DNA of 64,000 bases from an uncultured Actinomycetes bacterium. Lineage in GTDB: Bacteria > Actinomycetota > Acidimicrobiia > IMCC26256 > DASPTH01. The stretch is taken from contig CAVWPI010000006.1 of the NCBI GenBank assembly GCA_963756895.1, positions 178,572 to 242,571 on the forward strand, read 5' to 3'. Made by a program: the position numbers and the translations under genes. The notes under the pieces were generated by a model. That model made no database searches. It saw only the letters and a program-made list of their open reading frames with translations, and had not been told where the DNA came from. Shown here piece by piece: positions 1-64,000 of this stretch (within the stretch, counting starts at the first letter, position 1; each line of letters opens with the position of its first letter).

Positions 1-1
1 C

Positions 2-70
2 CTCGTCGGCTGGATGCCCACCGGTGAACCCGACGTGACCGACCCCGACCTCGTGAACAGGATCTGCTGA
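2..70 (+). CDS. C-terminal end of a gene truncated by the window edge; product unknown
   Basis: Frame is open from the edge: ...LVGWMPTGEPDVTDPDLVNRIC then TGA. The stop shares a base with the ATG at 70 (TGATG), suggesting coupling to the next gene. Confidence 0.3.
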   Translation, partial: LVGWMPTGEPDVTDPDLVNRIC

Positions 71-1160
71 TGACCGACGGACGCAACGCCGACGACATCG
101 CGATCATCGGCTGGTACGGTCTCGCCGATGGTGCGCAACACCGACAAGACCGAGGTGCAGATGCTCCTCGAGGTGATCACCGGCGCGGTCGCCGACGCCG
201 GGATCACCCGCAAGGAGGTCGACTTCACCTGCGCGGGCAGCTGCGACTACGTCGCCGGCCAGGCGTTCTCGTTCGTGCAGAACATCGACGCCATCGGCGC
301 GTGGCCGCCGAAGCGCGACTCGCACGTCGAGATGGACGGCGCGTGGGCGCTCTACGAAGCCTGGCTCCGGCTCCAGATCGGCGACATCGACGTCGCGCTG
401 GCGATGGGCTCCGGTCGTTCGTCGACCGCCGACCCCGCGCTCATCTACCCGATGGAGATGGATCCGTTCTACCTCGCGCCGCTCGGCGCCGACGCGACGA
501 GCTTCGCCGCCCTGCAGGCCCGCGCGCTGATCGACGCGGGCAAGGTCACCGAGCGCCAGATGGCCGAGATCGCGGCCCGGTGCCGTCGCGACGCGAAGGG
601 CAACCCGCACGCGCAGGTCGCCGGCGACTTCGACGTCGACACGCTGCTCGCCGACGACTACGTGCGGGCGCCGCTGCGCCGGCACGACCTGCCGCCCGAT
701 CACCGACGGCGCGTGCGCGGTCGTGATCGCCCGGGCCGACAAGGCGCGTGAGCTGTGCGAGCAACCCGGTGTGGATCACCGGCTTCGCGCACTACAGCGA
801 GCTGCACTACCCGGGCATGCGCGACCTCACGTCGTCGCCGTCGACCACGCTCGCGGCGAAGGCCGCGGGCGTCGAGGAGGCGCCGGTCGAGGTGGCCGAG
901 ATCCAGGCGGCGTACACGCACGAGGAGCCGCTGCTCGTCGAGGCGCTCGGCCTCGGCGCCGACACCGCCGTCAACCCGTCGGGCGGGCCGCTCGCGGCGA
1001 ACCCGATCATGGCGACCGGCCTCGTGCGCATCGCCGAAGCCGCCGCGGCCAGATCCGCGACGGCGGCAAGCACCGCACGCTCGCGCACTCGACATCGGGC
1101 CCGTGCCTCCAGCAGAACCTGGTCTGCGTCCTCGAAGGACAACTCAGGGATGCCAAGTGA
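70..1160 (+). pseudogene. Thiolase-like protein, SCP-x/lipid-transfer (Ltp) type; frame broken about 4 times as assembled
   Basis: Fragments in three frames join into one protein: MTDGRNADDIAIIG / MVRNTDKTEVQMLLEVITGAVADAG...RRHDLPP / ITDGACAVVIARADKARELCEQP / VWITGFAHYSE...NPSGGPLAANPIMATGLVRIAEAA / QIRDGGKHRTLAHSTSGPCLQQNLVCVLEGQ stop. Breaks lie near 125, 695, 765 and 1045. The two I resolved at base level sit in short C/G runs (ccgcccgatc, caacccggtg). Confidence 0.75.
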
Positions 1161-2337
1161 GCCACCAGCCGTGCGCGATCGTCGGCATCGGCCAGACCGA
1201 GCACAAGACGCGCGCGTCGGGACGTGTCGCTCGGCGGTCTCGTCCGCGAGGCCGCGCTGCGCGCGCTCGACGACGCCCAGATGACCTGGAGCGACATCGA
1301 CGCGGTGGTCATCGGCAAGGCCCCCGACCTGTTCGAAGGGCGTGATGAAGCCCGAGCTCTACCTCACCGACGCGCTCGGCGCGGCCGGCAAGCCGATGTT
1401 CCGCGTGCACACCGCCGGCTCGGTCGGCGGCACCACCGGCATCGTCGCGTCGCACCTCGTCGAGACCGGACGGCACCAGCGGGTGCTCGCGGTCGGCTAC
1501 CAGAAGCAGTCGGAAGGCAACGCGCAGTTCGCGCTCGGTTCGGGCGCGGGCGCGTCGATCGGTGCCGGCGGTGCGTTCGCGCCGTTCATGCGCGTCGTAC
1601 ATCCACCGCACGGGCGCACCGCTCGACATCGGGCCGATGGTCGCGGTGAAGGACCGCCTGAACGCGCTGAAGAACCCGTACGCGCACCTGCAGATCACCG
1701 ACATCTCGATCGAGAAGGTGAAGGCGTCGCCGATGATGTGGGACCCGGTGCGCTTCCTCGAGTCGTGCCCGTCGTCCGACGGCGCGTGCGCGGTCGTGTT
1801 CACCGATCGCGACGGGCGGCGACGCCGCGGCGGCCGAAGGCCGGTCGCCGCCGGCGTGGATCCTCGGCTCGGCGGTGCGCTCGGAGCCGTACGTCGTTCC
1901 CCGGCCGCGATCCGGTGCGCCCGCAGGGCGCGGTCGACTGCGCGTGCGGACGTCTACGCGGCAGGCCGGCATCACCGACCCGCTGCGAGCAGATCGACTG
2001 CGCCGAGCTCTACGTGCCGTTCAGCTGGTACGAGCCGATGTGGCTCGAGGCGCACGACATCGCCGAGCCCACCGAGGGCTGGAAGATGGTCGAGCGCGGC
2101 GACACCGCGCTCGACGGGTCGTTCCCGGTGAACATGTCGGGCGGCGTGCTCTCGTCGAACCCGATCGGCGCGTCGGGACTGCTGCGCTTCGCGGAGGCCG
2201 CGCTCCAGGTGCGCGGCATGGCCGGCGAGCACCAGGTCGACGGGCGCGAAGGTCGCGCTGGCGCAGGCCTACGGCGCGTCGGCGCAGTACTTCTCGATGT
2301 GGGTCGTCGCCAGCTCGCTCGACCCGTTCTCGAACTG
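1157..2337 (+). pseudogene. Second thiolase-like (SCP-x/Ltp type) protein; at least 6 frame breaks as assembled
   Basis: GTG 1157 overlaps the previous stop (GTGA). Fragments: VSHQPCAIVGIGQTEHKTRA / SLGGLVREAALRALDDAQMTWSDIDAVVIGKAPDLFEG / MKPELYLTDALGAAGKPMFRVHTAGSVGGTTG / GAPLDIGPMVAVKDRLNALKNPYAHL...ESCPSSDGACAVVFTDRD / CAELYVPFSWYEPMWLEAHD...NMSGGVLSSNPIGASGLLRFAEAALQVRG / AQAYGASAQYFSMWVVASSLDPFSN stop. Confidence 0.7.
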
Positions 2338-2471
2338 ATCGCACCGCCAGCATCGCATCCGGCCAAATTGCGGTTGCGGTTCGCCCAATTCCACGGCTCC
2401 CCTCTGGCTTCGATGCCGCCTGACCAGCAAGCTGCCTGCGAGCGGACGGGCAGCCGAGCGGGGAGATCGAG

Positions 2472-2640
2472 ATGGACGACGAAACGAGCTGCGTGCTCCC
2501 GGAGGAAATCCGTGAGGGTGACGTGCTGGTCTACATGGGTGGGCGACTGCTGATCGTCGACCACCTGGTGCCCGAGGCGTTCGTCATCGACCTGGTCGAG
2601 TTGCAGGACGACGCTGCCGCGTCGCGGCCCGACCCCGTAG
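2472..2640 (+). CDS. Possible small protein of unknown function; 3-prime end unresolved
   Basis: ATG 2472 is preceded by GGGAGA 5 nt upstream. The first ~55 codons (MDDETSCVLPEEIREGDVLVYMGGRLLIVDHLVPEAFVIDLVELQDD...) show strong G/C at third positions and lie outside the convergent methyltransferase. As assembled the frame runs on antisense through that gene to 3263, which is implausible. A TAG lies one frame over at 2638. Confidence 0.25.
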
Positions 2641-2659
2641 CGGCGGTCTCCGCCGCTCC

Positions 2660-3411
2660 TCAGCGGCGCGACGACGAGGCCGCGGAGGTCGCCGTCGTCG
2701 TCATGCCACGACTCGGGAGACTGAAGCCGTGGTGCGTCGAGGTCGGGCGCGAGCGCGTCGTCCTGCGCGCCACCGAGCTCGAGGAGGAGGCGACCGCCGG
2801 CACCGGAGCACGGTCGCCGCGTGCGCGACGACCCGACGCACGACGCGAGCCCGTCGTCCCCGCCGTCGAGGGCGAGCACGGGCTCGTGCTGCTGCACGTC
2901 GGCGGGGAGCAGGCGCCGGTCCGCGGTGGGCACGTACGGCGCGACCGCGGTGACCACGTTGACCGCCCCGGGTGCGTGGAGCGGCGCGGCCAGGTCGCCG
3001 ACCACCACCCGCACGCCGTTGCGCGCCGCGCACGTCGCCGCCGGCAGCGTCGACGTCGACGCCGACCACGCGGGCGTCCGGCACCGCGTGCTGGATCCAC
3101 GCCGCCACCGCGCCACCACCCGTGCACAGGTCGAAGACCGTGCCCCGCGCGCGGCAGCACGCGCCGCGGCGCGGCGCGCCAACTCTTCGGTCTGGGGCGC
3201 GGACGACGTACACACCCGGCGCAGCGTGCAGCTCGAGACCACCGAAGCGGACGCGTCCGGTGATCCACGCCAGCGGCTCCCCCGCCTCGCGTCGACGCAA
3301 CCGCGCCTCGAGCTCGACGTCACCGGGTGCGTCGTGCAGCAGCTCGCGCGCCTCGTCGTCGGGCGCGACGCACCCCGCGGCGGCGAGGCGCGCGACGACC
3401 GAGGAGCTCAA
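2660..3411 (-). pseudogene. PrmC/HemK-related class I SAM-dependent methyltransferase (short actinobacterial PrmC-like type); about 4 frame breaks
   Basis: Joined fragments: (TTG)SSSVVARLAAAGCVAPDDEARELLHDAPGDVELEARLRRREAGEPLAWITGRVRFGGLELHAAPGVYV / PRPQTEELARRAAAR / ARGTVFDLCTGGGAVAAWIQHAVPDARVVGVDVD / ARNGVRVVVGDLAAPLHAPGAVNVVTAVAPYVPT...HEPVLALDGGDDGL...LLLELG. The candidate TTG start overlaps the upstream stop (TTGA). A C-terminus ...DLRGLVVAR stop at 2660 needs one more indel. Confidence 0.65.
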
Positions 3412-4584
3412 GCAGGCAGCGGGATGCGGTAGAGCCGGGCCGCGTTGAGGCCCATGATCCCGGCGATGGTGTCGCCGTCGATGCCTTCGAGCGCGGCGTC
3501 GGCGTAGTCGAGCCCGTCGGGGTACACGCACGTGGGGTGCGGGAAGTCGGTCTCGAACATCAGGTGGTCGGCGCCCACGCTCTCGATCGCCTCGGCGATG
3601 CCGCTGCGCTCGAACCAGAAGCAGGAGTGGATCTGGCGGCGGAAGTAGTCGGATGGCGCCATCGACAGGTTGTCCATCGAACCCGGCGTCATCTCCCCCA
3701 CCTGGTAGTCGAGCGCCTTGAGGAAGAACGGGATCCAGCCGACGCCGCTCTCCACCGACACGAACTGCAGCGTCGGGAAACGCTCGAGCACACCCGAGTA
3801 GATGATGTTGCCGATCACGCCCGCGTTGTTGAGGTACATCATCGCCGAGCCGAGCCCGAGCTTCTGGTCCCCGTTGAGCGACGGCCACGGCACCGATCCG
3901 AACCACGACAGCGACGAGTCGCTGGCGCCGATGTGGAAGTTGATCGGCAGGTCGTTCGCCGCCGCGGCCTCCCACATCGGGTTCCAGTGCTCGTCACCGA
4001 GGTCGGGCAGGCCGTGGTCGTGCGGCGCGGTGGTGGTGTTGAGCCCGCGCAGGCCGAGCGCGGCGATGCGCTCGATCTCGGCCACCGCGAGGTCGACGTC
4101 CCACCACGGCACGATGCCCATCGGGAAGAGGCGCTGGCCCGATCGCTCCTGGATCTCGGCCATGCCGTCGTTGTAGAGCTCGACCGACAACCGCCGGAGC
4201 GTCTCGTCGTCGATGGTGAAGAACTTCTGGCCACCGAATCCGACGGTGTTCGGGTAGACGATCTGCGCCCAGATCCCCTGCGCGTCCATCAGCGCGAGGC
4301 GCGCGTCGACGTCGTACGCAGCGGCGTGCACGTCTTCGATGTTCCACTGGAAGAACGTGGTGCCGGGCACCTTCACGCCGTCGGCGCCTACCACCCCCGA
4401 CGCACCGGCGCGCGCCAGCGTGGTGCCGTCCATCGTCCACATGGGGACGCCGTCGATCTCGTGGACCTGCGGTACGCGGTCCTCGTAGCCCTTGGGGGCC
4501 CGGGCCGTCCAGAGGTCGTGGGGTTCCGTGAGGTGGGTGTCGGCGTCGATGATGCAGAGGCCGTCGAACCGGGTGGTGCGTCAT
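3408..4584 (-). pseudogene. Amidohydrolase-2 family (PF04909-like TIM-barrel hydrolase/decarboxylase); one frame break 5 codons after the ATG
   Basis: The intact 344-aa ORF 3408-4442 ends ...HLMFETDFPHPTCVYPDGLDYADAALEGIDGDTIAGIMGLNAARLY. Upstream, the frame FDGLCIIDADTHLTEPHDLWTARAPKGYEDRVPQVHEIDGVPMWTMDG is contiguous with it. That frame has a TGA before it and no start; ATG 4584 (MTHHP) is one frame off, with the break in a cccgg run near 4570. Confidence 0.8.
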
Positions 4585-4621
4585 GTCGGCTCATTCTGGC
4601 ACCGGGGCTAGGGTCCGGCCC

Positions 4622-5753
4622 ATGCCGCTCGGACCGTTCGACGAGTACCTCGCCCACCAGACCAGCGACACGTTCGACCACGTCGCCACGTCGGATCGCA
4701 ACTTCTACGACCGGTACTACTTCAACATGCACTCGAGCAGCGACGAGCTGTTCGTGATCACCGGTCTCGGCCAGTACCCCAACCTCGGCGTCACCGACGC
4801 GTTCATCACCGTGTCGATCGGCACCGAGCAGCACACGGTGCGCGCGTCACGCGAGCTGGGCGTCGACCGCATGGACACCTCGGTCGGGCCGCTCTCGGTC
4901 GAGGTGCTCGAAGGACTCCGCAAGCTGCGCATCCGCTGCGACGAGAACGAGTGGGGCATCAGCGCCGACCTCACGTTCACCGGCACCGTCGACGCGCTCG
5001 AGGAGCCGCGCACCTTCATCCGTCGCTACGGGCGCGTCATCCAGGACGTCACCCGCTACGCGCAGGTCGGCGTGTGGGAAGGCACCATCACCGCCGCCGG
5101 GCGCACCTTCGACGTCACCCCCGACGTGTGGAAGGGCGCGCGCGACCGGTCGTGGGGCGTGCGACCCGTCGGCGAGCCCGAGCACCCCGGCATCAAGGTG
5201 CGCGGCGCGCAGGACGGCTACGGCTTCCGGCACGACTGGCTGCCGATGCAGTTCGACGACCACATGCTCAAGGTGCAGATCGACCAGGACGCCGACGGCA
5301 ACCGCCTGGTCGAGGAGTCGATGCGGGTGTGGAACTCCGACCAGGGGCGCGACGAACCCGGTCGAGCACCTCGGTCGCCCCGAGGTCGTGATCGACTACC
5401 TCCCGGGCACGCGCGAGATGCGCAGCGCGACCGTCACCGTGCCCGACGGCGACGGCTCGACGATCACCGTGCGCAACACGCCGCTGCGCACGCTCTACCT
5501 CGCCGCCGGGTCGGGGTACGTGAACCTCGACGGCTGGGGCCACGGCGTGTACCAGGGCCCGCTCGAAGGTCGAGGGCCTCGTGCACGACCTGTCCGACCC
5601 CGAGGACGCGGCGGAAGTACGCCATCCTCAACGAGACGCTCTGCCGGTTCGAGACCGACACCGGCGAGGTCGGGATACGGCATGCACGAGAACATGCTCG
5701 TCGGCATCCACCACCCCACCGGGTTCCACACGCCCGAGACGCAGGCGCCGTAG
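4622..5753 (+). pseudogene. Conserved hypothetical protein (family marked by YYF...RDRSWG motifs); about 4 frame breaks
   Basis: MPLGPFDEYLAHQTSDTFDHVATSDRNFYDRYYFNMHSS...VWKGARDRSWGVRPVG...MRVWNSDQGRDE / PVEHLGRPEVVIDYLPGTREMRSATVTVPDG...YQGPLE / VEGLVHDLSDPEDAA / KYAILNETLCRFETDTGEVG / YGMHENMLVGIHHPTGFHTPETQAP stop. Paralogue of 32505-33446. Confidence 0.55.
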
Positions 5754-5757
5754 CCCC

Positions 5758-6443
5758 CTACGACGACGGGCCCGGGCGAGGCCGGTCCCTCGCGGGTGAT
5801 GCCGGCGCGCTTGGCGAGGTTCTTGTACGGCACGAGCACCGCAGTGCCGGCCACCGCGATCTCGCCGCGGGCGCGCACCTCGAACTTGGCCTTGAACTGC
5901 TCGCCGTCGGGTGTCGCACCCGCCCCACAGCTCGACCTCTTCGTCGAGCGGGAGCGCGCGCAGGTACCGGACGGTGAGCGACTTGGTGACGGTGCGCATG
6001 CCGATCGCCATGGGCGACGCCGCCACCAGCTGGTCGGCGAGCATCGCGCTGATGCCACCGTGCGCGTGGCCCGGCGGGGCCGACGAAGCGGCGCGTGAAC
6101 GTGGCGCGTGCCGACGACCTCGCCGTCGGCGACGCGCACCTCGACGTCGGGACGGGTCGGGCTGCAGTTCCCGATGATCGGGTTGAGCGGCATGTAGGTC
6201 TCCGGCCGCACCGGGATCGACCGGCAGCACGAGCAGTCCGGAGTAGCCGTCGTCGTCGGTCTCGCACCGACAGCCGATGCGTCAGCAGCTCGAGCGCGCC
6301 GCGTCACCTCGTCGAGCGTGGCGCGGTCGACCGCGGTCACCGCGATTGCGTCGGCGAAGCGCGCGCGTCGCGGCTGCGAGACGCTCGACGCCGTCGCGGC
6401 GCACCTCGGCGTCGTGACCTTCTCGGGCGTTCAGGGTGACCAT
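5758..6443 (-). pseudogene. PaaI/4HBT-type hotdog-fold thioesterase with N-terminal helical extension; about 4 frame breaks
   Basis: MVTLNAREGHDAEVRRDGVERLAAATRA / ...TAVDRATLDEVTRRARAA...YMPLNPIIGNCSPTRPDVEVRVADGEVVG / RATFTRRFVGP / PGHAHGGISAMLADQLVAASPMAIGMRTVTKSLTVRYLRALPLDEEVELWGGCDT / PDGEQFKAKFEVRARGEIAVAGTAVLVPYKNL. Same architecture as the C-terminal domain of 20104-22263. The 3-prime end is uncertain. Confidence 0.6.
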
Positions 6444-6472
6444 GAGCGGCACGCTACCGAGTGCGGCACTCG

Positions 6473-7688
6473 TCAGTCCCAGACGAGGATCAGGTCCTTC
6501 ACGTGCCGCAGCCCCGGCGGGTACTCGAGCTCCTCGTGGCCCGGCTTGATGCGGTAGTCGGGGATGCGCTGGTGCCACTCGCGCAGGGTGATGCGCAGCT
6601 CGCGTCGCGCCAGGTGCGAACCGAGACAACGGTGCACGCCACCGCCGAACGCGATGTGGCGGTTCTGCTCGCGGTCGAAGCGCACCTCGAACGCGTCGGG
6701 GAACTCGGTGGGGTCGACGTTGGCGGCGCCGTAGCTCACCATCATCGCGGTGCCCTCGGTCACCTTGACGCCGTTGGGGAGCTCGACGTCCTGGGTGGCG
6801 ATCCGCGGCACACCGTGCGGCACCGGCGACTCCCAGCGCAGCAGCTCCTCGACCGCCGCCGGGATGAGGTCGGGGTCGTCGACGAGCTGGCGGCGGTGCT
6901 CGGGGTGTTGCGCGAGGTAGGCGTACGAGCACGTGAGCGTGTCGCTCACCGTGTCGAGGCCGGCGATGAGGAACAGGAAGCACGTGTCGAGGATGTCCTC
7001 GCGCGTGAGCCGCTCGCCGTCGATCTCGGCCCGGAGGAAGTGGGTGAGGATGTCGTCGGTCGGCGCGGCCTCACGGGCGTCGAGCTGCTCGTTGAAGTAG
7101 TCGTAGATGTCGATGCCGTTGGCGTCCATCACCGCCTGGCGGGCGTCGACGTCGAACATCGCGTTCGGGTCGATCTTCTCCGGGTGCAGGCAGCCGTCGC
7201 GCAGGTCGAGCATGGTGCGCAGGTCGCTCTCGGGCAGCCCCATCAGCCCGAGGAACACCGACGACGGGAACAGCTCGGCGAACTCCTCGGTGAAGTTGCA
7301 CTCGCCGTCGGTCGACGAACGCGTCGATGAACTCGTTGACCCGCCGCGTGATGTCGGCCTCCTGCTCGTCCATGCGCTTGGGCGAGAACAGCGGGTCCAT
7401 CAGCTTGCGGTACTTCGAGTGCTTCGGTGGGTCGATGTTCAGCGGGATCAGTGGACGCACGTTGCCGAGCGGCATGTCGATGTGCGACGAGAACAGCTCG
7501 TGGTTGCGCAGCACGAAGTCGTTGAGCTCGCGGTTGAAGACCATGACCATGCCGTCGCCCGGCGACGCCATGCCGCCCTGCTCGATCATGTCGCGGTACA
7601 TCGGTTGCGGCGACGCCAGGTTCAGCAGCGTGTCCACCTGCATCTGCGCGTACCCGTCGACGGCGGCGACGTCCTGCTGGTCGGTCAT
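6473..7688 (-). pseudogene. Cytochrome P450; one frame break near 7310
   Basis: N-terminal ORF 7071-7688 (MTDQQDVAAVDGYAQ...LNIDPPKHSKYRKLMDPLFSPKRM...FIDAFVD) joins C-terminal ORF 6473-7258 (...FLIAGLDTVS...FGGGVHRCLGSHLARREL heme loop). Confidence 0.85.
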
Positions 7689-7696
7689 GGCGGATC

Positions 7697-7719
7697 CCCT
7701 CGGTCGTGTGACTCGAGGG
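7697..7719 (-). promoter_or_regulatory. Possible 5-prime-UTR hairpin overlapping the P450 ribosome-binding site
   Basis: On the mRNA strand: CCCTCG-aGTCACACGAC-CGAGGG, followed by gGATCCGCC-ATG. The 3-prime arm is the only purine-rich SD-like element (GAGGGG) before ATG 7688. Confidence 0.25.
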
Positions 7720-7765
7720 CGACGATACGGACCCGACGCCCAGACCGCAACGTGTCGGGCGCGGG

Positions 7766-8149
7766 TCAGCTGGGCACTACGGGATCGGGTTCGTTCACGA
7801 GCCGCGAGACGAGCTGGCGCGAGATGCCGAACGTGCGCCCGATGTCGGCGAGGGTCTGGCCCTCCGAGTGCAGCAGCTGGAACAGCAGGCGCTGCGCGTC
7901 GTGCCGGCTGCGTTCCAACTCGGCGAGCGCGTCGCCCAGGCTCGCCCGCAACGGTTGCGGCTCCGTGATCCGTTCCAGATCGGCGAGCGGGCGCCCGCTC
8001 TCCACCAACTTGCGCGTGATGTCGCGCGCGTCGCGCGTCTCCTCCAGGACGGTGATCGTGCGCTCGCTCGCGGACTGCACCTGGTCGAGCGCGTTCAGGT
8101 AGCGCAGACGAAGCTGCTCGTCCTCGGTACTGGTGACGTCAGTGCTCAT
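7766..8149 (-). CDS. Small DNA-binding protein with C-terminal helix-turn-helix (sigma-70 region 4-like)
   Basis: Intact 127-aa ORF with a predicted helical N-terminal part, then ...GQTLADIGRTFGISRQLVSRLVNE, a typical HTH. Confidence 0.55.
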   Translation of the reverse strand: MSTDVTSTEDEQLRLRYLNALDQVQSASERTITVLEETRDARDITRKLVESGRPLADLERITEPQPLRASLGDALAELERSRHDAQRLLFQLLHSEGQTLADIGRTFGISRQLVSRLVNEPDPVVPS

Positions 8150-8227
8150 GCGCCCATTCTCGCGAACGACAGCGCCGCGGCACCGGCCCCTTACGGCCCA
8201 CGGCGCGCAACCGCGGTGGCGCGGTCG

Positions 8228-8834
8228 TCAGCGCGCGCGAATGCCGTCGAGCACGAACCCGAACAGACGCTCTGCGGTGTCGGGATCGTCGCTCTCTTCA
8301 GCCGCCAACGTGACTGCCTGCACCATCCGGACGAGGTCGTCGATGTCGACGCCGTCGCGCATCTGACCCGCGGCCTGAGCCCGAGCGAGCAGCGCGGCAC
8401 CGGCCCGGCGCATCGACTCGCACGCCGACGGCTCGTCGCGATCGGCGAGCATCGTGAGCATCGCCTCCGCGGCGAGACCTCGACAGGTGGCGGCCTGTTC
8501 GAGCTGCGCGTGCAGCCAGACTGCGAGGGCCTCGCCGGGCACGTCGGAAGCGAGCAGCTCTTCGGCCAGCGCCTGCAGTTCGTCGATGCGGTCGTGGAAC
8601 ACCGCCTCCACCAGGTCGTCGCGCGTCGGGAAGTGCCGGTAGAGCGTGCCGATGCCGACACCGGCGCCGCGGGCGATCTCCTCCAAGCGAGGCGTCGGCG
8701 CCGCGCGCCGCGAACACCTGGCTCGCGGTCTCCACGATGCGGGCCCGGTTGCGCACCGCGTCGGCGCGGGGCCGGCGGACGGCAGGGATCGGGAGGGCGG
8801 CGGGGGTCGGAATGGTGGAGCTGCGAGCGGTCAT
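8228..8834 (-). pseudogene. TetR/AcrR family transcriptional regulator; one frame break near 8690
   Basis: MTARSSTIPTPAALPIPAVRRPRADAVRNRARIVETASQVFAARGADASL / EEIARGAGVGIGTLYRHFPTRDDLVEAVF... The break lies at cttggagg. Divergent from the MFS gene. Confidence 0.8.
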
Positions 8835-8879
8835 GGCGCTCCTCCGCGGACTCGGACGAAAACCCTTGCAACCGGAGTG

Positions 8880-8904
8880 TGCCTCCGCTTACTATGCGGA
8901 GGCA
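8880..8904. promoter_or_regulatory. Candidate TetR operator: perfect inverted repeat TGCCTCCGC-N7-GCGGAGGCA
   Basis: 9-bp perfect arms read directly from the sequence. Centred in the 140-bp divergent tetR/MFS intergenic region. Confidence 0.5.
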
Positions 8905-8974
8905 GCATCCGTCTTTGACGAGTGTATCCGTCCCCCGGCCGCATCCCCCGCGGTCGATCCCCGAGGAGCAGCCC

Positions 8975-10549
8975 GTGACCGAGCAGTCGTTCGCGCCCGC
9001 GCCCGCAGTCACCTCAACCGAGTACGCACATCGGGGCTGGATCCTGGCCGTGATGTGCACGGCCCTGGTGATGGTCGTCGCCGGCGTGTCGATGCTCGCC
9101 AACGCGATGCCGAGCATCGCCGGCCAGCCTCGACGCCAGCCAGTCGTCGCAGCAGTGGATCGTCGATGCGTACGCACTGGTGCTCGCCGCGCTGCTGCTC
9201 CCCGCCGGCGCGATGGGCGACCGGTTCGGGCGCCGCGGTGCGCTGATCGCCGGCACCGCCATCTTCGGCATCGGGTCGCTGCTGTCGGCGTTCGTGAGCT
9301 CGGCCGGACCCCTCATCGGGCTGCGCGCGCTCACCGGCCTGGGCGCTGCGCTCCTCATGCCGGGCACCCTGTCCACCATCACCAGCGTGTTCCCGCCGGA
9401 AGAACGCGCCAAGGCGGTCGGCATCTGGGCCGGCTTCGCCGGTGCCGGCGGCACGCTCGGCATCCTCGTCTCGGGCGCGCTGCTCGAGCAGTTCTGGTGG
9501 GGCTCGATCTTCCTCGTCACCGCCGGGACTCGCGGCCCTGTCGTGCATCGGCGTGATCGCAGTCGTGCCGAGCACGCGATCCGAGGAGCACGTCGGCCTC
9601 GACCCGCGCGGCGCCGTGGTGTCGGCCATCGGGATCGGCCTGCTCGTCCTCGGGATCATCGAGGGCCCCGAACGCGGCTGGACGGATCCGTTCACGCTCG
9701 TCGGCCTGATCGGTGGCGTCGTCTTCCTCGTCGGGTTCATCTGGATCGAGCTCCGCACCGACGAACCGCTGCTCGATCCGCGCCTGTTCTCCCACCGCGG
9801 CTTCGCAACCGGATCGGCGTCGTTGTTCCTGCAGTTCTTCGCCATGTTCGGCTTCTTCTTCGTGTCGCTCCAGTTCCTGCAGCTCGTGCTCGGATACAGC
9901 ACGTTCGAGGCTGCGCTCGCGCTGCTGCCGATGAGCATCGTGATCCTGCCCATCTCGCGCGGTGGCCGGGACGATGTCGGAGAAGTACGGGCACCGTCTC
10001 GTCGGTGGCATCGGCCTCGCGGTGTCGGCGATCGGGTTCGGGCTGTTCGCGACCCTCGGCACCGGGAGCGGGTTCCTGGCGTTCATGTTCGTGACCATCG
10101 TGATCGGCGTGGGCGCCGCGCTGGCGATGACGCCGGCCACCAACGCGATCGTCGCGTCGCTCCCCCGCGCCAAGCAGGGCGTGGCGTCGGCGGTGAACGA
10201 CACGTCGCGCGAGCTCGGCGCCGCGTTCGGCGTGGCTGTCCTCGGCAGCGCGTTCAACACCGGGTACCGCAACTCGATCGACGGCCACCTCACGGGTCTC
10301 CCGGGCGAGGTGGCACAACAGGCGCGCGAGGCCCCGGCCATCGCGGTGCAGCTCGCGGGACGCGTGCCCGGCGGCGCCGCCCTCGCCGACGCGGCTCGCG
10401 AGGCCTTCACCACCGGGATGCGCTACGCGGTGCTCGTGGGCATGGGCCTGCTCGTGATCGGCGCACTGTTCGTGTGGTTCCGCGGCGCTTCCCGTACCGA
10501 GGAGGTGCTCGAAGACGACCTGGACGAGTTGGAGCCCGCTGCCGCTTAG
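8975..10549 (+). pseudogene. MFS transporter, drug:H+ antiporter (EmrB/QacA-like, many TMS); 3 frame breaks
   Basis: GTG 8975 with GAGGAG 6 nt upstream. VTEQSF...GWILAVMCTALVMVVAGVSMLANAMPSIAG / QWIVDAYALVLAALLLPAGAMGDRFGRRGALIAG...LEQFWWGSIFLV / GLAALSCIGVIAVVP...FLQLVLGYSTFEAALALLPMSIVILPIS / AGTMSEKYGHRLVGGIGLAVSAIGFG...stop. Confidence 0.8.
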
Positions 10550-11796
10550 AACCGGACGGGGACCGAGGTCGGTCCCCGTTCGTACATGCCGGTGATGCGC
10601 GGCGGCGGGCGCGTCGGCGTCGAGCCGCAGGTCCGGGAAGCGGTCGAGCAGCGCACCGATCGCGGTGACGAGCTCGGCGCGGGCCACGTGCGAACCGAGA
10701 CAGATGTGGGCGCCGGTGCCGAAGCCCATGTGGGGCTGCACCGGGCGCCCGGGATCGAACTGGTCTGGGCGCTCCCATCGCGCCGGGTCGCGGTTCGCCG
10801 CCGCCAGGCACATGTGCACGACCGCGCCCTCGGGGACACCGATTCCCGCGAGCTCGGTGTCGCGCGCGACGAAGCGGCTGAACATCGGATCGGTCGGCAT
10901 CCACCGCAGCGACTCCTCCACGACCGGTCGCAGCTGCGCGCGGTCGTCGCGGACTGCTGCCAACCAGTCGGGATGCGTGGAAGAGCGCGAGCATCGTGAT
11001 GCCCATCTGCTTCCACGTGGTGCCCGAGCCGGCGGCGAGGAGGATGAACGCGAAGATCAGCACCTCTTCGTCGGTGAGGCGGTGGGTGCTGCCGTCCTCC
11101 TCGGTGATCTCGGCGGCGACGAGCACGCTGATCAGGTCGTCGCGCGGCTCCGCGCGTCGGGCCTGCACGATCGGCGGCACGATGCGTGTGAACGCCTCGA
11201 TGCCGAGTCCGTCGGAGGTGACGGCCTCGCGGATGTCGAGGGCCTCACCGACCGACACGCCGAAGCTCCCGGTGATCGTGAGCAGCGGGATCGCGGAGAA
11301 GAACTCGACGTTGAGGTCGGCGGCACCGTTGGGCGCCATGCGGTCGAGCAGCGCGTCGATCGCGCCGACCACCCAGCGCTCGGTCCACCACGACGCGCGC
11401 TTGGGGAGGAACGAGGGTTGCACCAACGCGCGGTACCGGTGGTGCTCGGCGCCGTCCATGTAGAGGATGCTGGCGTTGGTGAGGCCCGGTGTGTCCTCGG
11501 GCGGAGGCTTCGACACGAACGACTCGCCGTCGCGGAACACGGCGTCGCACGTGGCCCAGTCGAACGCCGACCAGTGCGGCCGGTTCGGGTACGGAAGACC
11601 CTGGAAGAAGCCGTCGCCCGTGAACCCGACGAGCGGCCCGACGATCCCCGCGTGCACCGGTCCCGTCGCACGCAGCTGGTGGAACGCGGGATACGGATCG
11701 GTCGCGAACCCGCCGCCCGCGCGACGCGTACACCGCGCTGGTGAGATCGAAGAGCGCTCGCAAACGGTCGCCGTCGAGGGCGTCGTAGTCGCCCAC
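10546..11796 (-). pseudogene. Cytochrome P450; about 3 frame breaks
   Basis: MGDYDALDGDRLRALFDLTSAVYASRG / ...VHAGIVGPLVGFTGDGFF...YMDGAEHHRYRALVQPSFL...LLAAGSGTTWKQMGITMLALFHA / AAVRDDRAQLRPVVEESLRWMP...FGTGAHICLGSHVARAEL...DLRLDADAP / PPRITGMYERGPTSVPVRF stop. Its 3-prime end overlaps the convergent MFS stop by 4 nt. Confidence 0.8.
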
Positions 11797-11799
11797 GGA

Positions 11800-12228
11800 T
11801 CAGCGTCGTTCGAGCACCACGACGGGGATCTCGCGGTCGGTGCGCTCCTGGTAGCCCGCGTAGTCGGGCCACGGCACGAGCATGAGGTCCCAGAGCTGCT
11901 GGCGCTCGTCGCCTTCGGCGGTGCGCGCCCGCACCGGGATCACGTCGCCCTTCACCTGCACCTCCACGTCGGGGTGGGCGAGGAGGTTGAGATACCAACC
12001 CGGATGCTCGGGGGCGCCGCCCTTCGACGCGACCAGCACGAGATCGTCGCCGCGCTCACCGAAGATCAGCGGGAATTTCCGCAGCTCGCCCGTCGTGCGG
12101 CCCGTGGTGTGGAGCACGAGACACGGGGCCCCGTTCCAGAGGTACCCGACTTCGCCGTCGGTCTCCTCGTAGCGAGCGATGTGCTCGTCGCCGAACAGCG
12201 AGTAGTCGCGGGGTGCATCGTCGGTCAT
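11800..12228 (-). CDS. Nitroreductase-family deazaflavin (F420)-dependent oxidoreductase, DDN-like
   Basis: Intact 142 aa with ...LVLVASKGGAPEHPGWYLNLLAHPDVEVQVKGDVIPVRARTAEGDERQQLW..., the characteristic HPxWYxNL core. Confidence 0.8.
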   Translation of the reverse strand: MTDDAPRDYSLFGDEHIARYEETDGEVGYLWNGAPCLVLHTTGRTTGELRKFPLIFGERGDDLVLVASKGGAPEHPGWYLNLLAHPDVEVQVKGDVIPVRARTAEGDERQQLWDLMLVPWPDYAGYQERTDREIPVVVLERR

Positions 12229-12281
12229 GGGTCGCGCATCCTCCGGAAGTTGCTCATCGCGGCAGGGATAGGGTCACTCGC

Positions 12282-13212
12282 ATGGTACCGACGTCGGACC
12301 GGCTGTCGTTCGGCGTGATGTCGGGCGGCGCGGGAAGCGACGTCGAGTACCTCGAGTCGTTGCCGATCGAGTCGCTCTGGGTCGGCGGCCACGTGGCATC
12401 GCCCAACCCCTCACCCGAGGCGATGGTGGCGCTGGCGTGGTTGGCCGCCCACGCGCGAACGCGTGCGCGTCGGCACCGCCATCCTGCTCCTCCCGCTGTA
12501 TCCACCCGCGATCGTCGCCAAGCAGATCGCCGACCTCGACCGCGCCACCGACGGTCGGGTGACCCTCGGCGTGGGTGTCGGCGGCGAGTACCCGGCCGAG
12601 TTCGCGGCGTGCGGCGTACCGATCGGCGAGCGCGGGCCACGCACCGACGAGGCGATCCCGCTGTTGCGCCAACTCTGGACCGGCGAACCGTCGTCGCACC
12701 ACGGCCGTTTCCTCGACTTCGACGGGGTGCGCATCCACCCACCCCCGGTGCAGGGCGCCGACCTGCCGATCGTGGTGGCGGGCCGGCAGCCGGCGGCCAT
12801 GCGACGGGCCGCCCGCCTCGGTGACGGCTGGATGCCGTACCTCTACTCGCCCCGTCGCTACGCCGAGTCGGTGGCAACCATCCGCGAAACCGCGGCCGCC
12901 GACGGGCGCGACCTCAGCACCTTCGAGTGGTTCGCCTTCGTGTTCGTGAACGTCGACGACGACGGCGACCGCGCGCGCCACGACGCGGCGCACTTCCTCG
13001 GCGGCACGTACACCAAGGGCGACTTCGCAGCGATGATCGACCGCGTGGCGGCCGCGGGCACCGTGGACCAGGTCACCAGCACGCTCCAGGCGTTCGTCGA
13101 CGCGGGCGCGCGCCACCTCGTGTTCACCCCGATGGTGCGAGGCGATGCGCGTGCGCTCCTCGACCGGCTGGCGGGCGACGTGTTGCCGCGCCTGCACGTC
13201 GCAGCCCAGTGA
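12282..13212 (+). pseudogene. Luciferase-like monooxygenase (LLM) family oxidoreductase, probably F420-dependent; one frame break near 12452
   Basis: MVPTSDRLSFGVMSGGAGSDVEYLESLPIESLWVGGHVASPNPSPEAMVALAWLAAH / ERVRVGTAILLLPLYPPAIVAKQIADLDRATDGRVTLGVGVGGEYPAEF...LGDGWMPY... Confidence 0.75.
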
Positions 13213-14957
13213 CCGCGCCGGCGGCACCTCGCGCGGCCGCGGCACCGCTCGACGAGTCAGTCGGCACGCCGGGCTCCCCGACGGGGCGCACGAGCGTCGG
13301 TCCCTGGCTCTGGGTGCACCTCGGCAGCCTCGTCCTCGCGCTCCCCATCCTGGCCTGGATCAACCGCGACCAGTGGTTCGCCGGTGACGAGTGGAAGATC
13401 GTGACCACCAACGGTCTCGGATCGAACCCGACGCGTGCCAGCGTGTTCGCCCCGCACTTCGAGCACTGGGCGACTCTCGGCGTCCTCGCGTACAAGGCGC
13501 TGTACGGCGTGTTCGCGCTCCGCACCTACGTGCCCTACCTCGCCGTGTTGTTCGCGGTCCTCCTGGTCATCGCCCATCTCACGTGGCGCCTGCTGCTGCG
13601 CATCGGTGTGGTCCCGTCGTACGCGACCGCGGTTGCGGCCCTCACGATCGTGCTCGCGGCCGGATGGGAGAACCGTTCGACCGCGTGGCAGATGGTGGTG
13701 GTCGCTCCGGTGGCGTTGGGGTTCGGCGCCCTGCTCGTGATGCCGGCTCGGGGTCCGCTGGTTCGGCGCGACGCCGCCGTCGCCGCCCTGCTCCTCGTGG
13801 CGCTCACGTGCTCGGGCACCGGCGTCACCATGACCGCGGTGGTCGCGCTCGCTGCACTGTTGCGACGCGGCTGGCGCGTCGCCCTCGGCATCATCGCGGC
13901 CCCGGCCGCGGTGTACGCGCTCTGGTTCGCGCTCGAGGGCGCGTCGGGGCAACGCGACGACACCGAGCTCTCCACCGCGCTGGGCGACCTCCCCGGATTC
14001 GTGTGGCGTGGGCTCACCGGCGCGTTCAGCGACCTGACCCGCGTGCCCGACTCGGGAGCGATCGTGCTCGGACTGGTGGTCGTGTGGTTGGTGTGGCGGG
14101 CGCGGCCGCGCGTGGAGCCGTGGCCGCTGGTCATCGCCACGGCCGTGGGCGCGGTCTTCTCGATCGCGCTCACCGGCGTCCGCCGAGCCGGGGCGGGCCC
14201 CGAGTCGCGCTACGTCGACATCGTCGTGCTGCTCACGCTCCCTGCGCTCGCGCTCATGACCCAGGAAGCCGGACGGTACGTCGTGCGCCGGTTCGGGCGC
14301 CCGGCCCTCGCCGTGTGCAGCGTCATCGTGATCGCGTTCCTGGTGATCCAGGTGATCGCGTTGAACGACGAGGTGGGCAGCGAGGTGTTCGTCGGGGAGA
14401 TGCGCCCGCGCGTCCTGGCCACCGCGAAGCTCATGCGCGACGGCGAACCGCTCGCGAGCACGAACATCTTCGGCATCCCGTATCTCACCGAGCCGTCGAC
14501 GAGGACGATCGCGCGCCTCGACCGCAACGGCGAGCTCCCTGCACTCGACGTGTCCACCAGCGACGTGCTCACCGCACGTCAGTACGTGGAGACGGTGATC
14601 GGTGACACGTCGCAGTACCCCGAGGGCATGGCGACGGCGGTGCTCGTGTCCGGGGGCACTCCCACCGCGGGCGCTCCCGGGTGCTCCGTCATCTCGCCGT
14701 CCGATCCCAGGACGCGGCCTTCCGTGCTGATCGAGCTGCCCGCAGCGGGCTCGTTCCGGGTGGCGACCGACCAGCCCGCCACCGCATCGCTCCGATTCGT
14801 GGACGGCGCGACGCGCGGCAGACCGCGCCCGTTCACGACCGCACCCGGCGACGGCGTCGGCGTGGGCGCGTCGCAGGCGACCGACGTCGAGCTCACCTTG
14901 CCGCGCACCACCAGCACGCTGTGCGGCTTGGGCACCGCCGACGTTCGGAAACGCTGA
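13209..14957 (+). CDS. Polytopic integral membrane protein with a C-terminal soluble domain; function unknown (GT-C glycosyltransferase-like layout)
   Basis: GTG 13209 overlaps the LLM stop (GTGA). At least 9 hydrophobic segments by eye (e.g. WLWVHLGSLVLALPILAW, YLAVLFAVLLVIAHLTW, AVAALLLVALTCSGTGVTMTAVVALAAL, IVLGLVVVWLVW). An acidic motif FAGDEW follows TM1. The last ~190 aa are non-hydrophobic. No frame breaks. Confidence 0.6.
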   Translation: MTAPAAPRAAAAPLDESVGTPGSPTGRTSVGPWLWVHLGSLVLALPILAWINRDQWFAGDEWKIVTTNGLGSNPTRASVFAPHFEHWATLGVLAYKALYGVFALRTYVPYLAVLFAVLLVIAHLTWRLLLRIGVVPSYATAVAALTIVLAAGWENRSTAWQMVVVAPVALGFGALLVMPARGPLVRRDAAVAALLLVALTCSGTGVTMTAVVALAALLRRGWRVALGIIAAPAAVYALWFALEGASGQRDDTELSTALGDLPGFVWRGLTGAFSDLTRVPDSGAIVLGLVVVWLVWRARPRVEPWPLVIATAVGAVFSIALTGVRRAGAGPESRYVDIVVLLTLPALALMTQEAGRYVVRRFGRPALAVCSVIVIAFLVIQVIALNDEVGSEVFVGEMRPRVLATAKLMRDGEPLASTNIFGIPYLTEPSTRTIARLDRNGELPALDVSTSDVLTARQYVETVIGDTSQYPEGMATAVLVSGGTPTAGAPGCSVISPSDPRTRPSVLIELPAAGSFRVATDQPATASLRFVDGATRGRPRPFTTAPGDGVGVGASQATDVELTLPRTTSTLCGLGTADVRKR

Positions 14958-14982
14958 GCAGGACGGTGGCAGACTGCGCTCC

Positions 14983-16152
14983 GTGAACGAGCGCGACGAG
15001 CTCCTCGACGATGACCAGGCGCTGATCGCCGACGCGATCGCCGACCTGTGCACCGGGTTCGACGACGACTACTGGGCGCGATGCGACCGCGAGCACGAGT
15101 TTCCGTGGGACTTCTACGGGCGGCTGGCGGAGGGCGGCTGGCTCGGACTGGCCATCCCCGAGGAGTACGGGGGAGGCGGACGTGGCATCACCGACGCCGC
15201 GGTGATGCTCCACGAGATCGCGCGCAGCGGCGCGGCCATGAACGGCTGCTCGGCCGTGCACCTCACCGTGTTCGGTCTCAACCCGGTGGTGAAGTTCGGG
15301 AACGACCGGCTGAAGGACACCTTTCTCCCCCGCGCGGCCGCGGGTGAGCTGCACGTCGCGTTCGGCGTCACCGAACCCGACGCCGGCACCGACACCGGCC
15401 GCATCACCACCCGCGCCGAGCCCGACGGCAACGGCGGCTGGCGCATCCACGGCCGCAAGATCTGGACCAGCAAGGCACTCGAGTCCGAGGTCGTCCTCCT
15501 CATCGCGCGCACGGGCGAGAAGGACAGCGGCCTGAAGGGTCTGTCGCTGTTCCTCGCCGATCTCGACCGCGACTACGTCGACATCCGGGCGATCCCGAAG
15601 GTCGGCCGCAACGCGGTGGCGTCGTGCGAGGTCGCGTACGACGGCCTCCCGGTCGAGAGCTGGCGCCTCCTGGGCGAGGAGGGCAACGGCTTCCGGCTCC
15701 TGCTGCACGGGCTCAACCCCGAGCGCGTCCTGCTGGCGTCGGAGGCGTGCGGCATCGGCGAGGTCGCGCTCGACCGCGCCATCGCGTACGCCAAGGACCG
15801 CATCGTCTTCGATCGCCCGATCGGCGCCAACCAGGCGATCAGCCACCCCATCGCGCACGCCCATGCGCAACTGCGCGCGGCGTGGATGATGGCTTTGCAC
15901 GCGGGACGACGCTACGACGCCGGCCTCGAGTGTGGCGAGGCCGCCAACACCGCCAAGTACCTCGCGGCAGAGGCGTCGTTCTACGCCGCCGACCGCGCGG
16001 TGCAGACGCTCGGCGGCATGGGCTACGCGTCCGAGTATCACGTGGAGCGCTACTGGCGCGAGGCGCGCCTGCAACGCATCGCGCCTGTCACCCAGGAGAT
16101 GACGCTCAACTACCTCGCGCAGAACATCCTGGGCCTGCCCCGCAGCTACTGA
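14983..16152 (+). CDS. Acyl-CoA dehydrogenase
   Basis: Intact 389 aa: ...VAFGVTEPDAGTDTGRITTRAEPDGNGGWRIHGRKIWTSKA...DRPIGANQAISHPIA...QTLGGMGYASEYHVERYWREARL... Confidence 0.85.
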   Translation: MNERDELLDDDQALIADAIADLCTGFDDDYWARCDREHEFPWDFYGRLAEGGWLGLAIPEEYGGGGRGITDAAVMLHEIARSGAAMNGCSAVHLTVFGLNPVVKFGNDRLKDTFLPRAAAGELHVAFGVTEPDAGTDTGRITTRAEPDGNGGWRIHGRKIWTSKALESEVVLLIARTGEKDSGLKGLSLFLADLDRDYVDIRAIPKVGRNAVASCEVAYDGLPVESWRLLGEEGNGFRLLLHGLNPERVLLASEACGIGEVALDRAIAYAKDRIVFDRPIGANQAISHPIAHAHAQLRAAWMMALHAGRRYDAGLECGEAANTAKYLAAEASFYAADRAVQTLGGMGYASEYHVERYWREARLQRIAPVTQEMTLNYLAQNILGLPRSY

Positions 16153-16178
16153 CCCTCACCCCGCCCCATCCGCACCAT

Positions 16179-16215
16179 GCGTCAACGTTGCGGACATATC
16201 CAGCAACCTTGACGC
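16179..16215. terminator. Stem-loop between convergent genes; candidate bidirectional intrinsic terminator
   Basis: GCGTCAACGTTGC-ggacatatcca-GCAACCTTGACGC: 13-nt arms with 12/13 complementary, read directly. Lies between the ACAD stop (16152) and the NIPSNAP stop (16224). No U-tract. Confidence 0.5.
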
Positions 16216-16223
16216 AGGTTCGT

Positions 16224-16973
16224 TCAGGTGACGCTGTCGTCCAGGGGCGCGATCGCCGGGGCGCAGAGGGAACCCACATGGGGCGTCATGAGCTCCTCGC
16301 GCCAGTGGACGGCCCAGGTGCGGGCGCGCTCGTGCCACGCCTCGAAGCGGGGATCGCCGGGGGTGTCGCCCTCGGACGCCAGTCCACGCGCGACGTCGCG
16401 CGCCTTGCCCGCCCGCACGTGCGCATCGGCGTCGGTGGCCCAGATGGTGCACACCTCGTAGTCGTTCATGAGCACCTCGTACAGCCCGACCAGTCGGTGG
16501 CCGTACTCGGCGAGCAGCGGCACACGCTCCTCGCGCACCGCGGCCAGGTAGTCGAGCGCCGTCCCCGGGCGCACCTCGGTGAGCTCGTGCACGAACAGCG
16601 AACCGCGGACCTCGTCACGCGTGAGCGACTCGATATTCGGGCACCCCGGGACCGCGCCGAGCAGTCGGTCGAAGCCGCCCGAGCGGTACTCGAACGCCTG
16701 CTTCCACCACGCGTTGAGCGTCACGTTGCTCGACCGCTTCAAGCCGAGGCGATCGACCTTGCCGAACCAACCGTCCCATCCACCGGGGATCTCCCACACG
16801 TTGACGACCTGCGGCCACCGGGCGGTGATGCCCATCGTGTACCAGGTGCCGAGGAGCTCGAACTCCACCTTCTCGTCACCCGACTGCTGGAGCGTGTGCT
16901 CCATGTAGTCCCACTGGTGCATGCCGTTGATGTCGATGAACTCGTGGAGGTACAGGTCACGGTCCGCTGCCAT
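16224..16973 (-). CDS. NIPSNAP-like protein (two dimeric alpha/beta-barrel repeats)
   Basis: ATG 16973 lies 6 nt after the upstream stop. MAADRDLYLHEFIDINGMHQWDYMEH... and the second repeat SLFVHELTEVRPGTALDYLAAVREERVPLLAEYGHRLVGLYEVLMNDYEVCTIWATD fit the NIPSNAP pattern. Confidence 0.5.
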   Translation of the reverse strand: MAADRDLYLHEFIDINGMHQWDYMEHTLQQSGDEKVEFELLGTWYTMGITARWPQVVNVWEIPGGWDGWFGKVDRLGLKRSSNVTLNAWWKQAFEYRSGGFDRLLGAVPGCPNIESLTRDEVRGSLFVHELTEVRPGTALDYLAAVREERVPLLAEYGHRLVGLYEVLMNDYEVCTIWATDADAHVRAGKARDVARGLASEGDTPGDPRFEAWHERARTWAVHWREELMTPHVGSLCAPAIAPLDDSVT

Positions 16974-16978
16974 TCCGC

Positions 16979-18555
16979 TCACGCGTCGTCTCCCCGGTCG
17001 AAGAGGTGCTGCAGGCCGGCCTTGTCGACCTTGCCCGTGGTGGTCATCGGTACGTCGTCCCCCCGATCGTGCACCACCGGGTCGGCACCTTGAAGGAGCT
17101 GAGCCGTTCCTTCGCACCGGAGGCAAGTTCGTCGACGGTCGCGCTCACGGCGTCGTCGGCGAGCACGACCACCGCGGCGACCTCGGTGCCGCCACCGGGA
17201 CCGACGACGTCGACCACGTAGGCGCGGCGCACCACGGGGAGCGCGTGCAACGCCCGCTCAACCTCGCTCGGATAGACCGTCGCACCGCGCACCTTGAACA
17301 TGTCGTCGCGGCGGCCCGTGAGGAACAGGAACCCGTCAGCGTCGAGGTGCCCGACGTCGCCGGTCGCGTAGAACTCGTCCTCGGTGAAGACCTCCGCACG
17401 CGTCCGACCACAGATGCCCCGCATGAGGTTGGGGCCGCGCAGCTGCAGCTCGCCGGTCTCACCCGCCGCGACCGGCGCGCCGGTGCCGAGGTCGACCACG
17501 CGCACCTCGACGCCGTCGAACACCTGCCCGCAACCGCCCTCCTTGCCGAGCGGGAGCGTCTGGTCGAGTCGGTAGCCGGCGTAGGGCCCGAACGACTCGG
17601 TCATGCCGAGCAGACCCGCACGCTGACCCGGGGCCGCCTGCTGAGCCGCGGGCATGACTGCGTCGAGGCTCCCCGGGCGGAGCGACGAGAGATCGGCCGA
17701 CGCGAAGCCCGGGTCGCGCGCCAGCGCCGCCGCCTGGTCGGGCCACCCGCGGAACAGCGTCACCCGTTCGCGCTCGAGGAAGGGCAACGTGCGCGCGGGT
17801 TCGGGCCGCGCTTCGGTGAGCAGGGTCGCTCCCGCGAGGAGGGTCGAGAGGAGGCCGGTGCCGAGACCGCCCACCCAGAAGAAGGGCATCGGGATGTAGA
17901 GCCGGTCGTCGCGCGTGAGGCGGCGGACCTCGAGGCCGGCGGCGGTCGCGGCCAACGCGCCGCCGTGGGTGTGGATCACGCCCTTGGGCGTGCCGCGGCT
18001 GCCGGAGGTGAACACGATGGCGAGGTCGTCGGCGGGTCGCACCGACGCGTCGAGCGCGGCGACGAGCTCCGGGGCGTGCGCCGTATCCGGAGCGGGACTG
18101 GCGTCATCCCACACCGTGACCGTGCGCAGGCGAGGCAGCACGTCGATCATCAGTCGCGGCCCCGCCACCAGCTCGGGCGAGATCGCCATGAGGTCCGCGA
18201 CGTAGTCACGACCGAGGAACTCGCCCGGGAGCACGAGATGCTCGACGCCCGCGGTCCGCAACTGCGCCGCCAGCTCGGGCGGGCGGAGGAAGGTGGAGAG
18301 CGGCACGAGGGTGGCGCCCGCGCGCAGCGCCCCGAATGCCACCACGGGCCACGCGGTGCCATTCGGCATCAGCACACCGACGCGCGTGCCCTTGCCGACG
18401 CCGAGGTCGACGAAGAGACCGGCACGTGCAGCGCTGCGGCGCTCGAGCTCGCCGTAGGTGAGGGTGTCGTCGGCAGTGACGACGAACGCTCGGTCGGGCT
18501 GCTCGTCGGCCCAGCGGCGGACCAACGCGGGCACGGTGAGGCGCTCAGTGCTCAT
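16979..18555 (-). pseudogene. Acyl-CoA synthetase (ANL adenylate-forming enzyme); one frame break in a C6 run at 17059-17064
   Basis: MSTERLTVPALVRRWADEQPDRAFV...IVFTSGSRGTPKGVIHTHGG...LLGMTESFG...YATGDVGHLDADGFLFLTGRRDDMFKVRGATVYPSEVE...FKVPTRW, then after the break DDVPMTTTGKVDKAGLQHLFDRGDDA stop. As assembled the ORF ends at 17044. Confidence 0.85.
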
Positions 18556-20107
18556 CGAACAGCTCCGCGATCGCGCCGAGGTCGGGCTTGCCGCTCGACA
18601 GCATCGGCAGGTCACCCGGTGCCAGCACCAGGAGACGACGGGGCACCTTGTACGCCGACAGGCGCGCCCGCAGATCCGTGCGCACGACGTCGAGGTCGGG
18701 CGCGGTGTCGGGCTCGGCCAGGATGACCGCCGCCACCACCTGGTCGCGCTCGGGGTCCGCGACGCCGATCACCATGCTCGCGAGCCCGCCGGTGATGTCG
18801 CTCAGCACCGCTTCGACCTCGAGCGGCGACACGTTCGCACCCGCGGTCTTGATCATCGAGCCCCGCCGGCCGTGGAAGTAGAAGAAGCCGTCGTCGTCGA
18901 CGTGGAACATGTCGCCGGTGCGGTACCAGCCGTCGGCGGTGAAGATCTCGAAGCGCTCCCGCCCGTAGTAGCCCTCCATCAGCGACGGACCGCGGAACCA
19001 GAGCTCACCCGTGGTGCCGACGGGCACGTCCGCCAGCGAGTCGGGATCCACGACCCGCGGGGTGAGGCCGGGGACCGGCAACCCGAACGAACCGCGTCGG
19101 CACTCGGGCTGGTCGGTCTCGTCGCCGCTCATGAGGCAGACGCTGCCGGTCTCGGTGGTGCCGAGCATGTTGTGGCGCAGCTCGAGGTCGGCCGGGCGGA
19201 TGGCCTCCGGCAGGAGGGGGTGCAGGTTGCCCGAGCGGATCGACGAGAAGTCGCGGGTCGCGAAGCTCGGGTGCGCGACCAGCGCCGCGATCGACGCCGC
19301 ATACCCGTTGGTGAGCTCAGGCCGCTCGCGCTCGATGAAGTCGAGGGTCTCGACGGGATCGGTGGCCGCCGAGCACAGCAGGGTGGCCCCGGCCACGAGC
19401 ACACCGATGATGTTGTAGGCGAGACCGCCGATCCAGAACATGGGCGAGTTCGAGAAGAGGCGGGTCCCGGCGTCGAGATTGCGGATGCCGTTCAGCGTGT
19501 GGAGGTGGCCGAGCAGCGCTCCGTGCTGGTGGATCACGCCCTTGGGCGCACTGGTGGAGCCCGATGTGTGGACGATGATCATGCGGTCGTCCGGGGTGAT
19601 GTCGTCCTCGACCGCGTCGAGCACCGCGTCGGGGACGTCGTCGGCGAGCGCTTCGAGGGCCGCGAACCCGTCGAGCCACACCTGCCGGAGGTGCGGCGCC
19701 GCGTTCGAGCGCGCGCCGTCGCCGACGGGCCCGACGGCGTCGTCGAGCGCGGCCGCGTAGTCGTTGCCGCGGTAGCTGCCCACACCGACCACGACATCGA
19801 CATCGGCGCGCGCGAGCAGATCGCGGAGCTCGCGCGCCGTGGAGAACGTGCTGATGGGGACGGCGATGGCACCGACGCGCACCGCGGCCAGCCACGCGAG
19901 CACGAAGTCGACCCCGGTCGGGAAGAGCAGACCGACCCGGCTGCCCCGACCGGCGCCGGTTGCGAGGAGACCGCGTGCGAGGACGCGGCTGCGCCGTTCG
20001 GCGTCGCCATAGGTCAGACGGTCGTCGTCGCAGACGACGTAGTCGGCGTCGGGCCGTGCGCCGACGTGCGCACGCAGCACGCGGCTGACCGTGGTCGCTC
20101 CGTTCAT
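18545..20107 (-). CDS. Acyl-CoA synthetase (ANL adenylate-forming enzyme)
   Basis: Intact 520 aa: IIVHTSGSTSAPKGVIHQHG, MLGTTETG, WYRTGDMFHVDDDGFFYFHGRRGSMIKTAGANVSPLEVE, LSSGKPD. The ATG overlaps the upstream stop (ATGA). Confidence 0.85.
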   Translation of the reverse strand: MNGATTVSRVLRAHVGARPDADYVVCDDDRLTYGDAERRSRVLARGLLATGAGRGSRVGLLFPTGVDFVLAWLAAVRVGAIAVPISTFSTARELRDLLARADVDVVVGVGSYRGNDYAAALDDAVGPVGDGARSNAAPHLRQVWLDGFAALEALADDVPDAVLDAVEDDITPDDRMIIVHTSGSTSAPKGVIHQHGALLGHLHTLNGIRNLDAGTRLFSNSPMFWIGGLAYNIIGVLVAGATLLCSAATDPVETLDFIERERPELTNGYAASIAALVAHPSFATRDFSSIRSGNLHPLLPEAIRPADLELRHNMLGTTETGSVCLMSGDETDQPECRRGSFGLPVPGLTPRVVDPDSLADVPVGTTGELWFRGPSLMEGYYGRERFEIFTADGWYRTGDMFHVDDDGFFYFHGRRGSMIKTAGANVSPLEVEAVLSDITGGLASMVIGVADPERDQVVAAVILAEPDTAPDLDVVRTDLRARLSAYKVPRRLLVLAPGDLPMLSSGKPDLGAIAELFDEH

Positions 20108-22263
20108 GCCCGTCGCGCCGACACCGCGGGCAGCGCGCCGTGGTCGCCCTTCGCCGCGGTGAGATGCGCCTCGCAGAGGAGGTCGTCGCCGAGGAGCAGC
20201 TCGGCGTAGGCGGTGATGCGGCGGTCGTCGACGACGCGCTCGGCCCGGAAGACGAGCGGCGTGAGCAACGGTGTCGGGCGCCGGTACCGGATCGAGAGCT
20301 CCGCGGTCTTGCCCGCCAGCCCCAGCGCGCAGTTGAGCTCCTGGAGCACGCAGTCGAAGAACACCGCGAGGAACCCGCCGTGCACGATGCCGGGTGGCCC
20401 CTCGTAGCTGATCGGGAACTCCACCGTGCCGTGCGCACCTTCGTCGTCACCGCCCTCGTCGAGCTCGAGCGCGTAGCGGGGGACGCACGGGTTGTAGTCG
20501 CCGACGTCGTAGCCGTGGTCGACGTAGACCCGCCGGTCGGCGTCGCCCGCGTGATCGCCGATGCGGGGGCGGAGATCCGCAGGTGCCTGGGCGGCGAGCG
20601 CGCGCTGTGCGTCGCGGACGGTCTGGATCAGCGCTTCGAGCTCCGGGCTCGTCTGCTCCAACGAGAGCGCGGTGTCGGTGAGCTCGCGCAGCGCCGCGGC
20701 CAGCTCCGCCATCGCGGGCAGCGGCGGCTCGCCGAACACCCATCGCTTGTCGACGCTCACGACCGCGTCCCTGTCCGCGTCGGCCACCAGCTCGCGCACG
20801 GCGGCGAGATCGACCTTGCCTGACGCGGTGCGCGGCAGCGCGTCGACCACCGTGACCGACACCGGGACCTCGTACCGCGCCAGGTGCGCGCCCGCGAACT
20901 CGAGGACGGTGGCTTCGTCGAGCTCGGCGTCCGGTCGTCGTTCGACCGCGGCCACCGGCACCGCGCCGAGGCGCTCGTCGTCGACGCCCACCACCGCGGC
21001 CTCGGCCACGCCGGGCACCCGCTCCAGCGCCGTTCGCACCACCTCCGGTTGCACCTTGTAACCCCCGCGGAGGATGGTCTGATCGGCACGGCCGACGATC
21101 CAGAGGAAGCCGTCGGCGTCGACACGCGCCAGGTCGGTGGTGCGCACCCAGTCGTCGGTGCCGAGCTGCTTGGCGCGCACCTCCAGCAGGCCGACGACGT
21201 CGAGCCCGAGGTCGGTGCCGTCATCGGGATCGATCGACGCGCAACGAGCACCCTGCGTGCGCGCGCGACCGACGCTGCCGCGCTTGGCGACGGCGAACTG
21301 CTCGTGGTCTGCGAGGTTCCAGCCGGCAACTCCGCCGCCGAATTCGGTGGCGCCGTACGACGTGAGCACCGGCACGCCGTAGCGCGCGGAGAACACATCG
21401 GCGATGTCGGGGTCGAGCGGCGCGGTGCCCGACACCACCGAGCGGATGCTCTCGAACACGTCGTCATCGACATCGGCGTCGAGCACCATGCGCAGCGCGG
21501 TGGGCACCAGGCTCACAGTCTTGGGCCGGTGCTCGCGCACCGCCGCGGTCCATCCGTCGACGCTGAAGCGCTCGAGCAGCGCGATGCGACGACCGTCGAG
21601 CATCGCCTGCACCACGCGGAACACGCCGCTGACGTGGACGAGCGGTGCGTTGACGATGACGACCCCGGACCGGAGCCGGACGTCGCTCCCCGTGTCGGTC
21701 TCGTAATGCTTGGCCCCCCGCATCACCTGGTGGAGCATCTCGTAGCGCAGGTCGATGCGCTTCGGTGGCCCCGTGGTGCCGCTGGTGAGCATGCGGACCG
21801 CGACGCCAGGCGCATCGACGACGGCCGGCGCAGCGGCCGAGGGAGTGACCGCGATCGGGGCGGCGAGCGCACCGATCTCACCCCGAGCGGTCGTCGGCAG
21901 GTCGTCGGGAGCGATCAGCGCGAGGTCGTCGGCCGCGCCGAGCAGCAGCGGGAGCCCGAGACCGGGGACGTCGGCGCGCAGCCGTTCGGCGCCGAGCAGA
22001 GGGTTGACCGTGACCACGCACGCACCGGCGCGCAAGAGTCCGAGCATGATGCCGAGGGGGGACGGACGGTTGCGGAGCATGAGCCCGACCGGCGACCCCG
22101 CGCCGAGCCCGCGATCGCGGAGCACCGCGTCGACCGAGTCGGCCGCCGCCGACAGCTCGCCCCAGGTGGACCAGGTGCCCTCGAACTCGAGCGCGGGCGC
22201 CGACGGGTCGAGCGCCAGGACCTCGCGGAGGCGTTCCGGAATCGCGCGCATCGGTTCGCTCAT
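20104..22263 (-). CDS. Fusion protein: ANL acyl-CoA synthetase domain plus C-terminal PaaI-like hotdog (thioesterase-type) domain
   Basis: ATG 22263 overlaps the upstream stop (ATGA). Ligase motifs: RMLTSGTTGPPKRI, SYGATEFGG, VRTTDLARVDADGFLWIVGRADQTILRGGYKV, PRTASGKVD. These are followed by a helical linker (PAMAELAAALRELTD...) and a hotdog core YEGPPGIVHGGFLAVFFDCVLQE...LSIRYRRPTPL. 719 aa, no frame breaks. Confidence 0.8.
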   Translation of the reverse strand: MSEPMRAIPERLREVLALDPSAPALEFEGTWSTWGELSAAADSVDAVLRDRGLGAGSPVGLMLRNRPSPLGIMLGLLRAGACVVTVNPLLGAERLRADVPGLGLPLLLGAADDLALIAPDDLPTTARGEIGALAAPIAVTPSAAAPAVVDAPGVAVRMLTSGTTGPPKRIDLRYEMLHQVMRGAKHYETDTGSDVRLRSGVVIVNAPLVHVSGVFRVVQAMLDGRRIALLERFSVDGWTAAVREHRPKTVSLVPTALRMVLDADVDDDVFESIRSVVSGTAPLDPDIADVFSARYGVPVLTSYGATEFGGGVAGWNLADHEQFAVAKRGSVGRARTQGARCASIDPDDGTDLGLDVVGLLEVRAKQLGTDDWVRTTDLARVDADGFLWIVGRADQTILRGGYKVQPEVVRTALERVPGVAEAAVVGVDDERLGAVPVAAVERRPDAELDEATVLEFAGAHLARYEVPVSVTVVDALPRTASGKVDLAAVRELVADADRDAVVSVDKRWVFGEPPLPAMAELAAALRELTDTALSLEQTSPELEALIQTVRDAQRALAAQAPADLRPRIGDHAGDADRRVYVDHGYDVGDYNPCVPRYALELDEGGDDEGAHGTVEFPISYEGPPGIVHGGFLAVFFDCVLQELNCALGLAGKTAELSIRYRRPTPLLTPLVFRAERVVDDRRITAYAELLLGDDLLCEAHLTAAKGDHGALPAVSARRA

Positions 22264-23051
22264 CGCACAGTGGGCGGCGTGCGGTCGACGCCGCGCTGCT
22301 GGATCTCCGCGAGGCCGACCGGGTTGCCGAGACGCGTGTACATGAGCCCCTGGTCCATCGCGGCGCGGTAGGGCTTGTCGAGCGACTCCCAGATCGCTCG
22401 GACCGTGCCCTGCGTCGCGACTGCCGGGTACGACGCGATCACACACGCGAGCTCGTGCGCGTGATCCCAGAGCCGGTCGCGCGGAACGACCTCGGTCACG
22501 AGCCCGAGCCGCAACGCCGTCTCCGCCGACACCCGCTCGCGGTTACCCATCAGGGCCATGCGCAGCGTGTCACCGAGACCGATGCGACGCATGAGCCCAA
22601 TCGGCTCGAGCGCCGACACGTAGCCGTAGGTGACGTGCGAGTCGAAGAAGGTGGCGTCGTCGGAGCACAGGACGACGTCGGCTTCGTTCACGAAGTAGAG
22701 CGCCCCGGCAGTGCACATCCCGTGCACCGCGCACACCACCGGCTTCCAACACTTCTGCCACTTGGGGCTGAGGAGCTCACCGGGATCATCGTGGTTCCAG
22801 ACGAGGTCGGGCTGCCCGAAGCTCTTCGATGTGTCGAGACCGGCCGAGAACGCGCGCTCCCCCGCCGCGCGCAACACCACGGCGTTGACGCGGTCGTCGG
22901 CCTTGACGACGTGCCACACGTCGCGCATCTCCTCGCACATCTGCCGGTCGAACGCGTTGAGCACCTCGGGGCGATCGAGGGTGACGGTGGCGACACGATC
23001 GTCGGGCGCAACTTCGTAGCGGATCGTGGCGTAGCTCACTCGGCTCTCCAC
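22260..23051 (-). CDS. Enoyl-CoA hydratase/isomerase (crotonase) family
   Basis: ATVTLDRPEVLNAFDRQM...VVLRAAGERAFSAGLD...KPVVCAVHGMCTAGALYF. GTG 23051, or GTG 23039 which forms a GTGA overlap with the upstream stop. Confidence 0.85.
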   Translation of the reverse strand: MESRVSYATIRYEVAPDDRVATVTLDRPEVLNAFDRQMCEEMRDVWHVVKADDRVNAVVLRAAGERAFSAGLDTSKSFGQPDLVWNHDDPGELLSPKWQKCWKPVVCAVHGMCTAGALYFVNEADVVLCSDDATFFDSHVTYGYVSALEPIGLMRRIGLGDTLRMALMGNRERVSAETALRLGLVTEVVPRDRLWDHAHELACVIASYPAVATQGTVRAIWESLDKPYRAAMDQGLMYTRLGNPVGLAEIQQRGVDRTPPTVR

Positions 23052-23839
23052 TGGGGCTCGCGCTTCTCCACGAACGCGTGCGGGCCCTCCTTGGCGTCTT
23101 CGGTGTGCAGGACCCGCTCGCGGAACGCCTCGGCGAGCAGCTCGGCCTCGTAAAGGGGCAACCCGAGACCCTTGCGAATTCCGAGACGCGTGCCGCGCAC
23201 CGCGAGCGGCGCGTTGCGGTTCACCATCGCTGCAAGCTCACGAAGCCGGTCGCCCAACAGGTCGTGCTCCACCACCTCTGTGATGAGGCCCAGCTCGTAC
23301 ACGCGAGCGGCGCTCAGGCGCTCCTGGCGACCCATGATCGCCATGCGCATGGCGACGTTGAGCGGCAGGGTGCGCGCCACCCGCACCATCTCGCGGCCGG
23401 ATGCCAGTCCGATGCTCACGTGCGGATCGAAGAACTGTGCTCGGTCCGAAGCGATCGCGATGTCGCAGGTGGTGACGAGATCCATGCCTGCGCCGCAGCA
23501 GATGCCGTTGACGCCCACGATGATGGGCTTGGCCATCGAGCGGAACGGCGGCGTCGCCTCCTGCGGCGCGTCCCACTCGTGGAAGCGCGAGAGGTACTTG
23601 CCGTCGAACGGCACCTTGCCGTCGTCACGCACCGTGTCGACATCGGCTCCGGTGCAGAACCCGCGTCCGGCAGCGGTGATGACGATGGTCCAGACGTCGT
23701 CGTCGGTCTCCACGCTCACGTAGGCGTCGGCCAGCTCCGCCTCCATCTGCCGACTGATCGCGTTCAGCTTGTCGGGCCGGTTGAACGTGATCGTCGCGGT
23801 GCGGTCCTCCACCTCGTAGAGGATCGTCTCGTACGTCAT
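23036..23839 (-). CDS. Enoyl-CoA hydratase/isomerase (crotonase) family
   Basis: MTYETILYEVEDRTATITFNRPDKLNA...VITAAGRGFCTGADV...KPIIVGVNGICCGAGMDL. ATGA overlap with the SDR stop. Confidence 0.85.
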   Translation of the reverse strand: MTYETILYEVEDRTATITFNRPDKLNAISRQMEAELADAYVSVETDDDVWTIVITAAGRGFCTGADVDTVRDDGKVPFDGKYLSRFHEWDAPQEATPPFRSMAKPIIVGVNGICCGAGMDLVTTCDIAIASDRAQFFDPHVSIGLASGREMVRVARTLPLNVAMRMAIMGRQERLSAARVYELGLITEVVEHDLLGDRLRELAAMVNRNAPLAVRGTRLGIRKGLGLPLYEAELLAEAFRERVLHTEDAKEGPHAFVEKREPQWRAE

Positions 23840-24621
23840 CGCACCACATACCCTCCGTCGACGATCACTTCCTGGCCCGTGATGTAGCTCGCTTCGTCGC
23901 TGGCCAGGAACAGGACGGCATCGGCGATGTCGTCCATGGCCCCCATGCGCTTCATCGGGAGGTGCGAAGCGAAGGCCGCCACACGTTCCTCCTGTGCGGC
24001 TTCGTCGAGGCCGTCACGTTCACCGGTGGTCATGGGGGTGCGCATGAAACCGGGCGAGACCGCGTTCATGCGCACTCCCCTCCGGGCGAGCTCGCGCGCG
24101 GTGTGTCGCGTGTAGCTGAGGATCGCACCCTTCGACGCTGCGTACGCCGAGCCGCCGGTGCACACCGACGCCGCGATCGAGGCCACGTTGACGATCGAGC
24201 CGCCGCCGGCCTGGAGCATCACCGGGATCGCCGCCTTGGAGCACACGAACACGCTCCGCAAGTTGACCTGCAGGACGAGGTCCCACTTCTCCTCGGTGGT
24301 GTCCCACGTGTCGCGGTCGTCGCCCTGGACGATCCCGGCGTTGTTCACCAACACGTCGAGCCGCCCGAGGCCGTCGACCGCGGCGGTCACCGCTTCGTTC
24401 GCCACGTCCAGGCTCGAGACATCACCGATCACCAGCCGACCCTCGGAGCCGGCGGCGCGCACCTCGTCGACGACAGCGCTCCCACGCAGTTCGTCGAGGT
24501 CGACGACCACGATCCGTGCGCCCTCGTGCGCGAACCGCAACGCGGTGGCGCGACCGAACCCGGACGCACCCCCCGTGACGATGGCAACCTTGTCGTCGAG
24601 TCGACCCACGTCAGCCTCCAC
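23836..24621 (-). CDS. Short-chain dehydrogenase/reductase (SDR)
   Basis: KVAIVTGGASGFGRATAL...LVNNAGI...SAYAASKGAI...: Rossmann TGxxxGxG and YxxxK motifs. Intact 261 aa. Confidence 0.85.
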   Translation of the reverse strand: MEADVGRLDDKVAIVTGGASGFGRATALRFAHEGARIVVVDLDELRGSAVVDEVRAAGSEGRLVIGDVSSLDVANEAVTAAVDGLGRLDVLVNNAGIVQGDDRDTWDTTEEKWDLVLQVNLRSVFVCSKAAIPVMLQAGGGSIVNVASIAASVCTGGSAYAASKGAILSYTRHTARELARRGVRMNAVSPGFMRTPMTTGERDGLDEAAQEERVAAFASHLPMKRMGAMDDIADAVLFLASDEASYITGQEVIVDGGYVVR

Positions 24622-26521
24622 GTTCGGGGGCCGTGACCACGAAGTCGTCGAGCACAGGTTCCCGGGTCATGCGCCAGTAGTCGATGAGCTTCCACGGCAT
24701 GTTGGTCGTCACCCGGCCGGCGTCGTTGTTGTAGTAGCTGTGCACGCGCGGATGCCTCCACACGAGATGCTCGTGCTCGGCGTCGACGCGTTCGTTGTAG
24801 GCGTCGTGCACGTCGCTCCTGCACTCCATGGTGGACCACCCGTGCTCGAGCATGGCACCGATCGCCTTGACGACGTAGTTGACCTGGCATTCGAGCACGA
24901 ACACCACGCTCCCGACCACCGGGTTGGTGTTCGGTCCGTAGAGGCAGAACAGGTTGGGGAAGCCGGGCATCGTGATCCCCACGTGCGCGCGTGGATCGTC
25001 GCCCCACTCCTCGGAGAGGACCCGGCCCCCTCGGCCGGTGATGGTCATCGGCCAGAGGTACTTGTTGGGATGGAACCCGGTGCCGAGGACGAGCACGTCG
25101 ACGCTCGCGGCGCTCGCCCGACTCGCTGACCACCGCGTGGGGCTCGACCCGGACCACGCGCTCGTTCACCAGGTCGACGTCGTCGCGCAGCAGCGTGCGG
25201 AACCAACCGTTGTCCTGCAACATGCGCTTGCCCAGCGCCGGGTAGTCGGGCAGCACTTCGGCCACCAGCTCGGGACGATCGGCCAGCTCACGTTCGACGT
25301 GGGCGGTCATCACCCGGCGGATCTTGTCGTTCTGCCGGCTGATCGACACGTCGGTGTCGGGCCAGTCGGGGTCGGCCCGGAACGCGGAATACATCCGGTC
25401 GGCGCTGTTCCAGAACTGCAGCACCCGGTACCACGCCAGGTAGTGCGGCACCGTGCGGAACAGCCACTTCTCCTGGTCGGTGACCGGCCGGTGGTAGTCG
25501 GGGTTGGGCAGGACCCAGTGGCGCGACCGCTGGAAGATCGTGACGTCCGCGGCGTCGGGCGCCACCGCGGGCACGAACTGCATCGAGCTGGCACCGGTGC
25601 CGACCACCGCGATCCGCTTGCCGTGCATGTCGACGTCGTGGTCCCAGCGGGAGGAGTGGAAGGACGGGCCCGCGAAGGTGTCGAGGCCCTCGATGTCGGG
25701 CACCGCCGGACGGTTGAGCATCCCGACCGCGCTCACGAGCGCGTTGACCGTGATCTCCGACTCGCCCGTGCCGTCTCGGAGGCTGACGAGCCAGGAACCC
25801 GCGCCTCGTCGAAGGTGGCCGAGCGCACCTCAGTACCGAACCGCACGTGCGGCAGGACGTTGTGCTCCTTGGCGCAGCTCGCGATGTAGTCGAACAGCTC
25901 GTGCTGGCACGCGTAGAAGTGCGACCAGTCGGGGTTGGGCCGGAACGAGTACGAGTAGAAGTGGTTGGGCACGTCGACCCGGAGATCGGGATAGGTGTTC
26001 TCGAACCACGTCCCGCCGACGTCGGGGTTCTTGTCGAACACCGTGTACGGGATCCCGGCCTGCTCGAGGCGGATCGCTGCGCACAGGCCGCCGAGCCCGG
26101 CGCCGATGATGCCCACGTGGAAGCGCGCCAGCGTCTCGTCGTCCGGGCGCTCGATCCACTCGAATCGCCGACGGTCGGCGCCGTCGAAGTCGGCCTCCTC
26201 CTCGACCAGCGCGACGTACGAGGCGTCGACCGTTTCGCCGACCGCGAACTCGATCAGCCGGTGCATCTCGGCGGCGTCGGGTCGACGTTCGGATGCGGCG
26301 TCGGGCAGGCCGGTGAGCGTGTCGAACGCCCACGCCCGGATCGCCTCGGCGTCGTCGGCGGTGAGCGATCCCGGACCCCGCCCGTGGTCGAAGGTGCGCG
26401 GCTCGGGATGCGCGTCGACCACCGACAGGTCGCCGCTCAGGTGGGCCACCGCGGCAACGAGCACGGCGAGGTTGGCCGCGGGCAGCGCGGCCGCGAGCTC
26501 CCCCGCGTCGATCCGGTTCAC
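24611..26521 (-). pseudogene. Type I Baeyer-Villiger (flavin-containing) monooxygenase with ~135-aa N-terminal extension; 2 frame breaks (near 25790 and 25100)
   Basis: MNRIDAGELAAAL...FHVGIIGAGLGGLCAAIRLEQAGIPYTVFDKNPDVGGTWFENTYPDLRVDVPNHFYSYSF... / ...LDTFAGPSFHSSRWDHDVDMHGKRIAVVGTGASSMQ... / MLVLGTGFHPNKYL...NLFCLYGPNTNP... The BVMO fingerprint FxGxxxHxxxW[P/D] and two GxGxxG motifs are present. Confidence 0.8.
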
Positions 26522-27390
26522 GGCAGGCCGTCGACCCCGAAGTGCTCGTCGCGCGCTTTGAACGCCTCGCTCGTCCCGACCTTCGCGCGCGTCTTCACGA
26601 AGTTGAACTCGTCACCCTCGAAACGGAGGTTGGTTGCGAACGCGTGCACGAGGAACCCACTCGCCTCCTCCCCGACGTAGGCGGTGCTCTGCTCCACGAG
26701 GGCGAAGCTCGTCTTGGCGATGGCGAGGCCGTCGGCCGGCATGCGCGCGACCTTGGTGGCCCACAGCTCGGCACGCTCTGCGACCACCTCGGGTTCGCAC
26801 ACCTCGGTGAACACACCGAGGTGCTCCACCTCGCCGCCGGTGATGGTGTCGCCGGTGAGCAGCAGGCGCCGGGTCAGCACCGGTCCGAGCCGATGGAAGA
26901 AGAGGTGCAGGTTGCCGAGGGCCGGACCGAGCAGCCGCGCCCCGGGCATCCCGAGCTTGGCGTCGCGCGCCACGACGGCGATGTCGGCCATCAACGCGAT
27001 CTCGAAGCCACCGCCGAGTGCGTACGTCTCGACCTGCGCAACCGTGACCTTCGGGTAGGTCATGAGCTCGTGGTAGAACGCGAAGCTCTCGCGGTCGACA
27101 CCCAGCCGGCGACGCTGACTCGGCCGCCGCCCGTTGGGGTCGTTGCCGTACCAGGCGTACGAGTTGGCCATGTCGGCGCCGGTGCTGAACACGCCGTCGA
27201 CGCCGCGCAGGATGACGACCTTGATGTCGTCGTCGGTCGCGATCTCGTCGAGGTGCGTGCGCATGGCGCGCCGCATCGGCGGGTCGTACGCGTTGCGACG
27301 GTCGGGGTTGTCGATCGTGAGCCACGCGACGTGGGTCTCGGGATCGCGTTCGCACGTGATCCGCGGGTCGAGTTCGCTCGTGTCGTTCAT
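26518..27390 (-). CDS. Enoyl-CoA hydratase/isomerase (crotonase) family
   Basis: MNDTSELDPRITCERDPETHVAWLTIDNPDRRNAY...VILRGVDGVFSTGADM...VAQVETYALGGGFEIAL. ATGA overlaps at both ends. Confidence 0.8.
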   Translation of the reverse strand: MNDTSELDPRITCERDPETHVAWLTIDNPDRRNAYDPPMRRAMRTHLDEIATDDDIKVVILRGVDGVFSTGADMANSYAWYGNDPNGRRPSQRRRLGVDRESFAFYHELMTYPKVTVAQVETYALGGGFEIALMADIAVVARDAKLGMPGARLLGPALGNLHLFFHRLGPVLTRRLLLTGDTITGGEVEHLGVFTEVCEPEVVAERAELWATKVARMPADGLAIAKTSFALVEQSTAYVGEEASGFLVHAFATNLRFEGDEFNFVKTRAKVGTSEAFKARDEHFGVDGLP

Positions 27391-28214
27391 CGGCTGAACA
27401 GGAAGTCCTGCGCGTTCTGGTACAGGTAGTTGTCGAGGACCTCGGGCGGCAGGTCGAGCTCCGACGCTTCCTTGACGGTCCTCCGGATCGACAGCACCGG
27501 CGAGTCGGAGGCGAACATCACGCGACCCTTGCCGCGAGTGCGCATGAAGTGCAACAGCGACTCGGGCAGGTGCCGCGGGGCCCACGCCGACGTGACCAGC
27601 CGCAGGTTCGCGTACTTGATCATCAGGCGGATGGCGACGTCCCACCACGGATCGGCGCCGTGCATCATCGCCAGACGGAGCTCGGGAAAGCGCACGCAGA
27701 CGCGGTCGAGGTGGATCGGGTTCTGCACCTCGCCCGGGATGGGCGGACCGGGCAGACCCGTGTTCATGAACAGTGGGAGATCGAGCTCGCAGCACTTCGT
27801 GTAGAGCGGGTAGTAGACCGCGTCGCCGGGCGCGTACATCCCGTCGCCCCAGAAGCTGGGACCGATGACCGTGTAGGCGACCGGGTGGTCCTTGACGAAC
27901 GACTCGAGGTTGCGCAGGTTCTCCATCGGGCGCAGGAGGTTGTGACCGCCCAGTCCGAGGTGGAACCGATCGGGCCGCTGCTCGACGAACGACAGCACCC
28001 GCTCCGACGAGCGGGTCATGTTGGTCATGAGCACGGCGCGCTCGACGCCCATCTCGTCCATCTCGTCGAGCAGCTCGTTGATCTCACGGCTCTCGAACAT
28101 CGACTGCCCGGCCTTGAAGTAGTCCTCCTTGACCCGGACCATCCAGTCGGGCTGCTTCATGTCGCCCATGTCGGTGTTGACCAGCAGGTCGTGCGCGCGT
28201 GCGACGACTCCCAT
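27387..28214 (-). CDS. Amidohydrolase-2 family (PF04909-like) protein, short form
   Basis: Intact 275 aa: ...YYPLYTKCCELDLPLFMNTGLPGP...RFPELRLAMMHGADPWWDVAIRL...RVMFASDSPVLS... The usual N-terminal HxH is not visible (LVNTDMG instead). Confidence 0.7.
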   Translation of the reverse strand: MGVVARAHDLLVNTDMGDMKQPDWMVRVKEDYFKAGQSMFESREINELLDEMDEMGVERAVLMTNMTRSSERVLSFVEQRPDRFHLGLGGHNLLRPMENLRNLESFVKDHPVAYTVIGPSFWGDGMYAPGDAVYYPLYTKCCELDLPLFMNTGLPGPPIPGEVQNPIHLDRVCVRFPELRLAMMHGADPWWDVAIRLMIKYANLRLVTSAWAPRHLPESLLHFMRTRGKGRVMFASDSPVLSIRRTVKEASELDLPPEVLDNYLYQNAQDFLFSR

Positions 28215-28258
28215 CGGATCAGCTTCCTCTCGTCGGGCCCCGCGCTCGGCGGAGTCGA

Positions 28259-29443
28259 TCAGGCGGACGGCCCCAGCAGGCCGAGGGCGTTGTCGCGCAT
28301 CACCAGGCGGATCTCGTCGTCAGAGAACGCGTGCAGCTCCTTGACGAAGTCGAGCGGGTTGGCCAGCGCCTCACCGTGCGGCCAGTCGGAGCCGAACAGC
28401 ACCTTGTCGGTACCGATGAGGTCGGCGAGCTTGCGCATGTCCTCTTCGTAGTACGGCGTCACCCACACGTGCTCCCGCATGGTGTCGAGCGGGCTCTCGG
28501 GGAACAGCCACGGCGTCTGGTTGGCCTGCTTGAGCAAACGCTTCACCAGCAGTCCGACCCAATCGGAGCCGTTCTCGATGCTCGCGGCGCGCAGCTTCGG
28601 GTGTCGGTCGAACACGCCGTCGACCACCATGCTGCCGATGCTGTCGTGGATCGGTCGGTCCGACACCACGAGCTTGCTGAGCACGTCGACACCACCGCGG
28701 AAGGGCTCGAACCAGTCGCGCGCGCCCCATGCGCCGGCGAACATCTCGTAGCCGCTGTCGCCGAGGTGGAACGCGACCGGCACGTCGGCCTCCGCAAGCC
28801 GCGCCCACACCGGGTCGTGGTCGGGATGCCCGAACGAGCGACCCTTGCCGTTGGCGGTGGGGACGGGTGCGGGTCGCAGGTGCACCATCCGCGCGCCGCG
28901 GTCGAGCACCCACTCGAGCTCGGCGATCGCGGCGTCGGGATCGGCGAGCGAGAGCATCGGTACGCCGTAGACGCGATCCTGGTGCGCGAAGCCCCAGTCC
29001 TCGTCGAGCCACTGGTTGAACGCGTGGAGCACCGCGGTCGTGGCCTCGATGTCGTCGCGCAGCATCTGCTCGATGCCGACCGCGAGCGTCGGGAACAGGA
29101 CGACGGCGTCGAGGCCCTGCTCGTCCATCACGGCCATGCGCGCGTCACGGTCCTGGTACTCGGCCCGCAGGGGCTCGAGCTTCATGAGCGAGCGGGGGTC
29201 GACGCCCTCGGGGATCTGGCCGCGGAACATGAGGTCCATGCAGCCGGCCACGATGATCGGGTCGAACGTGGGGTTCGGGATGAACTTGAAGAGCTTCCCG
29301 CCGACGAGCAGGAGCGAATGGGTGCCCTGCTGCACCACTTGCACGCCACGCTGCCGGAACTCCTTGGGGAGGTGCCGGGTGCACGCATCGAGGGTTTCGT
29401 AGTAGTGGTTGTCGGCGTCGACGGCGCGGTATTCGAGCTCCAT
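28259..29443 (-). CDS. Amidohydrolase-2 family (PF04909-like) protein; first gene of the long minus-strand operon
   Basis: ATG 29443 preceded by GGAGAGG. MELEYRAVDADNHYYETLDACTRHLP...VPVAFHLGDSGY...KVLFGSDWPHGEALANPLDF... 394 aa. The longer ORF to 30166 is antisense to the regulator gene and was rejected. Confidence 0.8.
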   Translation of the reverse strand: MELEYRAVDADNHYYETLDACTRHLPKEFRQRGVQVVQQGTHSLLLVGGKLFKFIPNPTFDPIIVAGCMDLMFRGQIPEGVDPRSLMKLEPLRAEYQDRDARMAVMDEQGLDAVVLFPTLAVGIEQMLRDDIEATTAVLHAFNQWLDEDWGFAHQDRVYGVPMLSLADPDAAIAELEWVLDRGARMVHLRPAPVPTANGKGRSFGHPDHDPVWARLAEADVPVAFHLGDSGYEMFAGAWGARDWFEPFRGGVDVLSKLVVSDRPIHDSIGSMVVDGVFDRHPKLRAASIENGSDWVGLLVKRLLKQANQTPWLFPESPLDTMREHVWVTPYYEEDMRKLADLIGTDKVLFGSDWPHGEALANPLDFVKELHAFSDDEIRLVMRDNALGLLGPSA

Positions 29444-29484
29444 GGCGTCCTCTCCGTTCCCGCGCAGCCTCTCGCGCGCGCGGC

Positions 29485-29500
29485 AAACGTTATAACATTT
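29485..29500. promoter_or_regulatory. Candidate FadR/GntR operator: near-palindrome AAACGTTATAACATTT with perfect core GTTATAAC
   Basis: The only AT-rich element in the 29444-29588 divergent intergenic region. GT-N4-AC core. TATAAC reads as a -10-like hexamer on both strands. Confidence 0.5.
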
Positions 29501-29588
29501 CGACCATCGCGGCCACCTGTCGGAAGGCGGGTACCGTGGCGTCCCGATCGCCTGGCGGGGCGTGATTCGGCGGGAGACGGAGGCGTCA

Positions 29589-30341
29589 GTGCCCACGACC
29601 AAGACCAGTCGATCGCGCGAGAAGCCGGAGCAGATCGCCGACGAGCTGCGCGCCCTGATCGTCGCCGGCGAGCTCGAGGAGGGTGAGTCGCTGGGGCGCG
29701 AGCCCGACCTGGTCGAGCGCTTCGGCGTATCCCGTCCGTCACTGCGGGAAGCGCTGCGCATCCTCGAGGCCGAGGGCCTGATCACCGTCGTGCGCGGCGT
29801 CCTCGGTGGTGTGGTCGCGCACCAGCCGAACGAGCGCATGACCGCCCGCACGGCTGCGCTCGTGCTCCAGGCCCGCAACGTCACCCTGGGCGACGTGCAC
29901 CAGGCCCGCAGCATGATCGAGCCTGCGGCGGTCCGAGTCCTCGCGATGTCACCGAGCAAGAAGGCGATCGACGAGCTCCAGAAGCTGGTGGAGGCCCAAC
30001 GCGCGGTGATCGACGACCCCGAGGCGTTCGGGCACGCCAACGCCCGCTTCCACGAGCGCCTGGTCGAGCTGTCCGGCAACCAGACCATCGGCATCGTGGC
30101 CGAGATGCTCAACGAGATCATCGCCCGCGCCGTCACCGCGGTGAGCCAGGCGCCGTCGAAGCGCAACTCGCTCCCGACCCGTCAGCGTGGCATCCGCTCG
30201 CAGGAACGCCTCATCGAGCTGATCGCGATCGGCGCCAGCAACGACGCCGAGGTGCACTGGCGGGCGCACATGGACGCCGTCGGCAAGGTGATGATCGGCC
30301 ACATGGCCAAGACCGCGGTCGACCTGCTCAACCACTACTGA
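29589..30341 (+). CDS. GntR family transcriptional regulator, FadR subfamily (FCD C-terminal domain)
   Basis: ...KPEQIADELRALIVAGELEEGESLGREPDLVERFGVSRPSLREALRILEAEGLITVVRG (winged HTH), then a helical ligand domain. GTG 29589 has GGAGG upstream; an in-frame GTG 29562 is also possible. Confidence 0.8.
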   Translation: MPTTKTSRSREKPEQIADELRALIVAGELEEGESLGREPDLVERFGVSRPSLREALRILEAEGLITVVRGVLGGVVAHQPNERMTARTAALVLQARNVTLGDVHQARSMIEPAAVRVLAMSPSKKAIDELQKLVEAQRAVIDDPEAFGHANARFHERLVELSGNQTIGIVAEMLNEIIARAVTAVSQAPSKRNSLPTRQRGIRSQERLIELIAIGASNDAEVHWRAHMDAVGKVMIGHMAKTAVDLLNHY

Positions 30342-30352
30342 CCCGCCTACAC

Positions 30353-31538
30353 ATGACGACACGACCTCTCGACGGGATCAAGGTTCTCGACCTGTCCCAG
30401 GTCGTCTCCGGTCCGATCTGCGGGAGGATGCTCGCCGACCTCGGCGCCGACGTGGTGAAGCTCGAACCCCCCGGCGGCGACATCATCCGCTTCCTCCAGC
30501 CCAAGGTGGGCGACGACCCGGTCAGCGTCTACTTCACGTGGGTCAACGCAGGGAAGCGCTCCGTGTCGCTCGACCTGAAGACCGAGCGCGGTGCCGCGCT
30601 CGCCCGCGAGCTCGCGCTGGCGAGCGACGTCGTGCTCGAGAACTTCCGTCCCGGCGCGCTCGCGCAGTACGGACTCGACCACGAGTCGCTCCTGGCGGCG
30701 AAGCCGAGCTTGATCTACTGCTCGATCAACGGCTGGGGCGGCGACAACTCCTGGTCCCAACGGCACGCGTACGCGGCCATGGTGCAGGCGGAGGTGGGTC
30801 GCGTCGAGCTCGACGCCCGGCTGCGCGAGGCGCCGCCCGAGCAGAGCCCCCACGTCGACGGTGACATCACTCCCGGCCTCCTCGCCGCGACCGCCGTCGT
30901 GAGCGCGCTGTTCCACCGCGCACGCACGGGTGAGGGCCAGCACCTCGACGTGTCGATGGCCGAAGCGCTCGTGTACACCGACGAGTGGACCTCGACCGAT
31001 CTCGCCGGGTACGAGGGGCCGCGAATCCCCGACACGTGGAACTACCCGATCTTCCGCGTCGCCGACGGCACCGACGTCGCGTTCATGGGTGACCCGACCG
31101 GCCGACTGGTCGAGATCGCCGCCGCCATCTCCGACGACGTGGTCGAGCCCACGAAGTCAGCGCGAGGAGGCCTGGCGGGTCCTCGCCGAACTCGTCGCGC
31201 GCGTGCCCGACTTCCCCACGCTCGAAGCGCGCTTCGACCTCTTCGGCTTCCTCGTGTCCGAGGTGCGCACCGTCCGACAGCTCGCGGAAACGCCGTGGGC
31301 GGAGGAGCGGGGCGTGTTCGTGGAGGTGGAACCGGGAGCGCGCGTCGCCGGTGCGCCGTTCCACTCCGACCGGACGACCATCGGGGTGCGCGGCCCGGCC
31401 CCTCGGTTTGCCCACCACACGCGTGCCGTGCTGGCCGAGCGCTGCGGGCTCTCCGACGACGAGCTCACACAGCTCGAGGCCGACGGCGTCATCCATTCCA
31501 CCGGCGACATCGACACCGCCCGTCCCGACTGGAGGTAG
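30353..31538 (+). pseudogene. Family III CoA-transferase (CaiB/BaiF type); one frame break near 31150
   Basis: MTTRPLDGIKVLDLSQVVSGPICGRMLADLGADVVKLEPPGGD...VLENFRPGALAQYGLD...GEGQHLDVSMAEAL... / ...EEAWRVLAELVARVPDFPT...APFHSDRTTIGVRGPAPRFAHHTRAVLAE... Confidence 0.8.
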
Positions 31539-31562
31539 CGGGACACCGCAAGCTCGTTCGCG

Positions 31563-32024
31563 TCAGGGAGTGACGTCCAGGTGCATTCGTGTTCCGGGCG
31601 CGAACTGGGTCGGAACCTCACGGTCGGCGACGAACCCGACGGCGTCGTAGAAATCGAGTGCGTGCGAGTTTGCCGTGACCTCGATCCGGCTGGACCCACC
31701 GGCTCGGACCAGTGACACCGCATCGAGCACGAGCGCGCGAGCGACACCTCTGCGCATCCGATCAGGGTCGACGAACAGATCGTCCAACTCGGCGACGTCG
31801 CCAGCCGGAGTCGTGGTTGCGAACCCCACGACGCGACCATCTTCGACCGCGACCCGGGTGCGGCCCTCGAGGATCGACCCGATCTCGAACACCAGCACCT
31901 CGGGATTGGCCGACAATGCGTCTCGATCGCCCACGTTCGACAGCGAGGACCGTCGATAGACATCGCTGATCACTTCGAAGTCGCTCACGTCGGCACCGCG
32001 GATGAGGAAGTCGTTCATGCGCAC
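31563..32024 (-). CDS. GNAT family N-acetyltransferase
   Basis: Intact 153 aa: ...RVVGFATTTPAGDVAELDDLFVDPDRMRRGVARALVLDAV...ANSHALDFYDAVGF... Confidence 0.75.
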   Translation of the reverse strand: MRMNDFLIRGADVSDFEVISDVYRRSSLSNVGDRDALSANPEVLVFEIGSILEGRTRVAVEDGRVVGFATTTPAGDVAELDDLFVDPDRMRRGVARALVLDAVSLVRAGGSSRIEVTANSHALDFYDAVGFVADREVPTQFAPGTRMHLDVTP

Positions 32025-32052
32025 AGATCGCCTGGTCCGGCGGAGCCCGCCG

Positions 32053-32397
32053 TTAGAGCGCCTGGTACAGGGTGAACAGTCCGACCGGGCTGCCGGCCAT
32101 CTGGGCCCGGAGGTCCTCGCTCAGGTCACCGAGGAGCTCGCCGCTGACCGCCCCCGTCGCCATGATCGACTCCATGAGGGGCGCCATGTTCTCCGAGTGC
32201 AGGATCAGCGCGTCGGCGTCGCGGAACCGCTCGAGGACGATGCACTCGGACTCGTCGGCGTTGAAGTAGGTGTCGTACTGCAGCGTGCCCACGTCCTTCG
32301 CTCGCACGATGTCCAGGCACTCGGCGGAGAGCCGCTTGAACTCCTCGACCTTGTCGGCGTGGAACGTGAATCGAACGATGCCCCGAAGCTCACCCAT
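32053..32397 (-). CDS. ABM-domain (antibiotic-biosynthesis-monooxygenase-like, dimeric alpha/beta barrel) protein
   Basis: ATG 32397 with GAAGGAGA upstream. MGELRGIVRFTFHADKVEEFKRLSAECLDIVRAKDVGTLQYDTYFNADESECIVLERFRDADALILH... Confidence 0.55.
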   Translation of the reverse strand: MGELRGIVRFTFHADKVEEFKRLSAECLDIVRAKDVGTLQYDTYFNADESECIVLERFRDADALILHSENMAPLMESIMATGAVSGELLGDLSEDLRAQMAGSPVGLFTLYQAL

Positions 32398-32504
32398 GCT
32401 GGTCTCCTTCGTCGGAACGGCCCCGCTGGCCGCCTTCACGGAGTGGACGGAACCGAAGTGTGGTTCTCGACACGCATCGCCGATGTTTCGTCCCCGGGCC
32501 GCGC

Positions 32505-33446
32505 TCAGGTCACCCCGTAGCGGTTCGCTTCGACCCAGCCGCGCGCCGTGCCCGTCCATCCCGTCACCCGCGCGTCGGCCAGGATGCGCCAGTAGAGCCA
32601 GTGCTCGGGCTCCTCGCACGTGTGGGCCATGTCGAAGCTGATGCTCGGTGACGCGGGCACGAGCTCCACCTCGAGCTCGTCGCCCTCGGCGGTCGAGAAC
32701 CGCAGGCGCGCCGGCGCCATGGTGCGGGCGCGGTCGTCGTAGTCGATGGCGCCGCCGATGCATCGCACCGGTCGTACGCCGGACGCGTCGCGCAGGTAGC
32801 CACCGCCGCGCTCGGAGAGCTGGGGCGCGCCGACGAAGTAGAGCTGCGCGCCCTCCGACTGGAGGTCGCCGAGGGTGAACGTCACCCGCCAGTTGCGCGG
32901 GCCCCACGAGCGGTCGCGATGGCCGGCGGCGCGCACGCGATGCGTCTCGCCGCCGATGGCGACGGTGCCGCTGACCGCCATGGACTGCTCGAAGCGGCTC
33001 GCCGGATACTGCTCGCTGCCGAGGTCGTTGCCCGTCCCGGTGCCGAACACCTCGGTCGTGGGCGTCGCGGTGAGATCGAGCGCGATCGGCACGAACCCGC
33101 CGGCGCCGGGACCGGTGATCTCACGCACGACGCCGCGATAGGTGAAGGTCGCCGCCGGCTCAGCGGCCTGATCATCGGGACACCAGCCGAAGTGCAGGCC
33201 GTAGCGGTCGTACGCCATGGCGTCGGCGAGGTCGAAGTCGTCGAAGCGGAGTCGGGTCTCCTCGGTGCCGAACCACGTGCCGTCGTGGAACACGTACGAC
33301 CAGATGAGCGCCCGTTCCTGGTTGGGGAGCAATCCGAGGCGGAAGAACCCGGCGGGACCGCCGTCGAGGTCGATCCACGAGAAGTACCACGACTCGTTCC
33401 ACGACCACACCGCGGGGTCGAACGGATGGACGTGTTCGTCGTTCAC
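32505..33446 (-). CDS. Conserved hypothetical protein, same family as 4622-5753 (WYF...RDRSWG motifs)
   Basis: GTG 33446 overlaps the kinase stop (GTGA). VNDEHVHPFDPAVWSWNESWYFSWIDLDGGPAGFFRLG...RVRAAGHRDRSWGPRNW... 313 aa, intact. Confidence 0.55.
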   Translation of the reverse strand: MNDEHVHPFDPAVWSWNESWYFSWIDLDGGPAGFFRLGLLPNQERALIWSYVFHDGTWFGTEETRLRFDDFDLADAMAYDRYGLHFGWCPDDQAAEPAATFTYRGVVREITGPGAGGFVPIALDLTATPTTEVFGTGTGNDLGSEQYPASRFEQSMAVSGTVAIGGETHRVRAAGHRDRSWGPRNWRVTFTLGDLQSEGAQLYFVGAPQLSERGGGYLRDASGVRPVRCIGGAIDYDDRARTMAPARLRFSTAEGDELEVELVPASPSISFDMAHTCEEPEHWLYWRILADARVTGWTGTARGWVEANRYGVT

Positions 33447-34448
33447 CGGGCCTCTTCCACCACTGACTCCCACAGCGGGAGGAGGCCCTGGTGGTCCTCC
33501 GAGAACGAGTCGGGTGGGCCCCACATCACGCTCGCCCGCGTCGCGGTGACGACGATGACGGTGGCGGCGAACGCCATCCAGTAGTCGAGGTCGACGAGCT
33601 CGCGCCCGGTCGCCGCGCTCCAGCGCGCCCACGTCTCGTCCTCCGACGGCAAGCCTGGCAATCGCGTGGTGTGTCCGTGCGAACGCTCGAGGAAGAGGCT
33701 GTACCCGATGTCGCCGGTCGGGTTGCCGACGTAAGCGACCTCGAAGTCGACCAGCGCGGCGACGTCGGAGCCGTCGACGATCGCGTTCACCAACCGGGCG
33801 TCACCCATGCACAACGCCGAGCGGTTCCTCGGCCGACGGCGGCACGTTGGCGACCAACCAGTCGAACACTGCGAGGTGTCTCGGCACCATCGTGTCGTCG
33901 ATGACCGCCAGCAGCGCCGCGCGCCAGTAGCCCAGCACGTCGAGCGCGCCGCACGGCCCGTCGTAGGCGGTCGCCAGTGCGCCGAGTTCGACGCGGTGCA
34001 CCGCGGCGAGCGCGTCGAGGAAGGAATCCCACGTGGCGCGCTGCGCGGCGGCGCCGGCGTCGAGGAACCAACCGTCGTGGTACGCGTTGGGCCAGGCGTC
34101 GGGCACACTGCGACCTTCGACCCATTCCATGACGAAGCACGGGCGACCGACCGCCCGGGTGCCCTGATCGATCGCCACCACGGCCGGCACCGGCGCACCG
34201 GCGCGACCCAACGCATCGACCACGCGCGCTTCCCGGCACGGATCGAGGTCGTGCACGATGCTCGGCACCCGGGGCGCCTTGAGCACCATGTGGCGCGGAC
34301 CATCGGGAGTGTCGGCGACGATCCGCCACGCACCGTTCGCGTGTCCCTGGGGCAGGAGCTCGAGCTCCACCCGCTCGATCGGCTGTCCGATGGCGTCGCT
34401 CAGCCACCCCTGCAGGACGTCCGGATCGATGACCTCGGTCGCGGTCAC
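33443..34448 (-). pseudogene. Phosphotransferase (APH/choline-kinase-fold) family protein; one frame break exactly at the HG|D catalytic motif (near 33805)
   Basis: VTATEVIDPDVLQGWLSDAIGQPIERVELELLPQGHANGAWRIV...RHMVLKAP...PCFVMEWVEGR...EEPLGVVHG / DARLVNAIVDGSDVAALVDFEVAYVGNPTGDIGY... GTGA overlap with the SDR stop. Confidence 0.75.
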
Positions 34449-35236
34449 ACGCTGCCGATCCAGGTGCCGGCGTCGTTGATCAGCACCTGGCCGGTCATCT
34501 TGGAGCTCTCGTCGGCGGCGAGGAACAGCACCACCCCGGTCATGTCCTCGGGCTCCAGCGTCGAGTTCAACACCGACGTCTCCCGCAACGAGTCGACGAT
34601 CGCGCCGGGCACGACCGCCTTGGTCGCCGCCGACATGGTGACGCCCGGACACACTGCGTTGACCCGGATGTTCCGCGAGCCGAGCAGCTGCGCCATCGTC
34701 TTGGTCTGGCGGATGATCATCCACTTCGTCATGCCGTAGCCCTCGGGTGCGAGCGTCGGTGCCGGCGCGTCGTCGGGCATCTGGAACAGCATGGGCAGCG
34801 ACAGCGGGAACGCCGCGTTCGACGAGATGTTCACGATCGACCCGCTGCGCTGCTCCCAGAGGTACGGCAGCACGCCGTTCGACGCGTGGATGATCCCCAT
34901 GAAGTTCACCGCGAGGAAGTCGTCCCACGTCGCGGTCAGCTGGTCGAACATCAGGCCGGCGTTGTTCACCAGGACGTCGACGCGCCCCAACGTGTCGACA
35001 ACCTGCTTCCCCATCGCCGCCATCTGCTCGCCGTCGCTCACGTCGGCCTCGATCACGAGCGCGCGGCGGCCGAGCGCCTCGATGTCGTCCTTGACCGGAC
35101 CGGCCTGGTCGATGCGCTTGAGATCGATGACGGCGACGTCCGCGCCCTCACGCGCCAGTGCCCGTGCGTACGCCGCGCCGATGCCCTGCGCGGCACCGGT
35201 CACGATGCAGACCTTGCCCTCGAGTCGATCCCCCAC
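34445..35236 (-). CDS. Short-chain dehydrogenase/reductase (SDR)
   Basis: GTG 35236 with GAGGGGGA upstream. KVCIVTGAAQGIGAAYARALAREGADVAVID...LVNNAGL...YGMTKWMI... 263 aa. Confidence 0.8.
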   Translation of the reverse strand: MGDRLEGKVCIVTGAAQGIGAAYARALAREGADVAVIDLKRIDQAGPVKDDIEALGRRALVIEADVSDGEQMAAMGKQVVDTLGRVDVLVNNAGLMFDQLTATWDDFLAVNFMGIIHASNGVLPYLWEQRSGSIVNISSNAAFPLSLPMLFQMPDDAPAPTLAPEGYGMTKWMIIRQTKTMAQLLGSRNIRVNAVCPGVTMSAATKAVVPGAIVDSLRETSVLNSTLEPEDMTGVVLFLAADESSKMTGQVLINDAGTWIGSV

Positions 35237-35274
35237 TGGTTCCCCCTCGCGCCGTCGTCTGGAATGGCCACGCC

Positions 35275-35303
35275 TTGACACGGCGACGATACATCTGACA
35301 TTT
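35275..35303 (+). promoter_or_regulatory. Weak candidate promoter (TTGACA-N17-ACATTT) in the divergent SDR/oxidoreductase intergenic region
   Basis: TTGACA at 35275-35280 and ACATTT at 35298-35303, in the only AT-richer patch of the 139-bp spacer, ~70 nt upstream of ATG 35376. Confidence 0.25.
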
Positions 35304-35375
35304 TGCCGACGCCGGGCGAGCCCGCACCCGCTCGACACACCGGCTCGCCGGATGTCCGGACCCTGGAGGCCCCGC

Positions 35376-36447
35376 ATGCCAACCTCACCCGTGCGCGTGG
35401 CCGTGTGGTCCACCGGCGGCATCGGCACCATCGCCATCGGCGCCATCCAGCGTCGACCCGACCTCGAGCTCGTCGGCGTGTGGGTGCACAGCCCCGAGAA
35501 GGAGGGGCGCGACGCGGGCGAGCTCGCCGGCATCGACCCGATCGGCGTTGCCGCGACCAACGACGTCGACGCCATCCTCGGCGCCGGCGTCGACTGCGTC
35601 GTCTACGCGGCGCAGGGTCCGGAGCAGGACGCGGCGTCGGTGCCCGACTACGTCGAAGCTGCTGTCGGCGGGGGTCAACGTGTCGACCACGAGCTCGTGG
35701 GCGTTGCTCCACCCGTCGACCTACGAGCCCACCTGGCGGGCGCAGCTCGAGGCAGCCGCCACCGAGGGCGGCGCATCGCTCTACGCCACCGGCATCGAGC
35801 CGGGCTTCGCCGCCGACCAGCTCCCGCTCCTGCTCACCACCATGTCGAACTCGATCACGTCGATCCGGGCGTCGGAGATCGCCATGTACGACACCTACCC
35901 GGTGGAGTTCATGATGAAGGAGGTCATGGGCTTCGGGAAGCCGATCGACGACGAGAACGCGATGCTCGGCCTCCCCGGGTCGATCCTCTCGGCGTGGGCG
36001 CCCGGCATCAACCTCATCGCCGACGCGCTCGGCGCGCAGCTCGACGGCATCCGCGAGGAGTTCGACCGCGCCGCCACCCCGCGCACGCTCGAGGTCGCGT
36101 GCGGCACCCTCGAGGCGGGCACGGTCGGCGCGATCCGCACGCAGGCCATCGGCGTGGTCGACGGGCGCGATGCGATCGTGATCGAACACGTGAACCGCAT
36201 GGCCGCCGACATCGCCCCCGAATGGCCGACCGCGTCGCGGGACGGCATGTACCGCATCACGATCGAGGGCGATCCCGACATCATCTGCGAGATGGCCGCG
36301 GGCGACCCCGAGCACTCGAGCCCGGGCGCGATGGTCGCGACCGCGATGCGCGCGGTGAACGCGGTCCCCTACCTGGTGGACGCGGCGCCCGGTTTGCGCA
36401 CCGCACTCGACCTGCCCATCACTGCACCGAAGTACGCGTTCTCGTGA
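35376..36447 (+). pseudogene. NAD(P)-binding oxidoreductase with dihydrodipicolinate-reductase-like N-terminal domain; one frame break near 35655
   Basis: MPTSPVRVAVWSTGGIGTIAIGAIQRRPDLELVGVWVHSPEKEGRDAGELAGI...CVVYAAQGPEQDAASVPDYV / KLLSAGVNVSTTSSWALLHPS...ATGIEPGFAADQLPLLL... Paralogue of 54298-55332. Confidence 0.65.
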
Positions 36448-37265
36448 GCGAGCTGTTCTCGATCCATCCCGACGTGAAGGTCACGGCCGACGGCCACGTC
36501 ACCACCGTCACCATCGACCGTCCCGACACCAAGAACGCGTGCACCGGCGACATGTGGGTCGCCGATCGGCGAGACGTTCCGCCGCCTCGCCTACTCGGGC
36601 ACGCGCGTCATCGTCCTCACCGGTGGCGGCACCGACTTCTGCGCCGGCGCCGACCTGAGCGGGAGCGGCGCCAGCTGGTTCCGGCGGTGGCAGCTAGCAG
36701 CGGACCGATGGGCAACCAGCTCGCCGGGATGCGGGTGCTCGGTGACGCGGTCGTGGCGGTGCACGGATGCCCCGTGCCCACCATCGCACGCGTCGACGGC
36801 GTCGCGGTCGGTGCCGGCTTCGGCCTCTCGCTGGCCTGCGACCTCACGGTGTGCTCCGATCGGGCGCGGTTCTCGGCCATCTTCGCCAAGCGCGGCATCA
36901 GCCTCGACTTCGGCACCTCGTGGTTGCTCCGCCAGCGCATCGGTGTGCACCGGGCCAAGGAGCTCGCACTCACCGCGCGCATGGTGCACGGCCCCGAGGC
37001 GTTCGACCTCGGCCTGGTCAACCGCGTGGTGCCCGCCGACGAGCTCGACGCCGCCACCGCGGAGTTCGCCGACGCCATCGCCGGTGGACCGCCGCTCGCG
37101 TTGTCGATGACCAAGCGCGAGCTCGACAACGCCGGGACGTCGTCGTTGGCACAGGCGCTCGAGACCGAAGCGCTGGCGCAGAGCGTCAACGTGGGCACCG
37201 AGGACATCCGGGAAGCGCTCACCGCGTACGTCGAACGACGCCCGCCGGAGTTCAAGGGCCGGTGA
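36444..37265 (+). pseudogene. Enoyl-CoA hydratase/isomerase (crotonase); ORF stays open but ~36 codons (about 36565-36675) are read in the wrong frame
   Basis: GTGA overlap with the upstream stop. VSELFSIHPDVKVTADGHVTTVTIDRPDTKNACTGDMWVA. The expected IGETFRRLAYSGTRVIVLTGGGTDFCAGADLSGSG exists only in the adjacent frame. The reading then returns to ...MGNQLAGMRVLGDAVVAVHGCPVPTIARVDGVAVGAGFGLSLACDL... Confidence 0.75.
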
Positions 37266-39031
37266 GCAACGACAGCGAGTGGTCGCTGACGCGCGTCTTC
37301 GACGTCGTCGGCGCGGCGATCCCCGACCGCGAGATGGTCGTGTGGGGCGACGTGCGCCGCACGTTCGGTGACGCGCTGGCCCGCGCCGACGCCCTCGCTG
37401 CACACCTGCAGGTGCAGGGCTTGGGGCTGCATCGCGAGCGCGCCGACCTGCGCGAACTGGGAGTGCGGCCAGGACCGCGTCGCGGTGCTGATGCACAACC
37501 GGCCCGAGCACATCGAGACCATCCTCGCGTGCTGGCGGGCGCGCGCCGTCCCGTGCAACGTCAATTACCAGTACACCGCAGCCGAGATCGCCGAGCTGTT
37601 CCGCATGCTCGGTACGCGTGGCGTGGTGTACGAGCGCGGACTCGCGCCACTGCTGCGCGACGCGCTCGCCGAGCTCGGAGGCGAGTCGACGCTTCTGGTC
37701 GAGCTGGACGACGGCAGCGACGAAGCGTCGATTCCCGGCGCGGTCGACTTCGAGGCGATCGTCGCGGCCGGGGGCCACGTCGAGGACGACACGTCGCCCG
37801 ACGACATCTACATCGCGTGCACCGGCGGCACGACGGGACGCCCGAAGGCGGTGCTGTGGCGTCAGGGCGACCTGTTCGTCGCCGCCATCGGCGGGAGCGA
37901 CGACGCCGACGAGGCGACGATCCGCTCCCGCGCCGAGGCCGGCGCCGGCGTGTGGTTCCCGACGTCGCCGCTGATGCACGTCGCCGCGCAGTGGACGGTG
38001 TTCCTCGCCGCGAGCATGGGCGCCACCGTCGTGCTGCACGACGACCGCAAGCGCTTCGACGCGCCGCACCATCCTCGCCACCGCGGCACGCGAGCGCGCG
38101 AACATGATGACGATCATCGGCGACGCGTACGCGCGGCCCTTGATCGAGGAGCTCCAACGCACGCCCTACGACCTCTCGGCGCTCGCCGTGCTCGGCACCG
38201 GCGGGACGCCCACGAGCGGGGGCGCAAAGGACGCGCTGCTCGGAGCTCCTGCCGAACGTCACCATCCGCGACGGCTACGGCGCGTCGGAGATCGGGGTGA
38301 TGGGCTCGGGCGACCAGAGCGGCCGCGTCGCCCAGACCCAGCGCTTCCAGGTCATCCCCTCGGCGCGCATCCTCGCCGACGACCGCACCCGCTTCCTCTC
38401 GCCGAACGAGACCGAGGTCGGGTGGATCGTGCGCACCGGGCACGTCCCACTCGGCTATCTCGACGACGAGGCCGCGACCAACGCGACGTTTCCCGTCGTC
38501 GAGGGCCAGCGGGTCGCGGTCGCTGGCGACCGCGCGCAGTACACCGACAACGGCGAGGTCGTGCTGCTCGGCCGCGACTCTCTCGTGGTGAACACCGGTG
38601 GCGAGAAGGTGTTCGTCGAAGAGGTCGAGGACGTGTTGAAGCGCCACGATGCGGTCGTCGACGTGCTGGTCACCGGCCGTCCCGACGACCGATTCGGTCA
38701 GGAGGTCGTCGCCGTCGTCCAGCTCACCAGTCCCGACGCCGCCTCGCCCGGCGACCTGCGTGCCTGGTGCGGCGATCACCTCGCCCGGTACAAGGCGCCC
38801 CGCGCCGTCGTGTTCGTCGACGAGGTCCGCCGGCACCCGAGCGGCAAGGCCGACTACCGCTGGGCGAAGGAGCGTGCGGGCGAAGCGGTCGACGCCACGA
38901 ACACCGGCCGACTCGCCCGCCGGGCAGAATGGGCCGCATGGACGGCAACCTGCTGGTACGGGGCGGCGACCTGGTCGACGGGACCGGTGCGCCAGCACGC
39001 CGGGCCGACGTGCGCGTGCACGACGGCCTGA
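37262..39031 (+). pseudogene. Acyl-CoA synthetase (ANL family); at least 3 frame breaks, 3-prime end unresolved
   Basis: GTGA overlap. VSNDSEWSLTRVFDVVGAAIPDREMVVWGDVRRTFGD / ...DRVAVLMHNRPEHIETILACWRARAVPCNVNYQYT...YIACTGGTTGRPKAVLWRQGD...PLMHVAAQW / ...MMTIIGDAYARPLIEEL... / ...IRDGYGASEIGV...VVNTGGEKVFVEEVE...YKAPRAVVFVDEVRRHPSGKADY... No stop occurs in any frame near 38900-38940. As assembled the frame ends at 39031, overlapping the next gene. Confidence 0.75.
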
Positions 39032-40664
39032 TCACCGAGGTCGGCTCCGACCTCGCGCCCGACGGCGAGCGCGTCGTCGACGCCACGGGCGCGTTCGTGG
39101 CGCCCGGTCTGATCGAGTCGCACACGCACTTCGACGCCGCGGTGTGGTGGGACCCCGACTGCGACCCGATGCCCGCGCACGGTTGCACCACGTTGGTGAT
39201 GGCGAACTGCGGCCTCGGGCTGGCGCCGCTGCGCGCCGCCGATCGCGACACGATCGTCGAGCTGTTCTCGTTCATCGAGGACATCCCGGCCGAGGCGTTC
39301 CGGCTCGCGGTGCCGTGGACGTGGGAGACCTACGGCGAGTACCGCGCCGTCGCCTCCCGGCACGGCACCGCGGTCAACACCGTCGGGTTCCTCCCCCACC
39401 AGCTGCTGCGCACGTGGGTGATGGGCGACGCGGCGTGGGAACGACCGGCGACCGTCGACCGAGCGCGAGCAGCTCTGCGCGGTGCTCGACGATGCGCTCG
39501 CAGCGGGCGCGCTCGGGCTGTCGACCTCGGTGATGGACACCGACCGCGACAACCGACCGGTGCCGAGCCGCCAGGCCGACGACGCCGAGTTCGCGGCGCT
39601 CGTCGGCGTGCTCGCCCGCCGACGGCGCCACGCTGCAGTACGTCCCGCGCATCCGCCAGCCCGAGTTCCTCGCCGACATCGAACGCGTGGTCGCAGATGA
39701 CGCGCGGCGCCGGACGTGCCGCTGCTCGTCGCCGGCTACCAGCTCGAGGAGAGCGTGGCCGACGCCCGCAAGGAGCTCGACGCGTTCCTCGCGCCCTACT
39801 GGGACGCGGGCGTGCCGCTGTGGGTGAACTACAGCGTGCGGCCGTCGCACGTGAACATGCACTTCGAGCGCTCGATCATGTGGAGCGGCGTACCGGCGTG
39901 GCACGAGCTCGCCAACGCGCGCCCCGACGACCAGCGCGCCTGGCTCGCCGACCCGTCGTGGCGCGAACGGGCGAGACGCGACTGGGATGCCTGCACCTAC
40001 ACGCTCGTACCGATCCGCGGGCCCGAGCGACTCCTGCTCATGGGCGGCGCGCACAGCGGCGAGTCGCTCGCCGACGCCATGGCCCGCACCGGCGCGCACC
40101 CGTCGGATGCGCTCGCCGACTGGCTGCTCGCCACCGACCTCACCGGGTACATCCGCACGTCGCACCGCGCCGATCGACGACACCGCCGCGGTCGACGTCC
40201 TGCTCGCACCGTTCACGCTGTCGGGCGCCAGCGATGCCGGCGCGCACGTCCAGATGTTCAGCGGTGCCGGCGACGCCACCTACCTCCTGGCACACCTGGT
40301 GCGCGACGTCGGCACGCGTCTCGGTCGAGGAAGCGGTGCACGCGCTCACGGCCAAGCAGGCGCGCTTCTTCGGCATCCCCGACCGCGGCGTCGTGCGCCC
40401 GGGCGCGGTCGGCGACCTCGTGGTGTTCGCGCTCGACGAGCTCGAGCCCGGCGACGAGGTGCCGCGCACCGACCTGCCCGGGCGACGCGTGGCGCTACGG
40501 CCGCACCCCCGGCGGCTACCGGGCGACGATCGTGGCCGGCGAACCGACCTGGCTCGACGGCGCCGCCACCGGCGCCCGGCCGGGCACGATGCTCGAGCGC
40601 GGCTCAGCCGCGGCGACGGGCGCGATCGGCAGCTCGAGGTACGCCGCGCACGGTGCTGGTGTAG
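38929..40664 (+). pseudogene. D-aminoacylase-like amidohydrolase (N-acyl-D-amino-acid deacylase family); about 6 frame breaks, 3-prime end uncertain
   Basis: MGRMDGNLLVRGGDLVDGTGAPARRADVRVHDGLITEVG...GAFVAPGLIESHTHFDAAVWWD... / LDDALAAGALGLSTSVMDTD... / ADGATLQYVPRIRQPEFLADIERV / PLLVAGYQLEES...WVNYSVRPSHVNMHF... / ...LSGASDAGAHVQMFSGAGDATYLLAHLVRDV / VSVEEAVHALTAKQARFFGIPDRGVVRPGAVGDLVVF / ...GGYRATIVAGEPTWLDG... Confidence 0.7.
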
Positions 40665-41810
40665 AGCGGCACCGCGTGCTCGCGGTCGACCGTCCACTCC
40701 GGCCATCGCTTGAGCGTCTCCTCCACACCGATGCGACCTTCCATGCGCGCCGAGCGCGGCACCCAGGCAGAAGTGGATGCCGTAGCCCAACGTCATGTGC
40801 AGGTCGAAGTCGCGGTGGATGTCGAACGTGTCGGGGTCGGGGTAGGCGCGCTCGTCCCGTCCCGCCGCGCCGGTCACCAGCACCACCTTCGATCCGGACG
40901 GGATGGTGACGTCGTGCAGGGTCACGTCGCGCGTGGTGAAGCGGGCGTTGACGGGAGACGGCGGCTCGTACCGCAGGCTCTCCTCCACCGCGTTCGCCAC
41001 CAGCGCGGGGTCGGCGGCGAGCTCGGCGCGCTGGTCGGGGTGGCGGTCGAGCAGGTCGATCGACCACCCGAGATGCCGGGCGACGGTCTCGGTGCCGGCC
41101 GAGAACAGCACGGTGACGAACTCGGTGAGCTCGGAGTCGGACAGGCGCCGCGAGGTGCCGTCGTCGTCGACGATCTCGGCCTCGAGCAGGTCGGTGAACA
41201 TGTCGTCGCGCGGGTGGCGCTTGCGGTCCTCGAACTGCTCGGCGAGGTAGCGGTTGATCTCGACCAGCGCGTTGACCGACACGTCGTTCACCATCCCGAC
41301 GGCACCCTCCTCGATGTGGAAGATGTCGTCGACGACCTTGCGGAGGTAGTCGCGATCGCCTTCGGGCACGCCGAGCAACATCGAGATCATCGTGGGTGGG
41401 AGGACGGCGGAGAAGTCCTGCACGTAGTCGAACTGCGCTTCCCCCACGTGCGGGTCGAGCAGCTCGGCGCAGACCTCGCGCATGCGGTCCTCGAGCGACG
41501 ACACCCGCCGCGCCGTGAACGCGCGCGACACCAACTTCCGCAGGCGCGTGTGCTTCGGCGGGTCGGTCCAGATGATCATCCCCGTGTCGACATGCGGCTG
41601 GTCGGACATCATCTCGACCGTCGTGCCGTGCGACGAGACGTACGTCTCGTGGTCCTTGTTGGCGGCTTCGACGTCGTGGAACCGGGTGAGGGCCCAGAAG
41701 TCGTAGCGGTCGTTGTGCCAGACGGGCGTCTCGTCGCGCATCCGCTTCCAGAGCGGATACGGGTCGTTCCGCAGCTCGGGCGTGAACGGATCCCAGTACA
41801 CGTCGCTCAT
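40604..41810 (-). pseudogene. Cytochrome P450; at least one frame break near 40745
   Basis: MSDVYWDPFTPELRNDPYPLWKRMRDETPVWHNDRYDFWALTRFHDVEAA...IIWTDPPKHTRLRKLVSRAF...LFSAGTETVARHLG...LGYGIHFCLGAAL / ARMEGRIGVEETLKRWPEWTVDREHAVPLYTSTVRG... Paralogue of 50008-51226. The C-terminal ~12 aa are uncertain. Confidence 0.8.
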
Positions 41811-41919
41811 GGTTGCTCCCCCAGGACGGCTGGCCGCACTCTACCGACGGGAGCGGAGCCAGGCCAGGAGATGTGTAGAGCTTTGTCGGATACAGTCCCG
41901 CGTGACGAGGGGGACCGAA

Positions 41920-42708
41920 GTGTTCGTCGACGGCAAGGTGGTGATGATCGTCGGGGCCGGGCCCGGCCTGGGCGCCACGCTGGCGCGACGGTGCGCGGAG
42001 GACGGCGCCGAGCTGGTGCTCGCGGCGCGCACGCCGTCGACCCTCGAACGGATCGCGGCGCAGACCCGCGACGGCGGCGCACGCGTGGTCGCGGTGCCCA
42101 CCGATGTGTCCGACCGCGACCAGGTGCGCTCCCTCGTCGAGCAGGCCGTCGCCGAGTACGGGCGGATCGACGTGCTCGTGAACGCGGCGTTCCCGCCGGC
42201 ACCGGGCGGTCCGGTGGTCGAGATGGACGACGACGCCATGGACGCGTGGCGGCGCAGCATCGACGCCGGCGCCTACGGCACGCTGCTCACGTGCCGGTTC
42301 GTGGCGCCGCACATGATCGACGCAGCCTCCGGGTCGATCGTGAACGTCACGTCGATGACCAGCCGCATGGCCCACGGCGGTCGCAGTGACTACGCCGCGG
42401 GCAAGGCGGCGATGCACCGGCTCGGATGGGCCTTGGCCGACGAGCTCGGGCCACTCGGCATCCGCGTCAACGCGGTCGCGCCCGGCGCCATCCTCGGCGA
42501 GGGCGTGCGCGGGTGGATCGAGGGCAATGCGGCCAAGCGCGGCGTCACCTTCGAGGAGCAGCTCGCGGCGCAGACCGAGCACATGGCGCTGCGCCGCATC
42601 GCCACCGAGGACGAGGTCGCGAACGCCGTCCTCTTCCTCGCCTCCGATCTCGCGTCGGGCATCACCGGCGCCACCATCGACGTCAACGCCGGCCAGCTGT
42701 TCGGCTGA
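41920..42708 (+). CDS. Short-chain dehydrogenase/reductase (SDR)
   Basis: GTG 41920 with GAGGGGGA upstream. KVVMIVGAGPGLGATLARRCAEDGAELVLAART...LVNAAF...SDYAAGKAAM... Intact. Confidence 0.8.
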   Translation: MFVDGKVVMIVGAGPGLGATLARRCAEDGAELVLAARTPSTLERIAAQTRDGGARVVAVPTDVSDRDQVRSLVEQAVAEYGRIDVLVNAAFPPAPGGPVVEMDDDAMDAWRRSIDAGAYGTLLTCRFVAPHMIDAASGSIVNVTSMTSRMAHGGRSDYAAGKAAMHRLGWALADELGPLGIRVNAVAPGAILGEGVRGWIEGNAAKRGVTFEEQLAAQTEHMALRRIATEDEVANAVLFLASDLASGITGATIDVNAGQLFG

Positions 42709-42727
42709 ACCTGGAGGTCGCAACCAC

Positions 42728-43930
42728 GTGAACGCCGAGCTTCCCAAGATCGTCAGCGTCGACGACCACGTCGTCGAACCCGCGCACCTCTGGCAGAGCT
42801 GGCTTCCCGAGAAGCACCGCGGCCTGGGCCCGCGCATCGAGCGTCGGTACAGCGTCGGTGAGCGTCCGGTCGGCGGGGGCGCGTTCGCGGAGAAGTGGGG
42901 CGACGAGGGCAAGCCGGTGGATTGCTGGATCTACGAGGACCGCCTCGCGATGGTCCACCGGCGGATGTTCGCGGCAGTCGGCTTCCCGCGCGACGAGATG
43001 AAGCCGCTGGCCATGAGCTACGAGGAGATGCGGCCGGGCTGCTACGAGCCGAAGGCGCGCCTCGACGACATGGACGGCAACTGGGTCGAGGCGTCGTTGT
43101 GCTTCCCCACCTTCCCGCGCTTCTGCGGGCAGACGTTCCTCGAGGGCAAGGACCACGACCTCGGCCTCGCGTGCGTGCGCGCGTACAACGACTGGATGGT
43201 CGAGGAGTGGTGCGGTGACTCCGGCGGTCGCCTGGTCCCGCTGATCATCATCCCGCTGTGGGACGCCGAGCTCGCAGCCGACGAGATCCGGCGCAACGCC
43301 GAGCGCGGCGTGCGGGCGGTGACGTTCTGCGAGATCCCGCCCAACCTCGGGCTGCCGTCGATCCACTCGGGCAAGTGGGACCCGTTCTTCCAGACGTGTG
43401 ACGAGACCAGCACCGTGATCAACATGCACGTCGGTTCGTCGTCGAAGATGCCCGCCACCGGCCCCGACGCGCCCGTGGCGGTCGCGCTCACCCTGACGTT
43501 CGGGAACGCCATGGCATCGCTCACCGACTGGCTGTTCAGCGGCAAGCTCCAGCAGTTCCCGAACCTGCGCCTCGCCTACAGCGAGGGCCAGATCGGGTGG
43601 CTGCCGTACGTGCTCGAACGGGCCGACGACGTGTGGGACGAGCACCGCGCCTGGGCCGGCGTCCAGGACACCGTCCTCGAACCGCCGAGCACCTCCTACT
43701 ACCGCCAGGTGTTCGGCTGCTTCTTCCGCGACCGGCACGGGCTCGCGTCGCTCGACGAGGTCGGCGTCGACAACATCACCTTCGAGACCGACTACCCGCA
43801 CACCGACTCGACGTGGCCCGACACCTTCGCCATCGCCACCGAGATGTTCGCCGGGCTCGAAGACGACGCGGTGCGCAAGATCGTCCGCGGCAACGCCATC
43901 CGCATGCTCCAGCTGGATCTCACTCCATAG
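42728..43930 (+). CDS. Amidohydrolase-2 family (PF04909-like) protein
   Basis: GTG 42728 with TGGAGG upstream. VNAELPKIVSVDDHVVEPAHLWQSWLP...VINMHVGSS...DNITFETDYPHTDSTWPD... 400 aa, intact. Confidence 0.8.
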   Translation: MNAELPKIVSVDDHVVEPAHLWQSWLPEKHRGLGPRIERRYSVGERPVGGGAFAEKWGDEGKPVDCWIYEDRLAMVHRRMFAAVGFPRDEMKPLAMSYEEMRPGCYEPKARLDDMDGNWVEASLCFPTFPRFCGQTFLEGKDHDLGLACVRAYNDWMVEEWCGDSGGRLVPLIIIPLWDAELAADEIRRNAERGVRAVTFCEIPPNLGLPSIHSGKWDPFFQTCDETSTVINMHVGSSSKMPATGPDAPVAVALTLTFGNAMASLTDWLFSGKLQQFPNLRLAYSEGQIGWLPYVLERADDVWDEHRAWAGVQDTVLEPPSTSYYRQVFGCFFRDRHGLASLDEVGVDNITFETDYPHTDSTWPDTFAIATEMFAGLEDDAVRKIVRGNAIRMLQLDLTP

Positions 43931-43993
43931 ACCGTTCTGGCGCCCCTCGACGGCGATATACAGCGTTCAGCGGCGCCAAAACAGGGATCGGGA

Positions 43994-45142
43994 TCAGGTC
44001 GAGAGGATGGAGACGCCGGCGGTGCCGGGGGCGCCGTAGAGCTGGGTGTAGCCGACCTTCGGGTTGCCGGGCACCTGGCGGTCGCCGGCCTGGCCGCGCA
44101 ATTGGCGCACGACCTCGTGGATCTGACGCAGCCCCGAGGCACCGATCGGCTCGCCGTTGGCGATGAGCCCGCCGTCGGTGTTCACCGGCAACGGGCCGTC
44201 GATCTCGGTGGCGCCGTCGGCGATCAGCGTTTCCTGGTCGCCGTCGGCGCAGAAGCCGTTCTCGGCCATGTGGATCACCTCTGCACCCGCGTCGGTGTCC
44301 TGCAGCTGGATGACGTCGACGTCTTCCGGACCGATGCCCGCCATCTCGTACGCCTGGCGTGACGCGTCGACGGTCGGGCCGACGGTCTGCTCGATCGGCA
44401 GCCACGGGCTGTGCACCTCGAATGCGCCGAGCCGGCGCGTGCGCACGGTGGTGGCCCGCAGGTACACGGGCGTATCGGTGTAGCGGTGCGCGTGTTCGGC
44501 CTTGCAGAGGACCACCGCGGCCGCACCCTCGTCGGGGCTGCAGAACATGTACTGCGTGAGCGGGTAGTTCAGCATCGTCGACTCGAGGATCTCGTCCTCC
44601 GACAGCGGTTTGCGGCGGAACGCGTTCGGGTTGAGCGATCCGTTGCGGTAGTTCTTCGCCGCCACCTTGGCCAACGTCGACGCCGAGATGCCGTGGTCGG
44701 TCATGTACTTGTTGATCTTCATGCCGAAGAACTTGGTGGTGACGAACTGCCCGAGGTCCCCGTACCACGACGGGCAGGCGTACAGCCGCGGGTCAGCGCC
44801 GAACGCGCCCGGCGGGTGCTTGTCCATGCCCACCGCGATGCCGAGGTCGTGGTCACCGAGCCGAATCGTGTTCGCGGCCAGGGTCAACGCGCTCGCGGCC
44901 GTGGCACAGCCGTTGTACACGTCGGTGAACGGGATGCCGGTCAGCCCCAGGAGCGCGACGACCGCGTCGGGGTTGTCGATCTCGTAGCTCCCGGCGAACG
45001 CGAATTGGATGTCGTCCCACTTCACTCCCGCATCGGCCAGCGCGTTGCGAATGGCGATCGCACCCATCTCGATGCCGGTGGTCTCGCCGAACCGGCCGAA
45101 CGGGTGGAGTCCCACCCCGACGATGGCGACGTCCATGCTCAT
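43994..45142 (-). CDS. Thiolase-like protein, SCP-x/lipid-transfer (Ltp) type
   Basis: Intact 382 aa: MSMDVAIVGVGLHPFGRF...VYNGCATAASAL...NTDGGLIANGEPIGASGLRQIHEVVRQLRGQAG... Confidence 0.85.
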   Translation of the reverse strand: MSMDVAIVGVGLHPFGRFGETTGIEMGAIAIRNALADAGVKWDDIQFAFAGSYEIDNPDAVVALLGLTGIPFTDVYNGCATAASALTLAANTIRLGDHDLGIAVGMDKHPPGAFGADPRLYACPSWYGDLGQFVTTKFFGMKINKYMTDHGISASTLAKVAAKNYRNGSLNPNAFRRKPLSEDEILESTMLNYPLTQYMFCSPDEGAAAVVLCKAEHAHRYTDTPVYLRATTVRTRRLGAFEVHSPWLPIEQTVGPTVDASRQAYEMAGIGPEDVDVIQLQDTDAGAEVIHMAENGFCADGDQETLIADGATEIDGPLPVNTDGGLIANGEPIGASGLRQIHEVVRQLRGQAGDRQVPGNPKVGYTQLYGAPGTAGVSILST

Positions 45143-45154
45143 GATCTCTCTCCC

Positions 45155-45571
45155 TCAGGCGACGGGCCGGAACGCGAACGTCACGACCTCGTTGCCGTCG
45201 TCGTCGGTGCGGAACGGCACGATCACCAGCTCCATCTCCATCCCGTTGGCGAGCGCCGCGGGATCGCACTCGGTGAGACGCGACTCCACCCTCACCTCGC
45301 CCGGCAGCTCCACGTAGCCGACGCCGAACGGCACGAAGTCCTTCCCGTTCGGACCGGCGTACGGCGGTGGCGGCGGGAACGACTGCGTCGTCCACGCCCA
45401 CAACGTGCCTCGTCGCGCCAGCAACGCCTCGTCCATCGCGGTCGAGGCGCAGCGTGGGCACGAGTCCTGCGTCGGGAACGTGACCATCCCGCAGTCGGCG
45501 CACCGGCTGCCGATCAGCTGGGGATCGTCATGCGGCCAGGTGAAGACACCTTCGGCGACGGGCACTTGCAT
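45155..45571 (-). CDS. DUF35 (zinc-ribbon plus OB-fold) protein, usual partner of Ltp-type thiolases
   Basis: MQVPVAEGVFTWPHDDPQLIGSRCADCGMVTFPTQDSCPRCAS...GVGYVELPGEVRVESRL... 138 aa, GGAG upstream, 12 nt before the thiolase gene. Confidence 0.8.
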   Translation of the reverse strand: MQVPVAEGVFTWPHDDPQLIGSRCADCGMVTFPTQDSCPRCASTAMDEALLARRGTLWAWTTQSFPPPPPYAGPNGKDFVPFGVGYVELPGEVRVESRLTECDPAALANGMEMELVIVPFRTDDDGNEVVTFAFRPVA

Positions 45572-45585
45572 GGAGGCTCCGTTCG

Positions 45586-46788
45586 TCAGGGCGAGTAGCG
45601 GATGCGAATGCGGTCGTAGGCCCGGGCGAAGGTGCCGGGAACGATCTGGGGCTCGGCGGGGTCGACCAGGTCCCACTCGGGGATGCGCCGCAGGAGCTCC
45701 TGGAACATCACCCGCAGCTCGAGCCGGGCGAGCCACGCACCGAGGCAGAAGTGCGTCCCGAAGCCGAACGAGACATGGCGGTTGTCGGGCCGGGTGACGT
45801 CGAGGCGGTCGGGGTCGGTGAACGCGCGAGGGTCGCGGTTGGCGGCCGCGTACATCAGCACCACCTGGTCGCCCGCCCGCAACGTCTTCCCGTGGAGCTC
45901 GTGCTCCTCGGTGACCGTGCGCCGCATGTTCAGGATGGGCGTGACCCAGCGGATGAACTCCTCCACCGCGGTGGTCGCCAGCAGCTCGGGCTGCTCGACG
46001 AGCAGCTGCCGTTGGTCGGGCTGGAGCGCGAGCTCGCGGATCATCGATCCGATCACGGTCCGCGTGGTCTCGGCGCCGCCGTCGAGGAGCAGGAGCGTCT
46101 CCTCGAGGACGTGGCCGGTCTCCCAGCCCTGCGCGATCCACACCGAGATGAGGTCGTCCCCGGGGTCGCGGCGACGCGCCTCGACCACCTCGGCGGTGAC
46201 GGTGAAGAAGTCCTGCATCACGGGAATGACGTCGGGGTGCGACACGTACGGCGGGCCGCCGGCCATGTTCAGCCCGCCCAGGGTCATGGTGCGCTCGGAC
46301 CACCAACGCAGCTGCTCCCACATCTCGCGCGGATAGCCGATTAGGTCGCCGATCATGATCGCAGGAAGCCGCGACGCGATCGCCTCGATCACCTCGCACT
46401 CGCCGAGCGGCACGACCGCGTCCAGGATCCCGGTGACGATGTCGCGAACGTGTGCCTCGTGCCCGCGCACGCCGCCGGGGTTGAACCGGCGCGACACGAG
46501 GTTGCGCTGCTGCTGGTGCGCGGGGTCGTCCATGTTGATCATCGAGCGGTCGGCGCGCTGGTCGATCTGCGGACGCGAACCCGCGAGCGACGAGTAGCGC
46601 GCGCCGTGCTTCTCGATCGCCATCACGTCGTCGTAGCGGGAGACGACCCACAGCTCCTGCACCGGATCCCAGAAGACCGGGGCCTCGTCGCGCAACCACC
46701 GGTACGCATCCCACGGATCGACGTAGAAATCGGGGTCGAGCACGTTGACGTACGGAGCCTCGGTCCCGATCGCGTCGGTGGTGGTCAT
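45586..46788 (-). CDS. Cytochrome P450
   Basis: Intact 400 aa: ...MINMDDPAHQQQRNLVSRRF...LLLDGGAETTR...FGFGTHFCLGAWLARLEL... ATGA overlap with the TetR stop. Confidence 0.9.
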   Translation of the reverse strand: MTTTDAIGTEAPYVNVLDPDFYVDPWDAYRWLRDEAPVFWDPVQELWVVSRYDDVMAIEKHGARYSSLAGSRPQIDQRADRSMINMDDPAHQQQRNLVSRRFNPGGVRGHEAHVRDIVTGILDAVVPLGECEVIEAIASRLPAIMIGDLIGYPREMWEQLRWWSERTMTLGGLNMAGGPPYVSHPDVIPVMQDFFTVTAEVVEARRRDPGDDLISVWIAQGWETGHVLEETLLLLDGGAETTRTVIGSMIRELALQPDQRQLLVEQPELLATTAVEEFIRWVTPILNMRRTVTEEHELHGKTLRAGDQVVLMYAAANRDPRAFTDPDRLDVTRPDNRHVSFGFGTHFCLGAWLARLELRVMFQELLRRIPEWDLVDPAEPQIVPGTFARAYDRIRIRYSP

Positions 46789-47468
46789 GGCGTCTCCTCC
46801 CGGCGCGTCACGCCGTAGAGGAACGTGCTCGCGAACACGTCGGCGATCTCTGACGCGCTGAGCCGACCGTCGGCGCGGTACCAGCGCTGGAGCCAGTTGG
46901 CCATGCCGATCACCGTCTTGGTCAGGACGTGGGGCGGTCCTGCCAGCACGAAATCGCCCCGCGCCTCGCCCTCGGCGATCACCGCGGTGATCGCGCGCTC
47001 GTAGCGCCGACTGAAGTCGTTCATCTCCCGCGCCCAGTCATCCTCGGGATCCTCGGTGAGCTGGTTCACGTCCTCCTGGAGGAAGATGAACATGTACGGA
47101 TAGTCGCGATCGGTGTACGACGCGAGCAGTCGCTGCACGATCTCGGTGAGCTTCTCGGCCGGCGATCGGCTGCCCTGCACGATCGCCTCCGCCTCGGCGA
47201 TGTTCCGGGTGACGGCCACACTGGTCGCGGCGCGGAAGAGCTCGTGCTTGCTCTCGAAGTAGTAGTAGAGCGATGCCCGGTCGACCCCCACCGCGTCGGC
47301 GATGTCGCGGAACGACGTGGCCCGGTAGCCCTTGGCGAGAAAGGCCCGTCCCGCGGCGGCGATGATCTCTTCGCGCCGTGCCCGGTACGCGGGCGCCGCC
47401 TCCGCCCGCGCCGTCGACCGCCGCGCGCCGAGCTTGGTGCCGCTCACATCCGCCTCGCGGTCGCTCAT
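46785..47468 (-). CDS. TetR/AcrR family transcriptional regulator embedded in the operon
   Basis: ...RREEIIAAAGRAFLAKGYRATSFRDIADAVGVDRASLYYYFESKHELF... 227 aa. ATGA overlaps at both ends. Confidence 0.85.
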   Translation of the reverse strand: MSDREADVSGTKLGARRSTARAEAAPAYRARREEIIAAAGRAFLAKGYRATSFRDIADAVGVDRASLYYYFESKHELFRAATSVAVTRNIAEAEAIVQGSRSPAEKLTEIVQRLLASYTDRDYPYMFIFLQEDVNQLTEDPEDDWAREMNDFSRRYERAITAVIAEGEARGDFVLAGPPHVLTKTVIGMANWLQRWYRADGRLSASEIADVFASTFLYGVTRREETP

Positions 47469-49084
47469 GGTCGTAGGTGCGCCAGCGCGGCGACGTCGTC
47501 GGCGGTCATCGGTCGGAGCTGGTCGCCGCGGCCGGGGCGCCAACTCACCGCGGGCGCGTCCCAGCCCTCGCGGCGCAGCCGGGTCTTGTCGATCTTCATG
47601 CTCGCGAGCTTGGGCAGCTCGGGGGCGATCCGCACGAAGCTCGGCACCCACTTGGGACCGAGGTCCGGCTGCGCCTGGACGAACTCGTCGAACGTGGTGA
47701 GGTCGAAGTCGGAGCCCTCCTCCACCTCGACCGCAACCATCACCCGATCGCCCACCGGATCGTCGGGCACTGCGTACACCGCCGCCGAACGCACGCCCGG
47801 CGCGCGCAGCACGATCCGTTCCACGGGGGCGGCGGCGAAGTTCTCGCCGTCGACCCGGAGCCACTCGTTGGAGCGACCGGCGAAGAAGAACCAGCCGTCG
47901 GCGTCGCGGTACGCGAGGTCACCCGACCAGTAGATGCCGTCGCGCACCTTGGAGACGTTGGCCTCCTCGTTGCGGTAGTAGCCCTCGAACGTGTCGCCCG
48001 GTTCGGTGTTGACGATCTCCCCCACTGCGGCGTCGCCGTTGGCCAGCCGGCCCGCGGCGTCGAACTCGGCGCGCGGGCACTCGGCCCCGCAGTCGGGATC
48101 GAAGACCCGGATGTTGTCGTCGGCCGAGCCCAACGCACCCACAGGCATCGAGGCGTCGCGCCGGATGACGATGAGCCCCTCGGTGGAGCCGTAGCTGTCG
48201 CGCACGGCGCAGTCGAAGCGCCGCGCGAACTCCCGGATGTCGGCCTCCGACGCCTCGTTGCCGAACGCGAACGTGACCGGCGACGAGGCGTCGTCGGGCG
48301 CACGCGGGACAGCCAGGATGTAGTTCAGGACCTTGCCCGTGTAGGCGAGCATCGTGGCGCCGACGCGGCGGATGTCGGGCATGGCGTTCGACGCCGAGAA
48401 CCGCGCCCGGCTCGCGAACGGCACCCCGGCCTGCAGCGCGCTCGCCAACCCGGTGAACAGCGAGCTCGAGTGGAAGAACGGCAGCGGCGCGTACACCGCC
48501 GAACCCGGACCCAGCTCGGCGACCGTCTTCACGTGCACGCCCGTGCGCGCGAAGCGACCCTGCGTGCAGCGCACCGCCTTCGGGAAGCCGGTCGAGCCGG
48601 ACGTGAAGATCAGGAGGTAGAGGTCGTCGGCTTCCGCCGGGACGTGCGCGACGGAAGGTTCGAGCGCCGCGAGTTGGTCGGCGTAGTCGGCACGCTCGGT
48701 GTGCACCACGCGCTCGGCCGGGACGCGGCTCGGCGCGTCGCTCAGCAGATCAGCGTACCCGTCGGACGTGACCAAGGCCTGGCAGTCGGTGTAGTCGATC
48801 AACTGTGCAAGCTCGGCGCCGCGGTAGGTGGCGTTGATCCCGATGATCACCGATCGCGTGAGGGCGGCGGCTCCGAGCCAGAAGAGGTACTCCGCGGTGT
48901 TGTCGAGCAGCACACCGACGTGTGGCGGCGCATGCGGGTCACGGAGCTCCGACCAGAGCGCGGCGCGACGCCGCGACTCGAGCGCGAGCTCACGCCACGA
49001 GTACGACCGGTCCTCGAAGTGGGCGGCGACGTCGTCACGATCGGCGTAGCGGACGAAGAGCTCGGCGGCCGTCGTGGGTGGCAT
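47465..49084 (-). CDS. Long-chain/steroid-type acyl-CoA synthetase (ANL family; FadD17/FadD19-like by general appearance)
   Basis: Intact 539 aa: LIFTSGSTGFPKAVRCTQG, DSYGSTEG, YWSGDLAYRDADGWFFFAGRSNEWLRVDGENF, LASMKIDK. Confidence 0.8.
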   Translation of the reverse strand: MPPTTAAELFVRYADRDDVAAHFEDRSYSWRELALESRRRAALWSELRDPHAPPHVGVLLDNTAEYLFWLGAAALTRSVIIGINATYRGAELAQLIDYTDCQALVTSDGYADLLSDAPSRVPAERVVHTERADYADQLAALEPSVAHVPAEADDLYLLIFTSGSTGFPKAVRCTQGRFARTGVHVKTVAELGPGSAVYAPLPFFHSSSLFTGLASALQAGVPFASRARFSASNAMPDIRRVGATMLAYTGKVLNYILAVPRAPDDASSPVTFAFGNEASEADIREFARRFDCAVRDSYGSTEGLIVIRRDASMPVGALGSADDNIRVFDPDCGAECPRAEFDAAGRLANGDAAVGEIVNTEPGDTFEGYYRNEEANVSKVRDGIYWSGDLAYRDADGWFFFAGRSNEWLRVDGENFAAAPVERIVLRAPGVRSAAVYAVPDDPVGDRVMVAVEVEEGSDFDLTTFDEFVQAQPDLGPKWVPSFVRIAPELPKLASMKIDKTRLRREGWDAPAVSWRPGRGDQLRPMTADDVAALAHLRP

Positions 49085-49122
49085 GCACCGGCATTCTGTG
49101 GCCCCCGGGCCCTTCCGCGCCA

Positions 49123-49140
49123 GTCAACGCGAGCGTTGAC
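49123..49140. promoter_or_regulatory. Perfect palindrome GTCAACGC-GA-GCGTTGAC; candidate TetR operator (or terminator stem) ahead of the fadD-tetR-cyp-DUF35-thiolase operon
   Basis: 8-bp perfect arms read directly. 39 nt upstream of ATG 49084 and 17 nt downstream of the TauD stop. Confidence 0.4.
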
Positions 49141-49156
49141 GATCGGCGGTCCGCGG

Positions 49157-50011
49157 TCAGCGGGGAGTGTCGCCGGCGAGGGTGATCCGGTGCATGCGGC
49201 GGGTGAAGCCGTGGTAGTCGTTGATCGGGTTGTGCATCGCGCAGCGGTTGTCCCACAACGCCAGTGACCCGACCTCCCATTGGAAGCGGCACGTGAGCTC
49301 GGGACGGACCGAGTGCTGGAAGAGGTACTCGAGCAACGGGCGGCTCTCGTCCTCGGTCATCTCCGCGAACGATGCGGTGTGCGCCCGGTTCACGTAGAGC
49401 GCCTTGCGTCCGGTCTCCGGATGGGTGCGCACGACCGGGTGCGTCGAGAGGAACTGCTGCTCGTCCTCGGCCGGTCCGCGGTCGCGGATGCGGTCCTCCC
49501 GGGTCTTCGACACGTCGGCGAGCGCGGAGCTGTTGACCGCGTCGAGCTCCCCGAGCACTGCGCGCAACCCCGGCGAGAGCGCCTCGTACGCCGCGTACAT
49601 GTTGGCGAACATCGTGTCGCCGCCGAACGGCGGGAGCTCGCGCGCCAGCAGCATCGTGGCCATCGGCGGCTGTTCGAGGTACACGGTGTCGCTGTGCCAG
49701 ATCCCACCGAAGTTCACCGTCTCGTGCGGAAGCTTGGCGACCTCGATGATCTCCGGGTGGGTGTCGAATCCCTTGACGAACGGGTAGCGCACCGGCTCGC
49801 CCAGTCGACGGGCGAAGGCGAGGAACGCGTCGTCGTCGAGCTCTTGATCGCGGAAGAACACGACGAGGTGCTCCAGCCAGATCCGTCGGATCTCGGCGAC
49901 GGTCGCGTCATCGAGATCCGCCAGATCCACGCCTCGGATCACCGCGCCGATCGCGCCGGCGAGCGGCTCGACCTCCAGGGAGGCGAGGTGCGTCGAGGTC
50001 GCTGCGCTCAC
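49157..50011 (-). CDS. TauD/TfdA family Fe(II)/2-oxoglutarate-dependent dioxygenase
   Basis: GTG 50011 overlaps the P450 stop (GTGA). ...FGGIWHSDTVYLEQPPMATMLLAREL...GDTMFANMYAAYEAL...LWDNRCAMHNPINDYHGFTRRMHRITL: HxD...H...R motif set. Confidence 0.8.
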   Translation of the reverse strand: MSAATSTHLASLEVEPLAGAIGAVIRGVDLADLDDATVAEIRRIWLEHLVVFFRDQELDDDAFLAFARRLGEPVRYPFVKGFDTHPEIIEVAKLPHETVNFGGIWHSDTVYLEQPPMATMLLARELPPFGGDTMFANMYAAYEALSPGLRAVLGELDAVNSSALADVSKTREDRIRDRGPAEDEQQFLSTHPVVRTHPETGRKALYVNRAHTASFAEMTEDESRPLLEYLFQHSVRPELTCRFQWEVGSLALWDNRCAMHNPINDYHGFTRRMHRITLAGDTPR

Positions 50012-51226
50012 CGCACCCTCATGGGCACCGACTTGTATCCGCGCACGGTGGCGGTGTGCACGAACTCGAGGCGCGACTCGTCGATCTCCCACCTGGGGTA
50101 GCGCTTCAGCGTCTCGGCCAGCGCCACTCGCGTCTCCATCCGTGCCAGCGCGGCGCCGATGCAGAAGTGCGCGCCGTACCCGAACGCGAGCTGACGGTCG
50201 ATGTCGCGCCGCACGTCGAAGACGTCGGGGTCCGGGAAATGACGCTCGTCACGGTCGGCGGCCCCGTTGAGCAGGGAGATCTTCGAGCCGGCGGGGATCG
50301 TGATCCCGTGGTACTCGGCGTCACGCGCCACCCAACGCGACTGCGTGGGTGACGGCGCCTCGAACCGCATGAGCTCCTCGACCGCGTTGCTCATCAGCGA
50401 CGGGTCGTCGAGCAGCAGCTGCCGTTGGTCGGGGAACCGCTGCAACGTGACCACGCCGAACCCGAGCAACCGGGCCACGGTCTCGGTCCCCGCCGACGAG
50501 ATCAGCTGCACGAACGCGAGGATCTCCTCGAGCGTCAGCTTGCGGGTCTCGCCGTCGTCCTCGATCTCCGCGTGCACCAGGCCGGTGAGCAGGTCGTCCT
50601 GCGGGTCCTTCAGGCGCATCTCCATGAGCTCGGGGATCATGGCGAAGGCGTCGTTGTTGATCTCGCCGTTCTCGTTGACGATCTGGCGGTTCTTCTGACC
50701 GTGCGTGGTGGTCGCGCCTTCGTCGACGTGGAGGCTCTGGTCGGTGAGCTCCTTGAACTCCTTGGCGTGCCCCTCGGGGTAGCCGACCAGGGACAGGATC
50801 ACGGTGGGCGGCAACAGACCGGCGAAGTGCTCGACGTAGTCGAACTCGTCCTCACCCTCGACCGCGTCGAGGAACTCGTTCGCGAGGGCGGCGATCTTCA
50901 CCTCGATGTCGGCGATGCGGCGAGGCGTGAACGCCCGCGCCACGAGCTTGCGCAGCTTCGTGTGGTCCGGGGGGTCCATCATGATCATCATCGGGATGCC
51001 GTAGGGCTCGTCGGTGATGATCTCGAGCATGATCCCGTGACTCGAGACGAACGACTCGTGGTCGAGAAGCCCGCGCGAACACGTCGTCGTAGCGACTCAG
51101 GGCCCAGAAGTCGTGCTTCTCGTTGTAATAGACGGGCGCCTCGTCTCGGAGGCGCTGCCAGACCGGGTACGGATCGGCATCGATCACGTAGTCGTAGGGG
51201 TCGTAGTAGACGTCGGTGGCCGTCAT
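50008..51226 (-). pseudogene. Cytochrome P450; one frame break near 51070
   Basis: ATG 51226 with GAGGAG upstream. MTATDVYYDPYDYVIDADPYPVWQRLRDEAPVYYNEKHDFWALSRYDDVFARA / ...LEIITDEPYGIPMMIMMDPPDHTKLRKLVARAF...ISSAGTETVARLLG...FGYGAHFCIGAALARME... Confidence 0.85.
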
Positions 51227-51251
51227 GTCGTGGGCTCCTCGCCGATCTCGG

Positions 51252-51257
51252 AATATA
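51252..51257 (-). promoter_or_regulatory. Possible -10 hexamer (TATATT on the minus strand) for the P450-TauD unit
   Basis: AT-rich patch ggaatatatcgtatccagaat in the 62-nt gap between the carboxyltransferase stop and the P450 start, ~26 nt upstream of ATG 51226. No convincing -35. Confidence 0.2.
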
Positions 51258-51288
51258 TCGTATCCAGAATGACTGCCTGATCCCGACC

Positions 51289-52809
51289 TCAGACGGGCGG
51301 CACGCCGTGAATCCTGTCGCTGAACGACCGGTCCTTGCCACCCGCGAGCGCGAGGCGGGCCACCAGGTCGGCCCGGAGGTCTTCGGGCGCGACCACCGCG
51401 TCGATCACCAGCTCCGACGCCAGGCGCAGGAGATCGACATCGGCCGCGAACTCCGCCCGGCGCTCGTCGACGAACGCGGCCCGCTCGGTTTCGTCGTCGA
51501 TGGCCGCGATCTTGTTCGCGTACACCGCGTTGATGGCGGCCTCGGGACCCATGACCGCGATGCGTGCGGTGGGGAGCGCGATGCACGCGTCGGGGGCGAA
51601 CGCGGGTCCCGCGAAGGCGTACAGACCCGCGCCGTACGCCTTGCGCACGATCACCGACAGCTTGGGCACCGTCGCCTCGGACACCGCGGTGATCATCTTG
51701 GCCCCGTGGCGGATGATGCCTTGGCGTTCGACCTCGGTGCCCACCATGAAGCCGGGGACGTCGGCGAGGAACACGAGCGGGATCCCGTACGCGTCGCAGC
51801 ACCAGATGAAGCGCGCCGCCTTGTCGGCGGAATCGACGAAGAGCGCGCCGCCCTTGTGCACCGGGTTGCTCGCCACGACGCCGACCGGACGACCCTCGAG
51901 CAGGCCGAACCCCACGATCACCTCGGGCGCGAACAGTGGCTTCACCTCGAAGAAGCTGTCGGCGTCGAGCAGTCCTGCGAGCAGGTCGTGCATGTCGAAC
52001 GCGACGTGCTCGTCGGGCGGCACGACGTCGGCGGTCAGCGGGACGGCAGGCGCTTCGGCGGCGTAGACCGGCACATCCGACCGCCAACTCCCCGGCATGT
52101 AGCCGAAGTATGCCTTGGCCTGCGCGATGGCATCGGCGTCGTCGACCGCGAGGTTGTCACCACTGCCCGACACGGTCGCGTGCATGCGCGCACCACCCAT
52201 CTCCTCGAGCGTCGTCCGCTCCCCCACCACCATCTCGACCATCCGGGGTGAGCCGAGGTACATCGATGCGTTGCCTTCCACCATGATCACCACGTCGCAG
52301 AACGCAGGGATGTACGCGCCACCGGCAGCCGACGGCCCGAACAGGCAGCAGATCTGCGGCACCCGGCCCGACAAGCGGTTCTGGTTGTAGAAGATCCGTC
52401 CGGCGCCCCGACGGCCGGGGAAGAGGTCGACCTGGTCGGTGAGACGCGCGCCGGCGGAGTCGACCAGCCAGAACACAGGGACCTCGTGCTCGAGTGCGTA
52501 CTCGGTGAGGCGCACGATCTTCTCCACCGTGCGCGCACCCCACGATCCCGCCTTGACCGTGGGATCGTTGGCCATCACGCACACCGGACGCCCCCCGACG
52601 GTGCCGACGCCGGTGACCACGCCGTCGGCCGGCAGGTCACCGGCGAGCGCGTTGGCGAGCAGTGAGCTCTCGACGAACGAGCCCTCGTCGAGCAGCAGGG
52701 CCAGCCGGTCGCGCACGAAGAGCTTCCCCTGCCGTTCCAGCTTGGCGGCCTCCTTCTCGAGGTTGCCCTGGAGGGCCCGGTCGGCGGCTGCCCGCAGCTC
52801 GTCGGTCAC
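51289..52809 (-). CDS. Acyl-CoA carboxylase carboxyltransferase (beta) subunit family protein (AccD/PccB/MccB-like)
   Basis: GTG 52809 with GGAGGGAG upstream. ...GKLFVRDRLALLLDEGSFVE...VMANDPTVKAGSWG...CLFGPSAAGGAYIPAFCD...VVASNPVHKGGALFVDSADKAARFIWCCDAYGIPLVFLADVPGFMVG... 506 aa, intact. Confidence 0.85.
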   Translation of the reverse strand: MTDELRAAADRALQGNLEKEAAKLERQGKLFVRDRLALLLDEGSFVESSLLANALAGDLPADGVVTGVGTVGGRPVCVMANDPTVKAGSWGARTVEKIVRLTEYALEHEVPVFWLVDSAGARLTDQVDLFPGRRGAGRIFYNQNRLSGRVPQICCLFGPSAAGGAYIPAFCDVVIMVEGNASMYLGSPRMVEMVVGERTTLEEMGGARMHATVSGSGDNLAVDDADAIAQAKAYFGYMPGSWRSDVPVYAAEAPAVPLTADVVPPDEHVAFDMHDLLAGLLDADSFFEVKPLFAPEVIVGFGLLEGRPVGVVASNPVHKGGALFVDSADKAARFIWCCDAYGIPLVFLADVPGFMVGTEVERQGIIRHGAKMITAVSEATVPKLSVIVRKAYGAGLYAFAGPAFAPDACIALPTARIAVMGPEAAINAVYANKIAAIDDETERAAFVDERRAEFAADVDLLRLASELVIDAVVAPEDLRADLVARLALAGGKDRSFSDRIHGVPPV

Positions 52810-52827
52810 GACGCTCTCCCTCCTCGC

Positions 52828-52872
52828 CCCGATCCGCACGCGCCCGATCCGCATGCGCCCGATCCGCATGAG
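52828..52872. repeat. Three head-to-tail copies of a 15-bp unit CCCGATCCGCAYGMG in a divergent promoter region
   Basis: cccgatccgcacgcg / cccgatccgcatgcg / cccgatccgcatgag, read directly. Starts 19 nt upstream of the carboxyltransferase GTG. In the minus-strand ORF extension it reads RIGRMRIGRVRIG. Confidence 0.8.
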
Positions 52873-52898
52873 TTCGCCATTCTTGATATTTTGTACCG

Positions 52899-52921
52899 AC
52901 CGTTCGATCTCCGCGAACGGT
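52899..52921. promoter_or_regulatory. Inverted repeat ACCGTTCG-N7-CGAACGGT upstream of the solute-binding-protein gene
   Basis: 8-bp perfect arms, preceded by an AT-rich stretch ttcttgatattttgtacc. 24 nt before the candidate TTG start at 52945. Confidence 0.35.
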
Positions 52922-52944
52922 TCGCAGCACACCCGGGGGGAACC

Positions 52945-54259
52945 TTGCGACTCTCACGTCTCCTAGCGGTCGTCCTGACCGTCGTCATGGCTCTGCTCGG
53001 CGTCAGCGCAGTCGGCGCCGGCGCGCAGAGCTCCAAGCCCAAGGCCGACGACGTCGGCATCACCGACACCGAGATCCGCCTGGCGGTGATCGCCGACGTG
53101 GACACCTCGATCCAGCCGGGGCTGTTCCAGAAGTCGGTGGACGCGATGAAGGCGTGGGCCGACGTCACCAACAAGAACGGCGGGATCGCAGGGCGAAAGG
53201 TCGTCATCGACTTCATCGACTCCAAGTTGAGTCCCAACGAGACCCGCAACGCCATCATCAAGGCGTGTGCGGATGACTTCGCCATGGTCGGCGGTGAGGC
53301 GCTGTTCCTGAACAACGTCGACGACATGGTCGCATGCAAGGACAAGGCCGGGAAAGCGATCGGCATCCCCGACATGCCCGGCACTGCGCTCGACACCACC
53401 CAGTCGTGCTCGCCGGTCACCTACGTCGCCACCGGTCTCGGTGCGTACTGCGCCACGAGGGACCAGCACCCGCAGACGTACACCGTCCAACAGGGTGACT
53501 ACCTCTACTACCTGAAGAAGAACAAGGACCTCCACGGCATCTGGACCATCCCGGGAGACCTCAAGGCCACCAAGAACGCGGTCATCCCGACCGCCACCGC
53601 CGGAGTCGACCTCGGCATCAAGAAGGACGGGCAGGGCTTCTACGACATCTTCTCCCGTGACCCGCAGAGCGCGATGACGCCGATCGTGCAGGCGATCAAG
53701 CAGAACAACTCGACGTTCGCGAAGAACGGCGGCAACAAGATGGCTGACCTGCGGAAAGAGGCCACGCTCCAGGGCGTCGACTCGGTGAAGGTCTGGGCGT
53801 GCAACCAGGCGTGCTACGACAACCTGATCGTCGAGCAGGGCGGCGCCGACGTCGACGACACGCAGATCCTGCTGTCGACAGTTCCCTTCTACTCCGAGTA
53901 CAAGAACAACCCCGACGTTGAAGAAGCTCGTCACGGCCGCGGGCGGGATCGAGAACGTCGACTTCAACTCGGTCTCGTCGTGGGTCGCCGCCCTCCTGTT
54001 CGAGGACGTCGCGAAGAAGGCGACCGCCAACGGCGGGACGCTCAGCCGTGCGTCCCTGTTCGATGCGCTCGAGACGGAGACCTCCTTCGATGCCGGCGGC
54101 ATCATCGGTGCCACCGACTTCGCCAACCACATGCCGTCGCCCTGCATCGTCATGACGCAGATCAAGGACGGCAAGTTCGTGCGCACCTACCCGACGAAGG
54201 TGGGGACGTTCGACTGCAACAAGAAGAACATCGTCGAGATGAAGCTCGACCTCAGCTGA
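52945..54259 (+). pseudogene. ABC-transporter substrate-binding protein, type I periplasmic-binding fold (Leu/Ile/Val-binding-like), secreted; one frame break near 53912
   Basis: TTG 52945 after GGGGGGA. LRLSRLLAVVLTVVMALLGVSAVGAGAQSSKP (signal peptide) ...VGITDTEIRLAVIADVDTS...GGIAGRKVVIDFIDSKLSPNETRNAIIKACADDFAMVGG... / TLKKLVTAAGGIENVDFNSVSSWVAALLFEDV...stop. No permease or ATPase gene is adjacent. Confidence 0.75.
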
Positions 54260-54297
54260 CGTCCACCCGGGTCGCGCTTCGCGCGCGGCCCGGGCGG

Positions 54298-55332
54298 TCA
54301 GCCGAAGCGGGGAACGATGACGCCGAGGTCGGCGCTGGTGAGCAGCCCCGGCGGCGCCTCGCACACCGCGACGACCGCGTTCACCGCCGGGTGCGCGGTG
54401 AGGCCGGGCGTCACCGACGCGAGCTGGTCCATCTCGACCGGGAACGCGATGTCGACCTTGAGCGGCGCGTCGCCTTCCACCGTGACCCGCCATCCGGTCT
54501 CGCCGAGGTGCCAGTCGTGGTCGAGCTCGGTGGAGCAGTACCAGGTGGCCTGGAACACGAGGCGCTCCGTGTCGCCGTCCATCGCGGCGACGATCGTGCG
54601 TTGCGCGGCGACGCGTCCTTGTTCGATCTCGCCGGCCGCGATGGTGACCTTCTTCGTGGTTGCGGCGACCACGGCGCGCGCCTCGACCCGATCGATCGGG
54701 ATGCCGACGCGGTCGGCGAGCGCCTCGAGCGGCGGGCCGAAGTTGAAGCGCATGTGGTGCGCACGCCGCTCGTCGACCGGCCCCGGTTCACGCCCGAAGC
54801 CCATCACCTCGAAGAGGAGCTGGGGCGACGGCCGCTGCGACATGTTGGCGAACTCCTCGATCACCACCCGGTCGACCCGGCGTTCGAGGAGGAGCAGCGC
54901 GATGGGGACGACCTCGCTGATGAAGCCGGGGCTGCTGCCGGTGGCGAACAGCGAGACGCCGCCCTCACCACACGCCTTGTCCAGCTGCTGCACCTGGTCG
55001 GCCGGGAGCGCGCGCCGGGCGTGCAGCAGCTCGGAGCACGTGCTCACCACGTTCTTGCCCGACGCGAGGAGCCGGCAGAGCTCGTCGAGGTCGAGTCGGC
55101 TGGGCATGTACAGCACGCAGTCGGCGTCGAGCGCGACCAGCGCGTCGACATCGTCGGTCGCGAGCACCCCTGTCGTCGTGCCCGTCCCGGCGATCTCGCC
55201 GACGTCGACACCCACCTTGTCGGCGCCGTAGACGCGTACGCCGACCACTTCGAGGTCGGGATGCGCGAGCGACGCCGAGAGCGCACGGCCACCGATGTTG
55301 CCGGTCGCCCACTGGACCACGCGGTATGACAA
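54298..55332 (-). CDS. NAD(P)-binding oxidoreductase with dihydrodipicolinate-reductase-like N-terminal domain (paralogue of 35376-36447)
   Basis: (TTG 55332)SYRVVQWATGNIGGRALSASLAHPDLEVVGVRVYGADKVGVDVGEIAG...CVLYMPS...ATGSSPGFISEVVPIALL... Intact. The longer ORF to 55539 lacks support. Confidence 0.65.
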   Translation of the reverse strand: MSYRVVQWATGNIGGRALSASLAHPDLEVVGVRVYGADKVGVDVGEIAGTGTTTGVLATDDVDALVALDADCVLYMPSRLDLDELCRLLASGKNVVSTCSELLHARRALPADQVQQLDKACGEGGVSLFATGSSPGFISEVVPIALLLLERRVDRVVIEEFANMSQRPSPQLLFEVMGFGREPGPVDERRAHHMRFNFGPPLEALADRVGIPIDRVEARAVVAATTKKVTIAAGEIEQGRVAAQRTIVAAMDGDTERLVFQATWYCSTELDHDWHLGETGWRVTVEGDAPLKVDIAFPVEMDQLASVTPGLTAHPAVNAVVAVCEAPPGLLTSADLGVIVPRFG

Positions 55333-55389
55333 CGGACGTCCCTTTCGGAAAGTGGCCCTTCGAAGTCGGCTTGGTACCGTAGCCCGGCC

Positions 55390-56871
55390 ATGTTGACCCT
55401 GTCCGAGGTGCTGCGCGATCGCGCCGAGCGCGACGACGACCGCGTGATGTTCGACTTCGCTGATCGCAGCTACACCTACCGTGACGTGCAGGCGCGCGCC
55501 GGCACGTGGCAACTGATCCTGTCGGACGCAGGCGCGCAACCCGGCGCGCGCATCGTGTTCCTGTCCGCGAACCGCCCCGAGTTCGTCTTCGCGCTGTACG
55601 GCGCGTTGGCGTTGGGCGCGTCAGTCGTGTTGTGCAGCCCGGCCTGGAAGGCCGGCGAGATCGCCCACGCGTGCGACGTGGTGACACCGCAACTCGCGGT
55701 CGCCGACCCCGCAGGGCGGGCGACGCTCTCGGAAGCCGCGCCGGAGCTCCCGACCCTCGCCCTCGAGGACCCACCGCTGCTGTCGGATCGCATCGGGGTC
55801 TGGCAGGTCGACGACGTCGACGCCGACGCAGTGCTCGTGTTCAGCTCGGGCACGACCGGCTTCCCGAAGGCGGTCCGTCACACCCACCGCTCCATGGGTC
55901 ACGGGGTCCAGCACTGGATCACCGCGCTCGGGCTCACCGAGACGGATCGCTTCCAGATCGCGACGCCGCCCGTGCACATCCTCGGCCTGCTCAACATCTT
56001 CACCGGAGTGGCCGCCGGGGCGCGCTTCCGGCTGCACCCGCGGTTCGACCTCGACGCGTCGCTGCGCACGGTCGAGGAGGAACAGCTCACGCTCGACCAG
56101 GCGGTCGCGCCGATCGCGCTCGGGCATGGCGAACCACGCGCGGCTGGAGGAGTTCGACCTCTCGTCACTGCGCTACGTGATGTGGGGCGCGACGCCGGTG
56201 GCCGAAGAGGTTGCGCACACGGTGACCCGCCGCTCCGGGCGTGCGCTGGCTCCCTGCCTACGGCACCAGCGAGGTGCCCGTGATCGCGTGCAACCCGGTG
56301 CAGGAGCCGGATCGCTGGCGTCTCGACACGGTCGGGTTGGCCGTGCCCGGCGTCGAGGTGCGCATCGTCGATCCCGAGCGCGGCAAGGTCGTGCCTGCCG
56401 GTGAGACCGGTGAGATCGAGGTGCTCAGCCCGTCGGCCATGGCCGGCTACCTCCCCGACTCGGAGACCGCCGGCGGCGTTCCGCGGCGGTTGGTACCGCA
56501 CCGGCGACATCGGCTGGCTCGAGCCCGAAGGATGGTTGCACATCACCGACCGGCTGAAGGAGATGGTGAAGGTGCGCGGCTTCCAGGTCGCGCCGGCTGA
56601 GATCGAAGCGGTGTTGCACGGCGACCCGCGCGTGCGTGACTGCGCGGTGTTCGGGGTGCCCGATCCCGAACTGGGCGAGGCGATCGTCGCCGCGGTCGTC
56701 CTGGTCGACGGCGAGCACGCCACCGGCGAGGAGCTGCAGGACGCGGTGGCGTCACGGCTCGCGGGGTACAAGCGGGTGCGTCACGTGGAGTTCGTCGACG
56801 AGATCCCACGGCTCCCCTCGGGCAAGGCCCTCCGCCGCGCCCTCAAGGAGCAGTGGCTGACCGCGCACTGA
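55390..56871 (+). pseudogene. Acyl-CoA synthetase (ANL family); 3 frame breaks (near 56105, 56235, 56480)
   Basis: MLTLSEVLRDRAERDDDRVMFDF...LVFSSGTTGFPKAVRHTHRS... / MANHARLEEFDLSSLRYVMWGATPVAEEVAHTV / ...LPAYGTSEVPVIACNPV...GETGEIEVLSPSAMAGYLPD / ...GWYRTGDIGWLEPEGWLHITDRLKEMVKVRGFQVAPAEIE...IPRLPSGKALRR... Confidence 0.8.
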
Positions 56872-56896
56872 TGCGGTGACTCCGATCGAGGTCGGG

Positions 56897-57145
56897 TCAG
56901 CTCGCCGACACGTCGGCGGGCAGCGCAGCGAAGTCCTTCTTCGCGGCCTTGTACCACTTCATGCCGGAGATCGGGCGCTTCCAACGACCCTTCATGTCGT
57001 CCAGCGCGGGTGCGTGCGCGGTGTCGCCGGCGGCGACCATGTCCTTCAGGTGCTGGTCCTGGGCCTTGATCACGTCGTCGGCCGACTCGCCGTGGTGGGC
57101 GTGGTCGCACGGTCCGCCGAGCTGCTTGCACGTCATGGTCTTCAT
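56897..57145 (-). CDS. DUF1059-family small metal-binding protein
   Basis: MKTMTCKQLGGPCDHAHHGESADDVIKAQDQHLKDMV... 82 aa, AGGAGGA upstream. Confidence 0.65.
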   Translation of the reverse strand: MKTMTCKQLGGPCDHAHHGESADDVIKAQDQHLKDMVAAGDTAHAPALDDMKGRWKRPISGMKWYKAAKKDFAALPADVSAS

Positions 57146-57194
57146 CGGTTCCTCCTGTCGTCGGTTCGTCCACTGGGAGTATATGGGAGCCTAG

Positions 57195-57223
57195 CTCTCA
57201 TTTCAAGAGTGATACTCTCATTT
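57195..57223. promoter_or_regulatory. Operator-like element: 9-bp direct repeat CTCTCATTT (x2) flanking the small palindrome AGAGT-gat-ACTCT
   Basis: ctctcatttcaagagtgatactctcattt, read directly. It ends 1 nt before the TetR GTG at 57225, in the 79-bp divergent DUF1059/tetR spacer. Confidence 0.4.
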
Positions 57224-57224
57224 T

Positions 57225-57830
57225 GTGGCGGAGCAGGCCCGAACCCGTCTGGCGCGGCGAGCGGTGACCGACGCCGCCCGGACCCTGTTCGTCGAACGGG
57301 GGTACGCCACGACGACCGTCGAGGCGATCAGCGCCCTCGCCGACGTGCCGCCCGCAACCCTCTACAGACTCTTCGCCTCCAAGCTCGGGATCCTGAAGGC
57401 GCTGCTCGACGAGTCGATCGCCGGTGACGACGCTCCCGTCGCGGTTGCTGCGCGACCCGAGGTCGCGCCGCTGTTCGACGAACCGGATCCGGCCCTGCTC
57501 CTCTCCGGGTTCGCCGGCGTGACGACCGCGATCAACGAGCGCACCAACATCCTGCATCGGGTGCTCGTCGGTGCGGCCGAGTCGGATCCGGCTGCGGCCG
57601 AGCTCCTGGCGGAGATCCGCGACCAGCGCGGCCGAGGGCAACGGCAGATCGTGCGCACGCTCGCCCGTCGCCAGGCCCTCCAACCAGGACTCACGGCGCG
57701 CGAGGCCGAGGATCGCGTCCACGTGCTCATGTCCCCCGAGGTGTACCGACTCCTCGTCGTCGACCGCGGCTGGTCGCCCGAGCGGTACCGCGCGTGGCTG
57801 GGCGCGACGCTCGCGCAGCAGCTCCTCTGA
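57225..57830 (+). CDS. TetR/AcrR family transcriptional regulator
   Basis: ...RRAVTDAARTLFVERGYATTTVEAISALADVPPATLYRLFASKLGILKALL... 201 aa, intact. Confidence 0.8.
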   Translation: MAEQARTRLARRAVTDAARTLFVERGYATTTVEAISALADVPPATLYRLFASKLGILKALLDESIAGDDAPVAVAARPEVAPLFDEPDPALLLSGFAGVTTAINERTNILHRVLVGAAESDPAAAELLAEIRDQRGRGQRQIVRTLARRQALQPGLTAREAEDRVHVLMSPEVYRLLVVDRGWSPERYRAWLGATLAQQLL

Positions 57831-57906
57831 TCCCCCCACCCTTGACGCCGCCGCGACGACGGGACACGCTCGGGCGACAACCGCCGACGAGCGAGTGGGG
57901 TGCGAG

Positions 57907-58221
57907 ATGTATGCAGCAATGGCGACCGTCTCCATCAGTGACTACGAGCAGGCCCGACGCGTGCTGCACGACGACGTGCTCCCCACCATCACCGACATCG
58001 CGGGCTTCGTCTCGGGCCATTGGTTCGCCCCCGTCGACGGCACCGGACTCGAGATCCTGATCTTCGAGACCGAGGAGGAGGCGCGAGCGATGGCGACGCA
58101 ACTGCCCGCGGGTCGACAGGTCAACGAGTTCGTGACCGTGCAGTCGGTGGAGATCCGCGAGGTCGCGGGGAGTGTCCACCAACTGGACGACGTCCCGCTG
58201 CAGATGACGCCCGAGTCGTAG
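57907..58221 (+). CDS. Small hypothetical protein (possibly ABM-like alpha/beta barrel)
   Basis: MYAAMATVSISDYEQARRVLHDDVLPTITDIAGFVSGHWFAPVDGTGLEILIFETEEEARAMA... The upstream part of ORF 57571-58221 overlaps the TetR gene and was excluded. Confidence 0.35.
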   Translation: MYAAMATVSISDYEQARRVLHDDVLPTITDIAGFVSGHWFAPVDGTGLEILIFETEEEARAMATQLPAGRQVNEFVTVQSVEIREVAGSVHQLDDVPLQMTPES

Positions 58222-58230
58222 CGGGCGCCC

Positions 58231-58461
58231 TCAGGACCGCGCGTCCCGCCGGTATTCGTCGAGCATCATCCGCATGTGGGCGATCGCGTCGTCACGGGTC
58301 GCCCAGGCGCCGTTCGCCGACGTTCCGTGGTGACCGTCCCAGCACCAGTGCACGTGCGGTCCGTCGAGCCGGGCGACGAGCTGCAGGTGGAGCTCATCCA
58401 TGGCCTGATGGATCACGTCGACGTCCGCGTTGTCAGTGCTGGCCATGTGCCGGGGCTCCAC
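58231..58461 (-). CDS. Small hypothetical protein, His/Trp-rich
   Basis: 76-aa ORF ...MASTDNADVDVIHQAMDELHLQLVARLDGPHVHWCWDGHHGTSANGAWATRDDAIAHMRMMLDEY... No recognisable family. Confidence 0.3.
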   Translation of the reverse strand: MEPRHMASTDNADVDVIHQAMDELHLQLVARLDGPHVHWCWDGHHGTSANGAWATRDDAIAHMRMMLDEYRRDARS

Positions 58462-58543
58462 CGCGGTTTCCTACCCGGCGATCCGGTGCCCTCACTCGGA
58501 CCAACATCGCAAGCGCGTGCGTGACGTATGCACCACGTTGGCG

Positions 58544-59070
58544 CTACGCAGCGAGCGCGCCTGAGCGGATCGACGTCATGACCGCGGTCGCCACGTCCTC
58601 GGGCGTTCCGCTCGCGTCGACGACGTGCCGCTCACGCGCACCGAGGGCCTGGAACCGGGCGTGGAGGTCGGCGAACCGCGTCACGCTCGGACTCCCACCG
58701 TCGCCGCGCCGTTCGCGCGAACGACGCAGATGGACAGCGGGGCGCGGAGCACGACGTAGTGGAACGTGACCTCCCGCTCGCGACACGCTGCGGCCAGGCC
58801 CTCGAGCACGTCCGGGAACACGGTCCCCTCCAGCAGGACGGTGTAGCCACCCGCGAGGAACTGCATGGCGGCCCCGACCGCCGCCCGCCCGACGACGTCG
58901 TTCTGATGGCTCGCGTCCGGACGCCACGGATCGACCCAGCCGCCGACGACGGACAACAGCAAGTCGTCCATGCGCAGGTGCGCACTCTGCTCGAGGTTCG
59001 CCGCGACGATCCCGCTGACCGTCGACTTCCCGACGCCCCCCGGACCGGTCACGACGATCAGGTCAGCCAT
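58544..59070 (-). pseudogene. P-loop NTPase/kinase (AAA_33 / small-molecule kinase-like); one frame break near 58720
   Basis: ATG 59070 with TGGAGG upstream. MADLIVVTGPGGVGKSTVSGIVAANL (Walker A)...GGYTVLLEGTVFP...FHYVVLRAPLSICVVRA / RERRGDGGSPSVTRFADLHARFQALGARERHVVDASGTPEDVA... Confidence 0.55.
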
Positions 59071-59158
59071 GCCTCCAGTCTGGCGCGCTCGCCACAGGCT
59101 GCGTCGACCGCGACTTCCCATCCGTCGAACGGTTTGGGTTCGTTCGTGAAGTCTCGGC

Positions 59159-59172
59159 GTGCGTCGACGCAC
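59159..59172. promoter_or_regulatory. Perfect 14-bp palindrome GTGCGTCGACGCAC (function unknown)
   Basis: Read directly, in the 191-bp gap between the ACAD stop (59262) and the kinase start (59070). Confidence 0.3.
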
Positions 59173-59187
59173 TCATGCATCGGTCTG

Positions 59188-59209
59188 CTTGTCAATCTAG
59201 ATCCACAAG
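59188..59209. promoter_or_regulatory. AT-rich imperfect palindrome CTTGTCAATCTAGATCCACAAG (18/22 symmetric; core ATCTAGAT)
   Basis: Read directly, in the same gap and ~120 nt upstream of the kinase ATG. CTTGT...ACAAG outer arms. Confidence 0.3.
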
Positions 59210-59261
59210 CGTCGGCGTGATTCCTGCTACCACTCCACGCGTCGCCAGCGCGGCACGACGG

Positions 59262-60395
59262 TCAGGCGGTCGGGAGGCCGAGGATCCTGGTGGCGATGAT
59301 GTTCTTCTGGATCTGCGCGGTGCCACCCATGACGCTCTGCGCGCGGCTGTAGAGGTACACCTTCAACCAGGTGTCCTCGGCGTCGAGGACCGGAGCGCTG
59401 TTGCCGACTGCCAGCGCGGCGTGCCCGACCGCCTGCTCGGTCGCCGTCATCAGCAACTTGTCGATCGAGCCGTCGAACCCGTGGGTGACCCCGTCGAGAC
59501 GCTCGGAGAGCCGACGCCGCACGTGCAGCCGCAACATCTCCGACTCGACGAACGCGCGCTCGAGCGTCGCCACCTGATCGGCGCCGTACGCAGACGCGTC
59601 GCGCTTCACCAGCGCCTCGAGCTGCTTCACCGACTTGCTGTAGCGCGCCACGTAGCCGAGCTCGGCCGGCTCACGTTCGTGGCTCACGACGGTCATCGCC
59701 AACGCCCAGCCTTCGCCCGGCTCGCCGATCATGTTGGCGGCCGGGACACGCGCGCCGTCGAACAGCACCTGCCCGAACTCGCTCGTGATGCCGTTGATCA
59801 TCTTCAGTGGCCGCTGTTCGATCCCGGGTTGACGCATCGGCACCGCGAACGCGGAGATGCCCTTGTGCTTCGGTGCGTCGGGCTCGGTGCGAGCGAGGAG
59901 CATGCACCAGTCGGCGACGTCGGAGTAGCTGGTCCAGACCTTGTGACCCTCGATGACGTACTCGTCGCCGTCGCGCACCGCGCGCGTGCGCAGCGACGCG
60001 AGGTCGGACCCGGCGTCCGGTTCGCTGAAGCCCTGGCACCAGCGGTCGCGGCCGCTGATCAGTGCCGGTAGGAACCGCTCGCAGATGTCGACACTGCCAT
60101 GACGGGTGATGCCCTGGATCAGGTAGCCGAGCCCGGGCTTGGGTGGCGCCCCCGCCGCCGCCAGCTCCTCGTCGACGATGACCTCGTAGACGGGCGGCAG
60201 CTCCTGGCCCCCGTAGCGCTTGGGCCACGTGAGCGCGAAGAACCCGCCGTCGAACAGCGCGCAGTGCCACTCGGCCTGCTTGGCCCAGTACTCGTCGTCG
60301 GTCGACGACGCCGGCAGGCCCGGGTTGTTTTCGACCAACCAGACGCGGAAGCGCGCCCGGAACTCGGCTTCCTGGGGCGAGTCATCGAAGTCCAT
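59262..60395 (-). CDS. Acyl-CoA dehydrogenase (second gene of a tandem ACAD pair)
   Basis: ATG 60395 with GAGGAGAG upstream. MDFDDSPQEAEFRARFRVWLVEN...CQGFSEPDAGSDLASLRTRAVRDGDEYVIEGHKVWTSY...YSRAQSVMGGTAQIQKNIIA... 377 aa, intact. Confidence 0.85.
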   Translation of the reverse strand: MDFDDSPQEAEFRARFRVWLVENNPGLPASSTDDEYWAKQAEWHCALFDGGFFALTWPKRYGGQELPPVYEVIVDEELAAAGAPPKPGLGYLIQGITRHGSVDICERFLPALISGRDRWCQGFSEPDAGSDLASLRTRAVRDGDEYVIEGHKVWTSYSDVADWCMLLARTEPDAPKHKGISAFAVPMRQPGIEQRPLKMINGITSEFGQVLFDGARVPAANMIGEPGEGWALAMTVVSHEREPAELGYVARYSKSVKQLEALVKRDASAYGADQVATLERAFVESEMLRLHVRRRLSERLDGVTHGFDGSIDKLLMTATEQAVGHAALAVGNSAPVLDAEDTWLKVYLYSRAQSVMGGTAQIQKNIIATRILGLPTA

Positions 60396-61440
60396 CGCCG
60401 GCTCTCCTCTCGTCCCCCAGGCGCCCATGCCCCAACCGCTGATGCGCGAGTGCGCGCAGGTGGTGTCCCTCGTCGCCGAGGAGCGCGCTCGACAACAGCG
60501 CGCGGCGTAGATACACGTGCACGAAGCACTCCCAGGTGTTGCCGATCCCGCCGTGCACCTGGATCGCGGTCTCGCAGACGGTGCGTGCGGCCTTCGCGCA
60601 ATATGCCTTCGCGACGGAGCCCGCCTCCAAGGCGTCGGCGACGGGCAATGAGTCGACCCCCCACGCCGCGTACTGCGCCACGCTGATCGAACCCTCGACC
60701 AGCACCTGCGCTTCGGCGAGCAGGTGCTGCACCGCCTGGAACGTACCGATGGGCACGCCGTACTGCTGGCGCTCCTTGGCGTACTCGGTGGTGGTGGCGA
60801 GCGCCCCCTCCATCGCGCCCAGGAGGTCGGCGATGGTGATGGTGAGCGCGAGCGCACGCGAGCGCGCGATCGCCTCCTCCCCCACCGCGGCGCCGTCACC
60901 GTCCGGTGCGACGTCGTCGAGCGTCACCGCCGCGACCGCGCGCGTGAGGTCGGTTGCGGGCGCGGGATCGGGCATCGCCACTTCCACCACGTGGACGGCA
61001 CCCGGCGCCCCGTCGGCGACGAGCGCGAGCGCCCGGGTCGATCCCGCGCAGTCGATGGCGACACCGTCGGTGACATCCGGCGCGATGGCGAAGTCGAGCA
61101 GCGAGCGGTCGAACACCGCGCTCGTCGCCGCGTCCTCGACCGCGAGGCCCGCATGTCGCGCGAGGTCGACCGCCACCACCGGTCCCAGGTACGCGGTGTC
61201 GGCGGCGCCCCGACCGAGCTCGCGGGCGATGATGGCGACCTCCACTCCCGACGCGAGCGGACCGTCACCCTCGCCGCGCCCGCGCAGCTCGTACCACCCC
61301 GAACGCCGCGCCGCATCGGCCAGGCGGTCGCGACGGCTCGCGTCGTCGAGATCGTCGACCGTCTTCGGTCCGAGGTCGGCGACCAGCGAGGCGGCGCTGC
61401 GCTGCAGCTCGACCTGCTCGTCGGAGTACCGGGTGTCCAT
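60382..61440 (-). CDS. Acyl-CoA dehydrogenase-like protein (first gene of the pair; divergent, beta-subunit-like)
   Basis: MDTRYSDEQVELQRSAASLVADLG...TTEYAKERQQYGVPIGTFQAVQHLLAE...AIQVHGGIGNTWECFVHVYLRRA... 352 aa. The N-terminal and middle domains look degenerate. Overlaps the next ACAD start by 14 nt. Confidence 0.7.
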   Translation of the reverse strand: MDTRYSDEQVELQRSAASLVADLGPKTVDDLDDASRRDRLADAARRSGWYELRGRGEGDGPLASGVEVAIIARELGRGAADTAYLGPVVAVDLARHAGLAVEDAATSAVFDRSLLDFAIAPDVTDGVAIDCAGSTRALALVADGAPGAVHVVEVAMPDPAPATDLTRAVAAVTLDDVAPDGDGAAVGEEAIARSRALALTITIADLLGAMEGALATTTEYAKERQQYGVPIGTFQAVQHLLAEAQVLVEGSISVAQYAAWGVDSLPVADALEAGSVAKAYCAKAARTVCETAIQVHGGIGNTWECFVHVYLRRALLSSALLGDEGHHLRALAHQRLGHGRLGDERRAGDGLR

Positions 61441-61442
61441 CG

Positions 61443-63059
61443 CTACGCCTTCTCCGTCGCTGCCTGCCGCGCTGCGGCGCGTGCGCGCAACGTCTCCTTC
61501 TCGACCTTGCCCGCCGCGTTCACCGGCAGCTCGTCGACGAGCTCCACCGCGCGGGGCACCTTGTAGTTCGCCATCGCGTCGCGTGACCAGGCGATGAGCT
61601 CGTCGGGCGCGAGGACCGCGCCCGACGCGACCACGACGAACGCCATGCCCACCTCACCCATACGGGGGTCGGGCATGCCGACGACGGCCGCACGTGCGAC
61701 CGCAGGGTGACCGAGCAGCAGGTTCTCGATCTCCGCCGGGTACGCGTTGAATCCACCGACGATGAACATGTCCTTGATGCGCCCGACGATGCGCAGGCAC
61801 CCGCGCTCGTCGACGGTGGCGAGATCGCCGGTGTGCAACCATCGGTCACCGTCGATCGTGGCCGCGGTCGCGTCGGGATCGTCGAGGTAACCGCGCATGA
61901 CGCTGTAGCCCCGCACCAGCAGCTCGCCCGCATCCCCGACCGGGAGCTCGGTCCCGCCTTCGTCCACCACGCGCATCTCGAGTCCCGGCCGTACGCGCCC
62001 GACCGTGGTGGCGATGGTCTCGAAGTCGTCGTGGGGACCGGTCGCGGTCACCGTGCCCGCCTCGGTGAGCCCGTACCCGGTGACGATCAGGCGGAAGGGC
62101 AGCTCCTCGTGCATCCGCCGGATGAGCTCGACCGGGATGTCGGCCGCGCCGGTGACCGCCAGTCGCAGCGACGACAGGTCGTACCGATCGCGGTCGGGAT
62201 GGTCGAGGATCGACTGGTACACGGTGGGCGGCCCCGGGAACACGGTCACCGACTCCTCGGCCACCGTGCGCAGGAGATCGTTGACCTCGAACACCGGCTT
62301 GGGGATGATGGTGGCGCCGCGCATGAGCGACGCGAGGCACCCGGCCTTGTACCCGAACATGTGGAAGAACGGGTTGACGATCATGTACGTGTCGCCCTCG
62401 ACCAGCCCGGCCATGTCGCACCAGTCGGAGAACTGGCGCAGCGTCTGCGCGTGCGTCATGAGCACGCCCTTCGGCGCGCCGGTCGTGCCCGAGGTGAACA
62501 GCACGTCGCTGACCTCGTCACCGCCGACCCCACGAATGCGGGCGTCGACGATCGCGTCGTCGGCCTCGTCGCCGGTCGCCTGGAACTCGCCCAAGGACCG
62601 GTCGGCCCCGGTGCCGTCGTCGAAGCCCACGACCGTCACGAGCTGCGGCAGCTCGGATCGGAGTCCCACCAGCGTCGCCGCATAGTCGACGCCCAGGAAC
62701 TCGCCGACGGTGAACGCGACACGCGCGCCGCTGCGGTCGAGGATGTAGCGCACCTCTTCGCCCTTGAACCGCGTGTTCACCGGGACGACCGCGCCGCCGG
62801 CACCCAGGATGCCGAGGGCGGCCACCAGCCACTCGTACCGGTTGGGTGACCACACCGCGGCCCGCTCGCCGGGCTCGAGCCCGGCGACGATCAGTGCGGC
62901 CGTCACCCGACGGGCGTCGGCGACCAATTCGTCGAACGAGATGCGTCGACCGCGGTCGACGACCGCGTCGGCCTCACCGAAGCGCGCCGCGGCGTCGAGA
63001 GCCATCGCCGGGATCGACGGCCAGAGCAGATCACCTCGTGTGGGACCGGCACCGCTCAC
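61443..63059 (-). CDS. Acyl-CoA synthetase (ANL family)
   Basis: GTG 63059 overlaps the upstream stop (GTGA). Intact 538 aa: VLFTSGTTGAPKGVLMTH, TGYGLTEAG, WLHTGDLATVDERGCLRIVGRIKDMFIVGGFNAYPAEIE, NAAGKVEK. Confidence 0.85.
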   Translation of the reverse strand: MSGAGPTRGDLLWPSIPAMALDAAARFGEADAVVDRGRRISFDELVADARRVTAALIVAGLEPGERAAVWSPNRYEWLVAALGILGAGGAVVPVNTRFKGEEVRYILDRSGARVAFTVGEFLGVDYAATLVGLRSELPQLVTVVGFDDGTGADRSLGEFQATGDEADDAIVDARIRGVGGDEVSDVLFTSGTTGAPKGVLMTHAQTLRQFSDWCDMAGLVEGDTYMIVNPFFHMFGYKAGCLASLMRGATIIPKPVFEVNDLLRTVAEESVTVFPGPPTVYQSILDHPDRDRYDLSSLRLAVTGAADIPVELIRRMHEELPFRLIVTGYGLTEAGTVTATGPHDDFETIATTVGRVRPGLEMRVVDEGGTELPVGDAGELLVRGYSVMRGYLDDPDATAATIDGDRWLHTGDLATVDERGCLRIVGRIKDMFIVGGFNAYPAEIENLLLGHPAVARAAVVGMPDPRMGEVGMAFVVVASGAVLAPDELIAWSRDAMANYKVPRAVELVDELPVNAAGKVEKETLRARAAARQAATEKA

Positions 63060-64000
63060 GTGATCTCCGGCGCCAGTGAGGCCAGGAACTCACGCGTGCG
63101 CCGCGACGAAGAGATGATCTCGTCGCGGTTGCTCCCCAGCGGCAGGATGCGCGCCGAGAAGTCGGTGGTGCCCGCGTCCAGGTACGAGCGCAGTCGCCGT
63201 TCGATGTCGGCTTCGGTGCCGATCGCCGACATGTCACCCACGTCGTCGGACTGGCCCTCGTCGAGCAGCCGCTGGTAGTTCGGCGAGTACTCGGCGTGAC
63301 CGAGCGCGTCGTTGGCACGGTCGATCGCGCCCTCGACCTCGTTCGACGCGCACAGGCACACCGCCACCCCGGCGACGACACGCGGCGCCGGCCGTCCGGC
63401 GCTCTCGGCCGCCTGCGTGATCTTCGGCACCACGTGCTCGGCGATGGCGCGCTCGTCGGCCATCCAGAGCACGCTGCCGGCGGCGCGCTCCCCGGCCAGG
63501 CGCAGCATCACCGGACCGAGCGCGGCCAGGAACACCGGCACCGGCAGGTCGGTGACGTCGAGCGGGTTGTGGATGCGGAATTGGTCGTTCTCGACGTCGA
63601 CCGGGTTCGGTCCCGAGAACATCGCGTCGAACACGTCGAGGTAGCTCGCGACCAGCTTGGCCGGCTGCTCGTAGGGCAGGCCGAGCATCGAGTCGATGAT
63701 CCAGTGGTGCGACGGCCCGACGCCGAGGCGGAACCGCCCCGCGCACGCCGCCTGCACCGAGAGCGCCTGCTGACCGAGCACCACCGGATGGCGCGATTGC
63801 AGCGGTACCACCGCGGTGCCGAGCTCGATGCGGCTGGTCTCGCGCCCCATGAGCGCGACTGCGGTCATGGCATCGAAGTCCTGCGGGAGCTGCGGGATCC
63901 ACGCCGTCGCGAAGCCCGCGTCCTCCGCGGCCTTGGCGTCGCCGACCATCTGGTCGATCTTGGCGTTGTACCGGCGGGTCTCGGGACCCACCATGATGCC
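63056..64000 (-). CDS. Luciferase-like monooxygenase (LLM) family oxidoreductase, probably F420-dependent; N-terminus at or beyond the window edge
   Basis: ...MVGPETRRYNAKIDQMVGDAKAAEDAGFATAWIPQLPQDFDAMTAVAL...RFRLGVGPSHHWIIDSMLG...RLRSYLDAGTTDF... The frame is still open at 64000, and similar proteins usually start a few residues earlier. Confidence 0.7.
   Translation of the reverse strand, partial: GIMVGPETRRYNAKIDQMVGDAKAAEDAGFATAWIPQLPQDFDAMTAVALMGRETSRIELGTAVVPLQSRHPVVLGQQALSVQAACAGRFRLGVGPSHHWIIDSMLGLPYEQPAKLVASYLDVFDAMFSGPNPVDVENDQFRIHNPLDVTDLPVPVFLAALGPVMLRLAGERAAGSVLWMADERAIAEHVVPKITQAAESAGRPAPRVVAGVAVCLCASNEVEGAIDRANDALGHAEYSPNYQRLLDEGQSDDVGDMSAIGTEADIERRLRSYLDAGTTDFSARILPLGSNRDEIISSSRRTREFLASLAPEIT

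Follow-up and report, generated by a model that had tools for sequence, protein, structure and literature searches.

A conserved, tightly coupled operon with a putative diiron oxygenase probably degrades a bulky acid as CoA esters

What is the function of a long chain of minus-strand genes that combines two amidohydrolase-family proteins, a Baeyer-Villiger monooxygenase (BVMO), three crotonases and three adenylate-forming ligases in an uncultured Acidimicrobiia bacterium? The locus lies in a stretch of 64,000 nucleotides, here called the window, which appears to stem from a Nanopore metagenome-assembled genome (MAG). The first-pass annotation had described one translationally coupled operon of unassigned function, and this description was upheld. 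The genes overlap or are closely spaced, none of the operon's proteins reached a curated equivalog cut-off in the NCBIfam profile comparison, and a check for synteny found no characterised cluster with the same gene set in the PDB, plasmid records or the literature. The chain at positions 16224-29443 was confirmed; every listed open reading frame is on the minus strand, and the Pfam identities were as annotated except for that of the last gene product. From 5' to 3' the genes are joined by a 44-nt gap, ATGA, GTGA at the crotonase/BVMO junction, an 11-nt overlap, ATGA, a 16-nt overlap, ATGA, ATGA, an 11-nt overlap and a 5-nt gap. Nearly all junctions had been listed correctly before, but the crotonase/BVMO junction is GTGA rather than ATGA, and the last gap is 5 nt long, not 6 nt. 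Internal terminator-like sites in the operon were as frequent as expected by chance (3 observed, 3.3 expected). The gene set is real, tightly coupled and conserved across many genomes.

The number of genes depends on a single base. As sequenced, ligase 1 (20757-22263, minus strand; Pfam AMP-binding and AMP-binding_C; motifs TSGTTGPPKR and SGKVDL) runs into the following hotdog gene (20104-20760, minus strand), and the two had been annotated as a ligase-hotdog fusion. A surplus G in the run 20769-20771 is what creates this fusion; with one G less, the ligase ends with ...RS-stop in a GTGA overlap. The nearest homologs of ligase 1 are ligases of 493-500 amino acids, spanning 68% of the fused reading frame. 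The two genes are separate, with a GTGA overlap, in the close relatives L003, L102 and L095, Illumina contigs included, and the hotdog protein is encoded by a stand-alone gene of 213-222 codons in L001-L003. Comparison with these relatives points to a one-base homopolymer error, or assembly artefact, in the window as the probable source of the fusion. With ligase 1 and the hotdog protein as separate genes, the count becomes twelve instead of eleven.

Nor is the block nearly free of frame breaks, as had been stated. Apart from the fusion site, the BVMO gene (24611-26521, minus strand) is split over three frames by single-base indels at about 25791-25807 and about 25091-25109 relative to its homologs. 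Ligase 3 (16979-18555, minus strand; Pfam AMP-binding 1.6e-66) carries a one-base deletion in the G-run 17053-17068, seen relative to L001-L003, and ends after the frame shift with ...PMTTTGKVDKAGLQHLFDRGDDA-stop. Four or five single-base frame disruptions within about 15 kb could mean that the breaks are genuine and that the operon, or at least the BVMO and ligase 3, is a decaying array of pseudogenes. This is very unlikely, as the third-codon-position GC periodicity is 0.85-0.98 on either side of each break, the fusion site lies in a G-run, as do two of the three breaks, and truncated domain matches occur throughout the window's genes. Furthermore, Nanopore sister contigs of the same project (ENA ERZ250394xx/395xx; 'MFD' MAGs) are broken elsewhere, while Illumina contigs are intact. 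The BVMO is unbroken with 635 amino acids in L002 and intact in the Illumina contigs L086-L088.

The first two genes had been read as amidohydrolases serving ester or lactone hydrolysis. Gene 1 (28259-29443, minus strand) encodes a Pfam Amidohydro_2 protein with the motifs D11-N-H13 (D-x-H) and D353-W-P-H-G-E358 (D-x-P-H-x-[DE]). These are the signatures of amidohydrolase-related dinuclear oxygenases (AROs), and no characterised hydrolase or decarboxylase of PF04909 has them (PMC13154177), which speaks against a hydrolytic role of gene 1. Its best PDB match was 4DZI (E = 4.3e-152), followed by PtmU3 (2.8e-24) and DitZ (3.1e-13). A Mn(III)Fe(III) EPR signal was lacking for the protein in 4DZI (Q73XC0), which was for this reason counted among the diiron-dependent AROs (PMC13154177). 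Judged by sequence, gene 1 is an ortholog of 4DZI, an orphan diiron-type ARO; it most likely encodes a diiron oxygenase of this recently recognised type, and its product is probably a hydroxylase rather than a hydrolase. It counts against this reading that no electron-transfer partner is encoded and that a Rieske motif is absent from all frames of the window; diiron-type AROs do, however, usually have no such partner (PMC13154177). In the second Amidohydro_2 protein, Amh2 (27387-28214, minus strand; Pfam 2.1e-28), neither D-x-H nor D-x-P-H-x-[DE] was found, and it is not an ARO. In the PDB its only genuine relative is BB4693 (3IRS), itself uncharacterised. H185 of Amh2 is invariant and D237 is retained in 32 of 32 orthologs; the protein may be either a hydrolase or an ARO partner subunit.

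This soil-actinobacterial operon is kept gene for gene, in the same order, in two related Acidimicrobiia MAGs (L002 and L003) and in 17 soil metagenome contigs. Neighbourhoods were also counted in 33 species genomes whose ARO reaches 56% identity or more, scoring orthologs of at least 45% identity within 10 kb. Amh2 was present near the ARO in 24 genomes, the hotdog protein in 17, ECHb in 16, ECHc in 15, ECHa and ligase 2 in 14 each, and ligases 1 and 3 in 13 each. Any homolog of a crotonase was found in 28 genomes, of a ligase in 26 and of an acyl-CoA dehydrogenase (ACAD) in 25. From these orthologs, the widespread core is seen to comprise the ARO, Amh2, the three crotonases, the three ligases and the thioesterase. 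It spans Acidimicrobiia, Frankiaceae, Actinomadura, Mycobacterium and Myxococcota MAGs.

The BVMO had been regarded as central to the system. It is a type I enzyme of about 636 amino acids whose N-terminus is extended by about 130 residues, and Pfam recognised it on its pieces. After frame repair it matched steroid monooxygenase (4AOS, 7.7e-64) as well as CHMO, PAMO and OTEMO. In a BVMO-centred scheme, the monooxygenase would turn a cyclic or aliphatic ketone into an ester or lactone for hydrolysis by both amidohydrolases, the ligases would activate the acids and the crotonases would hydrate enoyl-CoAs. Such a scheme agrees with the presence of the fingerprint motif FAGPSFHSSRWD and with the 17 soil contigs, in which ECHa and the short-chain dehydrogenase/reductase (SDR; 23836-24621, minus strand; Pfam adh_short_C2 3.8e-65) flank the BVMO every time, the SDR always directly after it. 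PF04909 includes lactonases such as LigI, and Amh2 retains the invariant His and the ortholog-conserved Asp. LigI is listed among the non-redox members of PF04909 (PMC13154177). The scheme is nevertheless unlikely, as the metal-ligand motifs of gene 1 are of the oxygenase type and not of the hydrolase type, and the BVMO occurs in only two of the 33 genomes with an orthologous ARO neighbourhood. Missing from the other 31, it cannot define the pathway. By the same ortholog comparison, the BVMO, the SDR and the barrel protein stand outside the widespread core, as an addition specific to one clade. Since the ARO is itself absent from some BVMO-type clusters (L103), and most ARO-type clusters have no BVMO, the two oxygenases are not bound to be successive steps of a single linear route.

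The crotonases also argue against this scheme. Catalytic positions were located by alignment to what we take to be the sequence of rat enoyl-CoA hydratase. ECHa (26518-27390; Pfam ECH_1 1.5e-31) has Glu/Gly at the two positions, ECHb (23036-23839; ECH_1 5.4e-42; PDB 3TLF 1.5e-115) Asp/His, and its paralog ECHc (22260-23051; ECH_1 3.2e-34; 3TLF 8.8e-41) Tyr/His; all three are on the minus strand. The canonical hydratase Glu/Glu pair is present in none of them. These residues make simple hydratases unlikely, against the earlier suggestion of hydration. Non-canonical residues alone are no demonstration of hydrolytic C-C cleavage.

Ligase 2 (18545-20107, minus strand; Pfam AMP-binding 2.9e-67) carries the motifs TSGSTSAPKG and SGKPDL, and neither the phosphate-binding loop nor the C-terminal Lys has been lost from any of the three ligases. 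The top NCBIfam match of ligase 3 was the FadD3 family, which scored 248 bits where the cut-off is 657. The hotdog protein, which has an N-terminal extension, resembles thioesterases of the PaaI/THEM4 type (PDB 2OV9 2e-20, THEM4 2e-6), and its Pfam 4HBT match is weak (0.0019). 2OV9 has been assigned to the PaaI thioesterase subfamily (PMC2698920). Ligases, crotonases, SDR and the adjoining ACAD all belong to families usual in beta-oxidation, and the locus might serve ordinary beta-oxidation of fatty acids, with paralogs that duplicate one another and no unusual chemistry. This is extremely unlikely, and the earlier judgement that it is not a simple beta-oxidation locus was borne out: the operon also encodes an ARO, a BVMO and a thioesterase of the PaaI type, its crotonases are non-canonical, a thiolase and a 3-hydroxyacyl-CoA dehydrogenase of the usual type are missing, and the ligases are conserved as a fixed trio across 50-90% identity. 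By Pfam and annotation, no thiolase was found in the operon or its syntenic relatives. Against a thiolase-free pathway, an SCP-x-type thiolase is encoded at 43994-45154, 14.5 kb upstream of the operon. The claim that the operon contains neither a thiolase nor an ACAD is correct for the operon itself, but a conserved ACAD with all three ACAD Pfam domains (14983-16152, plus strand) converges on its 3' end, in the same position and 94-97% identical in L001-L003, and related clusters contain ACADs among their own genes.

Where the operon and the ACAD gene converge, a stable hairpin lies between their ends at 16175-16218 (-39.8 kcal/mol, z = -3.51), in agreement with the stem-loop placed at 16179-16215 before; none of 200 shuffles folded equally well. 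It was not detected by the consensus terminator scan because it has no U-tract, and it is a probable bidirectional terminator. At the 5' end the divergent FadR-type regulator was confirmed as a GntR protein with an FCD effector domain (29562-30341, plus strand; Pfam GntR 1.6e-16, FCD 1.9e-16), kept in the same orientation in L002-L005 with 91-95% identity. The divergent promoter region contains an AT-rich 16-bp near-palindrome, AAACGTTATAACATTT, at 29485-29500, which is unique in the window (0 chance matches expected). In L002-L006 the site precedes the ARO gene as AAA[CG]GTTATAAC[GA]TTT, and L048 has AAACGTTATAATGTTT; the spacers around it have otherwise diverged. The palindrome is a candidate operator to which the GntR/FCD protein would bind. 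The regulator is followed in the same direction by a family III CoA-transferase (30353-31573, plus strand; Pfam CoA_transf_3 2.4e-71) with a frame break near 31160; homology to relatives ends at residue 269. Its best PDB matches were CaiB/BaiF, formyl-CoA transferase and succinate-hydroxymethylglutarate CoA-transferase, with the racemase Far at only 9e-24, so that by sequence it resembles dicarboxylate-type enzymes. The 64-kb surroundings are rich in P450s, further AROs, ligases and ACADs, and include a carboxyltransferase.

The last gene (16224-16973, minus strand), annotated as NIPSNAP, encodes a 249-amino-acid protein without a Pfam, NCBIfam or PDB sequence match; all of its 556 homologs are 'hypothetical'. 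Its AF2 model (pLDDT 87.5) predicts a tandem ferredoxin-like alpha+beta barrel of the ABM/NIPSNAP-like superfamily. In Foldseek the top hits were 3MCS and 3F44, two-domain 'putative monooxygenases', followed by PenE, with NIPSNAP at ranks 40 and 50. The name thus has no sequence support, and only the broad superfamily of the predicted fold agrees with it.

On balance, we lean towards a single repressor-controlled catabolic operon for a CoA-thioester substrate, in which hydroxylation by the ARO and thiolase-free hydrolytic cleavage of a hindered acid are combined. The operon probably degrades, in the form of CoA esters, an acid that is bulky and either branched or ring-shaped; the substrate is probably sterically hindered, alicyclic or heavily branched, and plausibly terpenoid-derived. 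We infer a CoA-dependent, thiolase-free, oxidative pathway, with each step assigned from family membership. One of the three ligases would form the acyl-CoA, and the ARO, of the 4DZI/PtmU3/DitZ type, would hydroxylate an unactivated C-H beyond the reach of an acyl-CoA dehydrogenase/hydratase pair. The SDR would oxidise the new alcohol to a ketone, beside which the added BVMO could insert oxygen in the clade that has it. Amh2 would hydrolyse the resulting ester or lactone, or would serve the ARO as partner subunit. The three non-canonical crotonases may replace the thiolase by isomerisation together with C-C or ring cleavage of a hydrolytic, retro-Claisen kind. Every hydrolytic cleavage would free a carboxylate in need of re-activation, which would explain the three ligases and the family III CoA-transferase. 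The PaaI-type thioesterase may release or rescue CoA, and the adjoining ACAD would pass products to ordinary beta-oxidation. The GntR/FCD protein would repress the operon at the palindrome until it binds an acid or acyl-CoA as effector.

Among known systems, PtmU3 of platensimycin/platencin biosynthesis is the closest characterised ARO to gene 1, and about 1,600 of roughly 17,000 AROs fall in predicted biosynthetic clusters (PMC13154177). The locus could accordingly be a biosynthetic cluster that tailors a terpenoid or polyketide acyl-CoA. We regard this as highly improbable, as no PKS, NRPS or terpene synthase was found in the window or the annotated flanks of its relatives, the regulator is FadR-type, the neighbouring ACAD, CoA-transferase, P450s and ligases are typical of a catabolic island, and the core is spread from Acidimicrobiia to Myxococcota. 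In favour of a catabolic operon that works on CoA esters, PtmU3 takes CoA-ligated substrates (PMC7782822). Because DitZ was studied with free dehydroabietic acid, the ARO could by analogy use the free acid instead of a CoA ester.

The GC content was about 70% across the entire window. The ORF listing, a frame analysis based on third-codon-position GC and Pfam searches revealed an unbroken chain of genes on the minus strand, running from 29443 to 16224. Pfam assigned two Amidohydro_2 proteins to the start of this chain, a probable amidohydrolase-related dinuclear oxygenase (ARO, 28259-29443) and Amh2 (27387-28214), which are separated by 44 nt. They are followed by a crotonase (ECHa, 26518-27390), a flavin monooxygenase of the Baeyer-Villiger type (BVMO, 24611-26521), an SDR (23836-24621), two further crotonases (ECHb, 23036-23839, and ECHc, 22260-23051) and three AMP-ligases. 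Ligase 1, as sequenced (20104-22263), has a C-terminal extension consisting of a thioesterase-like hotdog protein, and ligases 2 and 3 occupy positions 18545-20107 and 16979-18555. The last ORF (16224-16973) encodes a 249-aa protein, here called the barrel protein. A GntR/FCD regulator (29562-30341) and a family III CoA-transferase (30353-31573), both detected by Pfam, lie upstream of and divergent from the operon, and an acyl-CoA dehydrogenase (ACAD, 14983-16152), also detected by Pfam, is convergent with it. A hairpin of -39.8 kcal/mol (z = -3.5) was found at 16175-16218 between the operon and the convergent ACAD, and terminator-like sites inside the operon were no more frequent than expected by chance. 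Scans of the window for Rfam families and tRNAs gave no match. A sigma-70 promoter scan returned 0 sites, a result that is uninformative because the organism is an actinobacterium with 70% GC. The operon is tightly coupled, and most junctions agreed with those listed in the first-pass annotation, except that the crotonase and BVMO genes overlap by GTGA instead of ATGA and the final gap is 5 nt instead of 6 nt. The anatomy had therein been described largely correctly, whereas several of the annotations were wrong.

Two of these corrections concern the reading frames, as the operon had been described as nearly free of frame breaks and as encoding a ligase-hotdog fusion. The BVMO sequence spans three reading frames, with the protein continuous over both shifts (FDEAR|GSWLV and GERRE|VDVLVLGTGF), and ligase 3 shifts its frame within a run of six G residues. 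In comparison with the closest relatives the window has one single-base indel at each break, and two of the three are located within G-runs. The BVMO gene is intact in the related contig L002 and in Illumina contigs, so that sequencing error is the likely cause of the two indels in the BVMO gene of the window. Ligase 1 and the hotdog protein form one continuous ORF in the window, but the best homologs of this ORF are ligases of 493-500 aa, which cover only 68% of it. In the sister contigs L001, L002 and L003 the ligase gene is followed by a separate gene for 213-222 aa with a 4-nt overlap (GTGA), and two soil contigs derived from Illumina data, L102 (GTGA overlap) and L095 (TAG stop), likewise have two genes at this place. 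With one G less in the GGG at 20769-20771, the ligase of the window ends with ...DRTRS-stop and a GTGA overlap, like that of L003 with ...ARS-stop. The three sister contigs have frame breaks at other positions than the window, and genes throughout the window gave truncated domain matches. The nearest genomes bear 'MFD' names and are presumably Microflora Danica long-read MAGs. Most likely, the frame breaks and the fusion are sequencing errors, and the operon most likely consists of twelve genes. Caution is required in general, as three or four 'features' of the window, including the broken BVMO, ligase 3 and the fusion, stem from single-base indels that are probably long-read errors. Real ligase-hotdog fusions of about 700 aa occur among distant homologs (P0051, P0065, P0066 and P0082), and the functional link between ligase and hotdog protein therefore holds either way.

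The product of the first operon gene (394 aa) matched PF04909 (Amidohydro_2) with E=7.7e-24. AROs have been defined in a 2026 study by an N-terminal D-x-H motif, located on the first beta strand, and a C-terminal D-x-P-H-x-[DE] motif, and both motifs were reported to be absent from every characterised PF04909 hydrolase or decarboxylase (PMC13154177). Both are present here: judged by sequence position only, the first is D11-N12-H13 in VDADNHYYE, and the second is D353-W-P-H-G-E358, with at least about 200 residues before the motif. A search against the PDB yielded 4DZI (Q73XC0) over the full length with E=4.3e-152, followed by PtmU3 (2.8e-24), DitZ (3.1e-13) and then the group of AibH and SfbO. 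The protein 4DZI, which is the ortholog of the window's ARO and is known as a structural-genomics and spectroscopy target only, was described as a putative ARO with its own distinct cluster in the ARO sequence network, and, in EPR measurements made without a substrate, it was assigned to the diiron-dependent AROs on the grounds that it formed no Mn(III)Fe(III) signal (PMC13154177). The two motifs and the grouping of 4DZI with the diiron AROs argue against the hydrolase for which gene 1 had been taken; its product is probably an oxygenase-type protein, which is predicted to bind two Fe/Mn ions and to activate O2 for hydroxylation of a substrate. A literature search for 4DZI, Q73XC0 and MAP2389c, the last being the locus in Mycobacterium avium subsp. 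paratuberculosis which we take to be its source, revealed no functional study, substrate, pathway or gene-cluster description. A motif scan of all frames of the 64 kb for a Rieske C-x-H...C-x-x-H or another ferredoxin partner was negative, and according to the ARO authors diiron-type AROs usually occur without Rieske or reductase partners (PMC13154177). About 17,000 ARO sequences are annotated as 'amidohydrolases', and substrates have been established for a handful (PMC13154177). A tblastn search of the ARO against annotated plasmids gave only matches of at most 42% identity (Sphingobium, Rhodococcus and Streptomyces), none of which were orthologous clusters.

Amh2 was rejected as a second ARO of the operon, since it contains neither D-x-H nor D-x-P-H-x-[DE]. 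It shares 21% identity with the ARO over 145 residues, resembles only the uncharacterised protein BB4693 (3IRS), and had no recorded match in an exact-sequence look-up. His185 of Amh2 is invariant, and Asp237 is kept in 32 of 32 orthologs.

After repair of the reading frame, the BVMO exhibited the type I fingerprint FAGPSFHSSRWD at residue 283 (pattern F-x-G-x-x-x-H-x-x-x-W-[PD]), an FAD-binding GAGLGG at residue 140, and a variant GTGASS as second nucleotide-binding motif; its N-terminus is extended by about 130 residues. In the PDB, the best structural relatives of the BVMO were steroid monooxygenase, CHMO, PAMO and OTEMO (best E=7.7e-64). NCBIfam scans of 15 proteins gave none at or above an equivalog cut-off. 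Only the SDR passed a model at all, the 'glucose 1-dehydrogenase' subfamily model with 243.9 bits (cut-off 215); as this model is generic, the match was not read as a function.

All three crotonases belong to the crotonase superfamily according to Pfam. Their catalytic residues were read by alignment to rat enoyl-CoA hydratase (E144 and E164). On this basis the catalytic Glu pair is replaced by E/G in ECHa, D/H in ECHb and Y/H in ECHc, and a canonical 2-enoyl-CoA hydratase was rejected for all three, as none has the Glu/Glu pair. ECHb is orthologous to the solved but functionally uncharacterised structure 3TLF (E=1.5e-115). The [ST]SG[ST]xGxPK[GR] loop and the C-terminal Lys that is conserved in such enzymes are kept in ligases 1 and 2 and, once its frame is repaired, in ligase 3. 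All three are adenylate-forming (ANL) enzymes, and thioester formation is predicted for them. Their best NCBIfam matches, FadD3-like and generic long-chain ligases, were below threshold. The hotdog protein matched THEM4 and 2OV9, the latter of which has been classed within the PaaI thioesterase subfamily (PMC2698920). For 3TLF, 2OV9 and 3IRS no functional study was found in a literature search.

The barrel protein had been labelled as NIPSNAP, which is true only as a similarity at the level of the fold. No Pfam match to PF07978 was obtained even at E=10, and the family of the protein, which comprises at least 556 'hypothetical' members, has no Pfam model. AF2 confidently predicted a tandem ferredoxin-like alpha+beta barrel (pLDDT 87.5) that is nearest to two-domain ABM-type 'putative monooxygenases', with the NIPSNAP structures 5IXU and 1VQY only at ranks 40 and 50. 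The divergent CoA_transf_3 protein resembles dicarboxylate-type transferases; an alpha-methylacyl-CoA racemase was ruled out, since true CoA-transferases scored far better.

L002 and L003 share the complete arrangement, with the regulator and the CoA-transferase divergent, twelve genes and the ACAD convergent, and their proteins are 81-98% identical to those of the window. When species-representative genomes were scanned with the ARO, 79 loci were obtained. Orthologs of at least 45% identity within 10 kb of the ARO were counted in those 33 loci whose ARO was 56% or more identical and whose sequence extended over 18 kb or more. The hotdog protein was present in 17 of these 33 loci, ECHb in 16, ECHc in 15, ECHa and ligase 2 in 14 each, ligases 1 and 3 in 13 each and the GntR regulator in 10, while the SDR (3/33) and the BVMO (2/33) were rare. 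If any homolog was counted, 26 of the 33 loci had a ligase, 28 had a crotonase and 25 had an ACAD. Amh2 accompanied the ARO in 24 of the 33 genomes, and weaker Amh2 homologs often followed distant AROs, too. The carriers included Acidimicrobiia, Pseudofrankia, Parafrankia, Actinomadura, Williamsia, a Mycobacterium MAG and Myxococcota MAGs. A metagenome scan with the BVMO yielded 25 loci. All contigs with a BVMO at least 56% identical and with flanking sequence had ECHa upstream and/or SDR-ECHb downstream; the gene of the barrel protein travels with the BVMO-containing metagenome clusters, and contig L103 has a BVMO cluster without an ARO. The patterns from both scans show that the system is assembled from modules, namely ARO-Amh2, ECHa, BVMO-SDR, ECHb-ECHc, ligase 1-hotdog-ligase 2-ligase 3 and the barrel protein, and the BVMO-containing form is one variant of the cluster.

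Several related loci differed in detail. In L001, which lacks ARO, Amh2, ECHa and the N-terminus of the BVMO, homology ends inside the BVMO gene at 6986-7468 (about window position 25093), and the C-terminal segment of the BVMO is fused in frame to glutamate synthase. The break reflects either a chimeric assembly or a genuine loss or rearrangement of DNA. L085 (ERZ25039533 contig_25551) has a true-looking 708-aa ligase-hotdog fusion, two AROs and a glyoxalase/VOC-family gene between Amh2 and one ARO; the VOC-family gene hints at an additional isomerase/epimerase or dioxygenase reaction in certain forms of the cluster. In many core clusters of Acidimicrobiia (L018, L020, L022, L025, L028, L031 and L032), ligase 1 is separated from the hotdog gene by an ACAD-like gene, about 25-29% identical to the ACAD of the window, and a second such gene comes after the ARO. 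In the clade of the window neither of the two is present inside the operon.

The regulator comprises an N-terminal GntR winged helix-turn-helix and a C-terminal FCD domain (Pfam), which places it in the GntR/FadR subfamily. Operators of this subfamily are palindromes of the GT-N-AC type, and a conserved GTTATAAC-centred palindrome occurs in the shared divergent promoter region. This 16-bp AT-rich palindrome at 29485-29500, AAACGTTATAACATTT, is conserved in this region in close relatives and is a plausible candidate for a GntR/FCD operator. Seven distant ARO loci (L008, L009, L014, L016, L017, L026 and L038) had no AAACGTTATAAC palindrome upstream of the ARO and instead share a repeat of the type ACTTTCC...GGAAAG / CGAAAG close to the start of the ARO gene; this repeat may serve as operator for the GntR-type regulators of these loci.

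Two further Amidohydro_2-type genes occur in the window. A second complete ARO-type gene (42726-43930, plus strand), 23% identical to the operon ARO, has D-D-H close to its N-terminal end and D-Y-P-H-T-D close to its C-terminal end; it directly follows an SDR gene (41707-42708) and precedes an SCP-x-type thiolase gene on the opposite strand (43994-45154). The other gene (3408-4580, minus strand; 25% identical to the operon ARO) has D-T-H and D-F-P-H-P-T and fails the strict ARO motif because the last residue is not D or E; it may encode a variant or a different activity. Four P450 genes are located on the minus strand (6473-7399, 40140-41840, 45586-47037 and 50008-51096), and several of them were only partly covered by Pfam, consistent with frame breaks. 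The window also carries further AMP-ligases (38144-39031, 47465-49123 and 61443-63089), an ACAD (59262-60923) and a carboxyltransferase (51289-52953). Just beyond the convergent ACAD, an F420H2-dependent quinone reductase-family gene (11800-12273, minus strand) and a luciferase-like monooxygenase gene (12319-13212, plus strand) are kept in place in L001 and L002, and only the former family in L003. An ORF of about 580-680 aa (approximately 12927-14957, plus strand) between the luciferase-like gene and the ACAD had no Pfam match; L002 has a 578-aa counterpart, also without a Pfam family, and L003 lacks it. Taken over 64 kb, the surroundings would fit a catabolic island that serves to degrade complex lipids or terpenoids.

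The products of the operon belong to acyl-CoA-handling families and include two oxygenases. The context of ligases, crotonases, PaaI-type thioesterase and ACADs points to acyl-CoA chemistry, and we infer a pathway that degrades a hindered acid as CoA esters. By analogy with PtmU3, which takes CoA esters, and DitZ, which acts on a resin acid, the ARO would introduce a hydroxyl group where dehydrogenase/hydratase chemistry cannot reach. The SDR would then form the ketone, and the BVMO, if present, would convert remote ketones to esters or lactones. Cleavage of C-C bonds would be hydrolytic, by the atypical crotonases instead of a thiolase, which would explain the repeated need for ligases and the CoA-transferase. 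The PaaI-type thioesterase would protect the CoA pool, as its counterpart does in the phenylacetate pathway. A more detailed scheme, which we consider rather unlikely to be correct as a whole, would be a hitherto undescribed thiolase-free route for acids whose beta-oxidation is blocked by quaternary or tertiary carbons. In this scheme the ARO would hydroxylate the acyl-CoA directly and form a Rieske-free two-subunit hydroxylase with its non-ARO neighbour; the non-canonical crotonases (Asp/His, Tyr/His and Glu/Gly) would cleave C-C bonds hydrolytically, the ligase trio would re-activate the carboxylates, and BVMO, SDR and tandem-barrel protein would be a plug-in for ketones remote from the thioester. 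The first-pass annotation had called the operon uncharacterised, which still applies, but the chemistry proposed there, ketone oxygenation with ester or lactone hydrolysis, needs to be revised.

AROs have been recognised only recently, and the operon supplies the orphan 4DZI subfamily with a conserved genetic context. It is a good target for finding the substrate of the ARO. Cultured carriers for functional tests include Pseudofrankia asymbiotica, Actinomadura rugatobispora and Williamsia faeni, and presumably also M. avium subsp. paratuberculosis. The cluster occurs commonly in the Acidimicrobiia of soils, of which few have been cultured, and may therefore describe their use of recalcitrant branched or alicyclic acids derived from plants and microbes.

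The closest characterised relative of the ARO is PtmU3 of platensimycin/platencin formation, a non-heme diiron hydroxylase on an amidohydrolase TIM barrel with the same D-x-P-H-x-E variant, although the relationship is distant (2.8e-24, 88.9 bits) and the context of PtmU3 is biosynthetic. To our knowledge, the platensimycin/platencin system has no BVMO, ligase trio or PaaI-type thioesterase. PtmU3 accepts CoA-ligated substrates (PMC7782822). DitZ of abietane catabolism (PDB 8UYR, 3.1e-13) is a diiron ARO that hydroxylates dehydroabietic acid, a bulky alicyclic carboxylic acid, but its similarity to the operon's ARO is low and its substrate is used as the free acid. The ARO-Amh2 gene pair resembles AibH1H2 in that two adjacent genes encode amidohydrolase folds with a dinuclear site in only one. 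In AibH1H2, a catalytic and a non-catalytic type of subunit, both with the amidohydrolase fold, make up an alpha2-alpha'2 heterotetramer (PMC7782822). AibH1H2 differs in that it needs a Rieske ferredoxin and a reductase encoded alongside, whereas the window has no Rieske motif, and in that AibH1 retains D-x-H ligands for Zn, of which Amh2 has none.

With regard to the remaining enzymes, the BVMO matched OTEMO of the camphor pathway, which acts on a CoA-activated cyclic ketone, with 1.1e-56. In steroid C/D-ring degradation (FadD3, EchA20 and IpdAB), rings are opened hydrolytically by crotonase-type enzymes, followed by CoA chemistry; EchA20 is cited in PMC13599519. Ligase 3 has a FadD3-like family as its best match, but the scores for FadD3 (248 bits, cut-off 657) and EchA19 (197 bits, cut-off 400) were far below the cut-offs, and genes of the Ipd, Ksh, Kst or Hsa sets were not observed. 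The phenylacetate (PaaK/PaaI/PaaABCDE/PaaG/PaaF), benzoyl-CoA Box and 4-chlorobenzoate (ligase, crotonase dehalogenase and 4HBT thioesterase) pathways are CoA-dependent aerobic 'hybrid' pathways. The operon follows the same logic as these pathways, in which a ligase and a hotdog thioesterase are combined with several specialised crotonases and with a diiron oxygenase whose substrate is a thioester. In NCBIfam, none of the Paa or Box models reached its equivalog cut-off (e.g., PaaG with 138 bits versus 345). The hotdog protein of the operon is in the PaaI-type subfamily, but the oxygenase of the operon has the TIM-barrel ARO fold instead of the ferritin-like diiron fold. The operon is not a categorically new system; it is a CoA-dependent aerobic catabolic operon, already known in kind, whose centre is here an orphan protein from an oxygenase superfamily that has only lately been recognised.

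Follow-up and report, generated by a model that had tools for sequence, protein, structure and literature searches.

An apparent acyl-CoA ligase–thioesterase fusion in an Acidimicrobiia operon is probably a pair of translationally coupled genes joined by one extra base

In the phenylacetate pathway PaaI is found beside PaaK, and this thioesterase acts on another thioester than the ligase does; the same logic applies to the 4-hydroxybenzoyl-CoA thioesterase, a hotdog protein found beside 4-chlorobenzoate-CoA ligase and a crotonase-fold dehalogenase. In human THEM4, another hotdog thioesterase, we take H152, D161 and T177 to be the active-site residues. The best solved relative of the thioesterase described below is 2OV9 (RHA08564 of Rhodococcus jostii RHA1, a structural-genomics target), a stand-alone protein without an assigned substrate or function. 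It belongs to the PaaI subfamily and forms a hotdog dimer with a four-helix bundle, to which each subunit contributes two helices, and the PaaI consensus motif contains the catalytic Asp (PMC2698920). In Corynebacterium glutamicum the hydrolysis and resynthesis of acyl-CoA by Tes and FadD is described as a futile cycle serving lipid homeostasis in this actinobacterium (PMC7851686).

In the window, i.e., the whole stretch of 64,000 nucleotides that was analysed, a ligase and a PaaI-like thioesterase appear to be covalently joined. The apparent fusion is a stop-free reading frame of 719 aa at 20104–22263 on the minus strand, in which a complete ANL acyl-CoA ligase is followed by a helical hairpin and then by a PaaI/THEM4-like hotdog domain. 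An earlier sequence-only reading had given this frame, its length and a set of motifs (TSGTTGPPK, YGATE, GRADQTILRGGYKV, SGKVD, YEGPPGIVHGGFLAVFFDCVLQE and IRYRRPTPL), all of which were recovered in the translation, and the domain identities that it assigned (complete ANL ligase, helical segment, PaaI-like hotdog thioesterase) agree with Pfam and with matches to solved structures. The covalent fusion that it proposed did not hold: the frame is continuous because of indels in the ligase gene and at the junction, and is open only through them. The window probably carries two separate, translationally coupled genes, and the extra G that joins them is probably a consensus indel error of long-read sequencing. 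These would be an acyl-CoA ligase of ~496 aa and a hotdog thioesterase of 218 aa, the GTG start of which overlaps the TGA stop of the ligase (GTGA, 20760–20757); a spurious G at 20776–20775, 15 nt 5′ of this overlap, would shift the ligase frame and give the apparent 719-aa fusion.

The true ligase gene would occupy 20757–22251 on the minus strand, as judged from DNA alignments to the related loci L001 and L002 and from a tblastn search with the L004 ligase, the match of which begins at 22251. The ATG at this position (MRAIPERL) is the start used by orthologues, and the stop is the TGA at 20759–20757 after the inserted bases are taken out; from this start, and with four extra bases deleted, the product is exactly 496 aa, equal in length to the orthologues P0001 and P0002, and GRAHAGCSLRVVDPD is recovered. 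Orthologues span 493–500 aa. The 50 best ligase matches (75–91% identity) are 488–508 aa long. On the minus strand, the AMP-binding (ANL N-terminal) domain covers residues 16–366 (21166–22218; PF00501, E = 8e-47, 160.3 bits vs. a gathering score of 29.9) and AMP-binding_C covers residues 412–483 (20815–21030; PF13193, E = 6e-16, 59.6 bits vs. 24.5), with the hinge GRADQTILRGGYKV just 5′ of the latter and SGKVD, which holds the A10 lysine, just 3′ of it. All ANL core motifs were found, namely TSGTTGxPK (A3), YGxTE (A5), the GRxDxxI hinge (A8) and the SGK lysine (A10), and these are also kept in orthologues; by these sequence features the protein belongs to the ANL superfamily (class I adenylate-forming acyl-CoA ligases). 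No NCBIfam equivalog cut-off was reached by the ligase, the best being PRK06187 (236 bits vs. 476).

The stand-alone thioesterase gene, placed by homology and gene calls, would span 20104–20760 (minus strand; 218 aa plus stop). The domain searches proposed by the earlier reading gave a mixed outcome: both ligase domains exceed their Pfam cut-offs, whereas 4HBT remains under its gathering score (15.5 bits vs. 20.6), and TIGR00369 is under its cut-off as well (12.5 bits vs. 36.6). The hotdog identity of the C-terminal region nevertheless held, since its 223 aa match the solved hotdog thioesterases 2OV9 (E = 2e-20), THEM4 (2e-6) and THEM5 (5e-3), and the 2OV9 match runs through the helical extension as well as the hotdog core (query residues 21–202). 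From the 2OV9 alignment and AF2 secondary structure, the N-terminal helical hairpin is placed at residues ~15–58 (20587–20718, minus strand), with AF2 helices at residues 15–33 and 39–58 (pLDDT 83–93); it corresponds to the helix pair that each 2OV9 subunit gives to the four-helix bundle of the dimer (PMC2698920). The hotdog core lies at residues ~95–203 (20152–20478, minus strand), according to the 2OV9 and THEM4 alignments, AF2 and Foldseek. The AF2 model as a whole is of low confidence (pLDDT 58.6) and its secondary-structure order fits a hotdog fold; in Foldseek this model had 2OV9 as its top match (E = 4.7e-4), followed by THEM4, at TM-scores of only ~0.3. The predicted catalytic stretch, H127-G128-G129 ... 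D136 ... T152 (20305–20382, minus strand; alignment to 4gah/4ae8), places the HGG, Asp and Thr at THEM4-equivalent positions, and all five residues are invariant across 37 homologues. Both 2OV9 and the window thioesterase carry the YxGPPGxVHGG...D...RYxRPTPL motifs, at only ~30% identity, and Rhodococcus homologues are named ‘PaaI family thioesterase’ by PGAP. Human THEM4 (CTMP) and THEM5 (4gah, 4ae8, 4ae7) share the core motif EGPPGxxHGGxxxxxxD...T...Y(K/R)RP with the window protein, and the spacing from His to Asp (+9) and from Asp to Thr (+16) equals that of human THEM4; they differ in being eukaryotic and mitochondrial, with long-chain acyl-CoA as substrate, the bacterial helical hairpin is missing from them, and only ~56 of their residues align.

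At the junction the window can be compared with L002, an 866-nt MEGAHIT short-read contig that is ~97% identical in DNA to window positions 20060–20930 and is the only close relative spanning the junction. Where the window reads GACGCGGACAGG, L002 reads GACGC-GACAGG, so that the GG at 20775–20776 (minus strand) is a single G in the closest relative; the insertion was seen in the L002 alignment, by direct read-out and in a 6-way alignment, in which it is unique to the window. This extra G puts the ligase frame into that of the thioesterase. L002 has one G less, and therefore its ligase ends in ...ELVADATGMRS* and its thioesterase begins with VSVDKRW, the two overlapping by GTGA. Deletion of the G from the window gives a ligase tail of ...ADATGTRS-TGA, a 7/8 match to that of L002, and the GTGA is found at 20757–20760 (minus strand) by L002 alignment and direct read-out. 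An AGGGA Shine-Dalgarno-like element lies at 20772–20768, 5′ of the thioesterase GTG, and P0121, a 218-aa protein with 97% identity to the window thioesterase, was called from the same GTG; in L001, L003, L004 and L017 the overlap is ATGA. The inserted G lies outside any long homopolymer. The sequence-only reading had held that the fusion was no obvious assembly artefact, and relative to L002 there is a frame break between the domains at this very GG, within the 20700–20800 junction that it had singled out for checking; its caveat that a hidden indel pair might be present proved well placed, given the single G here and a further pair inside the ligase gene.

That pair, seen in DNA alignments at 21234–21268 (minus strand), consists of +2 (CG in a CGCGCG run, ~21267) and +1 (A, ~21234) and swaps the conserved GRAHAGCSLR(V/I)VDPD for GRARTQGARCASIDPD. 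It is because of these insertions that the window reads GRARTQGARCASIDPD instead of GRAHxGCxLRVVDPD; the intact segment was not found in the window ligase as read, and deletion of the 3 bases restores it. The GRAHxGCxLRVVD motif is present in all orthologues listed, and none of the 2-, 3- and 6-way DNA alignments shows the pair outside the window.

The split state prevails among relatives. Each of 17 related loci has two separate genes at the junction (L001–L016 by frame analysis, and L017), gene calls for L001, L003 and L004 concur, L019 likewise has separate genes, and adjacent ligase and thioesterase genes in related loci overlap by ATGA or GTGA. That the fusion is a selected, conserved bifunctional architecture is extremely unlikely. 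The search for the same architecture elsewhere, suggested by the earlier reading, did return six proteins of 638–726 aa with both domains among the ligase matches; yet all are singletons with 69–74% mutual identity, P0070 and P0082 are frame-scrambled in AMP-binding_C, and P0051, the one checked, is nested among closer relatives (86–90% identity, 494–498 aa) that are split. In addition, the 120 best thioesterase matches (63–97% identity) are without exception stand-alone proteins of 173–236 aa, and in Microthrixaceae the thioesterase lies ~1.2 kb 3′ of the ligase. A conserved fused architecture is thus contradicted already by the singleton fusions and the split nearest relatives. P0051, from a JGI short-read contig, is fused via a net 41-nt deletion; in P0065, P0066 and P0069 the C-terminus of the ligase is intact and the linkers differ. 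These four share with the window the two domains and their order, and in each the ligase C-terminus is intact and continues into ...RWTFGxxPLP, but they are only 53–57% identical to the window protein and use other linkers, and the window junction, unlike theirs, is one base away from its nearest relative. These rare fusions of the same gene pair, which arose independently in a few distant lineages, look genuine, so that the fused state is biologically tolerated. They also lend something, together with the uninterrupted 719-aa frame and the 4-nt gene overlap that makes a fusion mutationally easy, to the idea of a real and very recent frameshift. The product would then be a genuine bifunctional enzyme of 719 aa, possibly accompanied by free thioesterase from the internal GTG, and the hotdog domain would dimerise it and act in cis on some thioester that is not the ligase's primary product. 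Such an event is unlikely: the ~97%-identical L002, the sole close relative over the junction, is split, and the fused allele has no second sighting in protein and metagenome searches. It was absent from a search of 5.8 billion proteins (best full-length match, 57% identity) and from 12 loci of GTDB species-representative genomes; a scan of metagenome contigs for the exact junction, whether the extra base was included or left out, gave zero matches, and a flank-anchored pattern found only the split L017 there.

The +2/+1 pair in the same gene, which scrambles a motif kept in all orthologues, also speaks against a recent frameshift, and it is one of many such lesions. Orthologues that are intact in L004 (P450, BVMO, CoA-transferase, MFS, a 172-aa ORF and TetR) align to the window in 2–4 frame pieces, and indels unique to the window and not a multiple of three were found at 31160, 25800, 25105, 21267, 21234, ~20779 (where the aligner puts the extra G of 20776–20775), 18556 and 17063. 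With a frame-shifting indel roughly every 2 kb, in genes that are otherwise well conserved, the sequence-quality reading is far more economical. If instead the indels were real, the ligase/thioesterase frame would be a pseudogene in a degenerating catabolic island, as the many frame-broken genes across 8–32 kb might indicate. This is very unlikely, since the pieces flanking the breaks keep 83–92% amino acid identity to orthologues, like most intact neighbours, and the differences of the ligase from L001, judged by eye, fall mostly at third codon positions, which points to purifying selection, not decay. Moreover, the large contigs syntenic with the window come from Microflora Danica MAGs, which were assembled with Flye from Nanopore reads only and given a single round of Medaka (PMC12313526). 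In a 6-way alignment over 8 kb these relatives have 0–18 private single-base indels each, in sets that differ among the sister Nanopore MAGs, whereas the short-read assembly L013 has only two unique indels, both at gene boundaries. From the indel pattern and these relatives we infer a long-read assembly as the source of the window, and an error, not a real mutation, as the nature of the G. Consensus errors of a Nanopore-type metagenome assembly are the most likely origin not only of the junction base but also of the +2/+1 pair 450–500 nt upstream and of the window's many other frame breaks. That the long frame stays open through all three indels of the ligase gene would be somewhat unexpected of random errors; the locus, however, had been picked by the earlier reading for its long ORF.

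The two genes lie in a larger operon on the minus strand. Upstream, an enoyl-CoA hydratase-family gene (22260–23051; ECH_1, E = 3e-34), the stop of which overlaps the ATG at 22263, is joined by a second gene of this family (23036–23839; ECH_1, E = 5e-42); downstream, a second ANL ligase of 520 aa (18545–20107; ORF listing and domain search) starts with an ATG that overlaps the thioesterase stop as ATGA. In total the operon includes two amidohydrolase_2 genes, a BVMO, an SDR, three crotonase-family (ECH) genes, three ligases, a family III CoA-transferase, an acyl-CoA dehydrogenase and a P450 gene. The ligase and the PaaI-like thioesterase are a real translationally coupled pair in this conserved Acidimicrobiia catabolic operon. 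A paralogue at 5758–6443 (minus strand), which had been described as a stand-alone gene of the same layout, does exist and has a hotdog core (6077–5946, 39% identity over 44 aa), but it is readable only by hopping across three frames.

The locus is mainly cautionary. In high-GC operons with ATGA and GTGA overlaps, one indel in the final codons of the upstream gene can give a convincing ‘multidomain fusion’, and long-read MAGs contain indels enough to seed false domain architectures and, with them, false mechanistic puzzles. A tethered ligase and thioesterase had been seen as a futile-cycle problem, and with the fusion most likely existing only on paper, through the extra G, that puzzle falls away. 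What remains is the consistent coupling of a 2OV9-like PaaI/THEM4-type thioesterase with an ANL ligase in the Acidimicrobiia BVMO/crotonase/ligase operon, and this coupling, together with the occasional real fusion, is a usable hint of functional partnership for work on the 2OV9 family. Were the extra G true, it would imply that ligase and thioesterase work as a physical complex; that this is a newborn fusion, one among several independent ones, whose hotdog dimer edits or off-loads pathway thioesters, is quite unlikely.

Of the resolutions that the earlier reading had proposed, two remain sensible for the gene pair: the hotdog protein may work on another thioester or one further down the pathway, or it may proofread. 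By analogy, the ligase would make an acyl-CoA that feeds a CoA-dependent catabolic route, and the co-expressed hotdog dimer would cleave a different thioester via its conserved Asp, Thr and HGG, be it a product further down the route or an acyl-CoA that is mis-activated or a dead end, thereby releasing product or recycling CoA. The Tes and FadD enzymes of C. glutamicum are separate and unlinked, and belong to other families than the window pair (PMC7851686); nothing indicates a cycle of that type at the window locus. The closer likeness is to the PaaK/PaaI and 4-chlorobenzoate systems, in which, as in the window operon, an ANL ligase, a small hotdog thioesterase and crotonase-family enzymes are co-expressed, and in which the thioester that is hydrolysed is a later or a dead-end one, hence without a futile cycle. 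Unlike them, the window operon includes a BVMO, amidohydrolase_2, a P450 and three ligases; the likeness is one of operon logic.

The apparent fusion is encoded on the reverse strand of the window at 20104-22263, where a stop-free translation of 719 aa contains all the motifs quoted in the sequence-only reading, so that the ORF described there is borne out. The Pfam search of this protein placed AMP-binding at residues 16-366 (E = 8e-47) and AMP-binding_C at residues 412-483 (E = 6e-16). The covalent joining of this ligase to a hotdog thioesterase, proposed in the same reading, did not hold, since the in-frame join hinges on one G that is absent from the nearest short-read contig (DNA ~97% identical), and the junction is split in 17 of the 17 comparator loci examinable there, including 12 loci from GTDB species-representative genomes. 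Most probably, then, the fusion is an artefact of an assembly or sequencing indel, and it should be treated as not real.

The contig in question (L002) is an 866-nt MEGAHIT assembly carrying P0121, the best match to the thioesterase (97% identical, 218 aa), whose gene call begins at the GTG that is also in-frame in the window. In this contig the ligase tail reads ...ELVADATGMRS before its stop and overlaps the thioesterase start by GTGA. Over the 866 nt the sole indel between the two sequences is one G, the window having GACGCGGACAGG and the contig GACGC-GACAGG; the extra base is one of the two Gs at 20776-20775, which precede the GTGA (20760-20757) by 15 nt, and with it removed the window ligase ends ...ADATGTRS-TGA. 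The two genes overlap by ATGA in the comparator loci L001 (91% amino-acid identity), L003, L004 and L017. When the full-length protein was searched against 5.8 billion proteins, its 50 closest relatives (75-91% identity) were stand-alone ligases of 488-508 aa, several of them labelled Acidimicrobiia, and two-domain proteins were seen only at 50-57% identity; the best 120 matches to the thioesterase domain (63-97% identity) were all stand-alone proteins of 173-236 aa. A metagenome scan gave no match to the junction pattern in either state, fused or split, and a flank-anchored scan matched one locus, which was split.

The same ligase gene carries two further insertions, of CG at ~21267 and of A at ~21234, which turn GRAHAGCSLR(V/I)VDPD, a motif kept in every orthologue retrieved, into GRARTQGARCASIDPD; the motif is restored exactly once these three bases are deleted. 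If the ligase is begun at 22251, where its orthologues start, and all four extra bases are taken out, it comes to 496 aa, a length equal to that of its homologues P0001 and P0002. As gene calling with a simple GC3/GC2 filter proved too coarse to place frameshifts, they were located by tblastn of intact orthologues and by multi-way DNA alignments, and the frame pieces were counted by aligning the intact proteins of the syntenic locus L004 to the window. The P450 gene (10549-11796) was found in four pieces, the Baeyer-Villiger monooxygenase (BVMO) gene (24623-26521) in three, and the genes for the CoA-transferase (30362-31535), the MFS transporter (9715-10546), a 172-aa ORF (9146-9659) and the TetR regulator (8234-8813) in two each. 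Three-way and six-way DNA alignments showed that the breaks in the broken genes are window-unique indels whose lengths are not a multiple of three, and in the third ligase the frame is lost near 17063, where the window alone lacks one base of a G run. The PaaI-like thioesterase paralogue on the reverse strand at 5758-6443, cited as a stand-alone gene in the sequence-only reading, can be followed only through three different frames and is thus either broken or mis-sequenced; its hotdog core, 39% identical over 44 aa, lies at 6077-5946.

Frame-shifting indels amount to ~1 per 2 kb over 8234-31535, a density that points to indel errors left over in a long-read assembly. Genuine decay would also leave genes in pieces, and is judged very unlikely; the pieces are still 83-92% identical to their orthologues. 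Among the syntenic relatives the large ones are MAGs of the Microflora Danica set, Nanopore-only Flye assemblies with one round of Medaka polishing (PMC12313526), and the indel profile of the window fits this class. In an 8-kb six-way alignment the private single-base indels numbered 7 in L001, 3 in L003 and none in L004, and the short-read relative L013 had only two, both at gene boundaries. The same operon in L016 (MFD05442.bin.4.822, contig_4519), a Nanopore MAG that serves as a GTDB species representative, has 18 private indels in these 8 kb, an indication of how many errors a public long-read MAG can contain. Caution is in order with overlapping genes in such MAGs.

The ligase and thioesterase genes may nevertheless be joined elsewhere. 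Because they overlap by 4 nt, their fusion is mutationally easy, and P0051, from a JGI short-read contig (L018), looks like a genuine case: compared with its 90%-identical split relative P0241 (L019), it has a net 41-nt deletion in which the end of the ligase, its stop codon and the beginning of the thioesterase are lost. In the window, a real and recent strain-specific frameshift that gives a bifunctional protein is regarded as unlikely. A selected, conserved fused architecture is scarcely credible. Both domains were present in only ~10 of 504 retrieved proteins, and in a search of a representative library with P0051 they occurred together in no more than a handful of fragments; P0065, P0066 and P0069 are clean fusions that are singletons 69-74% identical to P0051, with a different linker in each, and in P0070 and P0082 AMP-binding_C itself is frame-scrambled. 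A conserved clade of fused proteins was rejected, since the fused forms are scattered singletons and P0051, the one checked, is nested with closer relatives that are split (ligases of 494-498 aa, 86-90% identity). The fusion is thus tolerated but sporadic. A literature search found nothing specific on natural ANL-hotdog fusions. In P0318 (739 aa, on a 3662-nt JGI contig), from another relative, a different overlapping boundary of the same operon has been bridged: the upstream enoyl-CoA hydratase/crotonase-family (ECH) protein is joined to the ligase, and Pfam finds ECH_1, ECH_2, AMP-binding and AMP-binding_C on a single chain. This fusion, too, is sporadic.

The identity of the thioesterase rests on homology to PDB sequences, because the profiles fell below their cut-offs: the 4HBT hotdog profile of Pfam scored 15.5 bits on the C-terminal domain, under the gathering score of 20.6, and TIGR00369 of NCBIfam was likewise below cut-off. 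In the C-terminal 223 aa, the match to 2OV9 from Rhodococcus RHA1 (E = 2e-20) ran through the helical extension as well as the core; human THEM4 (2e-6) and THEM5 were matched too. The catalytic residues of THEM4, namely HGG, an Asp at +9 and a Thr at +16, are spaced identically in the window thioesterase, and H127, G128, G129, D136 and T152 (numbered from the GTG of the inferred stand-alone 218-aa protein) are invariant across 37 homologues. The AF2 model of the domain, built on a 37-sequence alignment in which no member falls below 63% identity to the query, is of low confidence (pLDDT 58.6) and was used solely for secondary-structure order, which is correct (two helices, strands, a long helix, four strands), and for a weak Foldseek ranking, in which 2OV9 came best and THEM4 next. 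2OV9 is described as a hotdog dimer of the PaaI subfamily with an extra four-helix bundle, to which each subunit gives two helices (PMC2698920), and this explains the helical segment of ~60 aa remarked on in the sequence-only reading. The NCBI pipeline names Rhodococcus homologues "PaaI family thioesterase". From the Pfam ligase matches, the PDB homology, the conserved residues, the model and this naming it follows that the calls of ANL ligase, helical segment and hotdog domain were correct.

Three tandem genes with that annotation occur on a plasmid of Rhodococcus sp. BH4 (NZ_CP014942.1, 4435-6375), adjoining an enoyl-CoA hydratase-related gene and another acyl-CoA thioesterase-domain gene, with an AMP-binding gene nearby. 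The last of the three is distantly related to the window thioesterase (38.7% identity over 54% of the query), and the record contains a second, weaker match placed on no gene. In cultured actinomycetes the family is expanded and tied to CoA metabolism.

The locus is a conserved operon. Genes for a GntR regulator and a family III CoA-transferase lie on the opposite strand and are followed in order by two amidohydrolase_2 genes, an ECH gene, the BVMO, a short-chain dehydrogenase and two consecutive ECH genes. Then come the ligase and thioesterase, two more ligases and a conserved 248-aa ORF, an acyl-CoA dehydrogenase on the opposite strand, and an F420H2-dependent quinone-reductase-family (PF04075) gene, the P450, the MFS transporter and the TetR regulator. 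The three tandem ANL ligases are on the reverse strand (22263-20757, 20107-18545 and 18555-~17065), with boundaries overlapping by 4 nt. The ORF downstream of them (16230-16973, reverse strand) had no Pfam match; at 93.5% identity to its L004 orthologue, it is an uncharacterised member among the best conserved genes of the operon.

The operon has the look of a CoA-dependent pathway by which a ketone, a lactone or an alicyclic compound is catabolised, and the coupling of the two genes gives a modest hint of functional linkage for the uncharacterised 2OV9-like thioesterase family. The substrate of the thioesterase would most likely be the thioester of a downstream product, or one that has reached a dead end, and not what the ligase itself makes, in which case no futile cycle is implied; the proposal that it acts on a different thioester thus seems sensible for the gene pair, not for a fusion. 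Analogues of such a role are PaaK/PaaI and the 4-chlorobenzoate pathway, with its ligase, crotonase-fold dehalogenase and hotdog thioesterase.

Follow-up and report, generated by a model that had tools for sequence, protein, structure and literature searches.

A putative catabolic operon with a predicted diiron amidohydrolase-related oxygenase and a lineage-specific Baeyer-Villiger monooxygenase in an uncultured Acidimicrobiia-like bacterium

Introduction

Amidohydrolase-related dinuclear oxygenases (AROs), described in the literature from 2019 to 2026, are defined by an N-terminal D-x-H motif and a C-terminal D-x-P-H-x-D/E motif with at least 200 residues before it (PMC13154177). Two characterized diiron AROs, the platensimycin C-5 hydroxylase PtmU3 and the diterpenoid hydroxylase DitZ, have a TIM-barrel PF04909 fold, and PtmU3 accepts CoA-ligated substrates (PMC7782822). 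MAP_2389c of Mycobacterium avium (PDB 4DZI, Q73XC0), which belongs to the orphan "4DZI cluster," was among the proteins studied and was classed as a diiron-type ARO, with no partner subunit mentioned (PMC13154177). The residue x of its D-x-H motif is hydrophilic, a pattern tied to high-potential, diiron-type AROs (PMC13154177), for which no reductase partner has been identified. A two-subunit arrangement is represented by 2-aminoisobutyrate hydroxylase, AibH1H2, a heterotetramer built from two PF04909 proteins: the mononuclear AibH1, essential but non-catalytic, is paired with a dinuclear catalytic subunit (PMC7782822, PMC10401708). This system works with a Rieske ferredoxin and a reductase. 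The PF04909 fold is also found in BB4693 of Bordetella bronchiseptica (PDB 3IRS/3K4W), an uncharacterized TIM-barrel protein. Type I Baeyer-Villiger monooxygenases (BVMOs), in turn, carry the fingerprint FxGxxxHxxxW[P/D] and two GxGxxG motifs. Here we describe a 64-kb stretch of DNA (hereafter, the window) from an uncultured Acidimicrobiia-like genome, in which relatives of 4DZI, BB4693, and the BVMOs are encoded in one operon.

Organization of the operon

The coupled unit is read in the order ARO, short PF04909 protein, crotonase, BVMO, short-chain dehydrogenase/reductase (SDR), crotonase, crotonase, and then acyl-CoA synthetases. Because neighboring genes overlap by 4-16 nt, we regard them as translationally coupled. 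The features are as follows.

29562..30341, plus strand: GntR/FadR-family regulator, divergent from the operon (PF00392, E = 1.6e-16; FCD domain PF07729, E = 1.9e-16)
29485..29500, no strand: AT-rich palindrome AAACGTTATAACATTT with a GT-N4-AC core, ~42 nt upstream of the ARO start codon, found by inverted-repeat search
28259..29443, minus strand: long PF04909 protein of the 4DZI type, predicted ARO (ARO1), 394 aa, first gene of the operon (PF04909, E = 7.7e-24)
27387..28214, minus strand: short PF04909 protein, 275 aa, BB4693/3IRS subfamily (PF04909, E = 2.1e-28)
26518..27390, minus strand: crotonase/enoyl-CoA hydratase family protein, 290 aa, coupled to both neighbors (PF00378, E = 6e-22)
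24611..26521, minus strand: type I BVMO of the HAPMO-like group, recognized by its motifs, 636 aa when stitched across two single-base frame breaks
23836..24621, minus strand: SDR, with an 11-nt overlap with the BVMO stop (PF13561, 4e-65; PF00106, 6e-54)
23036..23839, minus strand: crotonase family protein from the ORF list (the orthologue in locus L084 has PF00378)
22260..23051, minus strand: crotonase family protein from the ORF list
20104..22263, minus strand: acyl-CoA synthetase, start overlapping the upstream stop, ATGA (AMP-binding, 1e-46; AMP-binding_C, 8e-16)

The initial annotation had assigned the BVMO and two PF04909 genes to one coupled unit. The three genes are indeed co-operonic, but the unit is much longer than the span given there, and the PF04909 genes do not directly precede the BVMO gene: the 290-aa crotonase gene (27390-26518), which had been overlooked, lies in between. 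Its start overlaps the stop of the short PF04909 gene (ATGA) and its stop overlaps the start of the BVMO gene (GTGA); the best NCBIfam match of its product is PRK08272 at 4e-41, under that model's cutoff. A homologue directly follows the short PF04909 gene in four related loci (L011, L014, L027, and L084). The other two crotonases are also widespread, with homologues at 65-90% identity in at least 18 related loci (23036..23839) and at 69-92% identity in approximately 32 (22260..23051). In the acyl-CoA synthetase, the C-terminal 238 aa resemble a hotdog thioesterase, although the 4HBT match is weak (E = 0.0023) and below the cutoff. The operon encodes no alpha/beta-hydrolase esterase, and no reductase partner for the ARO was identified in it.

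Homologues of the divergent GntR/FadR regulator (60-95% identity) adjoin the module in many related loci, and this protein probably controls the operon. The palindrome core ACGTTATAACA occurs once in the window against 0.03 occurrences expected by chance, and eight related loci keep it as well, 45-56 nt ahead of the ARO gene. The palindrome is thus a candidate GntR operator, to which the regulator may bind.

The long PF04909 protein

ARO1 aligned with 4DZI at 58.5% identity over 388 residues (E = 4e-152). In the PDB sequence search, the matches ranked below it were PtmU3 (3e-24), DitZ (3e-13), 8SM7-9, and AibH1H2, with decarboxylases much lower and LigI absent. The protein carries D11-N-H13, H226, E290, and D353-W-P-H-G-E358; none of the seven ligand positions varies among 45-49 homologues. 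Both motifs, D-N-H and D-W-P-H-G-E, are the same in 4DZI, including the hydrophilic x, and the two proteins are of similar length. The TIM-barrel PF04909 fold and the ligand set are also those of PtmU3 and DitZ, the terminal Glu of PtmU3 included, although ARO1 is only distantly related to these two enzymes. Because ARO1 has both published ARO motifs and its PDB matches are headed by 4DZI and then other AROs, with LigI absent, the database label "amidohydrolase" is most likely wrong, and the protein is most likely an iron-dependent amidohydrolase-related dinuclear oxygenase. From its sequence we predict a high-potential, diiron hydroxylase with D11, H13, H226, E290, D353, H356, and E358 as ligands. 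A LigI-like hydrolase identity was considered for this protein and rejected on the full ARO motif set and the lack of detectable LigI similarity. Compared with 4DZI, ARO1 is encoded at the head of an operon that also specifies crotonases, an SDR, a BVMO, and a PF04909 protein resembling BB4693; its context appears catabolic, in contrast to the platensimycin biosynthetic cluster that contains PtmU3.

The short PF04909 protein

The absence of a canonical metal site from the short PF04909 protein, as noted in the initial annotation, was borne out: LVNTDMG stands at the position expected for HxH. The family consensus there is IDxxVN, and the HxH and beta-5 His ligands are lost across the BB4693/3IRS subfamily, whereas H185, which we take to be the equivalent of ACMSD His228, is kept and D237 is mostly kept. 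The closest solved relative is BB4693, the sole PDB match of the sequence (3IRS, 8e-15), with an identity of only ~22%. BB4693 also lacks HxH (IDFRLR there), but its beta-8 Asp is missing, while the short protein retains this residue. A profile of the family matched 3IRS (4e-45), LigW (1e-21), gamma-RSD (7e-17), LigJ (4e-14), and ACMSD (4e-13), whereas the putative LigI-type hydrolase 2FFI reached only 0.002 over 50 residues and the matches to AibH1/H2 were weak (E = 8e-6 to 0.01). The AlphaFold2 (AF2) model (pLDDT 84) had 3IRS as its best fold match (Foldseek TM 0.76), and the Foldseek top 50 consisted of 3IRS, decarboxylases, and hydratases, with LigI not among them. These profile and model comparisons place the protein closest to the branch of decarboxylases and hydratases, well away from LigI.

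Among 80 related loci, the short PF04909 gene adjoins an ARO gene on the same strand in 33, in both gene orders and with gaps of 12-274 nt or, in L088, a 4-nt overlap. In 24 of the 80 loci centered on the short gene, no ARO-like gene was found within 10 kb, and three of five ARO-centered loci have no short PF04909 gene within 7-10 kb. In Rhodococcus, a 33%-identical family member lies in an acyl-CoA cluster with neither an ARO nor a BVMO. Because it is kept beside AROs in the absence of a BVMO and occurs in acyl-CoA clusters without either, the short protein is not a BVMO-specific partner or esterase. It most likely acts on an intermediate of an acyl-CoA pathway, catalyzing a step of its own that is metal-independent or non-canonical.

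The Baeyer-Villiger monooxygenase

The fingerprint and both dinucleotide-binding motifs ascribed earlier to the BVMO were all located on the minus strand: GIIGAGLGG at 26113-26087, FAGPSFHSSRWD at 25676-25641, and VVGTGASS at 25607-25584. The N-terminal extension also proved real, at about 115-135 aa, because PDB BVMOs align only from residue ~126-138 on and residues 1-134 have no Pfam match; no solved structure aligned to these residues, and the first GxGxxG begins at residue 139. The PDB matches were steroid monooxygenase (4AOS), CHMO, PAMO, and OTEMO (E = 1e-56 to 8e-64). Intact homologues of 630-650 aa (53-88% identical) share the extension and bear the JGI name "4-hydroxyacetophenone monooxygenase"; this name supports the likeness to HAPMO proposed in the initial annotation.

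The reading frame of the BVMO gene is broken at ~25800, where a G is missing from a G-run, and at ~25105, where there is one surplus base, so that 236 codons in the middle are out of the frame shared by the N- and C-terminal thirds. The stitched protein aligns gap-free to seven intact orthologues, and the shifted segment is 80-82% identical to orthologues, the level seen among the intact orthologues themselves. At least seven frame breaks occur in five genes between 24 and 38 kb of the window (14 kb; ~1 per 2 kb), and the BVMO gene has five breaks in one sister MAG (L006) and one in another (L007). From the intact orthologues, the equal conservation of the shifted segment, and the break density, both breaks most likely arose as single-base errors in the consensus of a long-read metagenome assembly, and the organism itself probably carries an intact gene. 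The origin of the window from a long-read MAG we infer from its nearest relatives and the density of frame breaks.

Within the operon, the BVMO was confined to L084 and about 11 close relatives. Where it is missing, related loci still run ARO, short PF04909, crotonase, SDR, crotonase; in L011, L014, and L027, the SDR homologue directly follows the crotonase. The BVMO is thus a lineage-specific insertion, found in one clade; the conserved module into which it was placed comprises ARO, short PF04909, crotonase, SDR, crotonases, and acyl-CoA synthetase. Elsewhere, L083 has a separate operon of ARO, acyl-CoA dehydrogenase, and BVMO (633 aa), and in Parafrankia (L082) a BVMO gene lies beside an Abhydrolase_1 gene.

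Proposed pathway and alternative readings

Taking the operon as a whole, we favor, with some reservation, a translationally coupled catabolic operon that acts on the CoA thioester of a carboxylic acid and encodes two unlike oxygenases but no pair of dedicated hydrolases, in which ARO1 is a diiron hydroxylase and the BVMO is intact and lineage-specific. The CoA-thioester substrate is suggested by the precedent of PtmU3 together with the three crotonases, the SDR, the several AMP-binding genes, and neighboring acyl-CoA dehydrogenases, one of which directly follows the ARO gene in L010, L083, L086, L087, and L088. An acyl-CoA synthetase would activate the acid, ARO1 would hydroxylate the CoA-linked acid at an unactivated C-H bond, and the SDR would oxidize the alcohol to a ketone. 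The NADPH- and FAD-dependent BVMO would then place an oxygen next to the ketone to give an ester or lactone, which may be opened spontaneously or by a further hydrolase, and the three crotonases would process the CoA-linked fragments. There is a precedent in OTEMO, a BVMO with a CoA ester as substrate and a lactone product that undergoes spontaneous opening. The order ARO, SDR, BVMO is deduced from gene content only, and ARO and BVMO could act on different positions or different substrates.

The initial annotation had instead read both PF04909 proteins as LigI-like or amidohydrolase-type hydrolases that open the BVMO ester or lactone in a route from ketone to ester to acid. Lactonases do occur in PF04909, both genes are co-operonic with the BVMO, and the operon is without an alpha/beta-hydrolase esterase, in contrast to the Parafrankia locus; however, we consider this reading quite improbable. 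The long protein fits every oxygenase sequence criterion and groups firmly with AROs, proteins of a known and unrelated activity, and the short one is closest to decarboxylases and hydratases and stands beside AROs in BVMO-less genomes. Moreover, dozens of genomes lacking the BVMO have kept the two genes together. For the short protein by itself, the retained H185 and D237 and the missing esterase mean that it could be a hydrolase, also of the BVMO ester. That it instead serves the ARO as an auxiliary or non-catalytic subunit, in a heteromeric hydroxylase like AibH1H2, is suggested by that precedent, by the frequent same-strand adjacency in either order, and by its degenerate metal site; as in AibH1H2, only one of the two PF04909 proteins has the complete set of dinuclear ligands. 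Nevertheless, this too seems unlikely, since 4DZI was crystallized alone (four chains, one sequence) and the pairing is facultative across genomes, either gene often occurring without the other. AibH1 furthermore keeps a mononuclear D-x-H/His/Glu/Asp site, whereas the short protein lacks its D-x-H, His, and Glu ligands, and the Rieske ferredoxin and reductase used by AibH1H2 were not identified in the operon.

The two readings that remain concern the BVMO gene and the purpose of the cluster. If the indels were real, the BVMO gene would be a pseudogene encoding only a 262-aa N-terminal fragment, and the operon would be without Baeyer-Villiger chemistry. Although both frame breaks stand in the given sequence and related lineages function without a BVMO, we think this has little chance of being correct: the true frames have no in-frame stops or other lesions, every motif is intact, the shifted segment is conserved as in intact orthologues, and the breaks, spread over unrelated neighbors and differently placed in the sister MAGs, follow the pattern of consensus errors. 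That the cluster is biosynthetic, with ARO1 tailoring a natural product in the way that PtmU3 works on CoA esters in platensimycin biosynthesis (PMC7782822), is very unlikely. Some AROs do occur in biosynthetic gene clusters (~1,600 of 17,000), but the scanned ORFs of the window include no PKS, NRPS, or terpene synthase; they encode acyl-CoA synthetases, dehydrogenases, crotonases, a thiolase/DUF35 pair, P450s, SDRs, and the FadR-type regulator. The module is also conserved, in comparable beta-oxidation-like contexts, in Acidimicrobiia, Frankia, Nocardia, and Myxococcota.

Other PF04909 genes in the window

Two further PF04909 genes are present.

42728..43930, plus strand: ARO3, DitZ-like, with the full ARO motif (D12-D-H, D355-Y-P-H-T-D)
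3408..4584, minus strand: ARO4, DitZ/PtmU3-like PF04909 protein (D-T-H, D-F-P-H-P-T)

Both genes had been reported to lie beside P450 and SDR genes; both exist, and the SDR and P450 are found beside ARO3, together with the thiolase/DUF35 pair. ARO3 matched DitZ at 7e-57 and PtmU3 at 4e-35, and ARO4 matched them at 2e-39 and 1e-27. ARO4 lacks the final acidic residue of the motif, and its reading frame too is broken, at codon ~5. The expansion of PF04909 suggested for this window is mainly one of proteins of the dinuclear-oxygenase type: two of the four have the full ARO motif, and a third is without only the last acidic residue.

Organization of the operon

The two neighboring PF04909 genes and the BVMO gene belong to a minus-strand gene chain that runs from 29443 to 20104, with only very short gaps or overlaps between consecutive genes, in a window with a G + C content of approximately 70%.

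Genes of the minus-strand unit and their junctions
29443-28259, -, 394-aa PF04909 protein (long protein); then a 44-nt gap with a GAGAGGAAG ribosome-binding site
28214-27387, -, 275-aa PF04909 protein (short protein); ATGA overlap with the next gene
27390-26518, -, crotonase; GTGA overlap with the BVMO gene
26521-24611, -, BVMO; 11-nt overlap with the SDR gene
24621-23836, -, SDR; ATGA overlap with the next crotonase gene
23839-23036, -, crotonase; 16-nt overlap with the next crotonase gene
23051-22260, -, crotonase; ATGA overlap with the acyl-CoA synthetase gene
22263-20104, -, acyl-CoA synthetase with a weak hotdog-like tail; further AMP-binding genes downstream

The initial annotation had placed the PF04909 genes in one operon with the BVMO gene; this held, but the intervening crotonase gene and the full length of the unit had been missed. 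Three AMP-binding (acyl-CoA synthetase) genes lie in succession at 17044-22263 (-), and the synthetase at 20104-22263 has a C-terminal extension of approximately 200 aa in which a 4HBT hotdog thioesterase domain is weakly indicated (E = 0.0023, short of the Pfam cutoff).

A GntR/FCD regulator gene (29562-30341) is divergent from the operon. The 119-nt intergenic region between it and the long PF04909 gene contains an AT-rich palindrome, AAACGTTATAACATTT, at 29485-29500, the core of which occurs once in the window against 0.03 occurrences expected and which is kept 45-56 nt 5' of the corresponding gene in eight related loci. GntR-family operators typically have a GT-N4-AC core, and the palindrome is a likely candidate for a GntR/FadR operator, to which the divergently encoded regulator would bind.

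The long PF04909 protein is a predicted diiron oxygenase

The initial annotation had proposed that the two PF04909 proteins hydrolyze the product of the BVMO, in a route from a ketone through an ester or lactone to an acid. The lactone hydrolase LigI uses a catalytic set consisting of HxH on beta-1, His on beta-5, and Asp on beta-8. Neither the short nor the long protein carries this set, neither is closer to LigI-type enzymes than to other branches, and a PDB sequence search with either protein gave no LigI match at E ≤ 0.01. A hydrolase role of the PF04909 proteins on the BVMO product is thus unsupported.

The long protein (28259-29443) is a PF04909 TIM-barrel protein (E = 7.7e-24), and its best solved relative is 4DZI (MAP_2389c; E = 4e-152, 58.5% identity), followed by PtmU3, DitZ, 8SM7-9, and AibH1H2, with decarboxylases far lower. 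These top matches are throughout amidohydrolase-related dinuclear oxygenases (AROs), a class defined by the Rittle laboratory (PMC10811679, PMC13154177). AROs catalyze C-H hydroxylation with O2 at a dinuclear center, and PtmU3 acts on CoA esters (PMC7782822). In sequence, they are defined by an N-terminal D-x-H motif and a C-terminal D-x-P-H-x-D/E motif preceded by at least approximately 200 residues, and these motifs are reported to be absent from every characterized PF04909 hydrolase or decarboxylase (PMC13154177).

In place of the LigI set, the long protein has the full ARO set. The site-1 ligands on the first beta strand are present as D11-N12-H13, with Asp and His invariant in 45 homologues, and the C-terminal motif as D353-W-P-H356-G-E358, invariant in 47 homologues. 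The remaining ligands, H226 (FHLG) and the bridging E290 (IENG), align with the His and Glu ligands of PtmU3 and of AibH2, in which they are His211 and Glu265 (PMC7782822), and are invariant in 48-49 homologues. All seven ligand positions are thus invariant in 45-49 homologues from related loci. The hydrophilic Asn at position x of the D-x-H motif, one of three discriminating residues, matches the pattern of the diiron class, and 4DZI (Q73XC0) itself was studied experimentally and classed as a diiron-dependent, high-potential ARO, one without an assigned reaction and placed "within a unique SSN cluster" (PMC13154177). The long protein, hereafter ARO1, is most likely an ARO-type oxygenase and is predicted to be of the diiron class, its metal binding and O2 chemistry being predicted from these residues. 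Among the database records seen, it is always named "amidohydrolase" or "metal-dependent hydrolase". A pathway read off such a name, like that of the initial annotation, comes out wrong, and the published motif test, which takes seconds, is a quick remedy.

The short PF04909 protein belongs to an uncharacterized family

The sole PDB sequence match of the short protein was BB4693 (3IRS), which is uncharacterized. A structural model (pLDDT 84) was a TIM barrel, and its top fold matches were 3IRS, followed by gamma-resorcylate, LigW, and DHBA decarboxylases, LigJ, and ACMSD; the AibH1H2 chains ranked approximately 42nd, and LigI was not among the top 50 Foldseek matches. A profile built from 41 family members was also searched against the PDB.

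PDB matches of the 41-member short-family profile (E value)
3IRS, 4e-45
LigW, 1e-21
gamma-RSD, 7e-17
LigJ, 4e-14
ACMSD, 4e-13
2FFI, a putative LigI-type (PDC) hydrolase, 0.002 over 50 residues only

By both profile and fold, the nearest characterized branch is therefore the decarboxylase/hydratase group (ACMSD, gamma-RSD, LigW, and LigJ), and the suggested LigI-like nature of the short protein was not borne out. Nor does it possess the mononuclear Zn/Mn site of that group, (H/E)xH plus beta-5 His and beta-8 Asp. In the family alignment, IDxxVN is the consensus at the HxH positions and no beta-5 His remains; the short protein itself has L11 and N13 for the two His residues of HxH and N151 for that of beta-5, and BB4693 has IDFRLR and AYP at the respective positions. 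Because the HxH and the beta-5 His are missing from the family consensus, the canonical mononuclear site is absent, and the non-canonical metal site noticed at the outset is a feature of the family. Nearly all members keep H185, within an HGG motif, and approximately 75% have the beta-8 Asp (D237). The short protein also differs from AibH1, lacking the D-x-H/His/Glu/Asp ligand set of its mononuclear site.

This BB4693-like family comprises at least 2,500 highly conserved sequences without a canonical metal site, and, with a structure solved but no characterized member, the family would reasonably be chosen for work aimed at finding its function. Apparent fusions of short-family PF04909 domains with AMP-binding, P450, or PP2C domains, considered as potential Rosetta-stone evidence, contain partial domains only and look like frame-shift or gene-calling artefacts.

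The BVMO and its frame breaks

The BVMO shows the type I arrangement, in which the fingerprint FxGxxxHxxxW[P/D], here FAGPSFHSSRWD, lies between two Rossmann GxGxxG motifs (GIIGAGLGG and VVGTGASS); every motif quoted in the initial annotation was found in the sequence. It matched the type I BVMOs of known structure, steroid monooxygenase, CHMO, PAMO, and OTEMO, with E values of 1e-56 to 8e-64. The proposed N-terminal extension of approximately 135 aa is real, since the PDB alignments start only at residue 126-138 or so and residues 1-134 have no Pfam family match and no solved structural counterpart. Full-length homologues of 630-650 aa (53-88% identity, 95-100% query coverage), in which the extension is conserved, are common in metagenomes and are named 4-hydroxyacetophenone monooxygenase by JGI. 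"HAPMO-like" is thus a fair label, one based on homologue length and JGI names.

In the assembly, two single-base breaks interrupt the BVMO frame. Near 25800 a G is missing in GCGCGGG^TTCC, and near 25105 there is one base too many in GAGCGCCGCGAG[C]GTCGAC. With both corrections, the 636-aa BVMO aligns gap-free at both junctions to the orthologues from six related loci (L001, L003, L004, L005, L008, and L010). We consider it improbable that the gene is a genuine and very recent pseudogene; most likely, the breaks are indels introduced as errors into the assembly consensus, as several observations argue. The out-of-frame middle segment has remained conserved, with 80-82% identity to the closest orthologues; intact orthologues share 81-84% among themselves over the same segment. 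Among sister MAGs, the gene is intact in seven and broken at scattered positions in two (five breaks in L006 and one in L007). Furthermore, the breaks are not confined to the BVMO gene. A tblastn search of orthologue ORFs against the window located at least seven breaks, spread over five genes of the 24-38 kb region (25110, 25800, 31150, 33820, 35650, 38060, and 38220), and one more near 4560, close to the 5' end of the PF04909 gene (3408-4584), brings the number of single-base breaks in the window to at least eight. The genes concerned encode the BVMO, a family III CoA-transferase (30353-31538), an APH-like protein, a DapB_N/DAP_DH_C oxidoreductase, an AMP-binding protein, and the PF04909 protein. 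The density of approximately 1 break per 2 kb (window positions 24000-38300) is the pattern of long-read consensus errors, and the nearest genomes are uncultured Acidimicrobiia or "Actinomycetes" MAGs of the MFD series, which we take to be Nanopore assemblies. Before a biological meaning is given to a seeming pseudogene in a long-read MAG, the underlying reads need to be checked.

Genomic context in related loci

A scan of one genome per species identified 155 relatives of the short protein, and the best 80 loci (65-99% identity; Acidimicrobiia, Frankia/Parafrankia, Nocardia, Myxococcota, and others) were examined. In 33 of these 80, the short gene has a homologue of ARO1 (≥50% identity) as its same-strand neighbor, with either gene first; such a homologue is found within 5 kb in 46 loci, and some ARO-like gene within 10 kb in 56. 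Recurrent neighbors are three types of crotonase, two or three types of acyl-CoA synthetase, acyl-CoA dehydrogenases (ACADs), GntR regulators, SDRs, and P450s. Among the loci examined, a BVMO gene is present only in approximately 11 close relatives and in L084, a locus with the same operon and a 63% identical BVMO. In three loci without it (L011, L014, and L027) the genes run ARO, short PF04909, crotonase, SDR, and crotonase, which indicates that the BVMO gene is an insertion between the crotonase and SDR genes in the clade of the window.

The association of ARO and BVMO recurs independently, since in L083 overlapping genes encode an ARO, an ACAD, and a 633-aa BVMO and there is no short PF04909 gene; a 4DZI-type ARO is repeatedly linked to an N-terminally extended BVMO. 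The most constant partner of the ARO is the ACAD, which lies immediately 3' of it in L010, L083, L086, L087, and L088. The short gene is adjacent to the ARO gene in L088 and 5 kb off in L087; L082, L083, and L086 lack it. With the gene missing from three of five ARO-centered loci, we consider it less likely that the ARO requires the short protein as a subunit. On a Rhodococcus plasmid, a 33%-identical short-family member lies in a cluster of crotonase, amidohydrolase, ACAD, crotonase, acyl-CoA synthetase, SDR, thiolase, and GntR genes that has no ARO and no BVMO; plasmid matches to both PF04909 proteins have at most 42% identity and were used for context only. Taken together, both PF04909 proteins are members of modules for acyl-CoA catabolism, in which they often but not necessarily occur as a pair, and neither is BVMO-specific. 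Our literature search found no paper tying PF04909 to acyl-CoA, and only two that mention 4DZI and MAP2389c, one of them the 2026 ARO paper (PMC13154177).

The operon also appears mosaic. In comparison with L001, from the nearest genome, the short protein is 99%, the ARO 94%, the BVMO 83%, and the two downstream crotonases only 57-64% identical; the same two crotonases are 88% identical to those of L003. Related Acidimicrobiia may thus have recombined this operon or replaced genes in it, as the pattern suggests.

Several further arrangements were observed. In other lineages, 4-nt overlaps join the gene of the 4DZI-type ARO to that of an ACAD, in the arrangements ARO-ACAD-BVMO (L083, 8454-12822), short PF04909-ARO-ACAD-ACAD (L088, 6177-10445), and SDR-ARO-ACAD-ECH (L086 and L087, 7001-10475), and in the sub-clade of the window the ACAD is missing from the position beside the ARO. 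A gene for a DapB_N/DAP_DH_C-type NAD(P)-dependent oxidoreductase occurs near 4DZI-type AROs in three unrelated loci, namely the window (35268-36444, +), L082 (3908-4954), and L083 (16581-17603). In L087 (1140-2971), a gene for a 278-aa PF04909 protein, at a distance of 5 kb from the ARO gene, has directly behind it one for a Rieske oxygenase that resembles KshA (PF00355 + KshA_C); this neighbor hints that the gene set may serve steroid-like or alicyclic substrates.

Proposed pathway

The window holds an operon for acyl-CoA catabolism that encodes a probable ARO of the orphan 4DZI cluster and a HAPMO-like BVMO. Of the initial annotation, the BVMO and the odd metal site of the short protein stood, and the assignment of the long PF04909 protein as a hydrolase did not. 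The translationally coupled genes provide the ARO ligand set, all cofactor-binding and fingerprint motifs of a BVMO, three crotonases, an SDR, and acyl-CoA synthetases. From this gene content and the literature we infer an order of steps that can be likened to classical sub-terminal oxidation on a CoA-tethered substrate. An acid would be activated to its CoA ester, ARO1 would hydroxylate an unactivated carbon of the CoA-linked acid, the SDR would oxidize the resulting alcohol to a ketone, and the BVMO would turn the ketone into an ester or lactone, the cleavage of which would yield fragments to be handled by the crotonases and dehydrogenases. In the camphor pathway, the BVMO OTEMO acts on a CoA ester and the lactone opens spontaneously; by analogy, a dedicated esterase may not be needed here. 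DitZ-like AROs, P450s, an Ltp-type thiolase with a DUF35 protein (43994-45568), and the KshA-like Rieske oxygenase in L087 suggest an alicyclic, terpenoid, or steroid-like acid as the putative substrate. For the substrate-orphan 4DZI cluster, for which a crystal structure and metal spectroscopy are available, this operon and the related loci confine the search to acyl-CoA compounds. The ARO nearly always has acyl-CoA dehydrogenases, crotonases, and acyl-CoA synthetases behind or around it.

A wider reading joins these elements, and we advance it only tentatively, considering it rather unlikely as a whole. BB4693-type PF04909 proteins, with IDxxVN for HxH, would be uncharacterized, widespread enzymes of acyl-CoA operons and often partners of 4DZI-type diiron oxygenases. 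The short protein would open a ring or cleave an ester independently of a metal, or else serve as an accessory of the ARO, and the ARO, SDR, BVMO, and short protein would form an undescribed hydroxylation-dehydrogenation-Baeyer-Villiger-cleavage cascade on a CoA-tethered alicyclic or branched acid. If true, this would be the first functional context for the orphan 4DZI cluster.

Distal PF04909 genes and a second oxygenase-rich module

The expansion of PF04909 noted in the initial annotation amounts to four copies in the window as described, but the motifs and DitZ matches of the two distal genes make the expanded family mostly one of oxygenase-type proteins. The protein encoded at 42728-43930 (+) has the motifs D-D-H and D-Y-P-H-T-D and matches DitZ (7e-57) and PtmU3 (4e-35). 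That encoded at 3408-4584 (-) is DitZ/PtmU3-like (DitZ, 2e-39) and has D-T-H and D-F-P-H-P-T, lacking the final acidic motif residue as AibH1 does. Since this residue is conserved only in binuclear members (PMC7782822), the protein may be mononuclear or non-catalytic. Beside it lies a 464-aa ORF (4583-5977) that looks frame-shifted and of which residues 1-236 match no Pfam family; in L085 a PF04909 gene is likewise followed by a 464-aa gene without a Pfam match.

The gene at 42728-43930 is part of a second oxygenase-rich module.

Genes of the second module
40140-41810, P450
41713-42708, SDR
42728-43930, +, DitZ-like ARO
43994-45142, Ltp/SCP-x-type thiolase
45155-45568, DUF35/ChsH2-type zinc-ribbon and OB-fold protein
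45586-46788, second P450

As a whole, the module (40140-46788) bears a likeness to diterpenoid (dit) or steroid side-chain catabolic modules.
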